IMG/VR virus record: IMGVR_UViG_3300033233_000014
Coordinates: 1 to 64,000 of that record
Direction: 5' to 3' (one strand)
DNA length: 64,000 nt
Source: a virus
The position numbers and the translations under genes are program-made. Shown here piece after piece: positions 1 through 64,000 of this stretch. Every line of letters begins with the position of its first letter. The stretch's first letter is position 1. The notes beneath the pieces were generated by a model, which worked only from the letters and a program-made list of their open reading frames with translations, searched no databases and was not told where the DNA came from.

Positions 1-1184
1 ACGTTGCCGCCGAACGTGGCCTGGCTGGTTCCGAAGTTGAAGGTCGGGTTCCCCGTCGCCGTCACCGCGCCCGTCCCGATGAAGTTCACGCCGATGCTGG
101 CGCCGCCGATGTCGAGCCGCGTGCTCGCCGAGTTGGTGGCGAGGTAGTTGGCCGTCCCCGCCTCGTTCTCCAGGATGAAGTTCGCCCGGGTGCCCGTGTC
201 GTCCGTGCCGATCTTCAGGTCGCCTTGGGAGTCCGCGAGCTGGATCGTCTCTCCCGCCTCGTAGGCCGCCTGGAGCGCGGTCGCCCCGGAGGAGAGGTCG
301 GTGAAGGTCAGGCCGGTCGCGGAGCCGAACGCCGTCTCCCACGCCCCGTCCGTGCCGGACCGGATGACGGACACGTTGACCTTGCGGATGGTGCCCGCGA
401 CCGTGGTGTCCGTCGTGAACTGGTTCTGCGGGAAGTCCTCGACGGTCGCCGTGAGCCCGATCCCGCGGATGGTCAGGGTCGTGCCGACGTGCGAGAGCAC
501 CTCGAACAGCCCGTTGTTGGCGGCGTTGGCCGCCCCCGCGATCTGGATGAAGTCGCTGGCCGCGAACGTGCCGGAGCCGGCCGTCTTGACCGTCGGGTTG
601 GACACCGCGGCCACGCCGGCCGTGAAGCCCGTCGCCGCCACCGTGTCGTTCGTCGCCGTCGGGAGATAGTTCACCACCAGCCCGCCCGTCTGGGCGGACA
701 CCGTCTCGTACCCGTCGTTCAGGTACAGGTGGTTGTCCGAGAAGTTGACGTTGTTGGTGGACTGGCTGGAGAGGACGCCCTGCACCACCAGGTTCCCAGA
801 GATGACCACGTCGCCGTCCAGGCTCACCGAGAGCGCGCCCGCGCCGTCGTTCGTGAGGGTGATCGTCGTGGCGGACCCGCTGTTGGCGTCCAGCTTGATG
901 TTGCCGCTGTTCTCGACCTCCGGGGTGACGACCTTGGTGCTGAACGACCCGGTCGTGAAGCCGCTGATCGTCGCAGCGCCGCTGCTGGCGAGCCCGACAC
1001 CAGCAGACAGCGTCGCCACCGCGCCGGTCAGCGTGAGGGAGTCGCCCGCAGCGTCCTCGAGGACGACCGAGGCGGGCCCGGTCCCGGACAGCGCCCCGAT
1101 CCTGCCGACGCGAATCGTGTCGGCGTCGGCGATCTGCGCGAGACTACCGCCGGACGAGAGGGACAGCGCACGCTTGAGTGCCAT
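1..1184 (-). CDS. Tail fibre / virion structural protein (runs off window start)
   Basis: ATG at 1184 after GGAGG; open to position 1; Gly/Ala/Thr-rich (MALKRALSLSSGG...); follows the baseplate genes. Confidence 0.65.
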   Translation of the reverse strand, partial: MALKRALSLSSGGSLAQIADADTIRVGRIGALSGTGPASVVLEDAAGDSLTLTGAVATLSAGVGLASSGAATISGFTTGSFSTKVVTPEVENSGNIKLDANSGSATTITLTNDGAGALSVSLDGDVVISGNLVVQGVLSSQSTNNVNFSDNHLYLNDGYETVSAQTGGLVVNYLPTATNDTVAATGFTAGVAAVSNPTVKTAGSGTFAASDFIQIAGAANAANNGLFEVLSHVGTTLTIRGIGLTATVEDFPQNQFTTDTTVAGTIRKVNVSVIRSGTDGAWETAFGSATGLTFTDLSSGATALQAAYEAGETIQLADSQGDLKIGTDDTGTRANFILENEAGTANYLATNSASTRLDIGGASIGVNFIGTGAVTATGNPTFNFGTSQATFGGN

Positions 1185-1202
1185 GACTTACCTCCTGCGG
1201 TA

Positions 1203-2240
1203 CTACGACACCACGGTGCCCTGCTGGATGTAAAGCAGCACGGTCACCGTGAGGACAACGAACCCATCATATCCCGTGGGATCCCAAAGGACAGCCACAA
1301 CCTTGTTGACGGCCCCGATCACCGCCGTCGGCACATTCGTGCCAGAACCCGAGAAGAAGGGAGAGGCCGATTCGTAGATCAACTCCCCCGACGTCAGCAA
1401 CAGCCCCGGCTCGAGCTTCATGGTAGCCAAGACGCCCTGGACAGAAGCCGCAAACCCAGGCGCGAATGGCGGAATTGGCGCCACGACCACCCCGATTCCG
1501 AAGGACTCGGATTCGACGGCCGCTGACGCCCGGAGCACCGATCCCGGCATCCCCGGCGCCGCCCGCACTATCTCGCCCGTCAGGAGCGGGGTGATCTCGG
1601 CGTTCACGATCGGGATCGCGCCCGGCGGGGGTGGGGCTACAGCTGCCGCCAACTCGACCCACGTCGTGCCATCAAACTTGAACAGCTTCTTGTCCGTCGT
1701 GCGGAAGAAGAGCTGCCCCTCCTCCGTCGGTGGCAGCACCGATGGCAGCGCCACGTCCTTGTGGATGACGAGCGTCTCGATCTGCTTGTGGTTCCCGTCG
1801 AGGTTGGTGTCGAGCTGCACCCGTGGGAGCCGGAACAGATTCTCATCCTGGGCGATGGTGAGGATGATCCCGCCGCCCGTGGTCACCGTGCCGAGCAGGA
1901 TCGTGTCCGCCGGCGGGATGCCCGTCGTGTTCACCACCACCTTCGGGGTGATCAACTCGACGCCGCCGGCCGAGCCGGGATCGGGCGTCCGATCAAAGCC
2001 GAAGAAGACGTAGTTCAGAGCCCCGTCCGTCAGGAGCACGAAGTCCGGCGCCGCGTTGAAGACCTCGTACCCCCCGATGTAGGCGTAACCGATGCCGACA
2101 TTTAGGAGCAGTCCCCCGGCGTCCACCATCGCCAGGCCATCCATCACGAAGTCGAACCAGAATCGGCTGACGCCGTTGAGCTGGTGGAGGTTCATGACCT
2201 CGTCGTCGGCCCAGGCGTCGTAGTTCGGATTCAGGCTCAC
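1203..2240 (-). CDS. Putative tail fibre / baseplate-attachment protein
   Basis: GTG start overlapping the patatin stop; EGQLFFRTTDKKLFKFDGTTW motif typical of fibre proteins. Confidence 0.6.
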   Translation of the reverse strand: MSLNPNYDAWADDEVMNLHQLNGVSRFWFDFVMDGLAMVDAGGLLLNVGIGYAYIGGYEVFNAAPDFVLLTDGALNYVFFGFDRTPDPGSAGGVELITPKVVVNTTGIPPADTILLGTVTTGGGIILTIAQDENLFRLPRVQLDTNLDGNHKQIETLVIHKDVALPSVLPPTEEGQLFFRTTDKKLFKFDGTTWVELAAAVAPPPPGAIPIVNAEITPLLTGEIVRAAPGMPGSVLRASAAVESESFGIGVVVAPIPPFAPGFAASVQGVLATMKLEPGLLLTSGELIYESASPFFSGSGTNVPTAVIGAVNKVVAVLWDPTGYDGFVVLTVTVLLYIQQGTVVS

Positions 2241-3070
2241 AGCCCCGCCCCTTCCAGCGCTTTCGCCATCAACTCGTAGCCGTGATCGTAGAGCGACTGC
2301 TTCTGCACCGCCGTGAAGGCGAAGTCGAGTGTCCGGAAGCCGAGGGCATCCGAGAACACTCGCACCGCGTCCGCCGGCGCCCGCGCCAGTTGCGCCTCGA
2401 CGTTGGCGTCGACCAGGAGATCCATCGTCCGCTCGACTTCGCGCGTCAGCCCGACGTTGGCCTTCCAGCGCACCCGCTTCTCCGTCTGCCCCGGCGCCTC
2501 GGCCAGGGCGAAGATCACCGTGCGACCCGCGCGTGCTTGCGCGCTCGCCTCCACCGGGACGTGCGCGTACACCCCGCCGTCCTGGTACCACCGGCCCTGG
2601 TACTCAACCGCCGAGAACCCCAGCGGAATCGCCGACGTGATCCGCATCGCCAGCGCCAACTCCATGTCCAGATCGGTGTCGAACGAGAAGACCCGCGGGC
2701 CGCCGAAGGAGTAGTCGGCGCCGGTGAGCCGCACGTCGAAGACGGCGTCCCGGAACGTCTTTCCGAAGGTGACGTCCCGCAGGAAGGCCAGATAGGCGCG
2801 GCCGTTGGAGAGCGCCCCCTTGGTCACCAGCCGTCCCCACGACCACCAGCCCGTCGAGATGAAATCGGTGAAGTCTCGCGCGAGGACGATGCGCTTCACC
2901 TCGATGGGCGCCCGGCCAGCCGCCAGCGCCCCGAGGATGACCCCGCCGGCCGACGTGCCCGCTCCCACGCCAATCTGGTGCCCCCGATCGGCGACGGCAT
3001 TCACCGCCCCCGCGCATTCGAGGATGCCCTTCGCGCTCCCGCCCGAAAGTATGCAACGTATCAAGGCCAC
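2237..3070 (-). CDS. Patatin-like phospholipase
   Basis: LSGGSAKG Gly-rich loop, GTSAG nucleophile motif, DGG catalytic motif. Confidence 0.9.
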   Translation of the reverse strand: MALIRCILSGGSAKGILECAGAVNAVADRGHQIGVGAGTSAGGVILGALAAGRAPIEVKRIVLARDFTDFISTGWWSWGRLVTKGALSNGRAYLAFLRDVTFGKTFRDAVFDVRLTGADYSFGGPRVFSFDTDLDMELALAMRITSAIPLGFSAVEYQGRWYQDGGVYAHVPVEASAQARAGRTVIFALAEAPGQTEKRVRWKANVGLTREVERTMDLLVDANVEAQLARAPADAVRVFSDALGFRTLDFAFTAVQKQSLYDHGYELMAKALEGAGL

Positions 3071-3846
3071 TACTTCCTCCGAACACCACCGTAAGTCGGC
3101 GTCTTCTCGTGACACGGAACACACAACGTCCTTCCGTTCGACAACTCCAACCTCAACTCATGGAATTCACTGAACGGCTTGATGTGATCCGCGTGCAATC
3201 TTACCCCACGCTTCCCGCACAAGACGCAGGTGTAATCATCTCGCTCGAACACCGCTTTTCTCCACGCCCCGTACTCTAGGCTGTGACGAATTCTCTGGTT
3301 TTCGGGGGTCACCCCACCACCCCAGTTGTGGTGGTTCGGCCCACTCATCTCTGGTCGGCGCCGTCCCTTGTGAAAAGGGACATGCCCTTTCTTGAACCAC
3401 GTCCTGCGAATTCGTGCTGACACATCGGGACGACACATCGCAAGCCTTGTTGCCTCACGGTGTCTCTCTGAGAAACCAGTACTCTGCCTTGCCTGAATGG
3501 ACAACATCGCCGCTTCCCGAGGGTCAACCAACGAAAGGCGCCGCAACAGTTCGATTCTTCCTTCGGGAGTCGAAGCCCTCCTGCGAGCGGATGCGCGGCA
3601 CTTCTCTCGCACCTCATACCTCTCCATGGCCTTCTTCGTCCCTGCGCCGACTTTCTCCGCAATCTCCCGATTCCCCGTCATCCAGATCGAGCGGCACTTG
3701 GTCGGACAGAAGCACACAGAGATGTCCTTCATCCGATACCTGTGGATGTACCTCCACACGCCGCAGACGTGGCATCTCCGATACTCTCCGCGCTGCCCGC
3801 GTCGGAGTACCGGAGGCACTTCGTTGTCGATGATCGTCAGCGCCAT
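3070..3846 (-). CDS. HNH homing endonuclease (NUMOD-type N-terminus)
   Basis: RDDYTCVLCG...HADHIKPF...NGRTLCVPCH; FKKGH and NHHNWGGG motifs; lower GC than flanks. Confidence 0.88.
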   Translation of the reverse strand: MALTIIDNEVPPVLRRGQRGEYRRCHVCGVWRYIHRYRMKDISVCFCPTKCRSIWMTGNREIAEKVGAGTKKAMERYEVREKCRASARRRASTPEGRIELLRRLSLVDPREAAMLSIQARQSTGFSERHREATRLAMCRPDVSARIRRTWFKKGHVPFHKGRRRPEMSGPNHHNWGGGVTPENQRIRHSLEYGAWRKAVFERDDYTCVLCGKRGVRLHADHIKPFSEFHELRLELSNGRTLCVPCHEKTPTYGGVRRK

Positions 3847-3858
3847 GCCGTCTCCATT

Positions 3859-5223
3859 CTACGCCACCCGGCTGCAGCCGACACGGGCCCGTCCCACTCG
3901 GTTGCTGCAGATGATCTCGTCAGAGAACAGTTCGGCGCAGATCGAGTTGGGATTCGCGGTGAGCGCCGTGATCGCGTTCGTGAGGTTGCGGGCGGTGCCG
4001 CGCGTCAGGGACGGCCCGGCGTCCGGCGGATCCTGGGTGTCGTCGAGGCTGTTCGTGATGAGCCAGCACGTCCGGAACGAGAACTCGTCGGTGACGGCAT
4101 CCTCGATGACGTCCTCGACGCCCGTCTCCTCGGGCTCGAGGTCGGCGTCCTCGACGAACGTGCAGTCGATGAACGCGAACGATCCGATCCGGCAGACCGG
4201 CAACTCGGCCGGCATGACCCGGTTGAGCTTCTTGACCACCTCCTCGGAGAGGCAATCGTCGCACTCGAGCCGGAAGAAGATGCAGATGTCGAAGAAACCG
4301 ATGCCCGGCCCCGGCGTGTAGTCGGTGTCGTCCCCCGGCAGCCGGAACTTCGACACCAGCCCCGGATTCGGCGCCTGGATGAGGGTGCGTCCCTCGGTGT
4401 TGGTGAGGAGGATGTTGTTGCACCACTCCTGAATGTCGACCGGGAAGCCCGAGACGGTGCGCGCCCGCGCCCGGATGGCCGTCTTCGTCCCCCGCAACTT
4501 CAGGATCGCGACGTGCTCCTTGATCTCCTGGCGCTGCGCCGAGCACGGCAGTTCCCGGTTGACCTCGAGGCCGATGTTCGCCCCGAGCGCCGGCAGGACG
4601 TCGCAGCACGTCTCGTCCACATCCCACAGCGTGGGCAGGCAGTCGATGAGCCCCTTCACCTGGTCGAGTTCCAGCGCGATGGACTTGAGGAAGCGCGCGA
4701 GCGGCCCCTTCTTCTTCGGCTCCTTGGTGGGATCGGTGTTCTCCCCGAGGTTGAACCACTCGTGCGCGTCCGCATCGAAGATCGGCTGGAGCGCGAAGAC
4801 CGCCTCTTCCCGCGCGAGCACGTCCTCGTCCGAGAGTTTGTCCCCCAGGAGGTAGATCTCGGGCAGCAGGCGGAGCAGGCCGCCGTCCCGCCCGAAGAAT
4901 CCCGTCTGGATCGCGATCAGGCTGACCTGGGTGCTCGGGCCGAACAGCCACTCCTCCTTCGGGAAGAAGGCGTGGGTGAGGATGGTGTAGTAGTAGCAGC
5001 GGCAGGGATCCAGGTTGAGATCGGTGACGAATCCGTCTGCCGCCAGCCCTTCGAACACCACGATGCCGGAGTCCGGGTGCTCGGCGAACTCGAAGAGGCG
5101 CCGCACCACCCGGATCACCATGCCCGCCGAGATTTCGGCCGGGGCATCCCACTCGACGATCAGCTGCGGCCCCTCGAGGCCGCGCCGGATGCGCGCGTTT
5201 TGGGCCAGCCGGGGATCGCTCAC
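3859..5223 (-). CDS. Baseplate wedge / tail protein I-like
   Basis: LLPEIY...LARFL...LPALGANIG...LKLRGT pattern; downstream of baseplate J. Confidence 0.7.
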   Translation of the reverse strand: MSDPRLAQNARIRRGLEGPQLIVEWDAPAEISAGMVIRVVRRLFEFAEHPDSGIVVFEGLAADGFVTDLNLDPCRCYYYTILTHAFFPKEEWLFGPSTQVSLIAIQTGFFGRDGGLLRLLPEIYLLGDKLSDEDVLAREEAVFALQPIFDADAHEWFNLGENTDPTKEPKKKGPLARFLKSIALELDQVKGLIDCLPTLWDVDETCCDVLPALGANIGLEVNRELPCSAQRQEIKEHVAILKLRGTKTAIRARARTVSGFPVDIQEWCNNILLTNTEGRTLIQAPNPGLVSKFRLPGDDTDYTPGPGIGFFDICIFFRLECDDCLSEEVVKKLNRVMPAELPVCRIGSFAFIDCTFVEDADLEPEETGVEDVIEDAVTDEFSFRTCWLITNSLDDTQDPPDAGPSLTRGTARNLTNAITALTANPNSICAELFSDEIICSNRVGRARVGCSRVA

Positions 5224-5489
5224 GCCGAGGCTCCCGCCTGGTGGCGCGCCTGCGCCATTTCCCGGATCTCCCGCAGGTACTGACTCACGCGCTCCCGCTC
5301 CTCTGGCGCCAGGCTGATCTGATCCATGAGCCCCGCGAGCGCCGCGCATGTCGCATGGACATGCCGCAACCTGGCCTCGGCGCGCTCCTTGGCGACGGCC
5401 GCCCGGAGGCGCTGGTCACTGCCGCACCGCGGGCAGGCGCGATCATCGAAGCCCTCCCGATCCCCGCACACCGGGCACAGCACGATCAC
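5220..5489 (-). CDS. Small Zn-ribbon protein
   Basis: CPVC...CPRC; GTGA overlaps at both ends. Confidence 0.55.
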   Translation of the reverse strand: MIVLCPVCGDREGFDDRACPRCGSDQRLRAAVAKERAEARLRHVHATCAALAGLMDQISLAPEERERVSQYLREIREMAQARHQAGASA

Positions 5490-7270
5490 GTCGGGCACTC
5501 GCGCTGGATCTTTCCCCCGCCGACGAAGGTCAGGTTCACGCGCCCCTTCACCGGGATCTGGTTCGGTTGCATGGGCACGTTGGCGAACTTCTTGCAGGTC
5601 TCGAAGGACGCCCGATCTCCCGCCTTGGGTGCGCCGCTGGCACAGGTGATGGTGAACGTCACCTGGCCCTGATCCGAGACATACTCCACGCCGACGGTGC
5701 CGGTGTTCGCCTGCAGGCCACTCACCGTTCCCCGGACAGTGAACGTCGTCGGCGACGTGAAGATCACCGTCCACGTCTCGCCCTCGGCCTTCGTCCCGAC
5801 GAGGACGCGACTGAACTCGCAGCCCGCCAGGCCCACTTCCTTTCGGGGTTCCGGCTGGCACGTCACCTCGACGAAGTCGACGTGATCGACGCCCGGCACG
5901 TTGTCCACGAGCGCGAACAGATCCGAGAGGAAGATCGACGTGCCGAAGCCGATGAAGTCGCTGTCGAGGCCGAGGAACTGGTCGATCTGCCCGAGCGTCT
6001 GATCGGCCACGCTCTCGGTGCCGAAGTTGTTGGCGATCGTGACCGTGCCCTCGATGTCGACCTTCACGTACTCCGGCTCGACGATCACGAGGCACGTCCC
6101 GGCCATCTTGCGTCCGTCGAAGAAGGCGAGGAGATCCGCCTGGAGCTGGCTTGACGGCGAGCCCCCACCACTCGGGGAGATGGTGAGGCTGATCGTGCAG
6201 CAGCACGGCACCCCGCGCTGCACCGACGTGCCGCCGACTTCGATGGTGGCCTTGTCCACACCCGGGAAGCTCTCGGCGAGCGCCTTCCAGTCGGCCGGCG
6301 TCACCGCCCGGTTGAGCGCCTGGAAGGACTGCGGCCCGAGGCGCTTGCCCTCGTCGATGGACATCTCGTCCTCGCCGCCGCTGGCCTGCTTCGGGTTCGT
6401 GACCGCCAGGGTGACGGGATCGCCGTTGAACGTGATCGTCGCGTTGACGGTCGTGATGGTGCCCGGTGCGACGTTGCCCCGCAGCCCGCCCCCGACGCGG
6501 AACTGCGCCCGGATCGTCGCGCCGGTGTCGGGGATCTTCCCCTGGTTGTTGTCCCCGAAGAACACCGTGGTGATCCCCGTCTCCTCCTCGAGTTGCGACG
6601 TGAAGTGCTTGTCGTCCGGCCCGCTCCCGACGAACGTCTGGACGTCAATCCAGAGTTCCTCGCCGATGCCCTCGTCGATGAAGAGCTGGCGCGTCCCGTC
6701 GATGATCCGCAGGGCGCGCAAATCGAACCGCTGCCGCTCGATGCCCTCGCTGAGCCCCACCTCTTCGCTCTCCGTCTGCCCCTCCACGGCCGGCGCGGTC
6801 GCGAACAAGTCGCCCGCCACGATTACCACGTCCTGCGTTGTCTCGAAGAAGATCGGCTCCTCGGTCGCGTCGGCGGTCGTCTGCAACGAGGTGCCCGCCG
6901 GAATCAGGAGATCCCCGGCCAGCGCCTCCTGCAGCGAGAACTCGACATCCACCGACGCCGGCACGGCGCTGCGCAACTCGAAGGCGATGAGCCGAAGGTG
7001 GTTCGCCACGCTCCGTCGCGTGATGGCCGTCGCGAGGAACGCCTCGTTCGCCATCCGGTCGAGGTAGAAGTGCAGCACGTCCGCCACGTAGGCGGTGAGC
7101 CGCTGCAGCACGATCCCGAAGTCGGAGAGGTTGTGATCCGTCCACTCCGGCGAGAAAAACGGGATCGCTCGCACCATGTCCTGGGAGATCGCCTCGAAGT
7201 CCCGCGACGTGTAGTCGATGGGCGGAATTCTCTGAGAGAGCCGCGTGAACGTCGTGACAGGAGTGGCCAT
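5486..7270 (-). CDS. Baseplate J/gp47-like wedge protein
   Basis: IDYTSRDF, WTDHNLSDFG, FGD...GKIP, GGEDE, RAVTPADW motifs. Confidence 0.9.
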   Translation of the reverse strand: MATPVTTFTRLSQRIPPIDYTSRDFEAISQDMVRAIPFFSPEWTDHNLSDFGIVLQRLTAYVADVLHFYLDRMANEAFLATAITRRSVANHLRLIAFELRSAVPASVDVEFSLQEALAGDLLIPAGTSLQTTADATEEPIFFETTQDVVIVAGDLFATAPAVEGQTESEEVGLSEGIERQRFDLRALRIIDGTRQLFIDEGIGEELWIDVQTFVGSGPDDKHFTSQLEEETGITTVFFGDNNQGKIPDTGATIRAQFRVGGGLRGNVAPGTITTVNATITFNGDPVTLAVTNPKQASGGEDEMSIDEGKRLGPQSFQALNRAVTPADWKALAESFPGVDKATIEVGGTSVQRGVPCCCTISLTISPSGGGSPSSQLQADLLAFFDGRKMAGTCLVIVEPEYVKVDIEGTVTIANNFGTESVADQTLGQIDQFLGLDSDFIGFGTSIFLSDLFALVDNVPGVDHVDFVEVTCQPEPRKEVGLAGCEFSRVLVGTKAEGETWTVIFTSPTTFTVRGTVSGLQANTGTVGVEYVSDQGQVTFTITCASGAPKAGDRASFETCKKFANVPMQPNQIPVKGRVNLTFVGGGKIQRECPT

Positions 7271-7273
7271 CGC

Positions 7274-7720
7274 TTACCCCACCGTGATCTGTCCACGCAC
7301 GCGCATGTCGGGCGTGATGTAGAACGGGTAGACGAGGTTTCCGATCTGCTGCGTGGAGATGATCCGGTAGAAGATCTGTGAGTCGAGCACCCCGTCCTTG
7401 GCCCGATCGAGACTGACCGTGACCGAGAGCACCTGGATACGTCGCTCCCCGTTTCGCAAGGACTCGGTGATCTCCATCTGCAGCGCCGTCGCGGTGAGGT
7501 TGTCAATGGGGCTGAAAACCAGCCCGCGCAGATCCGAGCCGAATCCGCGGTCGATCACCCGGCTGCCGAGCCGCGTTCCGAGGATCTGGCGGATCGACAT
7601 GTTGATCAGTTCGGCGGACTCGGCCGGCGCCACACCTACCTGCCGCTGGATTCGCCCACGCGACGTGAAGCGGAAGGGGAACGCCCAACCCTTGCCGAGG
7701 ATGTCGACCCGAATCGCCAT
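7274..7720 (-). CDS. gp25/GPW-like baseplate (sheath initiator) protein
   Basis: LGKGWAFPF...IRQILGTRLGSRV...FGS...NLVYPFY. Confidence 0.9.
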   Translation of the reverse strand: MAIRVDILGKGWAFPFRFTSRGRIQRQVGVAPAESAELINMSIRQILGTRLGSRVIDRGFGSDLRGLVFSPIDNLTATALQMEITESLRNGERRIQVLSVTVSLDRAKDGVLDSQIFYRIISTQQIGNLVYPFYITPDMRVRGQITVG

Positions 7721-8206
7721 CTAGCGCCGCACTCTCTCTTCTGGCTTCGGACTGCAGACCGTCTGCAGTCGGTGGCTGATCGCCAGCAAGCGCTCGTTCA
7801 GGAGGCACGCCGTCTCCTGCAGCACCTGCAGCGTCTCCATCTTACGCTCGGCGTCGTACTTCTTCTCCAACTTCCCCGTGGGCCGCAAATCATCCATCTC
7901 GGCCTTGAGCGCGCCCCGCCAGGTGGTGAGCATGCCGCTGAGGAGATGCATCTCGATGTCCTCGGGGTGCGCGCCGAGCCACGTCTCGATCTGCGTGAGC
8001 GCGACCTCGATGTTGTTGACCTTGTGCCCGATCGCCTCCCGCCGCGCGTTGATCCCGTCGATCTCGTGTGTAAGCGAGATCAGGAACCGCTGGAGACTCG
8101 CCAGGCGTTCCGGCGCCGTGCTGTCTTGGAGATCGTGCGCGACGCGCAGGACGTCGTCCCGCGCGGCTTCGCTCAGAGAAGTCAGGAAGTCGGTGAGTCC
8201 GGCCAC
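7721..8206 (-). CDS. Hypothetical coiled-coil protein
   Basis: Fills the gap between PAAR and gp25; GGAG RBS. Confidence 0.6.
   Translation of the reverse strand: MAGLTDFLTSLSEAARDDVLRVAHDLQDSTAPERLASLQRFLISLTHEIDGINARREAIGHKVNNIEVALTQIETWLGAHPEDIEMHLLSGMLTTWRGALKAEMDDLRPTGKLEKKYDAERKMETLQVLQETACLLNERLLAISHRLQTVCSPKPEERVRR
7750..7770. repeat. 21-bp palindrome copy 1 (GACTGCAGAC-C-GTCTGCAGTC)
   Basis: Perfect 10-1-10 inverted repeat; also at 23644, 45656 and 60569. Confidence 0.85.
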
Positions 8207-8209
8207 GGT

Positions 8210-8518
8210 TTACTCCATAAGAATGCTCGACGACCCGTCGTCGATGATGGTGGCTCCTCAGTTGAAGGAGTCCCCGACGAAGGCCACCGAAAGCCCATCC
8301 ACCTTGACGACTTGCGTCCCCGACCCGGCCTGCACCGGATTCGGGGCGTGAAACTGCGGGCCCGGGAGCACATGCGGCGCGATGAGCGTCGGCCCGACCA
8401 GCGCCAGGCCGCGCCCGCCAGGCCCGGACACGGTGGGGCTGCCCGGCCCGGCGATGAGCGCGCCGTGCGTCGTCGGCATGCCGATCAGCGCCACCTGTCG
8501 TCGCAGTCCAAGTGCCAT
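8210..8518 (-). CDS. PAAR-like spike tip protein with in-frame UGA (8258-8260); candidate selenoprotein or readthrough
   Basis: TTHG...PH...H...VDG..VAFVGDSFN*GATIIDDGSSSILME; the UGA is where PAAR has GDxxxCG; the extension ends 3 nt before the next start. Confidence 0.75.
8227..8244 (-). promoter_or_regulatory. Candidate bacterial SECIS hairpin
   Basis: UCGACGA-CGGG-UCGUCGA starting 13 nt after the in-frame UGA; G at loop position 2. Confidence 0.5.
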
Positions 8519-8973
8519 CAGGGACTCCCCGCCAGGCCATCCAAGATACCCGAGAAGAAGGTCGTGTTCTTCCCCGTCGTGATGAGATTGTCGGTCACTT
8601 CTTGGGTGGATACCGAGAAGGCCGGCAGCACCAGCAACTGGCTCTCAATCGAGGCCTGCTCCGTCACGAGGAGAGTCTTGCGGGCGAGGATCGTGTCCCG
8701 CCACGAGACGGCCTCGGGATTCGTCTGACCCACCAGGAAGTTGAGGATGATGTCGAGGCAGGGAATCTCGGCGAGAATCGCGGCGAGCCGCACCTGCAGT
8801 CCCTCGATTCGCACGTTGATGGCAGCCGAGAGGCTGAACGACGCCTCGAGCTTCGGCACGTCGATCTCGACCGAGAACGACGCAACGACTTGTTCCATGC
8901 AGGCGCGGAACTCGGCGTCCTGCAGCAGTCCCTTCCAGAAATCCTCGTCTTCGAGTAGCAGCAGCAGGGACAT
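8518..8973 (-). CDS. Hypothetical baseplate-region protein
   Basis: Tightly packed between the spike and PAAR genes. Confidence 0.6.
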   Translation of the reverse strand: MSLLLLLEDEDFWKGLLQDAEFRACMEQVVASFSVEIDVPKLEASFSLSAAINVRIEGLQVRLAAILAEIPCLDIILNFLVGQTNPEAVSWRDTILARKTLLVTEQASIESQLLVLPAFSVSTQEVTDNLITTGKNTTFFSGILDGLAGSP

Positions 8974-8976
8974 TGG

Positions 8977-10065
8977 TTAGTTCCCCGCTGGCAACGGCGG
9001 ACACGCCGGCGCCTGGGGCACCGGCGGGCACGACGGCTCCGAAGGCAACACAGGCGGCGTCTCCGGGTTCGGCGGTGTGGCCGGCGAGCCGCCGCCGCCG
9101 AGGCTGATCGAGGATGCGGCCACGGAGAAGAGGCCGCCCGCCACCAAGGCGAGTTGCGCCGCGGCGTTGAAGTCCACGGCGCCGGCCACGATGGTCTTGT
9201 GGTTCCCCAGCACGATGGTCGTGAGATCGCCGATGATCGTATGGGTGAGGTTCGCCTGGTTGACCCGCGATTCCTCCCCTGTCACGAACGTCTTCCGTTG
9301 CCCCTGGATGGAGCGCTGCTCCTCCCCATCCACGACGAGACGGCGCGCCTGCTTGATGTGCTCGGTGGCGTCCCCGTCAACGCCGACGTGCCGGCTCCCG
9401 ACAACATGCACGCGATCATCCTGCTCGACGAGGCGGTACGCCTTCCCGTTCACGCGCACCGAGAGCCCGTCCTGATCCAGCTCGAGCCACGAGCCGATGT
9501 TCTGCCCGAGGTAGATCTGCACACGCGGCCGTCCCGGCGTGTCGTCCACCTCGACGGTGATGCCGTTGTTCTTGGTCTTGAGCACCTGGTTGTGCGGGTA
9601 CTGCGGACCGCCGTGAACGAGCAGCGGCGAAGCCGGCTGACACTGGCTCGCGCCGGCCGCGTCCACGAAGCCGTCCTCGCCCTTCGGCGCGCCGACGCTC
9701 GGATCATCCTTGTAGCACGTCCGCCCCTCGGATCGGGTGAGCGCCGGCGGCTCGGGCGAGGCATTCTTGGGATGCGCCCACCATGTCCCGGTGACGAGCG
9801 GGCGGTTCACGTCGCCGGACTCGAACTCCACGAAGACCGCCGTGCCAACCGGCAGGCCCTGGAAGTGGCCCGTCTCCGGGAGCCCGCCGTAGGACGGGCC
9901 CGTGGACGCCCAGTCGGTGGTCATGTCGCGCCCGAGGACTTCGGGCAGGCGCACCTTCACGCGCCCCAGGCGGCGCGGATCATCATTGTCGGCCACGATG
10001 CCGCGGTACCGCCCCCACCACCGCTTCGGGGCATAGGGGCCAGTCTGGGGGCCGGACTCAGACAT
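8977..10065 (-). CDS. Baseplate spike (gpV/gp5/VgrG-like)
   Basis: YRGIVADNDDPRRLGRVKVRLP, P.VG..VFVEFESGD..RP; C-terminal beta-helix repeats. Confidence 0.9.
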   Translation of the reverse strand: MSESGPQTGPYAPKRWWGRYRGIVADNDDPRRLGRVKVRLPEVLGRDMTTDWASTGPSYGGLPETGHFQGLPVGTAVFVEFESGDVNRPLVTGTWWAHPKNASPEPPALTRSEGRTCYKDDPSVGAPKGEDGFVDAAGASQCQPASPLLVHGGPQYPHNQVLKTKNNGITVEVDDTPGRPRVQIYLGQNIGSWLELDQDGLSVRVNGKAYRLVEQDDRVHVVGSRHVGVDGDATEHIKQARRLVVDGEEQRSIQGQRKTFVTGEESRVNQANLTHTIIGDLTTIVLGNHKTIVAGAVDFNAAAQLALVAGGLFSVAASSISLGGGGSPATPPNPETPPVLPSEPSCPPVPQAPACPPLPAGN

Positions 10066-10444
10066 TCTGGCCCCCCTTCGCCGGTGGCTCGTGCGGCTCC
10101 TCGCGATGGTAGGCCCGGATGAACACGGTGAACGGCAGACGCCCCAGGAACCGTGCCACAGCCTCGTGCCAGAGGTTTGATGCCCGGTGGACGGCCATGC
10201 CCCACACCAGAGGCTCCGCGAGCCCCAGGGAGGGCACAGCGCCGCTCAGGTGCAGCGCGTAGGCGGCCCCGATGCCCAGCCAGACGCTGACGCAGTATCC
10301 GCAGCCCACGAAGTAGCCCACAAGTGATTCCTCACCAAACACCTTCCGAACAAAGGCGCGGGGGCGCTCGGTGAGAACGCTCGCCACCAGGATCTCGGTG
10401 ACGGCCTCGGTGAGCACGACGGCCAGGAGGAACGTCGCGATCAC
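10058..10444 (-). CDS. Membrane protein, DUF1360-like
   Basis: Hydrophobic segments with CGYCVSVW motif. Confidence 0.55.
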   Translation of the reverse strand: MIATFLLAVVLTEAVTEILVASVLTERPRAFVRKVFGEESLVGYFVGCGYCVSVWLGIGAAYALHLSGAVPSLGLAEPLVWGMAVHRASNLWHEAVARFLGRLPFTVFIRAYHREEPHEPPAKGGQNV

Positions 10445-10725
10445 GCGCCATCTCCTTCCCCGCAGGCGGCGCACTTCTCGACCGAGTAGTAGCGGCGCAG
10501 GCGCTCGCTGTAGCGGCGCTCGACGATCACGCGCGCCCCGCACTTCCGGCAGACCTTCATGCTCACGTCCCGGAGTTGGTGGCTCGATCCCTCCGTCGTC
10601 GGCGCGGCCGGCGGAGCCATCCGCTGCGCCACACGCGGCACCGGCGGCGGTGGAATCGACGGCGGCACGGGCGTCGCCCCCGAGGACGGCTTCAGGATCT
10701 TCCGCCACTTGCCACAGCAGCCCAC
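10441..10725 (-). CDS. Small Cys-rich protein
   Basis: MGCCGK start; CRKC...CAAC. Confidence 0.55.
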   Translation of the reverse strand: MGCCGKWRKILKPSSGATPVPPSIPPPPVPRVAQRMAPPAAPTTEGSSHQLRDVSMKVCRKCGARVIVERRYSERLRRYYSVEKCAACGEGDGA

Positions 10726-10726
10726 G

Positions 10727-12016
10727 CTACACCGCCACCACGCCGGCGCTCACCGGCACTGTCGCCACCGGCGCCCCGTTCTCGTCCCGTCCCTCCGGAT
10801 CCAGGGTACCCGCGCGAATCACTTCGAAGCGCGTGTGGTACACGAAGGCATTCTCACCTGAGATTTCATGCATGACCCGCGTGACGACGTACTTCCCGCT
10901 CGACCGCCCGATGTTGTTCAGCGTGATGATCTGCTGGGGTCGAAGCGTCTCGAGCCCGATGGACGCACCCGACCCCGAGATCACATAGCGCGATGCCTCA
11001 GCCATGCGATCCACCTGACGCTGCAACTCGGGCCGCCGCTGCTCATGCCCGAGGTTCGTCATGAACCGATCCGGCCGTCCCTCGCCCGGGATTGTCACCA
11101 TGTCCGCCCAGTTCGAGAATCCCGTCTCCCGCTGCCACGGATCGGGTGTCTCGCCGCTGGCGACGGTGAACTCCTCTTTCGTGATGGGATCGATCTGGCT
11201 CATCTGCAGGCGCGTTCCGCGCAGCAGCGTACGGGACTGCACCATGACCTCGATGGCGTTGGTCCTCCCGGCCGTTGGATCAAAGACGGTGAGGCGGATG
11301 CCGCTGTCGCACGGCCGCGGCCGATGGAACTTGAGCACGCCGTCCTCGACCATCGTGAGGAAGCCGTGGAGCAGCGCCCGTCGAGCGAGGAAATGGTGGT
11401 CGCTCTCGTTGGCCTGAATCACTTGGTCGTGAACCAGATCGGTCCGATCAACGTCCGCTTCAAAGCCGTGGCGCGCCGCGATCTGCCGGGCGATATCGGA
11501 GTCCCGCACCTTGCGGTAGACCTGGCGCCGCTCCCCCGCCGCCAGCTTCACCTGCTCGCCGTAGGCCACAATCTCGACTTCGACGCGCCCGCGCGCCGAG
11601 AAGCGAAATTTTGGCCGCTGCACGATGAAGGTGCCGTGTGATTCCAGTCCGGGGTTGTTCCACCCGATCAGGGCGCGGAACGCCGTCTGCTCCCGGCTGA
11701 GAAGCGACGAACTGAGTTGCTGGTTCACATTCGCCAACCGCACCCTGCAGACGGACAGATCGAAGCCCGACGTCTCCTCGATGGTGAGCGCAACAACGAT
11801 CCCGTCGCTCGGCCGAAGACCGAGAATGTTGAAGTCCGGCGCCGTCCGGACTGGCCCGTTATCCGCGAACGCGCCCGGCGGCGGCGTGACGCGCCCGGTG
11901 AAGTTAAGACTGCCGGTGACGCCGACACCGCACAGTCGGCCCGATGGTTCAAGCGAGATGATCGGCGACCCGATCCCCGATCCTCCGAGCGGATGGCATG
12001 GCGCGCCGCGACCCAC
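10727..12016 (-). CDS. Baseplate hub (late control gpD-like)
   Basis: DSDIARQIAARHG, QANESDHHFLARRA, SGKYVVTRVMH. Confidence 0.85.
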   Translation of the reverse strand: MGRGAPCHPLGGSGIGSPIISLEPSGRLCGVGVTGSLNFTGRVTPPPGAFADNGPVRTAPDFNILGLRPSDGIVVALTIEETSGFDLSVCRVRLANVNQQLSSSLLSREQTAFRALIGWNNPGLESHGTFIVQRPKFRFSARGRVEVEIVAYGEQVKLAAGERRQVYRKVRDSDIARQIAARHGFEADVDRTDLVHDQVIQANESDHHFLARRALLHGFLTMVEDGVLKFHRPRPCDSGIRLTVFDPTAGRTNAIEVMVQSRTLLRGTRLQMSQIDPITKEEFTVASGETPDPWQRETGFSNWADMVTIPGEGRPDRFMTNLGHEQRRPELQRQVDRMAEASRYVISGSGASIGLETLRPQQIITLNNIGRSSGKYVVTRVMHEISGENAFVYHTRFEVIRAGTLDPEGRDENGAPVATVPVSAGVVAV

Positions 12017-12333
12017 TACGTTCCTCCGAATTCAGATCGTTCGCGTAGTTCCCGAACCGGCACGACCAGTTCAGTGCCTCCGGGGAGGTCGAGCGGAAAC
12101 AGGACGTTGTTCACGTCGCCGAGCACCCACCAGAGCCGCGACTTGCCGGCCACCCGGTGCGCCAACGCGTCGAGCTGGTCGCCGGCCTGAAGAGCGTGAA
12201 CGATCGTTGGACCAGGCAATTCCTCCAGCCGCAGCGGCTCCCGCGGGTGCAGGAAGCGCCGGACCTTCCCATCCTTCCCGAGGATGCCGGTGAACCGGAC
12301 CCCTGCGTAGCGGCTTCCTTTGAAAACAGGCAT
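12016..12333 (-). CDS. LysM / tail-X-like baseplate protein
   Basis: SRY...GDQLDALAHR...LWW...N...P.DLPGG..LVVP. Confidence 0.8.
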   Translation of the reverse strand: MPVFKGSRYAGVRFTGILGKDGKVRRFLHPREPLRLEELPGPTIVHALQAGDQLDALAHRVAGKSRLWWVLGDVNNVLFPLDLPGGTELVVPVRELRERSEFGGT

Positions 12334-12343
12334 GCGCTTTCCT

Positions 12344-12949
12344 CTAACGTGCCGGGAGCGGAACGAGCCGCCCTTGCGCCAACGCTCGCTTTTGTTGCGT
12401 CGAAAGAGAGCCGCTCAGCTCCGCACGTTCTGGATCGGTTGTCGTACGATATTCTCGCAACGTGACGGTGATGATGGCCCGCACCGCCCGCGATGGGTTG
12501 CCTGCGATATGCGTCCGCTTGATCGACGCGCTTTCGATGATCGCCTGGCTCGGCGTGTTATTGCCGACGTTCCAGCCGGGAATGACCACGCGGGGGTAGT
12601 CGAACTTCGCTCGCTCGCCACCGAGAATCGGGGGCGGATACAGAGCACGTCCTGGAAGCGTGGTATCCGGGCGCATCATGGCGCAGATCATCGCCCAGAC
12701 CACTTCGGGATCCGACTGATCGATAGCATTTTTGACGGGGACGTCCTCTTGGCCGAAGCGTTCCGACTGCGGCACGCCCATCGCGTTCACGACGAAGGAG
12801 AGGGTGACCTCGCGGGGATTCCAACGCTGGAAAAGTAGCGGTGTAACAACGGCGAAAAGCGGGACGGCCTTCCACTCCGATGATTGCTTCTCATCGAAGT
12901 TTTCCGGCTGGTACTTCCCAACGATCGGCCCGATGGACCAGTTCGGCAT
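12344..12949 (-). CDS. Putative tail-tube initiator
   Basis: Position after the tape measure; YQPE...RA.I.VTLREY. Confidence 0.55.
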   Translation of the reverse strand: MPNWSIGPIVGKYQPENFDEKQSSEWKAVPLFAVVTPLLFQRWNPREVTLSFVVNAMGVPQSERFGQEDVPVKNAIDQSDPEVVWAMICAMMRPDTTLPGRALYPPPILGGERAKFDYPRVVIPGWNVGNNTPSQAIIESASIKRTHIAGNPSRAVRAIITVTLREYRTTTDPERAELSGSLSTQQKRALAQGRLVPLPAR

Positions 12950-12952
12950 GGC

Positions 12953-15079
12953 TTAACCTCCCGTCGCCCGCATCGTCTCGATCGGCGCTCCCATGTACCG
13001 CTCCCGCCCAAGATCGAGATCGTACTCGGCGATGGACCGCGCCAGGACGTGGCCGTCAATTTCAACGGTGACCGGCACAACGACTCGCACCGATCCCCCG
13101 GCCGGTCCTTCTCCCGCCCCAGCCGCCCCAAGCGCGGGAGATGGAGATCCCATCTCCCGGCCCGGCCCGCTGCCCGCCGGGCCGCCGAATGCCTGCTTTC
13201 CCAGCAGCATCGGCGAGATCGCCCCGAGCATCCGCTCGGTCGCCGTGATCACGTTCAGAGGATCGGGGATGCGCCCGTCGACGCCCGCCGGACGCGCCGC
13301 TTCGATGCCCACCCGGCCTGGCGTCTGCCCGATCGCCTCGAAAGACTGCCCCAACTGGTTCATTCCAGGCATGACATCGGCCACGCCCTCCTTCAAGTGG
13401 AGGAACGACGACCCGAAGAGGGATCTCTTGAGATCCACGGCCTTCTCAATCCAGAACCCGAATCCTTTCGACACGACGTCCGTGAAGCGGTTCCACGTCC
13501 CGATCGAGTCCTCGGACGCATCCCCCAAGGCTCCCATTGCGTCCATGATGTAATACACCGCGCCCGCCGCGAGCGCGGCGACGGCGATGAACGGCAGGAT
13601 TACCGCCACGGCCCCGCCGATTGTGGCTCCAAAGCCAGCGACCGCCGGCGCGGCCGTGGTGGCGGCCACTCCCATGCCCCCGATGCCGACACTCGCCGCC
13701 CCAGCAGCAACGCCGACTTCCGCAATCACAGGGGTGGCGATGATGCCGGCAGCCATCAGTTCGCCGACGGTTGACGCGGCGGCTGCCCCAGAGGTTGCCA
13801 GTCCACCCGCAGCCGCAGCGGCACCCCCGAGCGCCGGCAGGAGGCCCACAAAACGCAAAAGTCCGATCCCCGTTTTGAGCACCCCGAGAAGCCCGATGTA
13901 GGCGCCGGTGAGTCCGATGACCGTCGCCCCGACGCCGCGCGTTTCCGGCGACAGCGAACCGATCAACTTGACAACATCCGAAAGGACGCCGACGAGGGCG
14001 GTGAGCGCCGGCACGAGTTCGCCTCCCGTGGATCCCGCCAGTGCTCGCGTATTCTCCCACAGAAGTCGCAGCGCCCCGCCGAGCGTCTTCCCGCTCCTCT
14101 CCATCTCATCCGCCAGTTCATCTCCGCTCACCGCCGCGATTCCGAAGACCTCATTCATGCGATCTGTTTCATGCACCATTCGAGCAATGGCGAACGCGTC
14201 GGCCGTCTCGATATGGAAAAGGTCTTCAAGCATGAAGCGCAGCTTCTCTGGCGCGGTGTTCTTCATGATCCGGAACAGATCCCGGAACCGTTCGTTGCTG
14301 TCCTTGAGTTTGGCGAACCGATCAATCTGCTCGCTCGTCGCCCCCAAGCTGCCCGCCAGCGCATCCGTGTATCCCGGAGCAAGGCTCGTAAGATTCAGCA
14401 ACTCGCCCACCGCGCTATGCGCCGCACCAGCAGAGACGCCGAAGTTCTGCATCGCGGTGTTCGCCCCGAGCAGCGCGGATTCGTTCATCTGGAGGTGGGC
14501 CGCCGTCGAGCCGAGCGTCTTGAGCAGTTGCACATTGCTGTCGAAAGATCCCGTGAAGTTGCGCTCGAGCATGGTCAGGCTCGATGCCAACCGACGCACC
14601 TCCGGCTCCGTCTGCAACCCCATCGTTCCCGCAATATCGGCCAGCGCCTCGCCCGCCTTCTGCGAGCCGATCTCGAGGACGAATCCCATCTCAAAGGCGA
14701 CGTCGGTCACCGCCTTGAGCTGATCCCCCGCCACCCCGAAGCGGGCGAACTTGGCCGCCACCGGCAGGAGGCCCGTCGCCGATCGCCCGGCATCCTGGAA
14801 GTTCTTCGCCAGGCCCATCGCGGAGACCCCAATCCGATCAAGGGCAAGCCGCGATCTGAGTGCTGCCGTCTCGACCGCGCCGCCCATAAGCCCCAACGTT
14901 GTCGCGGTCCCGACCAGCGTGCTCCCGAGTCCGAGGAAGGCCGTGTTAAGCCCCCTGGTCCCCAGCGCCATCTTGCCCGCGCCCAGCATCAGCCGCCCAA
15001 GCGACTTGGTGAACACGCCCACGTTCCGCACGGCGTCCTTGGTCTCGGCGGCGAATTTGAGGGCGAGGTATTGGGCCAT
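12953..15079 (-). CDS. Tape measure protein (708 aa)
   Basis: Ala/Gly-rich helical protein with hydrophobic stretches, following the chaperones. Confidence 0.85.
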   Translation of the reverse strand: MAQYLALKFAAETKDAVRNVGVFTKSLGRLMLGAGKMALGTRGLNTAFLGLGSTLVGTATTLGLMGGAVETAALRSRLALDRIGVSAMGLAKNFQDAGRSATGLLPVAAKFARFGVAGDQLKAVTDVAFEMGFVLEIGSQKAGEALADIAGTMGLQTEPEVRRLASSLTMLERNFTGSFDSNVQLLKTLGSTAAHLQMNESALLGANTAMQNFGVSAGAAHSAVGELLNLTSLAPGYTDALAGSLGATSEQIDRFAKLKDSNERFRDLFRIMKNTAPEKLRFMLEDLFHIETADAFAIARMVHETDRMNEVFGIAAVSGDELADEMERSGKTLGGALRLLWENTRALAGSTGGELVPALTALVGVLSDVVKLIGSLSPETRGVGATVIGLTGAYIGLLGVLKTGIGLLRFVGLLPALGGAAAAAGGLATSGAAAASTVGELMAAGIIATPVIAEVGVAAGAASVGIGGMGVAATTAAPAVAGFGATIGGAVAVILPFIAVAALAAGAVYYIMDAMGALGDASEDSIGTWNRFTDVVSKGFGFWIEKAVDLKRSLFGSSFLHLKEGVADVMPGMNQLGQSFEAIGQTPGRVGIEAARPAGVDGRIPDPLNVITATERMLGAISPMLLGKQAFGGPAGSGPGREMGSPSPALGAAGAGEGPAGGSVRVVVPVTVEIDGHVLARSIAEYDLDLGRERYMGAPIETMRATGG

Positions 15080-15082
15080 GTG

Positions 15083-15274
15083 CTACTTGCGCGGGTTCTT
15101 CATCCGCTCTTCAAACGCCTCGTTGTGCTCGATGCACCGTTGCACCCACCAGAGCCGTTCCACGTCGCTCATCCCCATGAGCGTCTCGTAGCCGATGCCT
15201 CCTTCGGTGGTCATGATGATGTACCAGATCTGCTTCTTCAGATCTTCTTCGCCCTCGGCTGCGGAAACAAAAAA
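15083..15274 (-). CDS. Tail assembly chaperone -1 frameshift extension (gpGT-like)
   Basis: T TTT TTG at 15274-15268; -1 frame open to TAG at 15083 (…DLKKQIWYII…RLWWVQRC…). Confidence 0.7.
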   Translation of the reverse strand, partial: FFVSAAEGEEDLKKQIWYIIMTTEGGIGYETLMGMSDVERLWWVQRCIEHNEAFEERMKNPRK

Positions 15275-16089
15275 TCCGAGGACTCGAAGGTGAACTCGAT
15301 GTCGGCCCCACAGCCCGGCGTCGGGCAGGTCACCTTCTGCTCGAATACCGGCCCCGGCTTGTGCGCCACGAACAGCCGCGCGAACTCATCCAGCTCACGC
15401 GTCGGCAGCCGCTCGAAGAAGTGATGGTCGAAAGGGCCCTTCTGCCCGTTGTGCTCGATCAGGCAAGCCGCCTGCAGCCGGTACTGCGCCTCAACTGGAT
15501 TCTGCTCAACGAACGGCATCACGAGTGGCTGGTCCTCCCCGATCGGGAATCGGCAGAGCGCGCTGATGACCGGATCGCGGCTCTCGATCCGGAAGCAGAG
15601 CTGGTCATCGTGGATCTCGAAGTCGTCCTGCTCGAGCCGGATGACCTCGATCTCGTCGAACTTGAAGGTCACCTGGATCTTCTTCTTGCAGCCCACGCAC
15701 GTCGGGATCGCGCGCAACTCATCACCCATCGACGCCCGCCGGATCTCCATGAGCGCAAAGTCGCGATCCCCCAGCGTCATCCGATTGATCGCCTTCGCGC
15801 TCTCCATCCGGAACGGCCCGACGCGCCGAAGGCATTGCCGCAGGACGATGTCGGACACCTTCTGGAAGTCCTCACGCACCCCCTTGCGCGCGATGGACAT
15901 GCGCGTGTGGCCGCCCATCGTGACGATCTCGGCGTCCCGATAGATCCTGCCGTCCTTCACCACGCCGCACGGCAGCGAGACGACGATGCCGCCAGGTTCG
16001 GTTACCCCTTCCGGGGCCGACACCACCGACGGCGCCGTGGGCGACTGGGCAGACTCCGTGGACGTCTTGGCGAGCGTTTCCTCGGGCAT
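15238..16089 (-). CDS. Tail assembly chaperone (gpG-like)
   Basis: Between tube and tape measure; LGDRDFALMEIRR; two Cys pairs (CVGC, CPTPGC). Confidence 0.75.
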   Translation of the reverse strand: MPEETLAKTSTESAQSPTAPSVVSAPEGVTEPGGIVVSLPCGVVKDGRIYRDAEIVTMGGHTRMSIARKGVREDFQKVSDIVLRQCLRRVGPFRMESAKAINRMTLGDRDFALMEIRRASMGDELRAIPTCVGCKKKIQVTFKFDEIEVIRLEQDDFEIHDDQLCFRIESRDPVISALCRFPIGEDQPLVMPFVEQNPVEAQYRLQAACLIEHNGQKGPFDHHFFERLPTRELDEFARLFVAHKPGPVFEQKVTCPTPGCGADIEFTFESSDFLFPQPRAKKI

Positions 16090-16171
16090 GGATCACTCCT
16101 CGGCCACAGGCCGCGTGCTACACGTTTCTCACGGCACGGCGACCGCTCAGGCCGCCGGCCTGTTCGCTGGA

Positions 16172-16669
16172 CTAGCCGGCCACCGGCGCCCGGTTCGGCA
16201 GCGCCACCCCGCCCCGCTGGAAGATCGACGTGAACGGACGGCCCTCGTGCTTGAGTTCCAGCGTCTCGATGTTCACCTCGGACGCCCCGCCCTCAAGATC
16301 GGCAAGCTGCAGCCCGTTCGGCCACGCCTGCTCGAAGACCACCTCACGCGCCGCCACTCCGTCGCAGTTGTGGACCGTGACCGTGGCGATCGACCGGAAG
16401 CCCGGCCGGCACGCGATGGCGTCCTCCCGCCACTCGGAGAGCCGCGTCGCGTCCACCATCAGGCCGCGCTCGAACGTCACCGCCGGGAACGTCCGCAGCC
16501 CGGGGATCTGCCGCTTCACGGGCGGGTCGGTCCCCTCCCGGTACTCGATGGACTCGCTCTCGTCCCGCAGGCCGGTCACCTTGGAGAAGCCGGCCGAGAT
16601 GTCCCGGCCCGTGACTCGGATGTGGAACCGGAAGTTGGTCGCCGGGTCGTGGACGCGCGTCTCCGCCAT
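16172..16669 (-). CDS. Tail tube protein (T4 gp19-like)
   Basis: DP..NFRF, GFSKVTGL, IEYREG, VTFERG, AWP, IETLELKHEG. Confidence 0.92.
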   Translation of the reverse strand: MAETRVHDPATNFRFHIRVTGRDISAGFSKVTGLRDESESIEYREGTDPPVKRQIPGLRTFPAVTFERGLMVDATRLSEWREDAIACRPGFRSIATVTVHNCDGVAAREVVFEQAWPNGLQLADLEGGASEVNIETLELKHEGRPFTSIFQRGGVALPNRAPVAG

Positions 16670-16710
16670 CGGTCACCTCTCTGGGGGCCTGGCCCCCGCA
16701 ACATTATACG

Positions 16711-17532
16711 TCACGAGATCCATGGCGCCTTCGTCGAATCCACCTGCACATCCATGCTGTCGAAGGCCACGCTCAGCGATTCGATGGCGATCTCCGCCGA
16801 CGACGCATCGAGATCGGCGATCTGGTAGGCCACCGGCCAGCACTTCGTCAGATGGATCGCCCGAATCACCGTCGCCCGCTGGGATCTCTGGGCTCGCGCT
16901 GCCGCTGCCGCTGCCACCCCACCCGCCACACCGAAGATGTTGCCTGCCAACATGGATGCCGCGATCGACCCGCCGATCGCGGCATCCTGTGCCGCATCAT
17001 CCGGGTGGTACTCGCGCGAGCCAACCAGGATGGTGAGATCAGCGAACACCCCGAAATTATCCCCAACAGGCAAATGGAAATCTACCAGGGGTCCGTTATT
17101 TGAATTGTCCATACCGTCGATCAAGATTCTATGGATGGCGTCTTCCGGCGGAAGCGCAGATCGACTGGGGTTTTGTGGGCCGGGATCAGCCGGAGTCGTT
17201 CGACTAACTTGTGCTCTCGCCAGATCCCGCATCGCCAGGAACCAGTTAATGAAGTCAAGAGGGGTCGAGACGATCCCCTTCTCGAATGTGACAACCCCAC
17301 CCGCGAGCGTCCCAATCCCCTTGCGCACCTGCAGGGGATCTGTTCCATCCCGCCAAGACACCGTTTCGATTTCTTCGCGGATTCCCGTCACCTTCGAAAA
17401 CGCACCAAAGAATTCGCGTTTAGCCGCCAAAAATGGGGCATTGCCCCGGTACTTGCCGCGCACCGCGAAGATGTGCCGCTCCCCGAGCGGACTGCGGCTG
17501 GTCTTTAGCTGGATGACTTCTGCTTGTGCCAC
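16711..17532 (-). CDS. Second gp19-like tube protein with internal insertions
   Basis: FSKVTGI, VTFEKG, CWPVAY, IAIESL; ~100 aa longer than its paralogue. Confidence 0.8.
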   Translation of the reverse strand: MAQAEVIQLKTSRSPLGERHIFAVRGKYRGNAPFLAAKREFFGAFSKVTGIREEIETVSWRDGTDPLQVRKGIGTLAGGVVTFEKGIVSTPLDFINWFLAMRDLARAQVSRTTPADPGPQNPSRSALPPEDAIHRILIDGMDNSNNGPLVDFHLPVGDNFGVFADLTILVGSREYHPDDAAQDAAIGGSIAASMLAGNIFGVAGGVAAAAAARAQRSQRATVIRAIHLTKCWPVAYQIADLDASSAEIAIESLSVAFDSMDVQVDSTKAPWIS

Positions 17533-17568
17533 GCCGGGTTCACCTCTCGGCGCTCAGGGATCGAACGC

Positions 17569-19569
17569 CTACCGCCTCGCGACTTCCTCCTCGATGGTCG
17601 AGCCGCCGTCAAACAGGCCAAGCCGCACGACGATGAACTCGGCCGGCAGCAGCGGATTCACCCCCACCTCCACGTTCAGCCGCCCCTCGCGGATCTCGCT
17701 GGTGGGGTTCGTCTCCTCGTCGCACTTGACGAAGGCCGCCCGCTCGAACGTGCCGTCCGGCGAGAAGAGCTGGCCCCGGTCGAAGAGGCTCCGCAGGAAT
17801 TCCTGCACCGTGTCCCGGACGTTGGCCCAGGTGTTCGGCTCGTTCGGCTCGAAGAGCGCGAACCGGAGGCCTCGCCGCAGCGACTCCTTGACGAAGTTCA
17901 GCATGCGGCGCACGGGGACGTAGTGCCGCCCGTCCTTGAAGGACGTGAGCGTGCGGGCACCCATGATCCGGATGCCCTCACCGGGGAACGACCGGATGAC
18001 GTTGACGCCGGCCGGGTTCAGGAGATCCCACTCGCCGTCGGTCGTGTTGTGAGTGAGATCCAGCACGCCGCGCAGGACGATGTTCGCCGGCGCGACGTGG
18101 ATGCCCCGCTGCACGCCCACCTCGGCGTACTTGCCCTGGACGTGGCCCGACGGCGGCATGATGAACCGCCCGCCGCCGCTCACGCCCACGTTCGGATCGC
18201 GGGTGATCACCCACGGGTAGTAGAGCGCCGCGTAGGACGTGTCGAAGTTGGCCTCGATGTTGCGGAAGTCGAGGATCTCCTGGGGCTCGTCGTCAGCCAG
18301 CGGAGCGTCGAGCACCGCGATGAGCCGCCCGCTGCGATCCGCGAAGTCGGCCGCCGCCCGCTCCACCTCGACCGTCGTGATCCCGGGGATGGAGAAGAAG
18401 TTCAGCTCGGGCTGCGTACCGAGCAGGTTCATCCCGGTGAGCGGCGCCACGTCGGAGCCGATGAAGTCTGCATCCGTGACCGGCGCTCCCTCGGTGCCCC
18501 CGGCGAGCGGTGCGCTGACCACCGGCGCCGGCAGCGCCCGGGTGAGATCTGCCACCGCCGGAAAGAGGTCGATGACCGATACGATCTTCGCCTCGTTCGC
18601 CTCGCCACGGAGTCGCGTGCCGAAGTAGTCGCGCTCGTTCGTGGGCTCCATCGAGAGCCCCTCGAACGGCCCATCCCTGAGCTTGCCCTTCTCGAACACC
18701 CGCAGGACGAACTCCTGCGACACCGCGATCGTGGTGGTCGCAGCCAGCGTCGCCGCGCCCGAGATGAGGATCGGCGCGAACCGCACGATGCTGCCGTCGA
18801 TGCCCGTGACGACCGCGCTGCCGAAGTTGTTGCCGTCGTCGAAGTAGAGGCGCGCCCCGATGGACAGATTGACCGCCGTCCGGAGCGTCGCCTTGTCCTC
18901 GCCGTCCGTGAGCGGCGCCGCCAGGACCGTGTTCAGGCGGTGGTCCGAGGCGCTCTGGACGAGGCTGCCGATCGGGAAGACGAAGGCGCCGAGTCCCTGG
19001 AGCGGCCGAACCACCAGTTCCCGCGTCGCCACCAGGATGTTGTAGACGAATGCCTGGATCGTCGTGGCGGACGCCGGATCGGTGATCGTGATGAGGTCGC
19101 CCCGCTTGATGTTGCGGAGCGAGAAGACCGGGATCAGGACCGAGCCGGTGGTGACCGATGCCGCCGAGAGCGTCGTGCGCCAGACTTCGGTCGTGAGGGT
19201 GATGTTATTCCCCCACGCCCCAGGAGAGATGGCGTCGACGTCGAGGGCCGGGCTGCCCTCGTGGTTGACGAGCGTGCCCGATGCCACCAGCGCGCCAAGG
19301 CCGACCACGCGCACGACGAAGCAGCGCGTCCCGCCCTGGTCGAAGAACGCGCGCACCGACGGCTCGAGGTAGGAACCGTTGAAGAACTTACCGAGCCGCT
19401 CGGAGAACTGGGTGAGGTTGGTGATGAGATCGGCGCGGTCGGTGGAGCCCTTCTCCGCCACGCCGACGAAGCCGCCCGTGTTGACGCCGACACCGATGAC
19501 GCGGGGGATACCCCGCTCCTCGATGACGAAAACGTCAGGATGGAGAGTCTCGATCCCAGCGAGTGCCAT
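17569..19569 (-). CDS. Tail sheath protein
   Basis: HPDVFVIE, YAALYYPW, PPSGH, APAN, LNPAGVNVIR, GARTL, YVPVRR, FEPN, PAEFIV. Confidence 0.96.
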   Translation of the reverse strand: MALAGIETLHPDVFVIEERGIPRVIGVGVNTGGFVGVAEKGSTDRADLITNLTQFSERLGKFFNGSYLEPSVRAFFDQGGTRCFVVRVVGLGALVASGTLVNHEGSPALDVDAISPGAWGNNITLTTEVWRTTLSAASVTTGSVLIPVFSLRNIKRGDLITITDPASATTIQAFVYNILVATRELVVRPLQGLGAFVFPIGSLVQSASDHRLNTVLAAPLTDGEDKATLRTAVNLSIGARLYFDDGNNFGSAVVTGIDGSIVRFAPILISGAATLAATTTIAVSQEFVLRVFEKGKLRDGPFEGLSMEPTNERDYFGTRLRGEANEAKIVSVIDLFPAVADLTRALPAPVVSAPLAGGTEGAPVTDADFIGSDVAPLTGMNLLGTQPELNFFSIPGITTVEVERAAADFADRSGRLIAVLDAPLADDEPQEILDFRNIEANFDTSYAALYYPWVITRDPNVGVSGGGRFIMPPSGHVQGKYAEVGVQRGIHVAPANIVLRGVLDLTHNTTDGEWDLLNPAGVNVIRSFPGEGIRIMGARTLTSFKDGRHYVPVRRMLNFVKESLRRGLRFALFEPNEPNTWANVRDTVQEFLRSLFDRGQLFSPDGTFERAAFVKCDEETNPTSEIREGRLNVEVGVNPLLPAEFIVVRLGLFDGGSTIEEEVARR

Positions 19570-19590
19570 GTGAGCCTCCTGCGCGCTGGG

Positions 19591-19827
19591 CTAGCGGCCC
19601 AGCTCCTGCTCGCGCTTCTTGCGGCGCTCACCTGCCGCCGTGACATCCACCAGCAACCTGGCGTCCAGGAGCTTCTGCACTTCCCGGCTCTTGAACTGCT
19701 CCTCCGTCACCTCCCGCTGTTCGCGGGGCGAAAGGAGCAGGCTCTCGCGCTTCCCCCCGGCCATCGTGTCGAGGTTCATCGCCCGCATGCCCTGGCTGAC
19801 GTTCATAAGCGTGCGACTCGAACCCAT
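19591..19827 (-). CDS. Small pre-sheath protein
   Basis: GGAGG RBS; fills the gap before the sheath gene. Confidence 0.6.
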   Translation of the reverse strand: MGSSRTLMNVSQGMRAMNLDTMAGGKRESLLLSPREQREVTEEQFKSREVQKLLDARLLVDVTAAGERRKKREQELGR

Positions 19828-19847
19828 GCTGACCTCCTGGGGGCGCC

Positions 19848-21233
19848 CTAGCCGGGCGCGGCCTCCACGTCCATCTGCTCACGATACACATTTCGCAGGT
19901 GTGGGGGAAGATTCAAGTTGCAGGTGAACTCCGCCCCCACCTGCATGACGACCTTCTCGACCAGCGGCACCTCGGTGGCGGCCTTGAGCCAGACCTTGCC
20001 CAGGATCTTCAGGGTGACGTTGCCGACGAAGAGCCCCTTGGCGACCTGGTCCTCCGCCACCTGGGCCGTCTGCGACATCACGCAGTAGTGATCCCCGATC
20101 GCCACCGAGGTGAAGACGTCTCCCTTGTCGAGGATGCGCGAAAGGGCGTCCTTCATCAGCAGCGCCTCGTGCTTGAGCGAGGATTGCACTCGGACCGAGC
20201 AGAACAGCAGGTAGGGCACCCGCGGGGGCCGGATCCGGGCCACCCGGCGCGCGATCGACTTCTCGACCGCCTGCTGCTCCGTGCGGATCAGCCCATACTG
20301 CTCGAGCCTGTCGAACGTGATGACGACCGAGGGAATCTTCGAGAGCTGGAAGAACTCTTCGGCCCCGATGAAGACTTCGGGGATCCCGACGAAGTTGATC
20401 TCGACCTTCCCCGTCTGGGCGCCCAGGAAGGTGATCGTCCGATTCCCCACCCCGCCGAGGCTGCCGAAGAGGTTCTGGTTCCGATTCGGATCGGTGGTGA
20501 GGTTGTAGACCGTGATCGGCTCCGCCACCGTCACGTCGTAGCCCAACTCGCTCGGCTGCACCGACGGATCGCTGCTGCTGGTCGGGATGGTGACGCTGGT
20601 CCCGCCCGTGAGTTCGGCGATGAAGACCTTCGGGAGCCGGATGGCTCCATCCACGTACCGCTTGAGCGAGCGCGTCACGTCCTCGTAGAGGTTGAGCCGG
20701 CTCTCGTAGCAGATGCCCGTAGTCCGCAGGAGAGGCCGCTGCCGGCCGCTCGCCCCCGGCGTGAGCCGCACCCGGATCCGGATCTGCCGAGGCAGCGTCA
20801 GCGTGGGGAAGGCGGGGATGTGCTTATCCACGGTGTCCAGGTCGTTGTAGACGCCATCGAGAACGCCCACCGCCGGCACCCAGGCGCTCGAACCATCATC
20901 CCAGAGCAGCCACGTCGTGCCCCCGTCGTTGGAGAGCTGGTAGCCGATCCTGGCCCGATCCAGCGGATCCTGCCCCTCGATGAAGGGCTCGATGGCCTCA
21001 AGCACGTCGAAGCTGAACAACTCGGCCAAGCCCTCGAGCGACCAGTTCGGCAGCTCCACGACCGTCTCCCGGTACTTCCCCGCGGAGGAGAAGGACGTCT
21101 CCGCCTGGTTCAATCTCCGGAGCGTCAGGCCGAACTGAGGATGCACGAAGGCGCGCTCGACGGTGGCCGGCAGCATCGGCGCCTCGAAGATGAGATTGCG
21201 GCCGGTGGTGAAGGGATCGGTGCGGGCAGGCAC
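19848..21233 (-). CDS. Neck / tail-terminator-region structural protein
   Basis: Position in neck module; packed ORF. Confidence 0.55.
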   Translation of the reverse strand: MPARTDPFTTGRNLIFEAPMLPATVERAFVHPQFGLTLRRLNQAETSFSSAGKYRETVVELPNWSLEGLAELFSFDVLEAIEPFIEGQDPLDRARIGYQLSNDGGTTWLLWDDGSSAWVPAVGVLDGVYNDLDTVDKHIPAFPTLTLPRQIRIRVRLTPGASGRQRPLLRTTGICYESRLNLYEDVTRSLKRYVDGAIRLPKVFIAELTGGTSVTIPTSSSDPSVQPSELGYDVTVAEPITVYNLTTDPNRNQNLFGSLGGVGNRTITFLGAQTGKVEINFVGIPEVFIGAEEFFQLSKIPSVVITFDRLEQYGLIRTEQQAVEKSIARRVARIRPPRVPYLLFCSVRVQSSLKHEALLMKDALSRILDKGDVFTSVAIGDHYCVMSQTAQVAEDQVAKGLFVGNVTLKILGKVWLKAATEVPLVEKVVMQVGAEFTCNLNLPPHLRNVYREQMDVEAAPG

Positions 21234-21793
21234 TACTTCAACTCCCGCGCCAGGATGTCCCCCAGCGCCGGCAGCACCTTCGCTGCGTACTTCTCCGTCT
21301 CCTCTGCCGCCGGGCCGAACCACGGCCGCGGCGGGACGACGATGAAGCGCGTGTCGGTACGAAGCGGGAAGCCCTTGAACGCGAAGAACGCCCGCATCTC
21401 CGGCGACACCGGGATGGTCGCTCCATGCTCATGGACGGCCCCGATGACCGCCAAGTCCTCGCCTCCGGGGCCCGTCGCGCCCTCCGGCAGCCCGGCGAAC
21501 CACGCCTTCCCTTCGTTCCAGGCTTTCATGGCCCGAATGAACGTGCCGGTGTCGACGAGTGGCCGGTCATTGCCCTTGATCGCCTTGGTGATCGCGCTCA
21601 ACTCAGACCATCCCGACCGCCGCCGCTGGATGCCCGCGAGCAGGAAGTCCAGTCCCTGCTCGGCTACGTGCTTGAGCGTCTCCTGGGTCTTCGGCCCGTT
21701 GAGCAGCGCTTCCGGCTTCTCCAGCGCCTTGATGAGGTGCCGCAGTTGCTTCTTCGCCGCCGGCTTGAAGTCGATCTTCAGGAAGCGGGCCAT
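21233..21793 (-). CDS. Tail completion / virion morphogenesis protein
   Basis: W..LS..T...KG..RPLVDTG, AVHEHG, VPPRPW. Confidence 0.75.
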   Translation of the reverse strand: MARFLKIDFKPAAKKQLRHLIKALEKPEALLNGPKTQETLKHVAEQGLDFLLAGIQRRRSGWSELSAITKAIKGNDRPLVDTGTFIRAMKAWNEGKAWFAGLPEGATGPGGEDLAVIGAVHEHGATIPVSPEMRAFFAFKGFPLRTDTRFIVVPPRPWFGPAAEETEKYAAKVLPALGDILARELK

Positions 21794-21795
21794 CG

Positions 21796-22248
21796 CTAGA
21801 TGCTGCCCAACTGCTTCGCCTGCTTCTCGCAATCACAATGCAGCAGGATCGGCACAGCGAAGTGCTTCTGCCGGTTCCCGCCGAAGGCCGACGCCTTCAC
21901 CGCCTTGATGACGTTCCAGTCCGCCGGGATGCCGTTGACGGAGACGATCCGATCCCCCTTCTTGATGAGGAAGCCCGGCGCGATCTTGGCGAGTTCCCAG
22001 AACCGGAAGACGAAGTGGACGGTGCTCGGCAACGCGTCCCCCGTCCGCGTCCGCTCGAGCTGGAACGTGCGCTCGAGGGCGACCACCTGGCCGATCACGA
22101 TGACCGGCGGGTCATAGATGCGGTTCTGCCGCGCCTCGCGGAAGTCCACGTCGCGCGGCGTCTGGTCGAGGCGCAGCACCCGGACGCCCACCAGCACCCG
22201 GTTGATGTAGACCGGCGCGCCCTTGGTGTAGGGGCCGAAGAAGCCCAC
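21796..22248 (-). CDS. Head-closure-like protein
   Basis: Position; IKKGDRIV motif. Confidence 0.55.
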   Translation of the reverse strand: MGFFGPYTKGAPVYINRVLVGVRVLRLDQTPRDVDFREARQNRIYDPPVIVIGQVVALERTFQLERTRTGDALPSTVHFVFRFWELAKIAPGFLIKKGDRIVSVNGIPADWNVIKAVKASAFGGNRQKHFAVPILLHCDCEKQAKQLGSI

Positions 22249-23204
22249 TAGGCGTATCCCACGTACATCGCCGGCGTCGAGTATTGCTGCAGGATGTCGT
22301 CGACCTCGGCGTTCCCCGACGTCCACGAACCGCCCGCATGGCTGTGGATCGCCTTCATCGGGGTGAGGCTGTACGAGTAGCCCTCGACCGACTCCGAGTT
22401 GAGCCGCGTCCCGATCCCGAAGGGCGACTCGGCGGTGTCGATGTCCCCGATCTTCTGCACCCGATCCCGCACCATGAGCAGGCACGCCCGCTGGATGTCG
22501 TCGATCACCCGCCCGTACTTCACCACCGGCGCCCCGGCCGGGACGTCGGCGTCCGGCGGCACCAGGCCCGGATCGAAGGCGAGCGTGTGCGGCGCGCCCG
22601 AGGTGTCCACGGCCTCGACGATGGCGTGGAACGACTTCGGTTCCGGCTCCGCTCCGATCAGGATCGTGTCGCCCACCCGGATCTTCGTGGCGTCCACCAC
22701 CGAGATCGGGCTGGTGATCGATGACGCCGGGAGCGCCAGCGTCGTCCGCCGCGCCACGAAGTCGTCGGCGAGCCAGCCGAAGGCGCCGTCCAGGATGATG
22801 AAGTGCGGGTACTCCGGCAGGCGGACGTTCCGCGTGACCATCATCACGTACCGCTGCTTCACCTGGTACGCAACCGAGGGATAGGTGAGCGAGATGAGGC
22901 CCGTGCGCTCCGCCCGGAGCGAGAACAACTCGAGGATCGGGATCAGGTTCGGCATCCGGGCCACGCTGCTCCGGGAGCCATCCACCTTCTCCCGCAGGCG
23001 GATCGGCAGGAACCATTGGTCGGTGAGCCGGTTGATCTTGTGGCTCATGTCCCGGATGAGCCCCCGCAGCCGGTCGTCGTCCACCCCGAACAGCGGGTCG
23101 GCGACCTCGTCCTTGATCCCTGCCGCCCGCGCCTGGGGCACGGTGACGTAGGCGAAGACCGTCTGCAGCGCCCCTGCGTAACTCGAACCGAAGCCCTCGG
23201 GCAT
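22248..23204 (-). CDS. Head-tail adaptor
   Basis: AYVTV...KYG.V..DIQRAC...SESVEGYSYS...VD.IL..Y. Confidence 0.75.
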   Translation of the reverse strand: MPEGFGSSYAGALQTVFAYVTVPQARAAGIKDEVADPLFGVDDDRLRGLIRDMSHKINRLTDQWFLPIRLREKVDGSRSSVARMPNLIPILELFSLRAERTGLISLTYPSVAYQVKQRYVMMVTRNVRLPEYPHFIILDGAFGWLADDFVARRTTLALPASSITSPISVVDATKIRVGDTILIGAEPEPKSFHAIVEAVDTSGAPHTLAFDPGLVPPDADVPAGAPVVKYGRVIDDIQRACLLMVRDRVQKIGDIDTAESPFGIGTRLNSESVEGYSYSLTPMKAIHSHAGGSWTSGNAEVDDILQQYSTPAMYVGYA

Positions 23205-23205
23205 G

Positions 23206-23601
23206 CTACATCCTCCCGCCCGGGAAGAGCCGCGTCCGCGAGGTGTGGTAGAAGAGCCACGGGTCCGAGAGATCCTCCGTGGCCCGCCGCCATTCGGAGG
23301 TGGTCACGCCGACCTGGTCGGACCGGAACTTCTTCGGGTCGATCATCGACTGGCGCTGCGTCAGGTCGACCGGCGGGAACGGCCCGATGGGGTTCCCGTC
23401 GGCATCCGATTCCCGGAAGAGGTACACGCCGCTCTCCGGCGTGCCCATGAGCAGGAAGATCTGCGCGTCCCGCTCGTCGTTGACCCGCGTGACGTGCGGC
23501 CCGCCTGGCACTTCGGCCCCGGCGAACGTGTAGGCCAGCCCCGAGGACGGGCCTCGGTACTGCCGCACTCCGCCGAAGCGGAAAGTGAAGAACCGCGCCA
23601 C
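23206..23601 (-). CDS. Hypothetical protein
   Basis: GTG start 6 nt after a -10-like CAAGAT. Confidence 0.5.
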   Translation of the reverse strand: MARFFTFRFGGVRQYRGPSSGLAYTFAGAEVPGGPHVTRVNDERDAQIFLLMGTPESGVYLFRESDADGNPIGPFPPVDLTQRQSMIDPKKFRSDQVGVTTSEWRRATEDLSDPWLFYHTSRTRLFPGGRM

Positions 23602-23607
23602 GGCTCC

Positions 23608-23636
23608 ATCTTGGCAGAATCCCTCGAGCCGGGCAA
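23608..23636 (-). promoter_or_regulatory. Candidate promoter TTGCCC-17-CAAGAT
   Basis: 17-nt spacing; directly after the capsid terminator. Confidence 0.4.
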
Positions 23637-23643
23637 GGACAAC

Positions 23644-23664
23644 GACTGCAGACCGTCTGCAGTC
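23644..23664. repeat. 21-bp palindrome copy 2
   Basis: Identical to copy 1; between terminator and promoter. Confidence 0.85.
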
Positions 23665-23665
23665 G

Positions 23666-23703
23666 AAAAAGAAAGAGCCCCGTCGACCATCGACGGGGCT
23701 CTT
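23666..23703 (-). terminator. Rho-independent terminator after the capsid gene
   Basis: AAGAGCCCCGTCGA-TGG-TCGACGGGGCTCTT followed by TCTTTTT. Confidence 0.9.
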
Positions 23704-23729
23704 GTGAAGGAGAAGGGCTGGGGATCGCG

Positions 23730-25127
23730 CTAGACGATGAGCGTCCGGCGCCGGAGGTTCTTGCACTTGACCACCGCGTCCACGTTCTCGACCTGGGCGT
23801 CGATCTGGTTGTAGACGATGGTCTCGATCTGGTCGGTGTTCTTGTTGAACTCCGTGAAGATGCGGGTGCCGTCGAGGATGCCCGCGATGAAGTTCTTCGG
23901 GTTCGCCAGCCAGATGAACGAGCCCTCGAACACCGTGTTCGACGTGCCCGACGCCGCGCCCGTCTTGGTGACGTCCGCCGCCGGGAACGGATCGAACACG
24001 CCCGCGGGGCCCAGGAGCCCGAGGGTCGTGTAGGCCTGGGAGGCCGCCGCGACCGGCATGAGGGTGATGCTCGACGCCGCGCCCGTGCTCGGGCTCTCGA
24101 AGAGCAGCCGTCCCTCACGGTCGTCCCGCGCCACGTCCACCGTGAGCGTGGGGATGGCCGCCTTGAGCGCGGCGTTGATCTGCCGCGCCACCTCGACGGC
24201 GTTGAGCGTGCCGTGCGTGAGCACGATGGTCACGCCCGCCGCCGGGAGGGCATCCACCTTCAGCTTGATGGTGTCGTTCGCGCTGGTGATCACGAACGGC
24301 GCGAACTCGGCCCCGAGGAACTCGGCCCGGGTCGCCGCCGTGATCGTGATCGGCGCGTCGTCCGGGATCAGCGGCACGCGGATCATCGGCGTGCCGAGCG
24401 GCGCCATCTCGGCGCCCTGGAGCGCCGCGTCGCCGAGGATCGTGCCACGGTCGCTGACCACGTCCGCCCAGTCCGTCGCGATGGCATCCCCGACCAGCCA
24501 CCGCAGGCCCGGGTCGTTCTTGTACTGCTTGGGGATCTGCCGCTTCATCTGGCTGAAGATCCCCTTCTGGATGCTCGCACCCTTCACGTCGACGATGTGC
24601 GCGCTGTCGGTCTGGCGGTCCCAGCCGTTGAACCGGCGGAGCAGCCGGTCCCGCGCCGTGGCGCCGACCGTCGCCGTGTCGCCGTTGATGTGCAGATCCT
24701 CGAGGTCGGTGGCGATGCGCTCGACCATCGTGTTCATGATGGTCTGCTCGAAGTCGTTCTGCTCGATGTTGCCCTGCAGCGCCTCGGTCGTGATGTTCCA
24801 GGCGCTGCGCACCTTCTGCGCCCGGAGCACGATGCGCTGGAACTTCGCCCGGCTCAGGTTGCCGGTGTCGGTCGCCTCGTCCACGCTCTCGGTGACGGGC
24901 TCCCCGATCCACAACTTGTCGATGTCCATCAGCGGCCGGGGCATCCGGATGAACCGGCTGATGGGCAGCATCACGCTGAACTTCTTGACCAGCGTGACGA
25001 ACTGGGTCTGCTGCAGCGGGTTGAGCAACCCGCCCGAGAGCAGGTCCGAGGTGGCGATCGTCTTCTCGATCAGCTCCTCGTTGATGTCCTGCCGGTGCGA
25101 CCGCGTGGCTACTGCGTCCATGTGCAT
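23730..25127 (-). CDS. Major capsid protein (HK97 fold) with internal insertion
   Basis: GGLLNPLQQTQFV, NIEQ..FE.T, IATDLEDL..NGD, PKQYK; follows protease-scaffold. Confidence 0.92.
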   Translation of the reverse strand: MHMDAVATRSHRQDINEELIEKTIATSDLLSGGLLNPLQQTQFVTLVKKFSVMLPISRFIRMPRPLMDIDKLWIGEPVTESVDEATDTGNLSRAKFQRIVLRAQKVRSAWNITTEALQGNIEQNDFEQTIMNTMVERIATDLEDLHINGDTATVGATARDRLLRRFNGWDRQTDSAHIVDVKGASIQKGIFSQMKRQIPKQYKNDPGLRWLVGDAIATDWADVVSDRGTILGDAALQGAEMAPLGTPMIRVPLIPDDAPITITAATRAEFLGAEFAPFVITSANDTIKLKVDALPAAGVTIVLTHGTLNAVEVARQINAALKAAIPTLTVDVARDDREGRLLFESPSTGAASSITLMPVAAASQAYTTLGLLGPAGVFDPFPAADVTKTGAASGTSNTVFEGSFIWLANPKNFIAGILDGTRIFTEFNKNTDQIETIVYNQIDAQVENVDAVVKCKNLRRRTLIV

Positions 25128-25157
25128 GCTCCTTCAAGGCCGCCGCGAAGGCGGCGG

Positions 25158-26987
25158 TTAGTACTTGCCGGTGGCCTCTGCCGCGGGCTTGCTCCACAGG
25201 CCGCCCCACACGCTTCCCGCCTGCCGGGGGACTCCAACCGTGGAGTCCGCTTCTCCGCGCGGGCCGCTCTGGCTCACGCCGCCTGCCTTCTCGACCCGGC
25301 GCATCCGACCCTCGAAGCGACCCTCGAGGTCGGCGAACCGGCTGGAGAGATCGTTCAGCACGCTCCCGAACCCGCCGATCTGCTTCTCGATGGCGCCCTC
25401 GCGCTCCGCCTGCTGCTGGAGCACCTTCTCGACCGCCGCGACGACCACCTGCTCGGTGAACGCCTGCTGCTTCTCGATGATGCCCGCGTCCCGCTCCCCG
25501 AGCGCCTTCTCGAGCATCTCGGCGGTGATGACGGGGACGCCACCAACGGCGAGCGTCTTGCCGAACTTGTCGTTCTCGCCCTGCTTGGGCAGCCGGTCCG
25601 CGTCGGCGACGGCCGCCTTCGTGGTCGCGAGGGCTTCCTTGGCCGTGCCCGCCGTCACCGGGATCTCGCCGCCAACCTGGATGTTGCGGCGCGCGTCGGT
25701 GACGCCCGATCCGCCGACGTCCGTGGAGTCGCCCGCCGGCGCCTTGTCGGGCGCGTAGCCGGCCCCCTTGGCTGCGGAGAGGTCGCGCGGCGCGAACACC
25801 TCGTCCGTTACGCCGGCGCCGCCCGTTTCGCCCTTGCCGGCCTGTGCGCCCGTGAGCGTCTTGCCGACCACGTCGTGCAGCGTCTTGAGCGCGCTGCGCA
25901 GCGCCTCCTCGACGTCCTTCGACAGCGTCGACTGGCTCTTCGCCAGGAGCACCGCGACGTCGTTGGCGAGATCCTGGAGGCTCTCGCCGCCGCTCTTCGC
26001 GGCGGTCTGCCCGTGCTTCTTCGCCTCCGGTTCGAACTTCTTCTGCTCGGGCATCGCCTTGGGCTCCTTCGGCGCGGCCGACGCCTTCTCGATGGCCGGA
26101 GCACCCGCGCTCGGAACCGCTGTCACGACCGTCTGCTTCTCCATCGGCGTCTCCTTCTCTGCCGGGGTCTCCTCGGCGGTGGGCGTCTCCTCGGCGGTGG
26201 GCGTTGCCGGACTCATACGACGCGCCATCTTGCCGATGTTCGCCAGGAAGGTGGCTCCCACGCGGACGTCATCGAGCTGGGTGTCCATGTTAGGTCGGGG
26301 CGCATTCTCCACGGCGGCCTGTGCCTTGGCAAGGGCCTCTTGGCCCCAATTCCATCCGGCCTTCGTCGCCTCGTCAAGGGACTTCGCGATGGCCTCGACG
26401 AACGAGGTCCGGGGATTGGCGGCCTGCTTCTCCCGAGTGGAGGCGATGTGGTCGAGTTCCAGGTCGTTGATCGTGCGGCTGAGCCCGCCTTGCGTCATCT
26501 CGATGGTGATCGCGTCCCGGTTCTTGAGGTTCAGCTTCCCGCCGATGGAGAGTTGCTTGCTGCAATTCCCGCTCGACACCTCGCGGAACAGGTCGCGCGC
26601 CTGCGGGTACTCGCCGTTCAACTCGATCTCGGCCACGAACTGCCGCAGCGGACGCCCATTGGCATCCGTGGTCTGGATGACCCGCCCGTCGACCGTCTTC
26701 CCGAAGCCGAAGACCGAGCGGTGCGTCTCGAGGAACGGCACCCCCGCCTTCGCCATCGCGGCCATCTTGTCGAGCGCAACCTGGCTCATCCGGTCCCGCT
26801 GCAGGTCCAGTTGGTCGTCGCTGGCGACGGCGCGGACGAACATCTTGCCGGTCTGCGGATCCTGCCACGCCTTGTCGACCACGGCCCCGAACTCGAAGCG
26901 GAGGTTGGTGGGATCGAAGACCATCGGCGCCTCGACCGCGCCAGACTTCACGACGGGCACGATGATCGCGAGGTCACTTTGAGCCAT
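25158..26987 (-). CDS. Prohead protease fused to scaffold
   Basis: AVASDDQLDLQRDRM, H, LSIGG, LDHIAST...ANPRT; long low-complexity C-terminus. Confidence 0.85.
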   Translation of the reverse strand: MAQSDLAIIVPVVKSGAVEAPMVFDPTNLRFEFGAVVDKAWQDPQTGKMFVRAVASDDQLDLQRDRMSQVALDKMAAMAKAGVPFLETHRSVFGFGKTVDGRVIQTTDANGRPLRQFVAEIELNGEYPQARDLFREVSSGNCSKQLSIGGKLNLKNRDAITIEMTQGGLSRTINDLELDHIASTREKQAANPRTSFVEAIAKSLDEATKAGWNWGQEALAKAQAAVENAPRPNMDTQLDDVRVGATFLANIGKMARRMSPATPTAEETPTAEETPAEKETPMEKQTVVTAVPSAGAPAIEKASAAPKEPKAMPEQKKFEPEAKKHGQTAAKSGGESLQDLANDVAVLLAKSQSTLSKDVEEALRSALKTLHDVVGKTLTGAQAGKGETGGAGVTDEVFAPRDLSAAKGAGYAPDKAPAGDSTDVGGSGVTDARRNIQVGGEIPVTAGTAKEALATTKAAVADADRLPKQGENDKFGKTLAVGGVPVITAEMLEKALGERDAGIIEKQQAFTEQVVVAAVEKVLQQQAEREGAIEKQIGGFGSVLNDLSSRFADLEGRFEGRMRRVEKAGGVSQSGPRGEADSTVGVPRQAGSVWGGLWSKPAAEATGKY

Positions 26988-29226
26988 CGGTGCCCTCCTC
27001 GTCCTTCGGAATCACCACGTCGGCGCCCTTCTGCGCGAGCCGCTGCGCGTGTGCCATCATCTCCGTGGCGATTCGGAAGCCCTCCGCTGGCGGCAACTTC
27101 ACCGGCGCAACCCCCAGGCGACCCTGTTCCGGCTTGAGCGCCTGCGCGCCCGCCGTCGGCTTCTTCGGGTCGGCAGGAACATACCCGTCCATCTCTCCGC
27201 TATCAAGCCCCTCCACCGAGATTCCTTCGGCAAACGGCTTGGAGGCCAGCGCCGCCATCCCCGGCACACCCGGCATCCCCGGCGTGCCCTTCGGCTTCGG
27301 CGGCGTCCCGCCCTCTCCGCCCCCGCCTTCGGCCGGCTGCTCCGGCGCGGGCGGCTTCTCCTCGTCGCGCGTGGCCACGAGCAGCGCGATGCGCCCGCTC
27401 ATCTCGGCCATCGCAATCGGGAGCGGCTTGTCGGCGAAGTAGTAGTCCTGCGGGAAGCGCGGCAGCTTGATCCGCTCGCGCAACTCGTTCGGCGTCATGG
27501 CGCCGAGCGAAGCGTAGACCTGGTCCATCCGGGCCGTGTCGAGCGGATCGGTGAGCGTCAGGCGCGCGAAGCGGAAGCGGACGCGGATCTGCTTGCGGGC
27601 GAGCGCATCCCGCCCCTCCTCATCGAGATCCTGCCGCTTGCCGATCTCGGTCTGCTGGCAGATGTGCCAGCAGAGCAAGTCGGACACGATGGTCTGGTTG
27701 ATGAGGTACTCCCGCGACAGCCGATCCGGTTCGAACTCCTGCTCGTTGGTGATCTCGCGTGACACGGCCGCCGACGCCTTGTTGACGTTCTCCGTCGAGA
27801 AGAACACCGGGGCCAGGCCGAAGATCTCCCGCACCTCCTCGTCGTTGGCCTTGCGATAGGTCTGGAACGAGGCGTCCTCGGTCACGCCGACGGTGAGTGG
27901 CTTCAACTCGACCATCACCTTGTTCTGCTGCTGGAACCCGACCTTGTGCGGCTCGACCTGGATGACCATGACCCGGTGCGCCTGCTCCACGCCCCGGCCC
28001 TTGCCCCGGATGAAGTCCTCGATCTGCTGCATCGACTCGTTGGTGACTCGCCCGCCCGAGACGAGCAGCGCCATGCGCGGCACCGCGTCGTTCTCGAAGA
28101 AGGAGACGTTGCGGATCGCCGCCTGGCGATTCCCCGCGATGGCCGACGCCGCCGGCACGTAGCGCGGCGCCCCGTAGTAGGTGCTGGTCGGGTCGTAGTT
28201 GCGGAAGTGCAGGATCTCGGTCGCCCGCTGGCCCGGCATGAGCATCTGCTCGCCCCCGTGCCAGACGCCGGTGAAGGAGTTCATGACCCGCAGATCCCCG
28301 AACTCCTTGAAGTACCGCTTCTGCGCGGCCCGGATCTGGATGAAGCCGTACACCCGTCGGGCCGTCGAACCATCGCCACGCCGGAAGCGCGGATCGGAGA
28401 GTCCGGACTTCATCAGCCGTCGCCGGATGGTCGTCGCCGGGCAATGGTGCAACTCGACGATCTTCCCGCTGTTGTCCCGGACGACCTCCAGGTAGCCGTT
28501 GCCGGTGGTCTCCTCGTCGACCTTGATCAGGTAGAAGACCTCGGTGAGCGGCAGCCGGATATTGGGGCGCTCGAACAGATCGCGCAGCAACTCCGTCTGC
28601 CACTCGATCGCGGCCTTCTCCTCCTCGAGGCTCAGGCGCTTCGTGGTCGACCGCAGCGCCCCCTCCGGCGGCTGCTGCGGCAACTGCGGCGCCTGGGGCA
28701 TCCCTGGCACCGTGGGTTGCGCGCGGCCATTCGTGCCGGTCCCCACCCAGCCATCCCACTTCTGGACGCCATCCGGACTCTGCGATCCTGCCGCCTCAGC
28801 TTCTTCGTTGGACGCCTGCGCCTCGCCCGACGGCGCCGGCGCCGAGGCCGGCACGCTCCTCGCCTGCGTCGAGATCGGGTGGATGGGCTCGATGCTCCAC
28901 CCGAGCCCCATCGTGTTCCGCGCGAACGTCCGGATGCACCGCGAGAGGCGGGTATTCTGCGTCGGCGCCTGCGCCCAGATGAGCGGGTTGTACCGCGGCG
29001 CCACGAACTCGCCCGCCGCCAGTTGCTCGAACGACTCGTCGAGTTGCTGCGAGTGATGCCGGACATCCGGCGCCACCTGTTCCGCCCGCGCCTTCTCGAC
29101 GTCCGGCTGCTGCCCGCCGCCCAGCGTGAGCACGCGCAGGAGGCCCCCCAGGCGGCCCGGCTCGACCTCTTTTGAGATGAGCGCCTCAGCCACTTCAGGC
29201 GCCGCCGTCGGCCAAGCCTTATCCAT
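26974..29226 (-). CDS. Portal protein
   Basis: DEETTGNGYLEVVRD, EILHF, YYGAP, FFENDAVP, MTPNELRE. Confidence 0.93.
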   Translation of the reverse strand: MDKAWPTAAPEVAEALISKEVEPGRLGGLLRVLTLGGGQQPDVEKARAEQVAPDVRHHSQQLDESFEQLAAGEFVAPRYNPLIWAQAPTQNTRLSRCIRTFARNTMGLGWSIEPIHPISTQARSVPASAPAPSGEAQASNEEAEAAGSQSPDGVQKWDGWVGTGTNGRAQPTVPGMPQAPQLPQQPPEGALRSTTKRLSLEEEKAAIEWQTELLRDLFERPNIRLPLTEVFYLIKVDEETTGNGYLEVVRDNSGKIVELHHCPATTIRRRLMKSGLSDPRFRRGDGSTARRVYGFIQIRAAQKRYFKEFGDLRVMNSFTGVWHGGEQMLMPGQRATEILHFRNYDPTSTYYGAPRYVPAASAIAGNRQAAIRNVSFFENDAVPRMALLVSGGRVTNESMQQIEDFIRGKGRGVEQAHRVMVIQVEPHKVGFQQQNKVMVELKPLTVGVTEDASFQTYRKANDEEVREIFGLAPVFFSTENVNKASAAVSREITNEQEFEPDRLSREYLINQTIVSDLLCWHICQQTEIGKRQDLDEEGRDALARKQIRVRFRFARLTLTDPLDTARMDQVYASLGAMTPNELRERIKLPRFPQDYYFADKPLPIAMAEMSGRIALLVATRDEEKPPAPEQPAEGGGGEGGTPPKPKGTPGMPGVPGMAALASKPFAEGISVEGLDSGEMDGYVPADPKKPTAGAQALKPEQGRLGVAPVKLPPAEGFRIATEMMAHAQRLAQKGADVVIPKDEEGTDGSK

Positions 29227-29234
29227 CCGCAAGA

Positions 29235-29263
29235 ACCCTATCGCGCACCCGGCCTCCTATCAA
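29235..29263 (-). promoter_or_regulatory. Candidate promoter TTGATA-17-TAGGGT for the head operon
   Basis: 17-nt spacing; 8 nt before the portal ATG. Confidence 0.5.
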
Positions 29264-29298
29264 GCCTCACGCACACATATTTGCCAACCGCACCGTCG

Positions 29299-29844
29299 CT
29301 AATCCACCGTGGCCTTCACCGTCTTCACCGACACCAACGGATCAGCCGCGTCGAACTGCGCCAGGTCGAGATCGACCGCCTGCACGTCCGGGATCGTCGC
29401 CGCCGCGATCGCCTCGTCGATCTTCGCGTAGAAGTGCCCAAGCACCGCGTTCACCCAGTCCATCACGCTCTGCACCAGCGCCACCCGGTTCGGCCACCCC
29501 TTCGATACACCCTCGGTCCAGAGGGACTGGAGCGATGCCTGCTGCCCCGGGTCGTAGTGCTTGGCGACGTAGGCCGTGACCCGCAGTTTGAACTGGAGCG
29601 ACCGCAGCTTCTTCGCCGACACCAAATCGGGCGTCGTCGGATCGGTCACCGCGTACCCCTTCGCCGCCAGGTCGGCCTCAACCTTCGCTTGGATCGTCGC
29701 GTCGGCCGTCCCGCTCGGGAACATGTACGACTCGTGGACCAGTGCGCCGTCCACCAGGACGCCGTCCACCGCGATCAGCGTCTCCGATGTCCCGTCGAAG
29801 GGGTTCGCCTGCGTCTTCGTCGTCTTCGTGAACGTGACGGCCAT
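29299..29844 (-). CDS. Hypothetical protein (fibre-chaperone / DUF4376-like C-terminus)
   Basis: WV..V...F..KI..I.AA.TI..V.AVD pattern. Confidence 0.5.
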   Translation of the reverse strand: MAVTFTKTTKTQANPFDGTSETLIAVDGVLVDGALVHESYMFPSGTADATIQAKVEADLAAKGYAVTDPTTPDLVSAKKLRSLQFKLRVTAYVAKHYDPGQQASLQSLWTEGVSKGWPNRVALVQSVMDWVNAVLGHFYAKIDEAIAAATIPDVQAVDLDLAQFDAADPLVSVKTVKATVD

Positions 29845-29846
29845 GC

Positions 29847-30122
29847 TTACCTCTCAGACGCCTGCCACTCAACGCTCAACGACACCGCCGCCTGAAACCC
29901 GATGGTGAACCCGATGTAGTCGCCATTCCCGTCCCGCTGGTCCGACACGCGGTACGGGATGTACGACGTCGGGTCAAGCAGCGTCAGCGACACCCGCGGC
30001 TTCCGCTTGAACTTCACCGGATCGCCGTCCTTGTTCGTGAACAGCACGGTGGCCGTCTGCGTCCCGTTGAACCGGACGAGCCCGGCCACCACGTTCACGT
30101 CGATCGCGAGATGCCTTGGCAC
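29847..30122 (-). CDS. Small hypothetical structural protein
   Basis: GGAGG RBS, packed. Confidence 0.55.
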   Translation of the reverse strand: MPRHLAIDVNVVAGLVRFNGTQTATVLFTNKDGDPVKFKRKPRVSLTLLDPTSYIPYRVSDQRDGNGDYIGFTIGFQAAVSLSVEWQASER

Positions 30123-30134
30123 GTTTCCTCCCCT

Positions 30135-30446
30135 CTACATCTTCTTCGTCGTCAGCACGCCCGATGTGTCCACCGTGACCTTCCAGGACACGCCGTTGGC
30201 GTCCGGCAAGAAGAGACTCCTCGGCATCGGCGTCGGGTCGTGGACGGCCACCACCGCCGCCGCGGCGGTCTTCTCGGCGCTGCTCGGCGCCGTGCTCCAA
30301 ACGATCCGCGTGCCCGCAAACCCCGACGGATTCAGTTGCACCGACTCGATGGCGGTGGTGATCCCAGGATCGGCCACCAGTTCTTCGTGGAGCTTGCCGA
30401 CTCGGCTCGTCGTGCCGGGGAAATCTTGGCTGAATGTTGATGCCAT
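30135..30446 (-). CDS. Small hypothetical structural protein
   Basis: LPDANGVSWKVTVDTSGVL fibre-like motif. Confidence 0.55.
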   Translation of the reverse strand: MASTFSQDFPGTTSRVGKLHEELVADPGITTAIESVQLNPSGFAGTRIVWSTAPSSAEKTAAAAVVAVHDPTPMPRSLFLPDANGVSWKVTVDTSGVLTTKKM

Positions 30447-30449
30447 CGG

Positions 30450-31388
30450 TTACGCCACCCTCACGAGCGCCAACTGGCGCTCGTGCATCGTCGCCGTGCC
30501 CGCCGATGTCCGCCACCGCCCGTCGATCGCTTGCGCCCCGTTCACCGTCACCAAGGCCATCGTCATGAACGAGGTCGCCTCGTTCGTGCCCGGCGCGTCC
30601 GTGGTTCGCTGCGATGCCGCGACCTGCGTGCCCCCCGAGTAGATTGAAGTGTGCATGATCGCGGCCCCGTTCGAGGACTGCATCGAAGAGCCGAACCACA
30701 CCAAGTACGTCCCCGCCGCCGGGGTGGCCGACATGCCCGTCGCCACCACGTCGGTCGCCGAGGTCGTCGTGATGTCGCCCGTCGCCTCGGTGATCGAGGC
30801 GTTCAGCAGACTCGCAAGTACCGACAACGGCAGATTGTGGACGTGGTCGGCCCGCGCGAGCGAGGTCGCCACGCCCTCCGCATTCGCCGATCCCACGTCC
30901 ACCGGGACCGCCGTCGTGACATCGTGCTTGTGGTCGGCCCGCGCAACCGTGGTCGCGGCACCAGCCGAAGCCGCGGCCTTCGTGACGTTCGCTGGCGCCG
31001 CCGGGGCCGGAAGCGCGTGGGCGTGATCGCTTCGTGCCAGGGAAGTTGCCGCGCCCTCGGCAGCGGCATCGCCAACGGCAATCGTGCCCGAAGCCGCGGT
31101 CGAGACATCGTGCTTGTGGTCCGCTCGCGCCGAAGTCAGCGCCGCACCCGACGCCGCCGCGGCCTTGGTAACGTTCGCGGGGGCCACCTCCGCCAAGTGC
31201 GTCGCTACCTCCATGATCCGGGTGACGTTCGTCGTGGAGCCATCGTCCAGCTTCAGGAAGGTCTGGATCGTCCCCTCTCGAACGATGATCGACCCCGCCA
31301 GCGCGTCGGTCGCCACGGACGCCGGGTCGTGGTCAACGACCACCACCAGCTTGCCGTTGCCGAGGTCGTTTGTGCCCTTGACCGCCAT
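30450..31388 (-). CDS. Fibre-like protein with (A/S)R(A/S)DHxH repeats
   Basis: Four ARADHKH / ARSDHAH / ARADHVH units. Confidence 0.7.
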   Translation of the reverse strand: MAVKGTNDLGNGKLVVVVDHDPASVATDALAGSIIVREGTIQTFLKLDDGSTTNVTRIMEVATHLAEVAPANVTKAAAASGAALTSARADHKHDVSTAASGTIAVGDAAAEGAATSLARSDHAHALPAPAAPANVTKAAASAGAATTVARADHKHDVTTAVPVDVGSANAEGVATSLARADHVHNLPLSVLASLLNASITEATGDITTTSATDVVATGMSATPAAGTYLVWFGSSMQSSNGAAIMHTSIYSGGTQVAASQRTTDAPGTNEATSFMTMALVTVNGAQAIDGRWRTSAGTATMHERQLALVRVA

Positions 31389-33088
31389 TAGGCCACCTGC
31401 ACCGTGCGGTGCTGGGACTTCCAGTTGATCGTCGTCGCCGCGAGCCCGGTCACCCGGACACGGCCGTTGTTCCCGCCGTCCACGTCAATGTTCACGTCCA
31501 GCGCGCCGTTTGACTCGCGCGAGAAGTCGCTCTGGACGGCCCCCTGCACGGTCGCCGCCCCCGCCCCGGTTCGGTAGATCAGCGCCCGAGCGACGTACCC
31601 GGCCCGGACGCCCCCGGCCTCCTTCGCGACGATGTACGCCTCGACGAGGACAGCCGTGTCCGCCGGGATCGCGATAGTCGCGATCGTGGCCTCGGTGGCG
31701 TTGACCGTCGTGAGAGTGTTCTCGGTCACCAGGCCATCAAGCGTCGTCTTGTCGGCCGCGGACATGAACCCTGCCGTCGACGGGGTCGCGACGGCATGCA
31801 GCGTCCCGCCCCCACGACTCCCGTGCGCGTGCAAGTGGTCCGAGCGGGACAACGAGGTCGCCGAACCCTCCCCGTTTGTCGAGTCCGTGATCTCGATGGC
31901 CGCCGCGGTGCTTACGTCGTGCTTGTGGTCCGCGCGGGCGACCGTGGTTGCCGCTCCAGCGGAGGCCGCAGCCTTCGTCACGTCCGCCGGTGCAGCCGGC
32001 GCCGGGAGCGCGTGCTTGTGGTCGCTCCGCGCCAAGGTGGCCGCCGCGCCTTCTGCCGCCGCGTCCCCAACCGCGATCGTGCCTGCCGCCGCGGTCGAAA
32101 CGTCGTGCTTGTGGTCCGCCCGGGAGAACGAAGTCGACGCGCCCTCCGCGTTCGCCGCCTTGGTCACGTCCACCGGCACGTCGGCCGCAATGGCGTGCTT
32201 GTGATCCGCCCGAGAGAACGCGGTAGACACGCCCTCAAGCGCCGTGTCGTCCGGAAGAATCGCGCCCGGCACATCCGCCGCGATGGCATGCTTGTGATCG
32301 GAGCGGGCCAGCGTCGCCGCCGATCCCGCCGCCGCCGCATCGTCGGGCAGGATCGTCCCGGCCGCGGCCGTCGGGATCGAGTGCTTGTGGTCCGCCCGCG
32401 GCACCATGTCCGACACGCCGGGGGCCTCCGCCCCCGCGTCGGCGTCCGCCAGTTCGGCCACGCCCCCGTAGTCGAGGTCGAGGTGCGCCTGGTTCGCGCC
32501 TCCCGCCGAGGCGATGATACCCTTCCTGGCGTTGAGGAACGTCGTCGCTCCCTGGACGCTTGCGCCATCCTCCTGAGTAGCGAAACTGGCGGCGACAATC
32601 GCCCCGGGCACGTCGATATTGGTTCGGTCGTTGCCGGGATCGTCCGTTGCCACGACGCCGACCCCAGTGAAGTTGATCCGCTTCCGCAGCGGCAGGGACA
32701 CGCCCTCATCCTGCGGCTCGATCTTCTGCGCGTCGGCGAGCAAGCCGGACAGCCCCTCCACGTTGATCTCGTCAGCGCCGCCATCCTCGTGGGATCCGGC
32801 GTGGGACAGCGGCACCGACGACGGATTCACCTTGAACCAGCGGCCTGGTCCTCCGTCATCCGGCGCGAGGATCAGGTCGCCGTCGTCTGCCCCAACGCCC
32901 TGCGCGTCGAAGCGGTAAGTGGCGCCCACGTCCTCGACGAGCCTCCCCTGCTTGTCGGCCCGCGCCGAGGCGGGGACGGCCCGGAGATCCGCGATCGTCT
33001 GGAGCGCCGGGCCGTAGGAGAGCGTCGTCTCGGTGGCTGCCGCCGCCTCAAGCCCCGCCACGGTGACGAAGGCATTCTGGACAGCCAT
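31388..33088 (-). CDS. Fibre-like protein with R(A/S)DHxH repeats
   Basis: Seven ~30-aa repeats ending RADHKH / RSDHKH / RSDHLH; HAGSH..GG.D motif. Confidence 0.72.
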   Translation of the reverse strand: MAVQNAFVTVAGLEAAAATETTLSYGPALQTIADLRAVPASARADKQGRLVEDVGATYRFDAQGVGADDGDLILAPDDGGPGRWFKVNPSSVPLSHAGSHEDGGADEINVEGLSGLLADAQKIEPQDEGVSLPLRKRINFTGVGVVATDDPGNDRTNIDVPGAIVAASFATQEDGASVQGATTFLNARKGIIASAGGANQAHLDLDYGGVAELADADAGAEAPGVSDMVPRADHKHSIPTAAAGTILPDDAAAAGSAATLARSDHKHAIAADVPGAILPDDTALEGVSTAFSRADHKHAIAADVPVDVTKAANAEGASTSFSRADHKHDVSTAAAGTIAVGDAAAEGAAATLARSDHKHALPAPAAPADVTKAAASAGAATTVARADHKHDVSTAAAIEITDSTNGEGSATSLSRSDHLHAHGSRGGGTLHAVATPSTAGFMSAADKTTLDGLVTENTLTTVNATEATIATIAIPADTAVLVEAYIVAKEAGGVRAGYVARALIYRTGAGAATVQGAVQSDFSRESNGALDVNIDVDGGNNGRVRVTGLAATTINWKSQHRTVQVA

Positions 33089-33091
33089 GCG

Positions 33092-33457
33092 CTACCCGAC
33101 CTGGTCCCGGCGCTCCTCCCAGACGAGGCTGAGCGAGTGCTTCTCAACACCCGCCGGAGCGGCTCCCGCGGACACCACCCGGATGCCCTCGTCGTTGCCC
33201 ATCGCGATGGCAAGGTCGAAGAAGGCGTCCGCCTGCGCCGGATTCAGGGTGACCGTCGCGATGACCGACTCGACGTCGCTGAACCGCTTCGTGATCGAGA
33301 GCGTCATCGCCCCCGCGAAGTCCCGGTGATAGGTGAAGTTGCGGAACCGCCAGGGGACGTAGGGATGCCGGACCTCGAGGTCGATCTCCGGTGCTGGCGA
33401 CGCGCCGGTGCGGCATTGGAAGGCCGGATTCGCGTGCCTGACCAGTTCCGTCGCCAT
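33092..33457 (-). CDS. Hypothetical protein
   Basis: GGAGG RBS, packed. Confidence 0.55.
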   Translation of the reverse strand: MATELVRHANPAFQCRTGASPAPEIDLEVRHPYVPWRFRNFTYHRDFAGAMTLSITKRFSDVESVIATVTLNPAQADAFFDLAIAMGNDEGIRVVSAGAAPAGVEKHSLSLVWEERRDQVG

Positions 33458-33541
33458 GCGTTCTGCCCTCCACGCCAGCGGGACGGCGGGCGGCCCGGCA
33501 CGTCGCCTGGCCGTCCGGCCGCTCCGTTGTCGTCCGTCGCG

Positions 33542-33784
33542 CTAGACGCTCGCCCGAGAGTCGAGCAGCTCGAGCTTCGGCGTGAGCGCCGCCGCCGCCG
33601 TCTGGAACGCCGCGAAGTTGGCCGCCGCCGCGATGGCAGCGAACAACTCCTGGCGCTCCTCGATGAGCGCCACGACGATGTCGCGCACGTCCCAGATGTC
33701 CGAGCCGCCTCGGCTGAACTCGGGCCGGATCTTGATGGTCTGCCCGTCGCCGATCTGCTTGGGATCTCCGCCACCTGCAGGCAT
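33542..33784 (-). CDS. Small hypothetical (possible capsid decoration) protein
   Basis: AAGGAGG RBS. Confidence 0.55.
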   Translation of the reverse strand: MPAGGGDPKQIGDGQTIKIRPEFSRGGSDIWDVRDIVVALIEERQELFAAIAAAANFAAFQTAAAALTPKLELLDSRASV

Positions 33785-33794
33785 GGGTGCCTCC

Positions 33795-34433
33795 TTATGC
33801 CATCTCGGACCAGAAGTAGGTGCCCTGCACGTCCGCCAAGGCGCGCAGGAACGCTACTCCATCCCGAGGCCGCAGCATCATACCACTACCGGCTCCGGCA
33901 ATACCATCCTCCAGAATCGCGCGGACGATCTGCGTCTCGGCGCCCGTCCGCACCACCACCCGCTCGCCGTCGAGCGCGAAACTCGCGAACGCCCGGGGCT
34001 TCCCCTCGGCGTCGAGCCCCATGAGCCGGATCCCGGGGTGGTCGGGGAAGCCCCCGGCCCCCCATTGGGTGCGGCGGTGCTCCAACTCGGCGACCACCTC
34101 GGGCCAGTTCCCGCGGAACTGGATCGCCCGGTCGTCGACCGTCGCGTGGAAGTGAATCTTGCGGACCTTCTGATGCGCGTCGCTCTCGGGGTTCTCGTTG
34201 ATGTAGTCGAAGGGCACGCCGTGGCGCTGCAGCACCTGCCGCACCCGCTTGAGGTCGTGGTTGCCCGTCCAGATGATCACCCGCCAGCCGTTCTGCTGGA
34301 GATGCGCAAGCGCCGCCTTGGCGCCGGGCAGGACTTCCTCGTCCTCATCGATGAGGGTGAGGTCGTAGTCCACCGCCACGGTCGGCGGTTCGTCCCGCTG
34401 GACGGTTACCAGAGAGTGCCGAGTCGTCTCCAC
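33795..34433 (-). CDS. HAD-family phosphatase-like protein
   Basis: VAVDYDLTL (motif I), IIWTG, K, VDDRA; start uncertain. Confidence 0.75.
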   Translation of the reverse strand: METTRHSLVTVQRDEPPTVAVDYDLTLIDEDEEVLPGAKAALAHLQQNGWRVIIWTGNHDLKRVRQVLQRHGVPFDYINENPESDAHQKVRKIHFHATVDDRAIQFRGNWPEVVAELEHRRTQWGAGGFPDHPGIRLMGLDAEGKPRAFASFALDGERVVVRTGAETQIVRAILEDGIAGAGSGMMLRPRDGVAFLRALADVQGTYFWSEMA

Positions 34434-35311
34434 GCCTGGGTCCGTTGCAACTCGAGCAGCCTCTGCGTCACGCCCCCCGCCTCGTCGTGCTGGAAGTCGG
34501 CAGTCGCGAGCACCCGCCGGATCGTGTCGGGCGCGACCGCCTGGATCTCGGCCCGCACCTGCGGGTGGATCATCTGCCCCTTGAGGTGCTTTCCGACGCT
34601 CGAGCGCATCCAGCGGCGGTCGTCCCCCTGGGGGAAGGTGTAGCCGTTGTCGATCGCGTAGACACGCCGCCCCTCGTCCATGATGAAGTTGTTCGCGTGC
34701 CGGTCGATCTGGCCGGTGATGAAGTCGAACGCGGCGAGCCGGTGCAGCCACAGGTTCCCCGTGTCCGTCCGGTAGTCGTAGCCGCGGTTGAGCCACTCCC
34801 AGGCCGTCGGTGCGTTCACCCACGCCTGCACGCTCCCCGTCCCGACGCCCTCGATCTCCCGCAGGATGGTCGGCGGCACCAGCCCGAAGCCGCAGGCGCG
34901 GTCGATCTGGTAGGCCAGCACCTCGCGCTCGGCGCCCGTCACCCGGGGATCCATGCTCTCGCGGAAGCGCCGGTTCTCGCGGTGCAGCACCGTGGTCTTC
35001 AGGACCGCCTGGCGTGTCGTGACCAGCCCCGCGTCGATCCCTGAGCGGAAGACGAGGCGGTAGGGGCGGTGGAGGCCCTGCGGCTTCCATTCCCCCTTGG
35101 CGATGTGCCCGATCGGCGAGATCTCGATCTCTTCGGCATCCCGGAGCGCGAGGCAGAGGATCTCGTCTGATGGCGCGGGGCGCTGCCCCGACGGAATCGA
35201 TCCCTGCAGGTTCTTGAGGAACCCGATCCCCAACGCGGTCCCGGGCTCCGGCTCGCCGGCCAGCGGGCGGAGGAGAAACGCCCGCAGCCGGCTCGCTTCC
35301 GGCGTCCGCAT
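34406..35311 (-). CDS. PI3/PI4-kinase-like (HipA-related) kinase
   Basis: AVLK, REVLAYQID...GLVPPT, GSVQAWV, FDFITGQIDRHANN, AIDNG. Confidence 0.85.
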   Translation of the reverse strand: MRTPEASRLRAFLLRPLAGEPEPGTALGIGFLKNLQGSIPSGQRPAPSDEILCLALRDAEEIEISPIGHIAKGEWKPQGLHRPYRLVFRSGIDAGLVTTRQAVLKTTVLHRENRRFRESMDPRVTGAEREVLAYQIDRACGFGLVPPTILREIEGVGTGSVQAWVNAPTAWEWLNRGYDYRTDTGNLWLHRLAAFDFITGQIDRHANNFIMDEGRRVYAIDNGYTFPQGDDRRWMRSSVGKHLKGQMIHPQVRAEIQAVAPDTIRRVLATADFQHDEAGGVTQRLLELQRTQAWRRLGTLW

Positions 35312-35318
35312 GCGCCGC

Positions 35319-35702
35319 CTAGTCCGGGTCGCCGACGCAGAGGAACTGGATGCGCTGGCCGATGGAGCCGTTCGTCTCCACCTCGAGGTCCAGCACGCCC
35401 GACGGTCCCGGCGTGTTCGGCGTGATCGCGGCGAGCAGCATCTTGTACGCCTTCGCCGTGAAGGTCGCCACGCCGTCGAACTTCAGCTTCGCTCCGTCCC
35501 CGCCCGCGTTGAGCATGAACCACAGCGGGTTGGCGATGCTGGCGACAAGCGGCGCGAAGTCGATGGACACCGGGCCGCCGGCCCCGAACGTGTCATCGAG
35601 CAGCGCCTTGGCGTTCGCGCCAACGCCGGTGACGGTACGCGCGAGGGTCACGCCATCGCTGGTCGTGAGTCCCGCGTTCGCGTTGAAGGTGAAGTTCGCC
35701 AT
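35319..35702 (-). CDS. Hypothetical structural protein
   Basis: GAGGAG RBS. Confidence 0.6.
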   Translation of the reverse strand: MANFTFNANAGLTTSDGVTLARTVTGVGANAKALLDDTFGAGGPVSIDFAPLVASIANPLWFMLNAGGDGAKLKFDGVATFTAKAYKMLLAAITPNTPGPSGVLDLEVETNGSIGQRIQFLCVGDPD

Positions 35703-35718
35703 CTGCGCTCCTCCTCAG

Positions 35719-36348
35719 TTACCCCTGTAGGGGCTCGAAAACGTGGGTGTGCCCGTCCGCTTCGTCCGTCAGTCCCATGACGGAAACGGCGTGGGCGTGT
35801 CCATTCACGAAGTCCGTCTTGCCTCGCACCACGCGCTGGTCGCGGTTCATGATGACCGTGATCCGGTGCTTGTGCGACGGCGCATGCAAGCCCGCCTCCT
35901 GGCTCGAGGTGGCCTGCACCTTCTTCTCGCCCGCCTCGCTCCGCGGCTGCCAATGCCGCGGATCCTCGACGTCACCCACCACCGTCGGCGCCGGGCTGGC
36001 GGCCAGCATGACGTTCGTCGCCGGCTGCACGATCGGCTCGCCGGAGTTCTGGAACGCCTTCACGACGAACTTCTCGCAGGAGCCGGTGGCCGTCATCGCC
36101 AACTTCCACTCCCGGCACACCCCGATCGGCAGTCCGTCGGCGTCCTTCTCGAGCCGCGCGTCGAAGCTGCTGCAGTTGCCGCACGCCTTGGCGATCCCCG
36201 CCGGCCGCCCATTCGCCACCGGCCGCTTGAGATACGCCACGTCGCCCTGGATCGTGACGAGATCCCACCCATCCTCCCCGAGCCCCTTGAGGCGATCGGT
36301 AAGAGGAGTGGTCCCCCGGCTCTCGATGGTGGTGTACTCGAGCTTCAT
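35719..36348 (-). CDS. Hypothetical metal-binding protein
   Basis: LGEDGWDLV N-terminus, CGNC..C..C, HKH / GHAH / GHTH motifs. Confidence 0.6.
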   Translation of the reverse strand: MKLEYTTIESRGTTPLTDRLKGLGEDGWDLVTIQGDVAYLKRPVANGRPAGIAKACGNCSSFDARLEKDADGLPIGVCREWKLAMTATGSCEKFVVKAFQNSGEPIVQPATNVMLAASPAPTVVGDVEDPRHWQPRSEAGEKKVQATSSQEAGLHAPSHKHRITVIMNRDQRVVRGKTDFVNGHAHAVSVMGLTDEADGHTHVFEPLQG

Positions 36349-36357
36349 CGGTTCCGG

Positions 36358-37128
36358 TTAGTAGACCGGCGCGGCCGGCGGCGGGTTGCCAGTGCCGTAC
36401 TGCTTGGACTCGGTCCGCAGCGGCGCCGACGTCGGATCCTTCGGGTGCGCCCAGGCCCCGAACTGCCCGGGGGCGAGCCCGACCTGCCCGCCCATGCGGG
36501 CGAGCGACGAGCGGATCGCCGGCCCGTGCGTGGCGAGGCCCGTCTGCGCCGCGACGATCTTCGGCTTCATCTCCACGTTGCCCTGGCGCGCGAAGGAACC
36601 CAACTCGTCAGCCTCCGCGGGCGGCACGCCCTGCGAACCCGCGCCCGGGATGCCCTGGCTCGGGACGCTCGGCTGCTTGGCGGGCTCCACGACCTTGTCG
36701 ATCACCATGTCGCCGCCGCGGGCCCGCGCCACCGCCGGCGAGAGGCTCTTCTCGGGCGTCGAATCCGGCGTCGAGTCCGGCGTCGAGTCCGGCGTCGTGC
36801 CGTCCTTCTTCCCGCCGAAGAGCACGGGGCCGCCCGGCGTTCCGGCCGGCGGCGCCGCTCCGGGGAAGGGCTTCCCCTTCGCCTTCTCGACGTTGCCGGC
36901 GCGGGCGTGCTCTGCGAGCCCCGCCTTCGTCATCGGCGTCGTGCCCGGCGTCGTGCCCGGCGACGAGCCCTCGGGCGTCGTGCCCGGCGACGAGCCCGGC
37001 GTCGTCTCGTCTGGCGTCGTGCCCGGCGTGGTGCCGTGCCGCGCCTTCTCGACGCTGCCCTCGCGAGCCTTCTCCCCCTTGGAGACGTGCCCGCCCTGAC
37101 CACCCCGCGCGTATCCGGCGAGACCCAT
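36358..37128 (-). CDS. Low-complexity protein with (T/S)(T/S)P(G/D/E) repeats
   Basis: 12-bp tandem repeats at 36755-36800 and 36935-37035. Confidence 0.6.
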   Translation of the reverse strand: MGLAGYARGGQGGHVSKGEKAREGSVEKARHGTTPGTTPDETTPGSSPGTTPEGSSPGTTPGTTPMTKAGLAEHARAGNVEKAKGKPFPGAAPPAGTPGGPVLFGGKKDGTTPDSTPDSTPDSTPEKSLSPAVARARGGDMVIDKVVEPAKQPSVPSQGIPGAGSQGVPPAEADELGSFARQGNVEMKPKIVAAQTGLATHGPAIRSSLARMGGQVGLAPGQFGAWAHPKDPTSAPLRTESKQYGTGNPPPAAPVY

Positions 37129-37157
37129 GCGCTACCTCCCTCTCTGGTTGGCGTCCA

Positions 37158-38015
37158 TCATACTTCCCCGGTCGGCAAAGCCAAGGGCTCGAGTCGGAGA
37201 ACCATCGTGGTGTCCCGAGCCGAGATCGGCATCCGCCCGTGGTCCTTGCTCTTCTCCGCTTCGTTCTCCGGCTCGAGTTCCATGCCCCAGAGACGCTCTT
37301 CCCGAACCGTCTCGAGGCCGTCGAGCGACATCGGCCCCAGGCCGGGCGGGAATGCTTCCTTCGTCACGACGGCCAGGCCCATGAAGATCTTCTTCACCCG
37401 CGCCGGCCCCGGCACGAAGGGCAGATCGAACTTCGCCCCGTGGAGGCCGGTGTCGAACCATTGGAGCGGGATCACCCGGTCCCCGACCCGCAGCGTCGGC
37501 GGCCCCGGCTTCTCTGGGCTGTCCTGTGTCGGCCGGTCAAGGACGCCGCCCGTCTCCTTCTGGAACGTGCCCACCAGCAACGCGGCCGGCGGCACCTCGA
37601 GGATGCCGCGCTCGAACATCAACCGGCCGGTGTACTGCGTCACCGGCACGGCGCCGTTGGAGAGCGCGCTCTCCAGCATCTCGCGCGCTCGATCCGTCAT
37701 CGGCAACTTGTCGAAGCCGCTCTGCTGGAGCGCCTTCTCGACCACGGACAGCCCCGCCGCATCCGCGTGCTCCGCGGACTTCTCGACGGCGACGGGGCTA
37801 GGCCGAGGGTTTGCGGACCCCCGGCGTCGCTGGATCTCGGTCCAGCACTTCTCGACCATCGCCTCGGCCTGTTCCTGCTCGCTCGGCCGCTGGATCTTCG
37901 GGAAGAGTTCCGCCGGCCGGTGGATGCCGTCCAGCGTCGTGCGCAGCGACTTGTGGATCAGGGCGGACCGCTCAGAGAGCGAGCCGCTGGAATAGACATC
38001 GCGTCCCTTGTTCAT
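37158..38015 (-). CDS. Hypothetical head-module protein
   Basis: ATGA overlap; repeated VEK(A/S/C) motifs. Confidence 0.6.
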   Translation of the reverse strand: MNKGRDVYSSGSLSERSALIHKSLRTTLDGIHRPAELFPKIQRPSEQEQAEAMVEKCWTEIQRRRGSANPRPSPVAVEKSAEHADAAGLSVVEKALQQSGFDKLPMTDRAREMLESALSNGAVPVTQYTGRLMFERGILEVPPAALLVGTFQKETGGVLDRPTQDSPEKPGPPTLRVGDRVIPLQWFDTGLHGAKFDLPFVPGPARVKKIFMGLAVVTKEAFPPGLGPMSLDGLETVREERLWGMELEPENEAEKSKDHGRMPISARDTTMVLRLEPLALPTGEV

Positions 38016-39250
38016 GCGGGCTGCGCCTCCTTTGCCTTGGCGAAGGCCGCGGCACCGTTCGCCTCGAACCACTCGAGCACGGCGTCGACGTCCTTTTCCT
38101 CGAATCCCAGATCCGCCATTTCCTCCCCGTCGGCCGCGTCCAGCGCCTTGATCTTGCCGGCCTTCCGCCCGATGAAGGCGCAGAGCGCCTCGGGATCCTT
38201 GACCCCACCCTTCTTCCGCATGGCCGCGACGCAGCCCTCGAAGCCCCCGACGAACTCGCCGGACGGCTGCACGCGACCAAGCCCCTTCGGCTTGGCCTTG
38301 GCGAGCACCGCCGGGGCAGCGGCCCCTTCCGCCCGCGTCTGCGCGAACATGGCCGAGATCTTCTCCCGGACCGCCGCACAGCTCTCCTCCACCGTCCGGG
38401 CGCAGACCGGCTGCTCCTTCAGCGACACCATGATCGTGCCCGGGGTCCAGAGGATGCGGTGCGAGTGGGCGTGCCCGCCGACCGGCGCCTGGTCCGGCGC
38501 CGTCCGGGCGTCGAGCGCGCCGTCTGTGCTGAGCGCCGCCTCGATCATGTGCGCGTGGCCGTCGTTGAAGGACGAGAAGCCCTTCACCCGGAAGCCGTTC
38601 GCGTCGGGGTACGGCGAGAGGTGGAACTCGTGCCGGTGCCCATCCTGCATCTCCGTGGTCCCGTGGAGCACCGACGGCATGTCGCCGATCCCCCGGACGG
38701 GCATGCCCTGGGACGGGTGCAGCGTCCCGCCGCTCATCATCCCGACGGTCGAGATGCCCGGCGAGTGCATGGACGCCTGTCCCCCCTGGGCCGGCATCCC
38801 GTCCTTCTCCGCGAGCCCGACCTCGCCAACCACGCCCGGCGCGACCCAGATCGCCCGCACCGTCACCGGCTGCAGGCGCTCGATCGGGACGTAGTGCGCG
38901 TGCTGGTCGAACACCTGCGCCTGGCCCGCCACGTCGCGGTCCTCGAGCCAGCGCTCGACCAGCGACAGATCAGGGAAGCGTGTGGCCTGGAAGTAGAGGC
39001 CGCCGAGCACCAGATTCGGCGCGGCCCGCTCGATCCGGCACTCGTTCAGGGCGCCGGTGAAGGTCTGCTCCCCCTCCATCTCCCCGGCCCGGATGGTCTT
39101 CATGGCGGAGTTGCAGTACGAGCACGTATGCCGCTGCCCGATGTACTGGGGCCGCCACTTGATGATCGTGCCGACGCAGCAGCCCAGCATCTTGCCGATG
39201 ACCTCGATGCCGAGGCGGCCTTCCCATTGCGACTTCGTGGCGACAGCCAT
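38012..39250 (-). CDS. Hypothetical Cys/His-rich protein
   Basis: CC, CSYC, GHRH / GHAH / HAHSH; GFEGCV..M...DPEALCA motif. Confidence 0.65.
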   Translation of the reverse strand: MAVATKSQWEGRLGIEVIGKMLGCCVGTIIKWRPQYIGQRHTCSYCNSAMKTIRAGEMEGEQTFTGALNECRIERAAPNLVLGGLYFQATRFPDLSLVERWLEDRDVAGQAQVFDQHAHYVPIERLQPVTVRAIWVAPGVVGEVGLAEKDGMPAQGGQASMHSPGISTVGMMSGGTLHPSQGMPVRGIGDMPSVLHGTTEMQDGHRHEFHLSPYPDANGFRVKGFSSFNDGHAHMIEAALSTDGALDARTAPDQAPVGGHAHSHRILWTPGTIMVSLKEQPVCARTVEESCAAVREKISAMFAQTRAEGAAAPAVLAKAKPKGLGRVQPSGEFVGGFEGCVAAMRKKGGVKDPEALCAFIGRKAGKIKALDAADGEEMADLGFEEKDVDAVLEWFEANGAAAFAKAKEAQPA

Positions 39251-39277
39251 GTGTGCTCCTTCTCCTTGATCCTCTGC

Positions 39278-40225
39278 CTAGAACGCGCTCGCGTCGATCA
39301 CGCCGGTGGCATCGAAGCACCCGACCAGGCGCACCGGCACCGGCGCGAGAATCTGTCCGGCCGCCACCAACGTCTCGTTGAACCGGCAGTTCGTGATGAT
39401 GCCCTTGTTGGCCCCGCCCGCGGACAAGTCGACGTACACCCCCGCGCCATCCGTGAGGAAGTCGCAGTCCTCGACCACGCAGTTGAGGAAGGTCGTGTCG
39501 TTCGACCCGGCGGTGTCCGTGTCCCTGATGTCGACGCCGTTGTCGTAGAACCGGCACCCCCGCACCTCGACGTCCGTCGGGCCCACGCCGCCCTCGACGC
39601 CCAGCCCCGGGTTCACGAAGCGCAGCCCGACGCTCGTCGCGCCCCGGAAGAGGCAACCGAAGATCTGCCCTTCGGACGCCGTGAACGAGTCGTCGTCCTT
39701 GTCCGGACGCAACTCGAGGCCATCGGTCCCGTTCCCGTCGAACACGCAGTCCGCGTAGAGGAAGCCGTTACCCTGCTGCCGCACCGCCACGAACGCGCCC
39801 GGCGACGCGAACCGGATGTGCCGGCAGACGAAGCCCTGCGCGTGGACGGCGAGCGGGATGCCCGCGGCCCCCACCACGTCCGGCCGGTCGTAGCCGCCGG
39901 GGCAGAACCCGATGAGCGAGATTCCGTCCTTCGTGACGACGACATTCTCGGCGTAGGTGCCTGGCGCGCAGTAGATGGTGTCGCAGCGGCCGGAGACGGC
40001 GATGGCGAGCGCCCGGGTGATGGTCTTGACGGCGGTGTCCCAGGACTGCCCCGTGCTCAGGTCGTTTCCTGTGGCGGGATCGACGAAGATCGCCTGCCCC
40101 CGGAAGGTGTTGTCCCAGACGCGCTGGAAGCCGGCCGCGATCTGATCGCGCTCCAGCTCGAGTTCGTCGATGAAGTTTCCGACGACTGCCTTGTTGCCCC
40201 GAACATAGAAGCCTTGCGCGCCCAT
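39278..40225 (-). CDS. Right-handed beta-helix (pectin-lyase-fold) protein
   Basis: FVDPATGND..TG.SW.TA.KTI..A...DTIYCAPGTY.E; C.F repeats. Confidence 0.8.
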   Translation of the reverse strand: MGAQGFYVRGNKAVVGNFIDELELERDQIAAGFQRVWDNTFRGQAIFVDPATGNDLSTGQSWDTAVKTITRALAIAVSGRCDTIYCAPGTYAENVVVTKDGISLIGFCPGGYDRPDVVGAAGIPLAVHAQGFVCRHIRFASPGAFVAVRQQGNGFLYADCVFDGNGTDGLELRPDKDDDSFTASEGQIFGCLFRGATSVGLRFVNPGLGVEGGVGPTDVEVRGCRFYDNGVDIRDTDTAGSNDTTFLNCVVEDCDFLTDGAGVYVDLSAGGANKGIITNCRFNETLVAAGQILAPVPVRLVGCFDATGVIDASAF

Positions 40226-40228
40226 CGT

Positions 40229-41044
40229 CTACTCCTTCGTGGCCTCGGCCTCTGCGCCGATGTCGGCCTCTTCCCGGATCTCCTCGACGCCGATTCGGTC
40301 GAGGATCGCGTTGCCCGCATCCCGCGAGAGCAGCCCGATCTGGATGGCGTTGGCGACGATGTAGCCCTTGGCGCGCCGCGCCGTCTCGCCCCCCAACCCT
40401 TCCCGCACGGCATCGATGCTCTCGAACGCCTCCGAGATGAAGTCCGGGAGGGCCGTCTTGACCACCGCGTGCTCTTCGCCTGCCGGCACCAGCGCCGGCT
40501 CGGCCGGCGTGGGCTTCTCGATCTTGTCCCGCTTCTTCGCCAGGATCGTCGCCATGTCCCGGAGCGCCGCCGCGTTGGCGAGCCAGAACGCCTTCTGCTT
40601 CTCGCCCTCGGGCGACTGCGCCGCCCCCATCACCCGCACGCGCTCCATGTAGGTGTTGGCGACGCCCTCGGCCTTGCCGACGGCCTGGTTGAGGCTCTTC
40701 CACTCGTCCGGCTCGGTGCCCGTCTGCATCGCCTTCGGCGCGTAGTGGAGGAAGCCTTCCTTGAGGCCGGTCGCCCCCTGCTTCTCCGCCTGCCGGATCC
40801 GCACCCGGGACCGGCGCTCGTAGGTCTGCGCGCGGGCTTCCAACTCCTCGGCCGGCAGCGCCGCGTTGACGTTGAAGACCGCGTTCGCCTCTTCGGCGAA
40901 CCGTCCGAACTCGTCGCGCCAGGGATTGCCGGCCTTCTCGATCATCTCGACGGCGACTCCTGCCCCCGGCTGTGGATGCTTCTCGACCTGGCCGAGCGCA
41001 CCTACAAACCGGAGTCCGTAGCGGAGGCTATCCCGCGTGTGCAT
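40229..41044 (-). CDS. Hypothetical head-module protein
   Basis: GGAGG RBS; NPWRDEFGRFA motif seen in phage head-associated proteins. Confidence 0.6.
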   Translation of the reverse strand: MHTRDSLRYGLRFVGALGQVEKHPQPGAGVAVEMIEKAGNPWRDEFGRFAEEANAVFNVNAALPAEELEARAQTYERRSRVRIRQAEKQGATGLKEGFLHYAPKAMQTGTEPDEWKSLNQAVGKAEGVANTYMERVRVMGAAQSPEGEKQKAFWLANAAALRDMATILAKKRDKIEKPTPAEPALVPAGEEHAVVKTALPDFISEAFESIDAVREGLGGETARRAKGYIVANAIQIGLLSRDAGNAILDRIGVEEIREEADIGAEAEATKE

Positions 41045-41129
41045 GCGGTCCTCCCGGCGAATCCAACTCGCCGGAGCCTCCAACGGTACGCTGGCGGCTC
41101 CGGCGCGTCAAGCAGATTGGCCCGTCCGA

Positions 41130-41435
41130 CTAGACCGGCGCCGGGGCGACGAGATCGGTGACGACGCCGGCGTTGTTGACCTCTTGGGCCCGGTAGCCCG
41201 TGGAGGGGCCGCCGGAGTCCTTCACGCCCTGCGCGAGCGCGTCCGCCGTGTTCTGCGAACTGTCGCCGTCGGCGACCGTCGCCTTCATGCCCCCGAGCGG
41301 CGAGCGCCACAGGCCGGTGACCGGCTTCGAGCCGACGGCGTCGAACACCTTCTTCGCCGCGCGCTCGAGGACACGGGCATCCGTCCCGAACTGCTGCCCG
41401 ATGGGCGGGAACGACACGAAGATCTGCTTCGACAT
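41130..41435 (-). CDS. Hypothetical protein
   Basis: AGGAGG RBS. Confidence 0.55.
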   Translation of the reverse strand: MSKQIFVSFPPIGQQFGTDARVLERAAKKVFDAVGSKPVTGLWRSPLGGMKATVADGDSSQNTADALAQGVKDSGGPSTGYRAQEVNNAGVVTDLVAPAPV

Positions 41436-41482
41436 GTGAGCCTCCTACGGGCCGGCGGCATGCCGCGCCCGCTGCCCGTCCA

Positions 41483-43363
41483 TCATACCACGATCACCTG
41501 TCCATCGCTTGTTTTCTTGCGTTGCGGACGTTCCACCTGGATCAACGAGGACCGAGGAACGTTCGGCAGTTCGGGCGTCGGCCGCGCCACCCCCTCGAAG
41601 CCCGGCAGCAACTTGGCGAAGTCCCGGAGCGTGGGCGCCGGGGGTTCCGCCGGCACGTCGAGGTCCGCCGCGAAGTGCTCCTCGAAGGAGTAGTGGAGCA
41701 TGGCACACATCAGGGCGTCCGGCCCGTGGTCCTCCACCTTGATCGGCTTCCCCGTCCGATCGAGCCGATACCGCTTCAACTGCTCGATGAGGCCGTTGAG
41801 ATCCTGACGGATGTGAAATCGCCCCGCCGTCGTGAAGAATTTCGTGACGTTGCCGATGCCGTAGTCCTTGAAACGGTTGAAGGGGACGGCGCGCAGGTCG
41901 AAGCCCGCCTGCTCGACCTCGAGGTTGTTGAACGGGTGGCTCGCGTCCCCGTAGACGTAGAACTTCTCCTGCCCGTATTCCTCGGCCCACGTCCAGAGCA
42001 CCTTGATGGCCTCGGGCGTGAGCTTGCCGGTCATGTAGTGCGCGTCGACGACGATGACGCAGCGGTCGAACGGTGGCCGGAGCGGCATGCCTGCATTCTG
42101 CGCCGATGGCGGGGGCGCGCCCGTCGGCACGTCGCAGAGCAGCGCCAGCACCAGCGCCGTCTGTCCCTCGAGCCCCCAGTCGATGCCGGCCGACTTCTGG
42201 ATCACCCGCGTGCCCTCGGGCGGGAACGTCTCCGGCACCAGCGCCCGCTCGATCCACTCGACGTCGTAGACCGGCCGCATCCAGTCCGGGCGCTCGTTCG
42301 CGTACTCGGTCTCGAAGATGTTGGTGCCGCGGTTCATCTTCTGCGCGGTGAGCACGGCGTGCCGCGTGAGGAAGCCGTGGCCGCTCCGCGCCCGGCCGTG
42401 GCAGCCTTTCACGGATATGCCGATCGGCTTCCCGTCCACGTCGAGTTGCGTCTTCTGCCAGGTGAGCGGGCATTGCTCCCGGCAGAACTTGAGCGCCGTG
42501 GGATCATCGGCCGTCGCCGTCTCGAGGCCCACATCGCAGCGTTCCATCGCCTCGAACACGTCCCAGTTGTAGCGCTTGAAGCCGCGCTCGGAGGCGTAGT
42601 CCCAGATCTCCTGAAAGAGGCCCACCGGGTGGTGGAACGTCGAGACGAGCACCACCATGTGATCCGGCTCCGACATCGCGTTCTGCATGGCGGCCATGAT
42701 GAGCCGGTCGACGCCCTCGGCATCCTGGCAGGACTCGTCGGAGACGAACCCCGGGTTGTGCTTGCCGCGCGCCTGCTTCTCCGACGCCGAGATCAGCTGA
42801 ATCATCGCGCCGGTCTTGAGGCGCGTCATGGTGAGCAGCGGCTCCCCGTCGAGGAAGGCCGCCGAGAGATCCGGGAAGTTGGCCCAGAAGTCCTTCGTGT
42901 AGCGGTAGATGATCTTCGCCTGCTCCTGCGCCCCGGCCATGTTGGTGAAGGACATCCGGTGGTAGATGACCGAGAGCCAGAGCAGGAGCGAGGTGCAGAA
43001 CGATCCGCCCGAGCCGCGGCCCTTCCACACGATCGCAAGCGAATGCCGCCGGAAGAACATGTCGCCGAGGAACTCGACCATCATGGGCGTCAACTTGACC
43101 TTCCGCTGCACGCCGTCCTTGAGGACGCTGAGCTTGGTCTCGATGAACGTCTTCATCTCGTGGTTCTCGCGGGCGATCCGCCGCTCCGGCGTCTCTCCGG
43201 GCGGCGGCGCCCGCAGCAGATCCGGCAACCCGTAGGACGTCGGGTTCTCGGCGACCATGCGCCGCTTGATCTCGGTGTCGATGGACTGCAGCGTAGCCAG
43301 CGAAGCGCGGACTTCCCGCATCTGCTCGCCGGTCGACCGATTCGCGCTAGTCTTCGTGGCCAT
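41483..43363 (-). CDS. terL: Terminase large subunit
   Basis: Deviant Walker A KGRGSGGS, Walker B FVSDE, coupling motif VST, nuclease GIDWG and DHGPDAL. Confidence 0.9.
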   Translation of the reverse strand: MATKTSANRSTGEQMREVRASLATLQSIDTEIKRRMVAENPTSYGLPDLLRAPPPGETPERRIARENHEMKTFIETKLSVLKDGVQRKVKLTPMMVEFLGDMFFRRHSLAIVWKGRGSGGSFCTSLLLWLSVIYHRMSFTNMAGAQEQAKIIYRYTKDFWANFPDLSAAFLDGEPLLTMTRLKTGAMIQLISASEKQARGKHNPGFVSDESCQDAEGVDRLIMAAMQNAMSEPDHMVVLVSTFHHPVGLFQEIWDYASERGFKRYNWDVFEAMERCDVGLETATADDPTALKFCREQCPLTWQKTQLDVDGKPIGISVKGCHGRARSGHGFLTRHAVLTAQKMNRGTNIFETEYANERPDWMRPVYDVEWIERALVPETFPPEGTRVIQKSAGIDWGLEGQTALVLALLCDVPTGAPPPSAQNAGMPLRPPFDRCVIVVDAHYMTGKLTPEAIKVLWTWAEEYGQEKFYVYGDASHPFNNLEVEQAGFDLRAVPFNRFKDYGIGNVTKFFTTAGRFHIRQDLNGLIEQLKRYRLDRTGKPIKVEDHGPDALMCAMLHYSFEEHFAADLDVPAEPPAPTLRDFAKLLPGFEGVARPTPELPNVPRSSLIQVERPQRKKTSDGQVIVV

Positions 43364-43928
43364 TCGCCTGGGCGCCGTTCGTGCCGTGGCTGGTCAGCGG
43401 GGGCTGCGTCTCCTCTAGGAGCGTACTCTTCGGGGCGGCGACGAGCCCACCGAAGCCCATCCTCGCAATCTGCTCGAGCACCTGCTCCCGCCGCTTCATC
43501 AACTCGACCATCGAGAGCTTCGCCACGTCGATGTCGAGTTGCACCGTCGGCGCCCGCTCGATGATCCCGGCGTCCGTCATGAGCTTGAGCCGCTTCTCAA
43601 TCGCCTGCATGGCGATGAGCAGGTACTGGCTCTTGGCGTGGTGGTTCCCCGCCTGCGAGAAGTGGTACATCGCCTCCTGCTTGAGTTCCTGCATCTCAGC
43701 CGCCGCCACCCCGACCTCGGCGAAGGTGTCGGCGTTGGCCGCCAACTCCCGGAGGTTCTGCCGGATCCACTCCGCATCCGTAGCGACGCACTTGCGTCGG
43801 ACCCCGAGCGTCTTGGCGATGACCGTCTTGTTGATGCCCCGCATCAAGAGACGGAAGACCTCGAGGCGGCGGTTGCGCGTCTCTTCAGCGGACGGCTTGC
43901 GGTCGTAGCGCCGGAAAGTGGCCGGCAT
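43347..43928 (-). CDS. Probable terminase small subunit (N-terminal HTH)
   Basis: RRLEVFRLLMRG....IAKTLGV....V..D; overlaps terL start. Confidence 0.7.
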   Translation of the reverse strand: MPATFRRYDRKPSAEETRNRRLEVFRLLMRGINKTVIAKTLGVRRKCVATDAEWIRQNLRELAANADTFAEVGVAAAEMQELKQEAMYHFSQAGNHHAKSQYLLIAMQAIEKRLKLMTDAGIIERAPTVQLDIDVAKLSMVELMKRREQVLEQIARMGFGGLVAAPKSTLLEETQPPLTSHGTNGAQANGHED

Positions 43929-43972
43929 CGCAGCCCTACCCTACTGGACGTCCGCGTCCGACAGCAAGCACG

Positions 43973-44377
43973 CTACGCCTCCGCCTTGGGCTTCTTCCGC
44001 ACTCCCACACCCTTCGCCACCTCGGTCCGGATGAACTTGATCGCGTAGGAGTTGGCCGTGCCGTCCGGGTAGATGAGCCGGAAGGCGATCGCGCGCTGGA
44101 GCAGCGGATCGAGCCGGATGACCTCGATCTGGAGCACCGCCGCCAGATCCTCCCGCTTGAAGCGCGTGCCGCCCCAGAGCCACTCCCAGCGCAGGGCCTC
44201 CTCCGTCGGAGGCGCTTTCTCGGGCTCGGTGAACTCCACTGGCGTGAGGGACCAGGCCACGACCAGGTTCCGCAGGATCGGATCGGCGAGCAGCGGGTGG
44301 ATGACCTCCATCCGCGCATCCTCCTGCGTCCGGAAGATCCGGAGGATCTCGCTCGCGCGGGCGTTCACGCTGTCCAT
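43973..44377 (-). CDS. Hypothetical protein
   Basis: Packed ORF from MDSVNA. Confidence 0.55.
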   Translation of the reverse strand: MDSVNARASEILRIFRTQEDARMEVIHPLLADPILRNLVVAWSLTPVEFTEPEKAPPTEEALRWEWLWGGTRFKREDLAAVLQIEVIRLDPLLQRAIAFRLIYPDGTANSYAIKFIRTEVAKGVGVRKKPKAEA

Positions 44378-45036
44378 CGCAACCGCAGTCCCATGTAGAG
44401 GTAGAGTTCGTTCCAGTCCCACCGCACCCCGATGCCCGGCTGATAGGTGAAGCGGATCCGGGCCGCCTCGATGACCTTGAAGCCGCGCTCGATGGCGTAG
44501 GCCAGCATTGCGTTCATCGTGAAGGGCGCGATGACGCGCGAGTGCCAGATCTTCCACCCCTCCGGAATCCCGATGCGCTGGCGCACAACCTGGGACATCC
44601 GGCCGACGGCGTTGTTCACCGGCACGTTGCAGTAGGTGAGGAAGACCGTGATCTCCTCACCCTTGAAGCTCTCGAGCAGCGCCTCCCAGATCACCCACGG
44701 CTCGCCGTAGGTGTCGATGTCGACGACGTCCGCCTCCCACGCCGTCTGCGCGAGCCAGCGCTCGGCCGTGATCTTCACGATGGCGCCCCCGACGCGCTTC
44801 TTGTCGAGCCCCAGGTACTGGACCGCGTACTCCTGGCGGAGTTGCGTCCAGATGGCCTGCTTCTCCCCGGCACAGCAGTCGATCACCCGGAAGGATTTGG
44901 CCCTCGGCATCGGGTACTTGGTGAGGAAGTAGCGCCGCAGCGCGAGCTTCTCCGGCAGGTACTGGTTGTCCTGCTGCCCGCCGATGCGCAGGGGCGCCGT
45001 GGTGACGTGGATCGACTTCCCGGCCGGCGCGCTCAT
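44365..45036 (-). CDS. Putative SAM-dependent methyltransferase-like protein
   Basis: VIDCCAG motif I; VVDIDTYGEPW (DxDxYGxP). Confidence 0.6.
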   Translation of the reverse strand: MSAPAGKSIHVTTAPLRIGGQQDNQYLPEKLALRRYFLTKYPMPRAKSFRVIDCCAGEKQAIWTQLRQEYAVQYLGLDKKRVGGAIVKITAERWLAQTAWEADVVDIDTYGEPWVIWEALLESFKGEEITVFLTYCNVPVNNAVGRMSQVVRQRIGIPEGWKIWHSRVIAPFTMNAMLAYAIERGFKVIEAARIRFTYQPGIGVRWDWNELYLYMGLRLRWTA

Positions 45037-45611
45037 CGAATGATCTGGTCGTACATCACACCCTCGACCTTGCTGATGGCCTCGAGGTGCGGTGCGATCT
45101 CCGAGAGACGTCCTGCTGGGATGGCCACGAGCGCCCAGACCATCTGCGGGGGTGGCGCCACCAGCACCTGATCGATGGCGAACTGCCGCTGCGCCCGCTT
45201 CTCCTCAGCCTCGAGCTTCGCCTGCAGTTCCTCGACGAGATCGTCCGCGCGCAGCCCCTTCAACACGTCGTCGGCCACGCCATCGAGCACGGCCTGGAGA
45301 TCCGACGTCCACTCTCCCTGCAGTTTCGGGTTGTTCAGCGTGACGTTGAGTGCCTTCTCCTCGTCGTCGGTGAGTGCGATGAGCGCGACCGGCACCTCCG
45401 TCGCTCCCGTCTCCCGGAGCGCCACGAGCCGCTGGTGGCCGCCGACGACGTGCATGTTCCGCTGGTTGACCACGATCTCCTGCACCATCCCGAACCGCTC
45501 GATGGACGTCCGCAGGCCCGCCTTGGCCTCGTCGGACATCTTCCGCGGGTTGTAGGGCGAGGGGACGAGACGCTCGAGGGGCAGCGTCGTGCGCTCAACC
45601 GCGCGGGGCAT
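45033..45611 (-). CDS. ParB/Srx-like N-terminal domain protein
   Basis: PSPYNPRKMS, SIERFG, VVGGHQRL, EKALNVTLN. Confidence 0.85.
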   Translation of the reverse strand: MPRAVERTTLPLERLVPSPYNPRKMSDEAKAGLRTSIERFGMVQEIVVNQRNMHVVGGHQRLVALRETGATEVPVALIALTDDEEKALNVTLNNPKLQGEWTSDLQAVLDGVADDVLKGLRADDLVEELQAKLEAEEKRAQRQFAIDQVLVAPPPQMVWALVAIPAGRLSEIAPHLEAISKVEGVMYDQIIR

Positions 45612-45655
45612 GACAGAAGTGTACCCGTTGGGAGCAAAGATGGGAGCCCCTTGTC

Positions 45656-45676
45656 GACTGCAGACCGTCTGCAGTC
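45656..45676. repeat. 21-bp palindrome copy 3
   Basis: Identical to copy 1; ~45 bp upstream of the ParB-like gene. Confidence 0.85.
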
Positions 45677-45678
45677 GG

Positions 45679-45933
45679 CTACGGCATCCATCCGACCAGC
45701 CGCACGAACTCGTGCCAGCCGCACCCCTTGTAGGGACACACGCAACTCGGCGTCACGGTCCCGTCGGCCGCAATCTGGTGAATCGTGGGCGTCTGCAAGG
45801 TGCCCTCGTGCCCGTTCCCGCAGGACAGCAACACCAGGACGCTGTTGCCTGGCTGCAGGGGCCCGTCCCAGGTGAGCGGCGGACACCAGCCCGGATAGCC
45901 GCGGTTCGGCGGCGCCCGATGAAGGTCGACCAT
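45679..45933 (-). CDS. Small Cys/His protein, paralogue B (DUF6527-like)
   Basis: CGNGH...H.IAADGTVTPS.VCP..GCGWHE.VRL.GW. Confidence 0.7.
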   Translation of the reverse strand: MVDLHRAPPNRGYPGWCPPLTWDGPLQPGNSVLVLLSCGNGHEGTLQTPTIHQIAADGTVTPSCVCPYKGCGWHEFVRLVGWMP

Positions 45934-45935
45934 CG

Positions 45936-46175
45936 TCAGGTATCCCACCCGATCAACCGGACGACCTCGTGCCAGCCACAACCTTGCGCCGGGCACACGA
46001 GGCTGGGCGAGACGGTGCCGTCGGCCGCGATGTTGTGATCCGAGAGGCTGGCGACATGCCCGTTGCCGCACGCCACGTTCGCGCTGCGGTGGCCGTCGGG
46101 GAAGCGTGCCCCGCGCCACGACGGGTGCTTCCGCGCCAGCCAGAAGTCGCCCGGGTCGGCCTGCGGGATGTCCAT
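45936..46175 (-). CDS. Small Cys/His protein, paralogue A (DUF6527-like)
   Basis: Same C-terminal motif as its neighbour. Confidence 0.7.
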   Translation of the reverse strand: MDIPQADPGDFWLARKHPSWRGARFPDGHRSANVACGNGHVASLSDHNIAADGTVSPSLVCPAQGCGWHEVVRLIGWDT

Positions 46176-46268
46176 GCGGGCCAGTCTACGACTCGCCCGT
46201 CGCGCAGTACCACCTGGTACCTGCTGGTACCGTCGGAGACACGAGGCCTCTCCGCGGGCGTTGATCGT

Positions 46269-46345
46269 TGGTACCGAGGGCGGGAGTCGCACCCGCCTTA
46301 GCCTCCTTATGAGGGAGGTGCCTCATGCTGCTCGGCCACCTCGGC
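46269..46345 (-). tRNA. tRNA-Met(CAT) (elongator or Ile2)
   Basis: Cloverleaf, loop CTCATAA, CCA. Confidence 0.85.
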
Positions 46346-46420
46346 TGGTGGAGTGGGCCGGTTTTGCGCCGACGTGCCCCGGTCTTCAGCCGGGTGCTCT
46401 ACTGATTGAGCTACCACTCC
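46346..46420 (-). tRNA. tRNA-Phe(GAA)
   Basis: Cloverleaf, loop CTGAAGA, CCA. Confidence 0.85.
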
Positions 46421-46427
46421 AAAAAGA

Positions 46428-46566
46428 TCGGAACCGACAAGGGATGCCGAGAGAACGAAGCGCTCTGCCGTTGAGCTACGGCACCGGGTTGCCCCGGCAC
46501 CGGCGGGAATCGAACCCGCACCTCTCTTTTGTGAAAAGATGTACTCCCGACTGCATCCGGTTCCGA
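46428..46566 (-). ncRNA. yrlA: Y RNA, YrlA type (Y1)
   Basis: Terminal stem CCGGATG...CTTGTCGG enclosing T arm, closed acceptor stem, then D arm; near the TROVE gene; U-run after. Confidence 0.85.
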
Positions 46567-46583
46567 CCAGCGATGTCAAAAAA

Positions 46584-46677
46584 GTAGGGGCCGACAAGGG
46601 TTGCCGAGAGAACCCGGGGTTGCCCCCGGAGATTTACTACAGATGTAAATGTACTCCCGACTTCATCCGGCCCCTAC
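46584..46677 (-). ncRNA. Y-RNA-like gene (Y2), no tRNA domain
   Basis: Same CCGGATG..GTCGGGAGTACAT / CTCTCGGC..CCCTTGTCGG stem; two inner hairpins; U6 after. Confidence 0.8.
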
Positions 46678-47115
46678 CGATGAACGCATCTCTTGAAGGA
46701 TTCGATAGCGGACGTGCCTGAGTTGCTTCGCCGTCTTGCGTCGATGGCAGTTGGCGCATCGCACGTCACACTTCTCGATCTCCTCGATCAACCTCTCCTT
46801 TCTTACCCGTGAGACTAGAAGGCTCACGGTCATGATCTTCTTCTCTGGATCTCGATGATCGAAGTCAAGGACAAGAGGATCCGGCTCTCCGCAGTCCACG
46901 CACGGATGCACGAGGAGGTACGCAACAACAAATCTCCGGTTCCTCTCAACAAGCTTCTGCTTCGACTTGTTGCCCTTCCAGACGTAGTACGCTCGGTTGC
47001 TTCGGTAGTGGGTCTTCTTGTATTCGAGCCGGCACCTCCGGCACTTCCCGTCCTTCGTCTTGTTCTTTCCGACGCGAGGCCGGCCACACTTCCGACACGG
47101 CCTCGTCTTCTGCAC
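46663..47115 (-). CDS. HNH endonuclease
   Basis: PCVDCGE.DP.VLDFDHRDP...EIEKCDVRCANCHR. Confidence 0.88.
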   Translation of the reverse strand: MQKTRPCRKCGRPRVGKNKTKDGKCRRCRLEYKKTHYRSNRAYYVWKGNKSKQKLVERNRRFVVAYLLVHPCVDCGEPDPLVLDFDHRDPEKKIMTVSLLVSRVRKERLIEEIEKCDVRCANCHRRKTAKQLRHVRYRILQEMRSSVGAG

Positions 47116-47130
47116 GAAGCCAGTCTACGC

Positions 47131-47183
47131 TACGGGAGAGAATGCCGCAAGGCAAGATTCTCCCCGAGCATCCGGCCCCTACC
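47131..47183 (-). ncRNA. Partial Y-RNA-like element (5' arm plus hairpin)
   Basis: GGTAGGGGCCGGATG identical to the Y2 5' end; lacks the CTTGTCGG strand. Confidence 0.45.
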
Positions 47184-47189
47184 CGTTCG

Positions 47190-48902
47190 TTACTCCTCCT
47201 TCACCGGCTCCGCCGGCTCCACCGTCTCCTCGTGCTTCTCCTCCGCCTCGCCCGTGTCCGTGGCCGCGAGATCGAGCGCCTCGACCTTCGCCAGCCAATG
47301 CTCGGCCGCCAGCGTGCCGCGCGCGAACTCGGCCAGGATCTCGAACACCGCGTCCGAGAACCCGCCGATGTTGAGCGTGTCCGGCTGCTCCGGCGCCTGC
47401 ACCGTCGTGTACGCCTGCAGGTTGATGCAGACCAGCCGCGCCTTCGGGTTCCGGCTCTTGAAGGTCGCCCACTCGTCGGCCACACCGCTGCTCTGCCCGT
47501 AGAGTCCGGTGCCCGCGTAGGCGTGCGTGTCCACCCACGACTCCATGTCGGAGACGATGATGACGAGGTCGCCCTTGCCCTTCTTGCCGTTGATCATCCG
47601 GAGCACCGAGGCGCAGTCCGTCCCGCCCCCGCCGTACTTGGCGAGCTTCTGGGCGTTCGTGAGCACCGTGTCCCGCGGGTTGAGCGTCGCCGTGTGCGGC
47701 ACGGTGTCGAACGGGATGACCTCGGCCTCGTGGTTCTTCCGCAGGATGGCCGACGCGATGAGCGCCGCCACGTCCACGCACCGCGCCACCGTCGTCGCCC
47801 CCACGCCCCGCGCGCCCGTGATCGGCGAGGACATCGAGCCCGACACGTCGACGCAGACGTAGACCTTCCCCTCAAGCGCCGGCACGTTCTCCGTGGCGAC
47901 CTCGAGCGCATCCTGCAGCGCCTCCGTGACCGCCTTCGGGATCCGCCCCTCGATGAACTGGCCCTTCGCGTCCCGCACCTGCCCCGTGGTCGCGAGATAG
48001 GAGACGAGCAACTGGTACGGGAACACCTTGGCCTTCCGAATCGTCTCCGGGTCGCGGAGCTTCCCCGCGATCTCCGCGGTGAGCCCCTCGACCTCGAAGA
48101 CGCCCTTGCGGGCGTAGTTGTTGAGGTTGATCCGGGTCTGGTGGAACCAGCCGCGCCGGGCCACCGCCACCCAATGCTCCCGGGTGAGCGGCAGGCTGGT
48201 CAGCATCTGCATCGGCACGTCCGGCGCGTCCTTGCCCGCCGGATCCTTCTTGAACGCCTCGTACTCCCGGATGGCCGCTGGCAGCCGCGGATCGTCGCCC
48301 GCGACCTTCCCGATGAGCCAGCCGTAGAGCGCCGTCGCCGCCTCGCCCATCGGCTTCGGCCGGGCCAACTTGATGATGTCCCCGAGCGACGGGTTGGTGC
48401 CCACGCTGTCCCGCAGGAGGACGTGGGGCCGCCGGACTGCGAACCAGGCGTGGATGAGCCGCCGGACGACGCCCTTGAGCGCCCGGTGCTTGCCCATCTT
48501 GCCGCTTCGCAGGATCTGGACGACGTTGCGGAGCATCTTCCCGTTCGTGACAACGTGCGGCCACGCCCGCTCGAACCACTTCGCGCCCTCCGCCCCCTGG
48601 TTGCGGAGCCACGCGAGCAGGACGGCCGGCATGTCCTTCATGAAGCCGCGCTGCCGGGCGTAGACCGCCACCTTGGCGACGAACTCGGGCGTCACGTCGA
48701 CGTGCTTGAGCAGGATGAGGACGGTGTCGAGTTGCGCCTCGCCGCTGGCGTAGAACGCCTCGCCGAGGCAGCCCGTGGCCGCCAACTGGGCGAGCGCGTG
48801 CCGCGGGGTGAGCGTGTACGCCAGCCCGCCGGCCTCGTTGCGATCGGTCGTCTCGGGCGGGGTGGCCCCCCGCCGGGACTGGAACAGGGACTTGTTTGCC
48901 AT
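47190..48902 (-). CDS. rsr: Ro60/TROVE-domain RNA-binding protein
   Basis: NEAGG.AY, LAQLAATG, FMKDMPA, KVFPYQL, vWA DVSGSM, GGTDC, VSDMESW, IGGFSDAVF. Confidence 0.95.
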   Translation of the reverse strand: MANKSLFQSRRGATPPETTDRNEAGGLAYTLTPRHALAQLAATGCLGEAFYASGEAQLDTVLILLKHVDVTPEFVAKVAVYARQRGFMKDMPAVLLAWLRNQGAEGAKWFERAWPHVVTNGKMLRNVVQILRSGKMGKHRALKGVVRRLIHAWFAVRRPHVLLRDSVGTNPSLGDIIKLARPKPMGEAATALYGWLIGKVAGDDPRLPAAIREYEAFKKDPAGKDAPDVPMQMLTSLPLTREHWVAVARRGWFHQTRINLNNYARKGVFEVEGLTAEIAGKLRDPETIRKAKVFPYQLLVSYLATTGQVRDAKGQFIEGRIPKAVTEALQDALEVATENVPALEGKVYVCVDVSGSMSSPITGARGVGATTVARCVDVAALIASAILRKNHEAEVIPFDTVPHTATLNPRDTVLTNAQKLAKYGGGGTDCASVLRMINGKKGKGDLVIIVSDMESWVDTHAYAGTGLYGQSSGVADEWATFKSRNPKARLVCINLQAYTTVQAPEQPDTLNIGGFSDAVFEILAEFARGTLAAEHWLAKVEALDLAATDTGEAEEKHEETVEPAEPVKEE

Positions 48903-48983
48903 CGGTCTATCCTCCTTCTCTGGGATTTACAGAAGTGTACACGAAGGGAAACACTCAATCCACTCGAAAGGTTCATCCGAATC

Positions 48984-49058
48984 TGGGGTGACCGGCGAGA
49001 GTCGCACTCGCGCGGCGAGAGTCACAGTCTCGTGCCCTACTGTTAGGCGACGGTCACC
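48984..49058 (-). tRNA. tRNA-His(GTG)
   Basis: Loop CTGTGAC; G-1:C73; CCA. Confidence 0.85.
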
Positions 49059-49080
49059 ATCGTCGCGTCGATCCGCGGGC

Positions 49081-49155
49081 TGGAGCTGAAGGTGGGATTT
49101 GCACCCACATAGCCCGCCTTACGAGAGCGGTGCATCGCTGTTCTGCCACTTCAGC
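49081..49155 (-). tRNA. tRNA-Thr(CGT)
   Basis: Loop CTCGTAA; CCA. Confidence 0.85.
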
Positions 49156-49158
49156 ATC

Positions 49159-49232
49159 TGGGGCCCAAGGGCGGGATCGCACCGCCGCTGGCGAGGTACA
49201 GGCTCGCCGTGCTGCTGCTACACCACTCGGGC
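49159..49232 (-). tRNA. tRNA-Thr(TGT)
   Basis: Loop CCTGTAC; CCA. Confidence 0.8.
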
Positions 49233-49308
49233 TGGAGCCACCGGCGGGAATCGGACCCGCGACCTCCTCCTTACCAAGGAGGCGCTCTTCCATCTGAGCT
49301 ACAGCGGC
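49233..49308 (-). tRNA. tRNA-Thr(GGT)
   Basis: Loop TTGGTAA; CCA. Confidence 0.9.
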
Positions 49309-49382
49309 TGGCTGCCCCGGTACGATTCGAACGTACACGGCGAGGGTCAAAGCCTCGCGGCCTACCATTAGCCGACAGGGCA
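49309..49382 (-). tRNA. tRNA-Gln(TTG)
   Basis: Loop CTTTGAC; U1:A72; CCA. Confidence 0.9.
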
Positions 49383-49478
49383 GAAGTCGCCGAAGACAGT
49401 CGGGCGCGCTGGACTGCGGGGTATCCCTCCCTCGACTCCCGCTTCTCGGCGGAAGCCGAGGTAGGGATCCCGCAGATC

Positions 49479-49553
49479 TGGAGCGGCCAGCGGGTTTCGC
49501 ACCCGCGACTTCCAGGTTGGGAACCTGGCGCTCTACTACTGAGCTACGGCCGC
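49479..49553 (-). tRNA. tRNA-Gly(CCC)
   Basis: Loop TTCCCAA; U73; CCA. Confidence 0.9.
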
Positions 49554-49735
49554 ATGCATGCGCCAGAGACAGCTGGCGCCCCCTGGCCCGCGTATCGCCG
49601 CAGCGCCAACGAGAGCCCCTCGTGAGCACCGCTACGCATCACCGTCGTGCGTTGGCCCCGTGTGAATCTTGGATCGTGAAGTCGACGGCCGTCAGCGAAC
49701 ACTTGGGGGTTCCAAGGTTGCTGACCCCACAGAAC

Positions 49736-49809
49736 TGGAGCGGGCCGCGAGAATCGAACTCGCGTCCTCGGGTTGGAGGCCCGACGCCTTGCCACTAGAC
49801 GAGGCCCGC
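49736..49809 (-). tRNA. tRNA-Gly(TCC)
   Basis: Loop CCTCCAA; CCA. Confidence 0.85.
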
Positions 49810-49869
49810 ATCGTGCGCCGGCCTGCCTCAGCATGCCAGCGCCTCTCGAGACAGCGAGAGCCTGAAGAG

Positions 49870-49960
49870 CCGCCTCTCCCCCGACTGTTCTGCCGTTAAA
49901 CTACTCGCGCGTCTACTGCACAGGGGAGGATTCGAACCTCCATCTTTCTAAGGGGGACGG
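49870..49960 (-). ncRNA. Permuted tRNA-like module A (T arm before D arm)
   Basis: GGAGGTTCGAATCCTCC, closed stem, TAGTTTAACGGCAGAAC, enclosed by TCCCCC/GGGGGA. Confidence 0.65.
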
Positions 49961-49964
49961 GATC

Positions 49965-50039
49965 TGGAGCGGGTAGTGGGTTTCGCACCCACGGCCTCCA
50001 CCTTGGCAAAGTGGCGCTCTACTACTGAGCTACACCCGC
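49965..50039 (-). tRNA. tRNA-Gly(GCC)
   Basis: Loop TTGCCAA; CCA. Confidence 0.9.
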
Positions 50040-50046
50040 GATCTTC

Positions 50047-50132
50047 TGGCGGAGGGGCGGGGACTCGAACCCCGGACGGCGTGAGCCGCGCTCGCCTTCC
50101 AAGCGAGTTCCTCGTCCGGCCGGACCCCCTCC
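50047..50132 (-). tRNA. tRNA-Ser(GGA)
   Basis: Loop TTGGAAG; long variable arm; G73. Confidence 0.85.
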
Positions 50133-50274
50133 ACTCGACCAGGGACCGGAGTTCCGATGAAAGGAAGCCTGCCTCGGCTGGTCGAACCCGAGGCTTGCCC
50201 AGGCGTCGCGCCTGATCGGATTGTCGGGCACTTCCGGCGCACCCGACGGCGGGCCGAAGGGAATGCCCGGCCGC

Positions 50275-50360
50275 TGGCGGAAGAGGAGGGAATCGAACCC
50301 CCACGGGAGTTACCCGGACGGTTTTCGGGACCGTTGCGCTAGCCGTTACGCCACTCTTCC
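50275..50360 (-). tRNA. tRNA-Ser(CGA)
   Basis: Loop CCCGAAA; long variable arm. Confidence 0.85.
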
Positions 50361-50364
50361 GAGG

Positions 50365-50440
50365 TGGTGGACCCGGCGGGAGTTGAACCCGCGATCTCCG
50401 GAATGCCATTCCGGCGTTCTTCCATCTGAACTACGAGCCC
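50365..50440 (-). tRNA. tRNA-Ala(GGC)
   Basis: Loop ATGGCAT; G3:U70. Confidence 0.9.
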
Positions 50441-50516
50441 TGGTGGACCTGGCCGGACTCGAACCGGCGATCTCCGCGTTGCGAACGCGGCGCTCTTCCA
50501 ACTGAGCTACAAGCCC
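50441..50516 (-). tRNA. tRNA-Ala(CGC)
   Basis: Loop TTCGCAA; G3:U70. Confidence 0.9.
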
Positions 50517-50519
50517 ATC

Positions 50520-50594
50520 TGGTGGACGCACCCGGCTTTGCTCCGGGCACCCGACCGTGCAAGGGTCGTGTGATGCTGACTTCACCATGCGCCC
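50520..50594 (-). tRNA. tRNA-Ala(TGC)
   Basis: Loop CTTGCAC; G3:U70; T loop AGCAAAG. Confidence 0.8.
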
Positions 50595-50684
50595 AGCGGA
50601 TGCGTGCTACCGTTACACCACAAGACCCGTGCTCCCGAAGGAGTCGAACTTCTTGGCGGGAGTCGAACCCGCACTTCATCCTTG
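50595..50684 (-). ncRNA. Permuted tRNA-like module B (opened at the anticodon loop)
   Basis: GGATG-AAGT-T arm-CAAGA[UUCG hairpin]TCTTG-TG-D arm-G-CATCC. Confidence 0.7.
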
Positions 50685-50759
50685 TGGAGATCCCGGCAGG
50701 ACTTTCACCTGCGTCGTTCACCCTTTGCAGGGGTGCGCCTGATTCTCGGCCACGGGATC
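50685..50759 (-). tRNA. tRNA-Cys(GCA)
   Basis: Loop CTGCAAA; U73; T loop TGAAAGT. Confidence 0.8.
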
Positions 50760-50763
50760 GTGC

Positions 50764-50837
50764 TGGCAGGAGCGCAGGGAGTTGAACCCTGGACCTCAGA
50801 TTTGGAGGCTGAGATGTTTCCGTTACACCACACTCCT
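50764..50837 (-). tRNA. tRNA-Trp(CCA)
   Basis: Loop CTCCAAA; G73. Confidence 0.88.
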
Positions 50838-50842
50838 TCTGC

Positions 50843-50918
50843 TGGCGACCTCGGCAGGACTCGAACCTGCAGCCTCCGGGGTAGAAACCCGGCGCCGTTC
50901 CTGTTCGGCTACGAGGCC
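50843..50918 (-). tRNA. tRNA-Arg(TCT)
   Basis: Loop TTTCTAC. Confidence 0.85.
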
Positions 50919-50921
50919 ATC

Positions 50922-51006
50922 TGGTCTTCGGGGGGAGAGTCGAACTCCCACGGGTTTCCCCACTAGGTTCTGAGCCTAGCGCGACTGCCAGTTCCGCCAC
51001 CCGAAG
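50922..51006 (-). tRNA. tRNA-Leu(CAG)
   Basis: Loop CTCAGAA; long variable arm. Confidence 0.85.
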
Positions 51007-51010
51007 ATGC

Positions 51011-51085
51011 TGGTACGGGCACGGGGTATCGATCCCCGTTTCTCGCGCTGAAAACGCGATGTCTTAGCCAGTAGACGATGCCCGC
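51011..51085 (-). tRNA. tRNA-Glu(TTC)
   Basis: Loop TTTTCAG. Confidence 0.85.
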
Positions 51086-51088
51086 ATC

Positions 51089-51171
51089 TGGTCCGCGCGG
51101 CAGGAGTCGAACCTGCACGCCGAAGCACCTGTTCTTGAGACAGGCGGGTCTGCCATTTCCCCCACGCGCGG
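51089..51171 (-). tRNA. tRNA-Leu(CAA)
   Basis: Loop CTCAAGA; long variable arm. Confidence 0.85.
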
Positions 51172-51175
51172 ATGC

Positions 51176-51269
51176 TGGCGGAGAGGATGGGTGTCGAACC
51201 CACCGTCGCCGTTGAGGCGACCCTGGTTTAGCAAACCAGTCCAGCTAACCAACGATCTGGCTCCTCTCC
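51176..51269 (-). tRNA. tRNA-Ser(GCT)
   Basis: Loop TTGCTAA; long variable arm; extended D arm. Confidence 0.85.
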
Positions 51270-51272
51270 ATC

Positions 51273-51358
51273 TGGTGCGCGAGAGAGGACTCGAACCTCC
51301 ATGCCTTTCGGCACAAGACCCTCAATCTTGCGTGTCTACCAAATTTCACCACTCGCGC
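51273..51358 (-). tRNA. tRNA-Leu(GAG)
   Basis: Loop TTGAGGG. Confidence 0.92.
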
Positions 51359-51434
51359 TGGTCGGCCGAGGAGGGTTCGAACCTCCGACCTTCTGCGTGT
51401 AAGGCAGACGCGCTTCCGACTGTGCCACCGGCCG
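51359..51434 (-). tRNA. tRNA-Val(TAC)
   Basis: Loop CTTACAC. Confidence 0.88.
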
Positions 51435-51442
51435 ATCTTCTC

Positions 51443-51516
51443 TGGCGGTGCGTACGGGAGTTGAACCCGTACTAGCAGATCGACAATCTGCCGTGCTGCC
51501 GCTACACCAACGCACC
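51443..51516 (-). tRNA. tRNA-Asp(GTC)
   Basis: Loop TTGTCGA; G73. Confidence 0.88.
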
Positions 51517-51519
51517 CGC

Positions 51520-51594
51520 TGGTTGCCCCGCGAGGATTCGAACCTCAGATTTCCTGGTTCAGAGCCAGGCGTCCTACCGTTGGACGACAGGGCA
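51520..51594 (-). tRNA. tRNA-Gln(CTG)
   Basis: Loop CTCTGAA; U1:A72. Confidence 0.9.
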
Positions 51595-51595
51595 G

Positions 51596-51668
51596 TTGGA
51601 GCGGCGGGAGTTGCACCCGCGTCTCGACTGTATAGGAGTCGCGCCTGAGACTACTCGGCCACGCTCCG
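51596..51668 (-). tRNA. tRNA with TAT anticodon (Ile-UAU); C1xA72; CCA not encoded
   Basis: CGACT-CCTATAC-AGTCG anticodon arm; full cloverleaf. Confidence 0.7.
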
Positions 51669-51744
51669 TGGTCGTTCGGGAAGGAATCGAACCTTCCTGA
51701 CCTACCTTATCAGGGTAGTGCCTGAACCACTAGGCTACCGAACG
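51669..51744 (-). tRNA. tRNA-Ile(GAT)
   Basis: Loop CTGATAA. Confidence 0.9.
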
Positions 51745-51917
51745 AGAGCGACTCGGGCCGGCTTTGGCAGGCACTTGGGTAGCGCCGCACAGACCGGCGG
51801 GGTGAAACCCGGATCAGCGCCAGCAGAGCCGTACGGACGTGCCGCCGTTGATGCTGGACCACCACTCTACGATGAGGCTTCGGTCTGATGACCGCGCCTT
51901 CCCCTTCTCCGCGTCGC

Positions 51918-51994
51918 TGGTAGATCCGATAGGACTTGAACCTATGGCCTCCTGCGTGTGAAGCAGGCGCTCTGCGCAACTGAGCTACGGATCT
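51918..51994 (-). tRNA. tRNA-Val(CAC)
   Basis: Loop TTCACAC. Confidence 0.9.
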
Positions 51995-51997
51995 ATC

Positions 51998-52131
51998 GGT
52001 GACGACGCAAAGGATGTCGTTGCCGTCCGCACCGGATCGATGAAGCCGGCGTGTCGCTAGGCACCGGAGCAGGCGCACTGTCCATCTCCGGCCGAGTCTC
52101 TGCCGAGGCATCGTCCTCGTTCGTCGTCACC
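51998..52131 (-). ncRNA. Unassigned rod-like ncRNA
   Basis: Perfect 10-bp terminal stem GGTGACGACG/CGTCGTCACC filling the gap between two tRNAs. Confidence 0.55.
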
Positions 52132-52209
52132 TGGTCGGACTGGCCGGATTCGAACCGGCGGCCTCCTGAACCCCATTCAGGCGCGCTAGCCAGCCTGCGC
52201 TACAGCCCG
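52132..52209 (-). tRNA. tRNA-Pro(GGG)
   Basis: Loop ATGGGGT. Confidence 0.92.
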
Positions 52210-52214
52210 AGCGA

Positions 52215-52280
52215 GAACGGCCCGACAAGGGACGCCGAGAGTTCAGTTTAGATGTACTCCCAGCAGCATCCGGATCGTTC
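52215..52280 (-). ncRNA. Minimal Y-RNA-like gene (Y3)
   Basis: CCGGATGCTGCTGGGAGTACATC, short loop, CTCTCGGCGTCCCTTGTCGG. Confidence 0.8.
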
Positions 52281-52282
52281 CC

Positions 52283-52358
52283 TGGTCGCGCGGGTCGGGT
52301 TCGAACCGACACCCTTCGGCTCCCAAAGCCGACGCTCCACCGCTTGAGCTTCCGCACG
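52283..52358 (-). tRNA. tRNA-Pro(TGG)
   Basis: Loop TTTGGGA. Confidence 0.88.
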
Positions 52359-52362
52359 CACA

Positions 52363-52480
52363 CGAGGCCCCGGACAAGAGAGTCGAGAGGAATGCCTTCC
52401 AGAGGTTGCCCTCTCAGGCGAGCCCTTGCGGGCTTCAAGATTTGAACTTGGTGTACTCCCAACAGCATCCCGATGCCTCG
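52363..52480 (-). ncRNA. Y-RNA-like gene (Y4) with a T-loop hairpin and two GCAA hairpins
   Basis: CGGGATG..GTTGGGAGTACAC / CTCTCGAC..CTTGTCCG with compensatory changes. Confidence 0.8.
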
Positions 52481-52481
52481 C

Positions 52482-52559
52482 TGGTCGGGCTAGCAGGATT
52501 TGAACCTGCGGTCTCTTGCTCCCGAAGCAAGCGCGTTGACCAGGCTACGCTACAGCCCG
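52482..52559 (-). tRNA. tRNA-Pro(CGG)
   Basis: Loop TTCGGGA. Confidence 0.92.
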
Positions 52560-52562
52560 AAT

Positions 52563-52714
52563 GAAGACGACCGACAAGAGAGCCGAGAGAACCGGGTTGC
52601 CCCGGAATCCTGGCGCTCTACCGTTGAGCTACCGCACGATCTATTCGCGCGAGTGAGGAGTCGAACCTCACGACCTCCAGGGCCATGTACTCCCAGCGGC
52701 ATCCGGCCGCCTTC
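52563..52714 (-). ncRNA. yrlA: Y RNA, YrlA type (Y5)
   Basis: Shared stem, T arm, closed acceptor, D arm, plus GCAA hairpin. Confidence 0.85.
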
Positions 52715-52789
52715 TGGTGTTCCGGGCAGGAGTCGCACCTGCAGCCGTCTCGTTAGGACCGAGTCGCGCTTCTGTTGCGCCACCGGAAC
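52715..52789 (-). tRNA. tRNA-Arg(CCT)
   Basis: Loop GTCCTAA. Confidence 0.78.
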
Positions 52790-52794
52790 ATTGC

Positions 52795-52872
52795 TGGTTG
52801 CGCGGGCGAGACTTGAACTCGCAGCCTTCGGCTTCGGAGGCCGACGCTCTATCCAAGTTGAGCTACCGCACA
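52795..52872 (-). tRNA. tRNA-Arg(CCG)
   Basis: Loop CTCCGAA. Confidence 0.9.
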
Positions 52873-52876
52873 GCAG

Positions 52877-53491
52877 TTACAGACCCGCGAGCATCGCGGG
52901 GGAAAAGACCGACTCAGACTTGACCTTCCGACGAACCACTCGGAAGCCCGCCTTGCGGGCCGCCCGATCCTTGCGGCAGTCGACTTCCCGCTGCCTCGGA
53001 TCCTTGTGGTACGACCCGTCGAACTCCACGATCACCTTCACGTCGAGAAGCGCGAGGTCGAAGACGAACGCCCCAATCTCGAACTCGAACTCGAACCGCC
53101 TTCCGGCCGCAACGAGCGTCTCCCGAAGCGCCGCGTACTTCCACTCCTCCCGGCGCTTGAGCGTCTCGGCCGGCGAGAAGAGGTTGTGTGCGTTCTCAAG
53201 CCCGGAGCGACGCGCAGCCTCGCGCCGCTCCTCGCTCACGCTCCCCTTGCTGGCACAAGCACGAGAGCAGAACCGCTTAGACCGACGGCGGGTGGACGTG
53301 CTGAACACGATTCCGCAGACCGGGCACGTCATCTCGAATGTCTTCGCCTTCTTCGGCGCGTTGCCCGCGACCGCTGTGCATGAGAGTCCGCAGAAGAACC
53401 GGCGGCCAAGCCTTCGGGCACGGTTGACTTCCCCGATCCGCTTCTCGACTTCCTTCCCACAGCGGGCGCACCGAACAATGGTAGTCGCCAC
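52877..53491 (-). CDS. Vsr/DUF559-type endonuclease with Zn-finger repeats (homing-like)
   Basis: CARCGK, FFCGLSC, CPVCG, FCSRAC; FVFD...VIVEFDGSYH...D..KD...GFRVVR. Confidence 0.85.
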   Translation of the reverse strand: MATTIVRCARCGKEVEKRIGEVNRARRLGRRFFCGLSCTAVAGNAPKKAKTFEMTCPVCGIVFSTSTRRRSKRFCSRACASKGSVSEERREAARRSGLENAHNLFSPAETLKRREEWKYAALRETLVAAGRRFEFEFEIGAFVFDLALLDVKVIVEFDGSYHKDPRQREVDCRKDRAARKAGFRVVRRKVKSESVFSPAMLAGL

Positions 53492-53543
53492 GCCCCCATC
53501 GTAGCCGCGATGTAGGCGTGGCGCAATACCCGATGTAGGCGAT

Positions 53544-53916
53544 TGGAGGCGGCGAGATTTGCACTCGCGTCTCAAAGACCTTCGCCCGAAGCCTCTACGC
53601 GCGTGTCCCTGCTTCTCGTCTTTCCTCGGGCGCAGGACAGCCCATCGTCAGGCGTCTCTTGCCAAGCACCCAGTCTTTCCTGGGTGTCAGACCCTGGTGC
53701 CTTCCCTGCGCCGGGCCGTGCGCAAGGCGGGGTTGCTCGAGGTCGGCTAGGCCGCGAGCCGCAGGCCCCGAGCCGCGTGAGCGGCCCGGAAGTCCACGGT
53801 GGTCACCTTGAGGTGACTGGCTGATGAATTGTGGTCCGCTTGTTGACGGGGCCTGCTGACCAACCCCGGCGCGCATCCCCGGACTCCGATCTCCGATCGA
53901 AAACTAGTTCGCCCCC
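53544..53916 (-). ncRNA. ssrA: tmRNA
   Basis: GGGGGCG/CGCCTCC-A with G3:U70, TTCGA motif, T arm, tag ORF 53821-53747 ending LRLAA*. Confidence 0.92.
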
Positions 53917-53920
53917 ATGC

Positions 53921-53996
53921 TGGTACTCCCGAGGGGATTCGAACCCCACGTTTCCACCGTGAGAGGGTGGCGTCCTGCCGGCTAGACGACGGGAGC
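53921..53996 (-). tRNA. tRNA-Glu(CTC)
   Basis: Loop CTCTCAC. Confidence 0.9.
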
Positions 53997-54020
53997 ATTG
54001 CGGCGAGGCGGCGCCGCGCC

Positions 54021-54095
54021 GGAGAGGGCCACGAGAGTTGCACCCGCGCGCCAGCAAGCATGGCATGCCTGCTGGCGTCATCTCTGATCCTTCCC
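54021..54095 (-). ncRNA. Aberrant tRNA-like RNA with a 13-bp hairpin replacing the anticodon arm
   Basis: CGCCAGCAGGCAT-GCC-ATGCTTGCTGGCG, then T arm GCGGG-TGCAACT-CTCGT; imperfect acceptor. Confidence 0.45.
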
Positions 54096-54131
54096 TGGTG
54101 GATCCGGTGGGACTCGAACCCACGCGAACCC
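54096..54131 (-). ncRNA. tRNA-Ala minihelix (acceptor stem plus T arm only)
   Basis: GGGTTCG-C-GTGGG-TTCGAGT-CCCAC-CGGATCC-ACCA. Confidence 0.7.
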
Positions 54132-54137
54132 GTGTTA

Positions 54138-54213
54138 TGGTTGCCCGGGAGGGATTCGCACCCTCAGCCTCGTCCTTAAGAGGGACTTGCTCCGCTAGTT
54201 GAGCTACCGAGCA
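54138..54213 (-). tRNA. tRNA-Lys(CTT)
   Basis: Loop CTCTTAA. Confidence 0.85.
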
Positions 54214-54225
54214 TCTGAAAGTCTC

Positions 54226-54301
54226 TGGCTCCACGGGTAGGGCTCGAACCTACATCATCCTGGGTAACAGCCAGGCGCTCAGCCAGTTGAGCTACCGTGG
54301 A
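54226..54301 (-). tRNA. tRNA-Asn(GTT)
   Basis: Loop CTGTTAC; G73. Confidence 0.9.
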
Positions 54302-54306
54302 CCGGA

Positions 54307-54381
54307 TGGTCACGCCGAGAGGAGTCGAACCTCTTTGGCAGGATCCGTAGTCCTGTGCCTGATCCGATCGGCCACGGCGTG
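54307..54381 (-). tRNA. tRNA-Arg(ACG)
   Basis: Loop CTACGGA. Confidence 0.85.
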
Positions 54382-54427
54382 AATGCAGACGCGGTGTTCG
54401 CGCACCGCGCCCACTCGAACGTCTCGT

Positions 54428-54443
54428 CGAACTGTCAGAGAAC
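54428..54443 (-). promoter_or_regulatory. boxA-like antitermination motif
   Basis: GTTCTCTGACAGTTCG in the leader, after a hairpin; near-identical copy at 54985. Confidence 0.5.
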
Positions 54444-54488
54444 CTCGGTCAAGTCGCGCCTCGGCGCTCGACCACGCACGAAACCTGG

Positions 54489-54517
54489 ATTCTACCACAT
54501 CAGCGAATCTTTGTCAA
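54489..54517 (-). promoter_or_regulatory. sigma70-type promoter TTGACA-17-TAGAAT (extended -10)
   Basis: Consensus -35, 17-nt spacer, TG motif; points into the tRNA array. Confidence 0.85.
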
Positions 54518-54522
54518 GACGC

Positions 54523-54610
54523 TGGTGGGCCGTGGTGGAGTTGAACCACTTGCTCGCCGCTCCCCATATCAGAGCGACCGCTTTACAGGCGGCCGGGGAG
54601 AACACGTCCC
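54523..54610 (-). tRNA. tRNA-Tyr(GTA), atypical (no D stem)
   Basis: Loop CTGTAAA; D region reduced to ~10 nt; long variable region; A73 CCA. Confidence 0.7.
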
Positions 54611-54683
54611 GGTGGGCCCGGAGGGAGTCGGACCCTCGCCTTCCGGTTAAAAGCCGGCTGCTCGGCCGCTGAGCTACGGACCC
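54611..54683 (-). tRNA. tRNA-Lys(TTT)
   Basis: Loop CTTTTAA; ends ACC abutting tRNA-Tyr. Confidence 0.85.
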
Positions 54684-54753
54684 GCGTGGACTACGCGGCC
54701 CGTTTCGCCAGCGCGGCGCCGGCCCCGGTATAGCCCACCGCCGCGGCGCGCCC

Positions 54754-54828
54754 TGGTTGCCGCGGCTGGGGTCGAACCAGCAGCCCCCCGCATGTCAAAC
54801 GGGTGCTCTTCCGCTGAGCTACGCGACA
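54754..54828 (-). tRNA. tRNA-Val(GAC)
   Basis: Loop TTGACAT. Confidence 0.88.
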
Positions 54829-54836
54829 CCCGATGC

Positions 54837-54911
54837 TGGTAGCGGGGGCGAGGATCGAACTCGCGAACTCCAGCTTATGAGGCTGGCATGATACCGCTTC
54901 ACCACCCCGCG
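54837..54911 (-). tRNA. tRNA-Met(CAT), initiator-like
   Basis: CGCGGGG start with C1xU72 mismatch; loop CTCATAA. Confidence 0.85.
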
Positions 54912-54984
54912 ATAGGGACGTGCTCACGGCGCCGTGCAGGGGGTCGCCTTGCACGGGCGCCGTGGTCACGCCCACGGATCGACA

Positions 54985-55000
54985 CGAACTGTCAAGGAAC
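54985..55000 (-). promoter_or_regulatory. boxA-like antitermination motif
   Basis: GTTCCTTGACAGTTCG downstream of extended -10 TGTTACACT (55067-55075). Confidence 0.5.
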
Positions 55001-55120
55001 GCCGAGAGACTACCCGGGCTCTCGTCGCCAGGTTGCTGCGCGGAATCTTCGTCTGGCATCGCAGGGAGTGTAACACCTGCGCCGGCCGGAAGGTTCACGA
55101 AACTGGACGAAAGTGCCCGC

Positions 55121-55594
55121 TCACCCACACCGGCTGTTCCGCGACTCCCCCAGCATCTCGAGCGCCAGATCCACCTGGGCCTCCGACCAGCGCCCCTCGC
55201 GTTCCCAGTTATCAAGCATGTTCCAAGCGATCTGGCGGCGCCGGCCCCGCAGCCCCATCGCGGCGACCGTCAGGAGTTCGTAGATCATCACGGTGAAGTC
55301 GTCCACGAGCATGCGCTCGACGAGCACGCCGTCCGTGATCCGCCTCCGGAGTTGGATCTCGACCATCGGCGGCAGCACGAAGCCCCGCGCGATGTGCTCC
55401 CGGCAGAGGCGCACGAAGCCATCATCGTCGCCGATCGGCTCGCCCTGGAGCACCAGCGCACACTCGAGGCCCTGCAGGTGCTCCAGCAGCCCCGCGTGGC
55501 GCTCCCGCGCTTGGGCCACCCGCCCTTCGACGCGCGCCTCGGCGTGGGCTTCGCGCCGGCGCCGCCGCATCCGAGGATCGGTGCGCGGATCCAT
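55121..55594 (-). CDS. Hypothetical protein
   Basis: Packed ORF from MDPRTDP. Confidence 0.55.
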   Translation of the reverse strand: MDPRTDPRMRRRRREAHAEARVEGRVAQARERHAGLLEHLQGLECALVLQGEPIGDDDGFVRLCREHIARGFVLPPMVEIQLRRRITDGVLVERMLVDDFTVMIYELLTVAAMGLRGRRRQIAWNMLDNWEREGRWSEAQVDLALEMLGESRNSRCG

Positions 55595-55803
55595 CAGGCC
55601 GCCACCGCGATCTCGGCGATGATCTTGTGGCACTTGACGCAGGCCACCCGCACGACGCCCTGCCCCACCACGTAGGACGCCTCGACGGCGGCCCGTGGAT
55701 GGCAGCGCCCGTGGAAGAACATCTCGGGGTGGGCGTGTCCATCCGCACAGTCCAGGCACCCGCCGCCCATCGCCTTGTCGAGTTGCTTCTTGTTCAGCGC
55801 CAT
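55594..55803 (-). CDS. Small Cys/His protein
   Basis: GAGGAGG RBS; CLDC, HGRCH, CVKC. Confidence 0.55.
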   Translation of the reverse strand: MALNKKQLDKAMGGGCLDCADGHAHPEMFFHGRCHPRAAVEASYVVGQGVVRVACVKCHKIIAEIAVAA

Positions 55804-56462
55804 CAGCGTCCTCCTCGCGCCAGCCTGTTCGGCACGATGGGCTGGTGCAGCCAATGTTCATCCGTCTGGACATGCTCCGCGCGCACGAACTTCGCCACCG
55901 ATCGCTCGAAGTCCGCATCGGCGAACTCGTCGGACACGCGCACGACCACGCCCTCGATCTCGTCGCCGAAGGTCGGCCCCGCGCTCCGGATGAGGCCCGC
56001 GGTGAAGCGATCGACGGCTGCGCCGTCCGGCAGTTTGAACTGCGCCAGCGTCGGGACGACCTGCAAGTCGAGGCCGAGCGCGAGGCCGATGGTATCGGCC
56101 ACACTCAGCCAGACGTGCCGCACCTCGTCCCGCGCCCCGAAGATGAGGAAGTAGGACGGGAGATCCCAGTACGCGATCGAGTGCCGCGCGTAGAGCCACT
56201 CCCCGAAGAGGGACACGCCGGCCGGGATCCGATGCCGAACTTCCGCCCACAGCGCCTTCGCCCGATTGAAGGAGGCATGCGTCGGCGGCCCCTCGTGCGA
56301 CCGCGCGAAGATGCCCTCGCGCGTGAAGCAGCAGTTCGACCCGTCCATCTTCTCGGAGAAGTGGAGCAGCCGCCCCGCGAGGGCGCCCGCCGACTCGAGC
56401 CGGAGATCGTCCCGCGCCTCGGCGGGGCTCGACGGCAGATGCGCGATCCGCGGATACTTCAC
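55803..56462 (-). CDS. ATP-dependent RNA ligase family protein
   Basis: KYPR..HLP, motif I SEKMDGSN, FGEWLYARHSI.Y, EGVVVR, AKFVR..HVQTDEHW. Confidence 0.88.
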   Translation of the reverse strand: MKYPRIAHLPSSPAEARDDLRLESAGALAGRLLHFSEKMDGSNCCFTREGIFARSHEGPPTHASFNRAKALWAEVRHRIPAGVSLFGEWLYARHSIAYWDLPSYFLIFGARDEVRHVWLSVADTIGLALGLDLQVVPTLAQFKLPDGAAVDRFTAGLIRSAGPTFGDEIEGVVVRVSDEFADADFERSVAKFVRAEHVQTDEHWLHQPIVPNRLARGGR

Positions 56463-56644
56463 GCCGGCCCCGTCGGTTCCCAGACATCGGTGCGCGTCCC
56501 GTCCTGCTCGAGGTAGACCTCCTTCGTCGCCCCGCACCGGCAGGTGAAGAAGTAGTCACACGCCTGCGCGGCACCCTTCCCGTCCTCGTGCCACGCATGC
56601 GCGTGCGCCGGCTTCGGCAGGGGCTTCTTGGCCTTCGAGTTCAT
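56459..56644 (-). CDS. Small hypothetical protein
   Basis: AAGGAGG RBS; ATGA/GTGA overlaps. Confidence 0.5.
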   Translation of the reverse strand: MNSKAKKPLPKPAHAHAWHEDGKGAAQACDYFFTCRCGATKEVYLEQDGTRTDVWEPTGPA

Positions 56645-57060
56645 GCGCCCTCCTTGGCGAGCCGCACCAAGAGGCCGAAGACCGGCGTCTCGATGGGTAG
56701 CGGCTCGCCGGATATGTCGAGCCAGATCGTCGTCATCCCCGCGAACGGCGGCAACTTCGGCAGGCCGCTGCACAGATCCGACGCCACGATAACCAACCCC
56801 GGGCCCGGCGGCGCCCATCGCTGCAGGCGCTTGAACACGCAGCAGATGTCCGTGCCTCCGCCCCCGATGTTCTCCTTGAAGGGCCACCGGCCGGTGAACT
56901 CGGCCTCGATCTCGGCCCGCACCTCGGTATCGAAGGCGTAGTAGTGCGCGCGGGTGAACCCGAGCGCCCGCGCGATCTCCTCGGCCTTGCGGATGCCCCG
57001 CTCCGCCAAGTCCGGCGGGATCGACCCCGACACATCGAACGCGATCACGCACTTGCTCAT
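56641..57060 (-). CDS. Stand-alone vWA-like domain (DUF2201-C-like)
   Basis: IAFDVSGSI, FDTEV, GGGGTD, VASD. Confidence 0.75.
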   Translation of the reverse strand: MSKCVIAFDVSGSIPPDLAERGIRKAEEIARALGFTRAHYYAFDTEVRAEIEAEFTGRWPFKENIGGGGTDICCVFKRLQRWAPPGPGLVIVASDLCSGLPKLPPFAGMTTIWLDISGEPLPIETPVFGLLVRLAKEGA

Positions 57061-57470
57061 GCCGTCCTCCGTGCCTTGCGCTCGCGTGACACCTTCCGCT
57101 CGAGGCTCTCCCGCAGCGCCCGCACCACCGCCCGCTTCTTCGCCGGCTCCTGCCACGTCCCGAACCACGCGGCATCCCGCTCGATCTTCTTGAGCGCCCG
57201 GACGGCCCGCGAGTAGAGCCGCTGCTCCTCGGCCTCGTAGTGCAGGCCGATGACGCCGCGCGTCTCCTGCCGCAGCCGCCTGGTGCCCTCGTACCCCGTC
57301 GCCGCATCGAGCACCTCGGCCGCCGCGATGACCTCGACGTACTCGTAGTGGTTCAGCCCGGTGCCTGTCCGCAGCGCCTGCCGCACCTTCCTGGCGATCT
57401 CGCTCTGGACTCCGCCGAGCCAGTCGAGCGCCGTGTCGTCTTGGAACGGTTGATCTCCCCATGCACCCAT
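57057..57470 (-). CDS. DUF4259-like protein
   Basis: MGAWG..PFQDDTALDWL N-terminus. Confidence 0.75.
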   Translation of the reverse strand: MGAWGDQPFQDDTALDWLGGVQSEIARKVRQALRTGTGLNHYEYVEVIAAAEVLDAATGYEGTRRLRQETRGVIGLHYEAEEQRLYSRAVRALKKIERDAAWFGTWQEPAKKRAVVRALRESLERKVSRERKARRTA

Positions 57471-57480
57471 CGTCGTCCTC

Positions 57481-57723
57481 CTACTTCCGCCGCCCGCGGC
57501 AGCCCTCGCACGCCTCCGTGATGCCGAGATCCGCGACCTCGGCCAGGAACGCCGCCACGTCCGCTGCGCTCAACCGCCGCACCTTCCGGCCCGAGATGTC
57601 GCGCCCTGTGTAGGTCGCCGACACCCCGGAGCACCGCCCGTGCAGGATGCGCCCATTGTCGCCCTCGTACAACGCCTCCGGCGCGAGCACCACCTTGTCC
57701 TCGGGCAGCACGCGAGGCTTCAC
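57481..57723 (-). CDS. Small hypothetical protein
   Basis: GTGA overlap; terminal CEGC. Confidence 0.5.
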   Translation of the reverse strand: MKPRVLPEDKVVLAPEALYEGDNGRILHGRCSGVSATYTGRDISGRKVRRLSAADVAAFLAEVADLGITEACEGCRGRRK

Positions 57724-57944
57724 GCCGCCCTCCGCGCCGCGCCCTGGATCTCGGCGACGTACACATCCCCGTACTCGCCATCCGGGCAGATCGGGGTGAT
57801 GACGATGCAGAACCACCGGGCGTAGGGCTTGGCGTCGTCCACTTGGTACTTCTTGAGCACCCGCCACTCCCACGTCCCGTCCGCCGAACGCCAGACCTCG
57901 TAGGGCTGGTCCTTCGGCCGCGTCTTCCCGCACAGGTTCTTCAT
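57720..57944 (-). CDS. Small hypothetical phage protein
   Basis: AAGGAGG RBS after the promoter. Confidence 0.7.
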   Translation of the reverse strand: MKNLCGKTRPKDQPYEVWRSADGTWEWRVLKKYQVDDAKPYARWFCIVITPICPDGEYGDVYVAEIQGAARRAA

Positions 57945-57968
57945 TGGCTGTCCTCCTTGACTGCTGAG

Positions 57969-57997
57969 ATTGTACCCGATACACGATTCTTTGTCAA
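57969..57997 (-). promoter_or_regulatory. sigma70-type promoter TTGACA-17-TACAAT
   Basis: Near-consensus, intergenic. Confidence 0.85.
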
Positions 57998-58022
57998 GTC
58001 TGATTCTGGATTTCCGCCGGCC

Positions 58023-58526
58023 CTACGCCACCGCCCGGACGAGTTCCGACCCGCGCTCGTTCCGCACGATCTCCCACCCGACGGGGACGCCGGCCTCCAT
58101 CGCCAGGGCGAACCCCGGCTGCCACTCGGCATCGCCCCCGTCTGTCACCACGCAGAGCGCCTCCCCGAGGTGGTACTTGAGCGCCACGAGGCACGCCTGC
58201 ACCACCACGTCGTAGGGCGCCCGCTCCGTCTTGCAGAAGGCGAAGCACCGACCGTCGCCGTGTCCCTGTTCCTGGCGGTACAGCGCCCGCGTCCGCAGGA
58301 TTGCGTCGGCCTCCCGCTCGATCTCGAAGGGCTCACACCCCTGCTCCCCGTTGAACGCCACCCGCGTACCGTTGGCAACAGGCTTCCGCTGGTGGTCGTA
58401 CTTCCCCACCAGCCGGATCCCGCGCGCTCGCGCTGCCGCGAAGACCTTGGCGCAGTCCGCCGCCGCCGCTCGGAACGCCCCCGCGTCGAGATCGGGCGTC
58501 CGGTACCAGTAGTTCGTGTAGCCCAT
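58023..58526 (-). CDS. Conserved hypothetical phage protein (MGYTxYW / FCKT family)
   Basis: MGYTNYW...FNG...FCKTERAPYDVVV.ACL. Confidence 0.7.
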   Translation of the reverse strand: MGYTNYWYRTPDLDAGAFRAAAADCAKVFAAARARGIRLVGKYDHQRKPVANGTRVAFNGEQGCEPFEIEREADAILRTRALYRQEQGHGDGRCFAFCKTERAPYDVVVQACLVALKYHLGEALCVVTDGGDAEWQPGFALAMEAGVPVGWEIVRNERGSELVRAVA

Positions 58527-59143
58527 TAGGCCACCTCCCGCGCGATCACGAACGGCCCCTTCGGGCCGACGCCCTGCGCCCCGGCGAACGTCGCCTGCAG
58601 CACACGCCAGAGCGCCGGGCGCTGCGCGCCCGGGATCAGGTTGACCTTCGCCTCGCCGTCCCACCGGCGCCCGGGGACGTTCCGCACCGCCGCCACGAAC
58701 GCGGGGTTCCACGCCGTCCGCACCGCGAGCATCCCGTCGGGCCGCTCCTCGATCCGCACCGTGCAGAGCCGCTCCTGCACCACGTCGGCGAGCGCCGTGT
58801 ACCCGAGGAGGCGAAGCCCGTGCGTCGCCGCAATCGCAAGCGGCAGCGCTTCCGTGCTGGCGAAGTGAACCAGCAGGTTCGCCGCCTTGCGCGAGTCGTT
58901 CGCCAGGATCGCGCACTCGACGCGCGAGGCGAACTCGACGACCTCGAGCGTGTTCTCGGCATTGATCAGCGCCTCGACCACCGGCCGCATCTGCGCCTCA
59001 CTACAGGGGTAGGCGTCCTCGTACTGGTACTTGCGGCGGCACACGGGGCCGATCCCGAACTCGATGCTCGTCGCATCGACCAGCGGACGCCCGCAGGCGC
59101 AGCAGGTTGAGGCCACCTTCGGCTGCCACTTCGTCGTGTTCAT
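58526..59143 (-). CDS. DUF6011 Zn domain plus HARP-like domain protein
   Basis: CCACGRPLVD..SIEFGIGPVC; FVAAVRNVPGRRWD; alternative start at 59155. Confidence 0.7.
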   Translation of the reverse strand: MNTTKWQPKVASTCCACGRPLVDATSIEFGIGPVCRRKYQYEDAYPCSEAQMRPVVEALINAENTLEVVEFASRVECAILANDSRKAANLLVHFASTEALPLAIAATHGLRLLGYTALADVVQERLCTVRIEERPDGMLAVRTAWNPAFVAAVRNVPGRRWDGEAKVNLIPGAQRPALWRVLQATFAGAQGVGPKGPFVIAREVA

Positions 59144-59162
59144 GTTGTCCTCCATGTCCCAA

Positions 59163-59191
59163 ATCATACCCGATGCCTGTACTTTTGTCAA
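59163..59191 (-). promoter_or_regulatory. sigma70-type promoter TTGACA-17-TATGAT
   Basis: Near-consensus, intergenic. Confidence 0.85.
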
Positions 59192-59205
59192 GGTGGAATC
59201 CAGAA

Positions 59206-59255
59206 GAAAAGCCGCTGGCGAGCCGGAACGTAAGTCCCGGCCCGTCAACGGCTTC
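59206..59255 (-). terminator. Probable terminator hairpin
   Basis: GAAGCCGTTG...CAGCGGCTTTTC long stem with U tail. Confidence 0.5.
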
Positions 59256-59277
59256 TGTGGACGCTCTGGACGCTGCT

Positions 59278-59844
59278 CTACTCGCGCTTCGCGGGACGCT
59301 TCTTGCCGATGCCGTTCTTGCCGAAGCGCTCGCGGCGCTTGGCCCACGCCCGCTTCGCCGCATCGGCACGCTCCGCCTTCGTCCGCTTCGGCTCGGCCGG
59401 GCGCGCCTTCGGCCGCTCGGCCTTGGGCTTCTCGGCCTTCGCCTTCGCGGGCTTGGCGGGCGTCTTCGTCTTCATCGCCTTCACCTTCGCCTCCTTCACC
59501 GCGGCCTCCGCAGGGGCCGGGCTCTCGGGCGCGGCCGGCGCCGGTGTCTCCACCACCGTCTCGCCCGCCTTCGCCCCACCGTTCGCCTTCGCCACGCTCT
59601 CCTCCTTCGGCGCGATTCTCGCGTCGCGCCACGTCTTGCCGTTGAGTTCACGCACCCAACCCGCGCCGAGCCCGCACGCACAGGCGGGCCCGGTGTTCTT
59701 CTCGACCGCCTCCTTGACCGACATCTTCCACCGCCGGAAGCCGTCCAGGTCGTAGACGCGATGCTGCCCGAGCGCGAAGCCGTGCATGTCCTGCACATGG
59801 AAGGTGCCGTCGGCCCCGCGTCGAACCTCGTGTGTCACGTTCAT
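59278..59844 (-). CDS. Lys/Ala/Pro-rich basic (histone-H1-like tail) protein
   Basis: KAKAEKPKAERPKARP C-terminus. Confidence 0.6.
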   Translation of the reverse strand: MNVTHEVRRGADGTFHVQDMHGFALGQHRVYDLDGFRRWKMSVKEAVEKNTGPACACGLGAGWVRELNGKTWRDARIAPKEESVAKANGGAKAGETVVETPAPAAPESPAPAEAAVKEAKVKAMKTKTPAKPAKAKAEKPKAERPKARPAEPKRTKAERADAAKRAWAKRRERFGKNGIGKKRPAKRE

Positions 59845-60086
59845 CGCGGCGCTCCTTCCGGCACAATCACCTCGGTGTCATGACGCAGATGGAACCGCGC
59901 GAGGGTGACATGCCGTCCCGTCGCGTTCGCGGCCTCCTGGGCGAAGCGCCGCAGGAGATCGAGGCGCGCCTTGTCCGCCGCCACGAGCGGCATCCAGCCC
60001 ATGCTGGTGTGCCACGCGACGACGCCCTCCTCGCCATCGGCCTCGGTCGCCAGGAAGGCGAAGATCTCCTCGATGTGGAACGGCAC
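59841..60086 (-). CDS. Small hypothetical protein
   Basis: IFAFL...EEGV...MPLVAAD; ATGA overlap. Confidence 0.55.
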   Translation of the reverse strand: MPFHIEEIFAFLATEADGEEGVVAWHTSMGWMPLVAADKARLDLLRRFAQEAANATGRHVTLARFHLRHDTEVIVPEGAPR

Positions 60087-60088
60087 CG

Positions 60089-60487
60089 CTACGACATCCT
60101 CGCTTCCGCCCGTGCCTCGGCCAGCGCCTCCCGACGCGCATCGGCATCGGTGAAGTCCGGCCGTCCCTTCGGACCGTCCCCACTCTTCGTGATCCAGCCT
60201 GCCGGCACACGCCAGATGCGGTAGGCGCCGAAGTCGACGGTGACGCGCTTCTGCCCCAGGTTGGTCACGCGCCCCGGCGTGCCCTTCGGCAGCCGCCGCT
60301 GGTCCGCCTGCGCCATCACCACGTTGTCGCCCTTCTTGAACGCCACCAGCGCGAGCCGGTCCCGCTGCGCGTGCCGCGCCTTCATCTCGTCCCACAGCGC
60401 CCGCGCCGCCTGCTCGATCTCCGCCTCGTCCGGACACTCCTGCGCCAGCCGCAGCACCTTCTCCGCCAACGTCAGTCTCGATCCCAT
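60089..60487 (-). CDS. Hypothetical protein (SH3-like barrel)
   Basis: AAGGAGG RBS; FKKGDNV...G.V......VTVDF...WRVP. Confidence 0.6.
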   Translation of the reverse strand: MGSRLTLAEKVLRLAQECPDEAEIEQAARALWDEMKARHAQRDRLALVAFKKGDNVVMAQADQRRLPKGTPGRVTNLGQKRVTVDFGAYRIWRVPAGWITKSGDGPKGRPDFTDADARREALAEARAEARMS

Positions 60488-60527
60488 CGCCGTCCTCCTT
60501 CCGTCGTCCCTATTGACGTTGACCCCT

Positions 60528-60556
60528 ATATTACTACTTTCGTCAAGAGAAGTCAA
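60528..60556 (-). promoter_or_regulatory. sigma70-type promoter TTGACT-17-TAATAT
   Basis: AT-rich intergenic region, 17-nt spacer. Confidence 0.75.
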
Positions 60557-60568
60557 GTCCACAAGCCC

Positions 60569-60589
60569 GACTGCAGACAGTCTGCAGTC
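60569..60589. repeat. 21-bp palindrome copy 4 (central base A)
   Basis: GACTGCAGAC-A-GTCTGCAGTC, 12 bp upstream of the -35. Confidence 0.85.
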
Positions 60590-63221
60590 ACGCCTCGTGG
60601 GCGAAGAGGGGGACGTTGCCGGCCAGACGGCGCCGCGCGATCTGGGCGTACTCGGGGTTCAACTCGGTGCCGATCGCGTTCCGGCCGAAGCAGTTGGCGA
60701 CGAGCAACGTGGTGCCGCTGCCCGCGAAGGGATCGAGGACGGTGCAAGGCACCGGCTCATGCGGCCTCCACGTCGCGATCGGCTGTCCTTCCGGCGTGAA
60801 CCCGCCGGTGTCGATCTCCTGCCCGCACTTGCACGTCGGTTCCCATCCCGCGTCCTGTCGACGGTAGGTGCCATCGTGCGACTTCGTAGCGATCGACGCC
60901 CCATACTTGAGATTGGCTTCCCGAGTGTTGGGATGCCGGCTCCAGTCCTTGCCGATCGTTCCGCCCGCCGCCACCACGACACGCCGCCACGGCGCCCCGC
61001 ACTCCGGGCAGCAGCCATGCTCGCTCGAGCCCGCCTTCACGCACGGAATGACGAGCGCCTTGGGGAACGTGGCGAAATGGGCCTCGGGACAGGGCTCGGT
61101 GGCGATCTCCCAGACGGAGCGGATGTTGCGCCCTTGGAGCATGCGCTCGAGCGCCTCGGGATCGCCCCACATGCGATTCGGATTGGCGATCGCCTCTCGC
61201 CCGACCCGCACGGCGCCCTCGTGTCGGTACTGCTTCCGCGGCGCGTCGCTCGAATCGCTGCGCTCGACCGGCGCCGTCTCCGTCACGCCCGGGAACATCT
61301 CGACTGTCGGGTTCTTGGGCTGCATCTCCGCCAGCCGAGCCGCCGCTGCCTCTGCGTCGCCCACCGACCGCTTCTGGCCGATGTGCGTCGCACCGCTCGA
61401 CTTGAGCAGCGGATCCTCCGTCTCCTTGTGCTTCCCCCCGATCCGGTTCTTCTTCTCGATTACCTTCCGCAAGTCGCTCATGTTGGAGCGCAGCGGCTCC
61501 AACACGGCATGCCGATCGAAGAAGTACCGCTCGCTCTTGGCGAGTAGGAAGAGGAACTCGTGGCTCCGCGTCGGCCGATCCTCCACGCTCTCCGGCATGG
61601 GATTCGGCTTGGAGTTGTGCGTCAGCACGCCGGACGCAAGCGCGAAGACATGCGGCTCGTCTGCGACACCAAGATCCCACACCTCACGGCACCGCGCCTT
61701 CCGAATCTCGATGATCTCCCCCATGTCGCGATCGTTGTGGTGCCCGCTGCGCTCCGTGCGGATCTCGCCCTTGAAAGTCGAGCGGCGGCCGTTCTGGAAC
61801 CGTGCCCACCCGGGGTTGAGCGTGAGTGTGTACCCGAGGCGGGCGCACGCAACACGAAGATCGCGCTCGAGGCTATAGTTCCGGCAGAAGCCAAGACGCC
61901 ATCGCCGGTTCTTCGCGTCCCAATGCCCATCGCCCTCAAGGTAGCCCAGGACGAACGCGGCGAGGAACCGATTCGAGTAGCGCCATACGACCGGCGCGAA
62001 CGCCTTGTCGTGAGCGGTTCGGCCGGACACGAGTTCATCAAGGATCGCGAACAACACGCGGCCGTAGACCCGGATGTTCATACAGTTCCCCGACACCGTC
62101 CGAGTAGCCGATCCGCCGTACTTTCGCGAAACACGCTGCACGCGCTCCCATCTCGCTTCTTCTTTCGCGTGGCCGGCAATCTGAATCGTGCTTCCGGCAC
62201 GCGATCCCTCGGCGAGATAGAGGCCAGCGAACCATGCAGCGTCCTCGTCGAGCGCGCAGTCCCTTGGGTTCTCCGGTTCGGGCAGGGCAACACGGGAAAG
62301 CACGTCTCCGGGCCGCATTTCCGACGCCGCGAGAAGCCCACGCGCCGTAGGGAAACGGTGTGTCGTGGTGCAGGAGATCCTCTCGCCGCTCCGGAGGACG
62401 ATTTCAACTTCGTTACCCGAGCGCGGTGACATCGACATGCCGAGCAGCCGAGTCCACCGACTCCCGTTCCAGAGCTGCACCGACTCCGGCGCGAGACGGG
62501 CGAGATCCCTGACCATCGTGACCGTCTCGCCTTTCGCGGTTTTCGCGTAGACCCATGTCCCGCCGGAGAGGCACCACACGATGTCGGAACGCAGCCACCA
62601 GCCATCCTCCTGCAGCGCGAAGGCCACGCGCCAGGGCATGCCAATCAAGTCCTTCGTCTTGATCCCACCCCAGTCCCTCCGCCAGCGCGCATGCTTCTCC
62701 GGCGCCACCTGTTCCGGCCGCGGCGGCTCGTCCCCGCGCTCGGCCCGCAGCCCGGTGTACGTCCGCGCCCCGCCGTTCGAACAGAACGAGTCCCCGAGGT
62801 TGAGCCAGCAGGTGCCCTCGGGCCGCAGCACGCGCCGGACGGCCCGGAAGACCTCGACGAGATGCTGGACGTAAAGAAATGGCGAAGGCTCGAGGCCGAG
62901 ATTCCCCAGCCATGCCTCGCACTTCCGGCAGACGGCATCCTCGCGCCAGCGCGCCTTGCGGATGCGCTCGGCGTTCTCCGGCCCCGGCTCGTGGAACGCC
63001 TCGCCCGACGATCCCGCCCCGCCCCCACCCTCGACGTAGTACCGACTCTCCTGCCACTCATGCGCGCAGGCCGGATCGGAACCACCCCACACCTGGGGCT
63101 CCGTGTCGTAGCTTCTCAACCCAAAATATGGAGGCGACGTCATCACGGTGTGGATCGAGTCGGCCGGCAACGTAGCGAGTTGCACCCGCACGTCGCCCTC
63201 AAGGATGCGCCACGTCGACAT
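60588..63221 (-). CDS. Beta-class amino (N4C/N6A) DNA methyltransferase containing an intein
   Basis: TSPPY motif IV before VLDPFAGSGTT motif I; KPNPMPES; HFATFP. Confidence 0.92.
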   Translation of the reverse strand: MSTWRILEGDVRVQLATLPADSIHTVMTSPPYFGLRSYDTEPQVWGGSDPACAHEWQESRYYVEGGGGAGSSGEAFHEPGPENAERIRKARWREDAVCRKCEAWLGNLGLEPSPFLYVQHLVEVFRAVRRVLRPEGTCWLNLGDSFCSNGGARTYTGLRAERGDEPPRPEQVAPEKHARWRRDWGGIKTKDLIGMPWRVAFALQEDGWWLRSDIVWCLSGGTWVYAKTAKGETVTMVRDLARLAPESVQLWNGSRWTRLLGMSMSPRSGNEVEIVLRSGERISCTTTHRFPTARGLLAASEMRPGDVLSRVALPEPENPRDCALDEDAAWFAGLYLAEGSRAGSTIQIAGHAKEEARWERVQRVSRKYGGSATRTVSGNCMNIRVYGRVLFAILDELVSGRTAHDKAFAPVVWRYSNRFLAAFVLGYLEGDGHWDAKNRRWRLGFCRNYSLERDLRVACARLGYTLTLNPGWARFQNGRRSTFKGEIRTERSGHHNDRDMGEIIEIRKARCREVWDLGVADEPHVFALASGVLTHNSKPNPMPESVEDRPTRSHEFLFLLAKSERYFFDRHAVLEPLRSNMSDLRKVIEKKNRIGGKHKETEDPLLKSSGATHIGQKRSVGDAEAAAARLAEMQPKNPTVEMFPGVTETAPVERSDSSDAPRKQYRHEGAVRVGREAIANPNRMWGDPEALERMLQGRNIRSVWEIATEPCPEAHFATFPKALVIPCVKAGSSEHGCCPECGAPWRRVVVAAGGTIGKDWSRHPNTREANLKYGASIATKSHDGTYRRQDAGWEPTCKCGQEIDTGGFTPEGQPIATWRPHEPVPCTVLDPFAGSGTTLLVANCFGRNAIGTELNPEYAQIARRRLAGNVPLFAHEA
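61614..62573 (-). mobile_element. Intein (320 aa) with LAGLIDADG endonuclease
   Basis: W|CLSGGT...T..HRF...FAGLYLAEGS...FVLGYLEGDG...VWDLGV...THN|S. Confidence 0.92.
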
Positions 63222-63425
63222 CGCCGGCAGTCTAACTCGACTCGGCCGGCATTGCCGGCGGCGTCGTCTGCTTCGGTGCCTGCCACCGCTCGGGATCGAC
63301 CGTCGCGCTGATCTCCCGGAACGCCCCGCAGTCCGGGCACCAGGCCGCCTCGGACGGCAGCAGCCGCTCGTCGGGACGGAGCACGCCGCCCCGGAGCATC
63401 ACGGCCCGGCGATGGCGGCAGAGGC

Positions 63426-63836
63426 TCAGATCGGCTCCCACCGGCGCGAGGCGAAGTCGTACTCGTAGCGTCGGGCCACCCACAGGGCCTTCGCCCATCG
63501 GCCGAGGAGCCGCTGCCACCACGGCATCCCTTCACGGAAGATCTTGACAGCCACGGCGTGGCCCCGCTCCGCCTGCTCGAGCGTCGGCCAACGCTTGCAC
63601 CACCGTTCGCGGCCATCGGGGCCGAACACCATCGTCTCGAAGAGGAGTGGCGGGCCACCGAAGAAGTTGTGATCCATCCCGAGGAACACCGTCGAGATGG
63701 TCACCCGCCAGAGGTGATCGAAGGCGATCCGGCGCCGCTCGCCGGCGTACTCGAACCACCGCGCCCACTCGAGCGTGTCCTTGACAGGCTGCGGGCGCCC
63801 CAGCGCGTCGAGGACGTAGAGATCGTCACGCTCCAT
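63426..63836 (-). CDS. Conserved hypothetical phage protein
   Basis: ISTVFLGMDHNF...PLLFETMVFG...A..GH. Confidence 0.7.
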   Translation of the reverse strand: MERDDLYVLDALGRPQPVKDTLEWARWFEYAGERRRIAFDHLWRVTISTVFLGMDHNFFGGPPLLFETMVFGPDGRERWCKRWPTLEQAERGHAVAVKIFREGMPWWQRLLGRWAKALWVARRYEYDFASRRWEPI

Positions 63837-64000
63837 CGCGCTTCGCCTTCCGTCCCGCCGCCACGCCCGCCAAGAACGCCTCGCGCGGCGTCGGGTTGTT
63901 CCCGCGGCCGAAGCCCGCCCCGAAGACGGGATGGTTGCAGCCATCGAAGAGCGCAGCGAGGCGATCCCGCTCGGCCGCGCTGCAGTAGCCGAGGCCGTAG

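Follow-up and report, generated by a model that had tools for sequence, protein, structure and literature searches.

The gene considered here encodes a PAAR spike-tip protein in the baseplate module of an uncultured high-GC sediment phage. The stretch of DNA that was analysed, hereafter the window, is 64 kb in length and forms the first part of a 111,629-bp IMG/VR virus record, which has a GC content of 68% and is 73% complete by CheckV estimate; the public runs that contain this phage are sediment metagenomes only. The phage encodes a portal, a capsid, a contractile-tail baseplate module and 41 tRNA genes (46.2–54.9 kb). The genes of the module lie on the minus strand in the order gp5-like spike, 151-aa ORF, PAAR, 161-aa ORF, gp25 and baseplate J, with the following features:

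8977–10065, minus strand: gp5/VgrG-like spike protein of 362 aa (Pfam Phage_base_V, 1.5e-16; Gp5_trimer_C, 5e-05, under its cut-off)
8518–8973, minus strand: 151-aa ORF with no Pfam family, between spike and PAAR; its TGA stop overlaps the PAAR start ATG
8261–8518, minus strand: PAAR spike-tip gene up to the UGA, 86 codons, MALGL...VAFVGDSFN (Pfam PF05488; H18, H49 and H57 conserved)
8258–8260, minus strand: in-frame UGA, the proposed Sec87 codon, at the position where the GDxxxCG motif has its Zn-ligand Cys
8213–8257, minus strand: 15-codon read-through tail, GATIIDDGSSSILME, predicted last strands of the PAAR cone; ended by TAA at 8212–8210
8227–8244, minus strand: candidate bacterial SECIS hairpin, 7-bp stem UCGACGA/UCGUCGA, loop CGGG
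7721–8206, minus strand: 161-aa ORF with no Pfam family, GTG start at 8206, beginning 3 nt after the TAA of the tail
7274–7720, minus strand: gp25-like baseplate wedge protein (Pfam GPW_gp25, 2.7e-14), used as bait for related phages
5486–7270, minus strand: baseplate J-like protein (Pfam Baseplate_J, 1.5e-09)

The 362-aa spike is the protein that the PAAR would cap. The ribosome-binding site (GGAG) of the 161-aa ORF sits inside the last codons of the PAAR tail, and orthologues of this ORF also come after PAAR in two sets of related loci described below (L009 and the L047 group). An accessory role in the baseplate or spike is possible for the two ORFs that flank PAAR (8518–8973 and 7721–8206). 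Elsewhere on the minus strand, the window encodes a DUF6011-containing protein (58526–59632) and, at 60588–63221, a protein of 877 aa that contains an N6/N4 DNA methylase domain.

The in-frame UGA and the tail that follows it

An earlier, sequence-only reading of this DNA had proposed that the PAAR ORF is interrupted by a TGA at the codon for a metal-binding Cys, that its frame continues for 15 codons beyond this point to within 3 nt of the next start, and that a short hairpin follows the stop; selenocysteine (Sec) was suggested as the inserted residue. Re-reading of the sequence bears out the description in full. On the minus strand the codons GTC GGG GAC TCC TTC AAC precede the TGA (8260–8258), the tail runs from GGA GCC ACC to CTT ATG GAG and is closed by TAA (8212–8210), and a single codon, ACC, separates this second stop from the GTG start at 8206. 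The hairpin, UCGACGA-CGGG-UCGUCGA, begins 13 nt past the UGA exactly as described. Because the PAAR ORF and the tail share one frame, a frameshift is ruled out.

The TGA itself was checked against an independent assembly. Over positions 8000–8700, the window is matched without differences by a Logan contig from the probable source run, at a mean k-mer depth of approximately 224 and with no other letters; an assembly slip is thereby ruled out as the origin of the TGA, the confirmation being at contig level and compatible with minor variants. A further run, X2 (share 0.18), was set aside as evidence: its pieces are 34–41 nt in length with 4–8 mismatches each, and the gene is not covered.

Profile and model comparisons indicate that the tail is needed to complete the PAAR fold. 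With the UGA read through, the protein scores 38.1 bits against the Pfam PAAR profile (PF05488), versus 23.9 bits for the truncated form of 86 residues; the gathering cut-off is 27 bits. In a phmmer search of the PDB, residues 46–98 align with c1882 (4JIW) and VCA0105 (4JIV), and the column of the UGA corresponds to the Cys of GDAIDCGG and GDAVDCGG, respectively. PAAR tips of this type carry a Zn atom held by three His and one Cys, and in the PAAR of EAEC the equivalent residue, C74, is needed for Zn content and function (PMC10715212). The three His named in the sequence-only reading were located as H18 (in TTHG), H49 (in APH) and H57 (in FHAP). Every one of the 20 aligned PAARs has H18 and H49, and H57 is invariant inside the window's own clade; in the putative apical metal site of the window's PAAR these three candidate ligands are thus conserved, with UGA in the column of the fourth, the Cys.

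An AF2 model of the read-through protein has a pLDDT of 86 and a pTM of 0.79, and confidence is high over the region that contains the tail (pLDDT 91–94 at residues 81–100, and 77 for the last two). Foldseek matches this model over its full length (97–102 columns, probability 1.00, TM 0.67–0.78) to 9F4B, 4JIV, 4JIW and 4KU0, which are the PAARs of Klebsiella phage KP1, Vibrio cholerae (VCA0105) and Escherichia coli (c1882), and T4 gp5.4; the PAARs of phiKZ (gp163.1, 6P1Z) and P1 (9VYI) match over 92–96 columns with a TM of 0.60–0.73. These solved proteins have the same conical fold of approximately 100 residues as the model, and they share with the window's PAAR the GDxxx[C]G motif and conserved His at the metal-ligand positions. 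The gene is found in a baseplate cluster, with one ORF between it and the gp5/VgrG-like spike gene upstream. Assignment to the PAAR family is based on the profile score above cut-off, the conical fold of the model and the location in the baseplate module beside the spike gene. What sets the window's PAAR apart is that the codon for its single metal-ligand Cys is UGA, whereas the solved relatives named here all have Cys.

Cysteine and UGA among related PAARs

Homologues were sought in 5.8 billion proteins by a word-indexed search and in 1.84 billion representatives by an exhaustive HMM search. Across these two protein collections, only eight homologues of the window's PAAR subfamily were found, with identities of 53–94% (P0001–P0009). 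All eight terminate in ...GD(S/A/V/T)(F/Y)x, exactly one residue short of the Cys column, the position of the stop being read from the truncated proteins rather than from DNA. A scan of metagenome contigs gave at least one confirmed locus among the matches listed, termed L009, a JGI contig with the same gene order and a PAAR of 55% identity. L009 has TGC at the Cys column, followed by the tail GAQIIDDGLSNIFVE, in which 10 of 15 residues are identical to those of the window. Between these two sequences, pS is 0.68 and pN 0.20 in the tail, and pS is 0.67 and pN 0.15 in the 22 codons upstream; the tail therefore evolves as coding sequence, purifying selection within the window's own clade being drawn from this one DNA pair together with the eight truncated proteins. 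Searches of viral contigs with PAAR peptide and DNA patterns gave no relative, and the gp5-like query likewise gave none; two scans of genome contigs returned only canonical Acinetobacter PAARs and chance matches, and the INPHARED phages hold no relative of the window's PAAR.

Among the viral contigs, only gp25 led to relatives. With this gene as bait, 45 related IMG/VR loci were recovered, and their PAAR genes were located by HMM on read-through translations. A second clade emerged in which TGA occupies the same column, in eight contigs that represent four distinct PAARs (L036/L047, L046, L041–44/48 and L045) with 32–34% identity to that of the window. The TGA is followed in these genes by a tail of the form GAQII(P/T/L)(G/S)PC(D/V)PNT(S/E)S(S/T)D and then a stop, with the ribosome-binding site and ATG of the orthologous next gene 4–13 nt past that stop. 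In pairwise comparisons of the tail, pS is 0.17–0.84 and pN 0.06–0.23, there are no indels and the second stop is conserved; in the gene body pS is approximately 0.5 and pN 0.12–0.21, the same ratio as in the tail, where pN/pS is approximately 0.3. In three of the four distinct genes, the tail is closed by another TGA, which lies 17 codons past the first (L047:1960–2013, L041:1953–2006 and L045:1961–2014), and thus one codon has two meanings within one mRNA. The sole INPHARED match to this clade is from Aurantimonas phage AmM-1, at 38% identity.

The PAARs of the second clade (L047:1726–2010, L046:1726–2010, L041:1719–2003 and L045:1727–2011) are without the third His column, represented in the window by H57. 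What they have instead is HxH and CDC motifs, and the tail after the UGA contains one more Cys (PC[DV]P). Their metal site may be built differently.

Pairing of UGA with Cys in homologues had been put forward as a check on the sequence-only reading, and it is found across the loci: TGA in the window, L036/47, L046, L041–44/48 and L045, and TGC in L009, L033, L034/35/39/40 and L038. The window's closer gp25 relatives (L033, L034/35/39/40 and L038) and all of the distant ones have TGC or TGT at the Cys column, which includes 11 distinct distant PAARs (23 loci). In a maximum-likelihood tree of the PAARs, the genes with a stop at the Cys column form two clades with support of 98/96 and 97/96. The window's clade has the Cys-type L009 inside it, and the tree requires a minimum of two changes of state (Sec/Cys switches). 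Pairing of Cys with UGA, with frequent switching between them, is a criterion of SECIS-independent searches for selenoproteins (PMC13188914). The GC content of the phages that share the module is 57–60% in L033, L038, L040, L045 and L046, 63% in L047, and 68–69% in the window, L009 and L041. This span of 57–69% probably reflects diverse hosts, which fits repeated Sec/Cys switching.

The candidate hairpin and the decoding machinery

In the consensus model, a bacterial SECIS element has a stem of 4–16 bp and a loop of 3–9 nt whose first two positions include a G (mostly N-G-[G/U]), with 16–37 nt from the UGA to the loop and a folding energy of −7.5 kcal/mol or lower (PMC13188914). Hairpins at the corresponding position in TGA-type genes are as follows:

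Window, minus strand: stem UCGACGA (8244–8238), loop CGGG (8237–8234), UCGUCGA (8233–8227); perfect 7 bp
L046, L041 and L045: stem 6–8 bp, loop CGUGY, 22 nt from UGA to loop, −8.4 to −9.4 kcal/mol; fit the consensus
L047: A.C mismatch in the stem, loop CGUGC, 22 nt, −2.1 kcal/mol; fails the perfect-stem test (L036/L047 form)

The hairpin of the window, with 20 nt between UGA and loop and −8.2 kcal/mol, also fits. The claim of a SECIS-like hairpin gains from the comparison between gene types: a hairpin that fits the consensus lies 20–22 nt after the UGA in four of the five TGA forms, versus none of the 14 distinct Cys-type genes. For the second clade, the consensus structure predicted by RNAalifold is the clade's own hairpin, and one double change, from U-A to G.U, occurs in it. 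Covariation had been named as a further check, and this double change is what speaks for it; covariation is otherwise thin, and the stem overlaps conserved codons (PGPCDP). Hairpins of this kind are also not rare in the window's genome, where a fitting one follows 12% of random positions, 12% of Cys codons (5.7% under a stricter loop rule) and 16% of TGA ORF ends (8% under the stricter rule). Folding z-scores against shuffles were not significant for regions of 46–71 nt, and Rfam gave no meaningful match at 8100–8400. The candidate element is consistent with SECIS function and rightly placed in two independent clades, and on sequence grounds it offers weak evidence, supporting rather than decisive.

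UGA is otherwise an ordinary stop in this phage. The 199 gene-like ORFs of the 111.6-kb record end in TGA (99), TAG (81) or TAA (19), in agreement with the earlier view that any recoding is site-specific, and the TGA of PAAR is the only one in the record that precedes protein-like in-frame sequence. None of the 41 tRNAs of the phage has a UCA anticodon, which rules out a suppressor tRNA of its own. The genes selA, selB, selD and tRNA-Sec were not found in the window's record (73% complete), and selB and tRNA-Sec, the two sought there, were not found in five related phage records; any Sec machinery must therefore be that of the host.

The tRNA genes form an array on the minus strand (46269–54911) in which most codon families are covered, and which includes adjacent genes for tRNA-Cys(GCA) and tRNA-Trp(CCA) at 50685–50837. 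Within the array, ARAGORN reports a permuted 'tmRNA' (49737–50457) that overlaps tRNAs and is probably spurious, and a 'tRNA-???' whose anticodon has four bases (cggg; 46494–46578, minus strand); the latter may be artefactual, or may be a tRNA-like RNA whose loop has 8 nt. Adjoining the array is a gene for a 570-aa Ro60/TROVE-like protein (47190–48902, minus strand; Pfam vWA_Ro60, 4e-14). The nearest Atlas clusters of this protein are mostly from Pseudomonadota, with some phage clusters, a weak hint of a host in that phylum. Matches to the baseplate J protein are below 33% identity and come from phages of many different hosts. Among 401 Pseudomonadota and 401 Actinomycetota genomes sampled, none had a PAAR whose Cys column is occupied by a stop; two survey rows marked '1 TGA' were rejected, the stops being upstream of the gene.

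Proposed selenocysteine recoding and its alternatives

The sequence-level tests that were run are all in favour of the earlier Sec interpretation, which is supported to that extent, and we consider it probable that the UGA at codon 87 is recoded as Sec by the SelB complex of the host, with the hairpin acting as SECIS. Features by which bacterial selenoproteins are recognized are present in the window's PAAR: a UGA aligned to Cys, purifying selection on the UGA and the tail, and, as the weak element, a hairpin of bSECIS type. In the mechanism that we propose, the gene would encode a full-length spike-tip protein of 102 residues. SelB-GTP carrying Sec-tRNA(Sec), supplied by the host and recruited by the hairpin 20 nt downstream, would decode UGA87; Sec87 would stand in for the single Cys that holds the apical metal together with H18, H49 and H57, and the tail of 15 residues would finish the PAAR fold. 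Ribosomes that stop at the UGA would yield a product of 86 residues without the ligand and the last strands, which probably cannot cap the spike. Since each spike trimer is capped by one PAAR, recoding of low efficiency would be sufficient for a burst. The production of infective particles would then need a Sec-competent host and selenium.

The best-surviving alternative is read-through without selenium, either programmed or leaky decoding by a near-cognate tRNA, Trp-CCA or Cys-GCA, or a SelB-type system that inserts Cys; a mixture of truncated and full-length protein would result, and the hairpin would only slow termination. Conservation and selection require that the UGA is read through, and do not require Sec, and the phage itself encodes the two tRNAs in question side by side. 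The statistical weakness of the hairpin, and the lack of Sec genes in the phage records searched, point in the same direction. This explanation would, however, leave the position of the stop untied to a Cys, whereas the UGA falls on the column of the metal-ligand Cys in two clades and alternates with Cys codons only, a pattern diagnostic for Sec. Trp is the usual residue inserted at UGA read-through in bacteria and could not ligate the metal. The phage has no tRNA with a UCA anticodon, and the geometry and loop (N-G-G/U) of the hairpin match the SelB-type consensus. Selenium-free read-through is on balance unlikely, while retaining some real weight.

A second alternative, which we regard as distinctly improbable, takes the UGA as a true stop: PAAR would function as a protein of 84–97 residues, and the next 45–50 nt would be a conserved non-coding spacer, involved for instance in translational coupling or forming an RNA element. 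Gene callers do predict the truncated form in eight of eight database homologues, and the ribosome-binding site of the next gene is inside the tail. Against this, the truncated PAAR falls under the Pfam cut-off and has neither the essential Cys ligand nor the last strands of the cone, and the tail is homologous to translated sequence of Cys-type orthologues; its pN/pS is approximately 0.3, indels are absent from it and the second stop is conserved. Finally, a recent nonsense mutation or pseudogene, a sequencing or assembly error and global reassignment of TGA have nothing beyond the bare stop codon in their favour, and these are excluded to the point of negligible probability by the identical independent contig at approximately 224x, by retention of the stop across lineages (pS approximately 0.5, with identity down to 32% between the two TGA clades) and by TGA being the commonest stop in a genome of 68% GC.

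Recoding at the PAAR codon resembles the bacterial Sec-UGA/SECIS system (SelB; prototype E. coli fdhF) in that an in-frame UGA is aligned to the Cys of homologues, and that the ORF contains, 16–37 nt past the UGA, a hairpin with a G among the first two bases of its loop; Sec and Cys are often interchanged among close relatives in both, with TGA still a stop elsewhere. It differs in that the gene belongs to a lytic-type phage without Sec genes of its own, and that the product is a structural part of the virion, not an oxidoreductase, in which Sec would ligate a structural metal. Known prokaryotic selenoproteins are almost all cellular redox enzymes, and we know of little precedent for Sec as a purely structural Zn ligand. 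Phages with stop codons recoded genome-wide (TAG or TGA reassigned, with suppressor tRNAs) also read a stop as sense in a late structural gene; the PAAR case, in contrast, concerns one codon in one gene, with no suppressor tRNA among 41 and TGA as the main stop elsewhere. A review of recoding names only poxvirus glutathione peroxidases as viral selenoproteins, MC066L of molluscum contagiosum and GPx4 of fowlpox (PMC8310308). In these, as proposed for PAAR, the UGA of a virus gene is read as Sec by host machinery; they are, however, redox enzymes that eukaryotic viruses captured from cells, and their SECIS is of the eukaryote type, whereas PAAR is a structural phage protein with a bacterial-type hairpin. 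The words 'PAAR', 'phage' and 'virus' do not occur in a 2026 inventory of prokaryotic selenoproteins (PMC13188914), and no phage selenoprotein, or selenium-containing protein of a phage particle, was found in the searchable literature.

On present comparisons, and with slightly more reserve than for the recoding of codon 87, we think it likely that a family of PAAR spike tips uses Sec as a structural apical metal ligand, that the production of infective particles is tied to the selenium metabolism of the host, and that the codon has switched repeatedly between Sec and Cys as phages moved between Sec-competent and Sec-lacking hosts. Such genes are systematically misannotated, since gene callers cut them at the UGA, as in all eight of the database homologues. 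If the interpretation is correct, PAAR would be the first phage-particle selenoprotein and an uncommon case of Sec in a structural, non-redox role, with selenium selected for metal binding or the mechanics of the tip and not for catalysis. The infectivity of these phages would be linked to the sel genes and selenium supply of their hosts, and a Sec codon in a phage could serve as a marker of host range, because the host must be Sec-competent.
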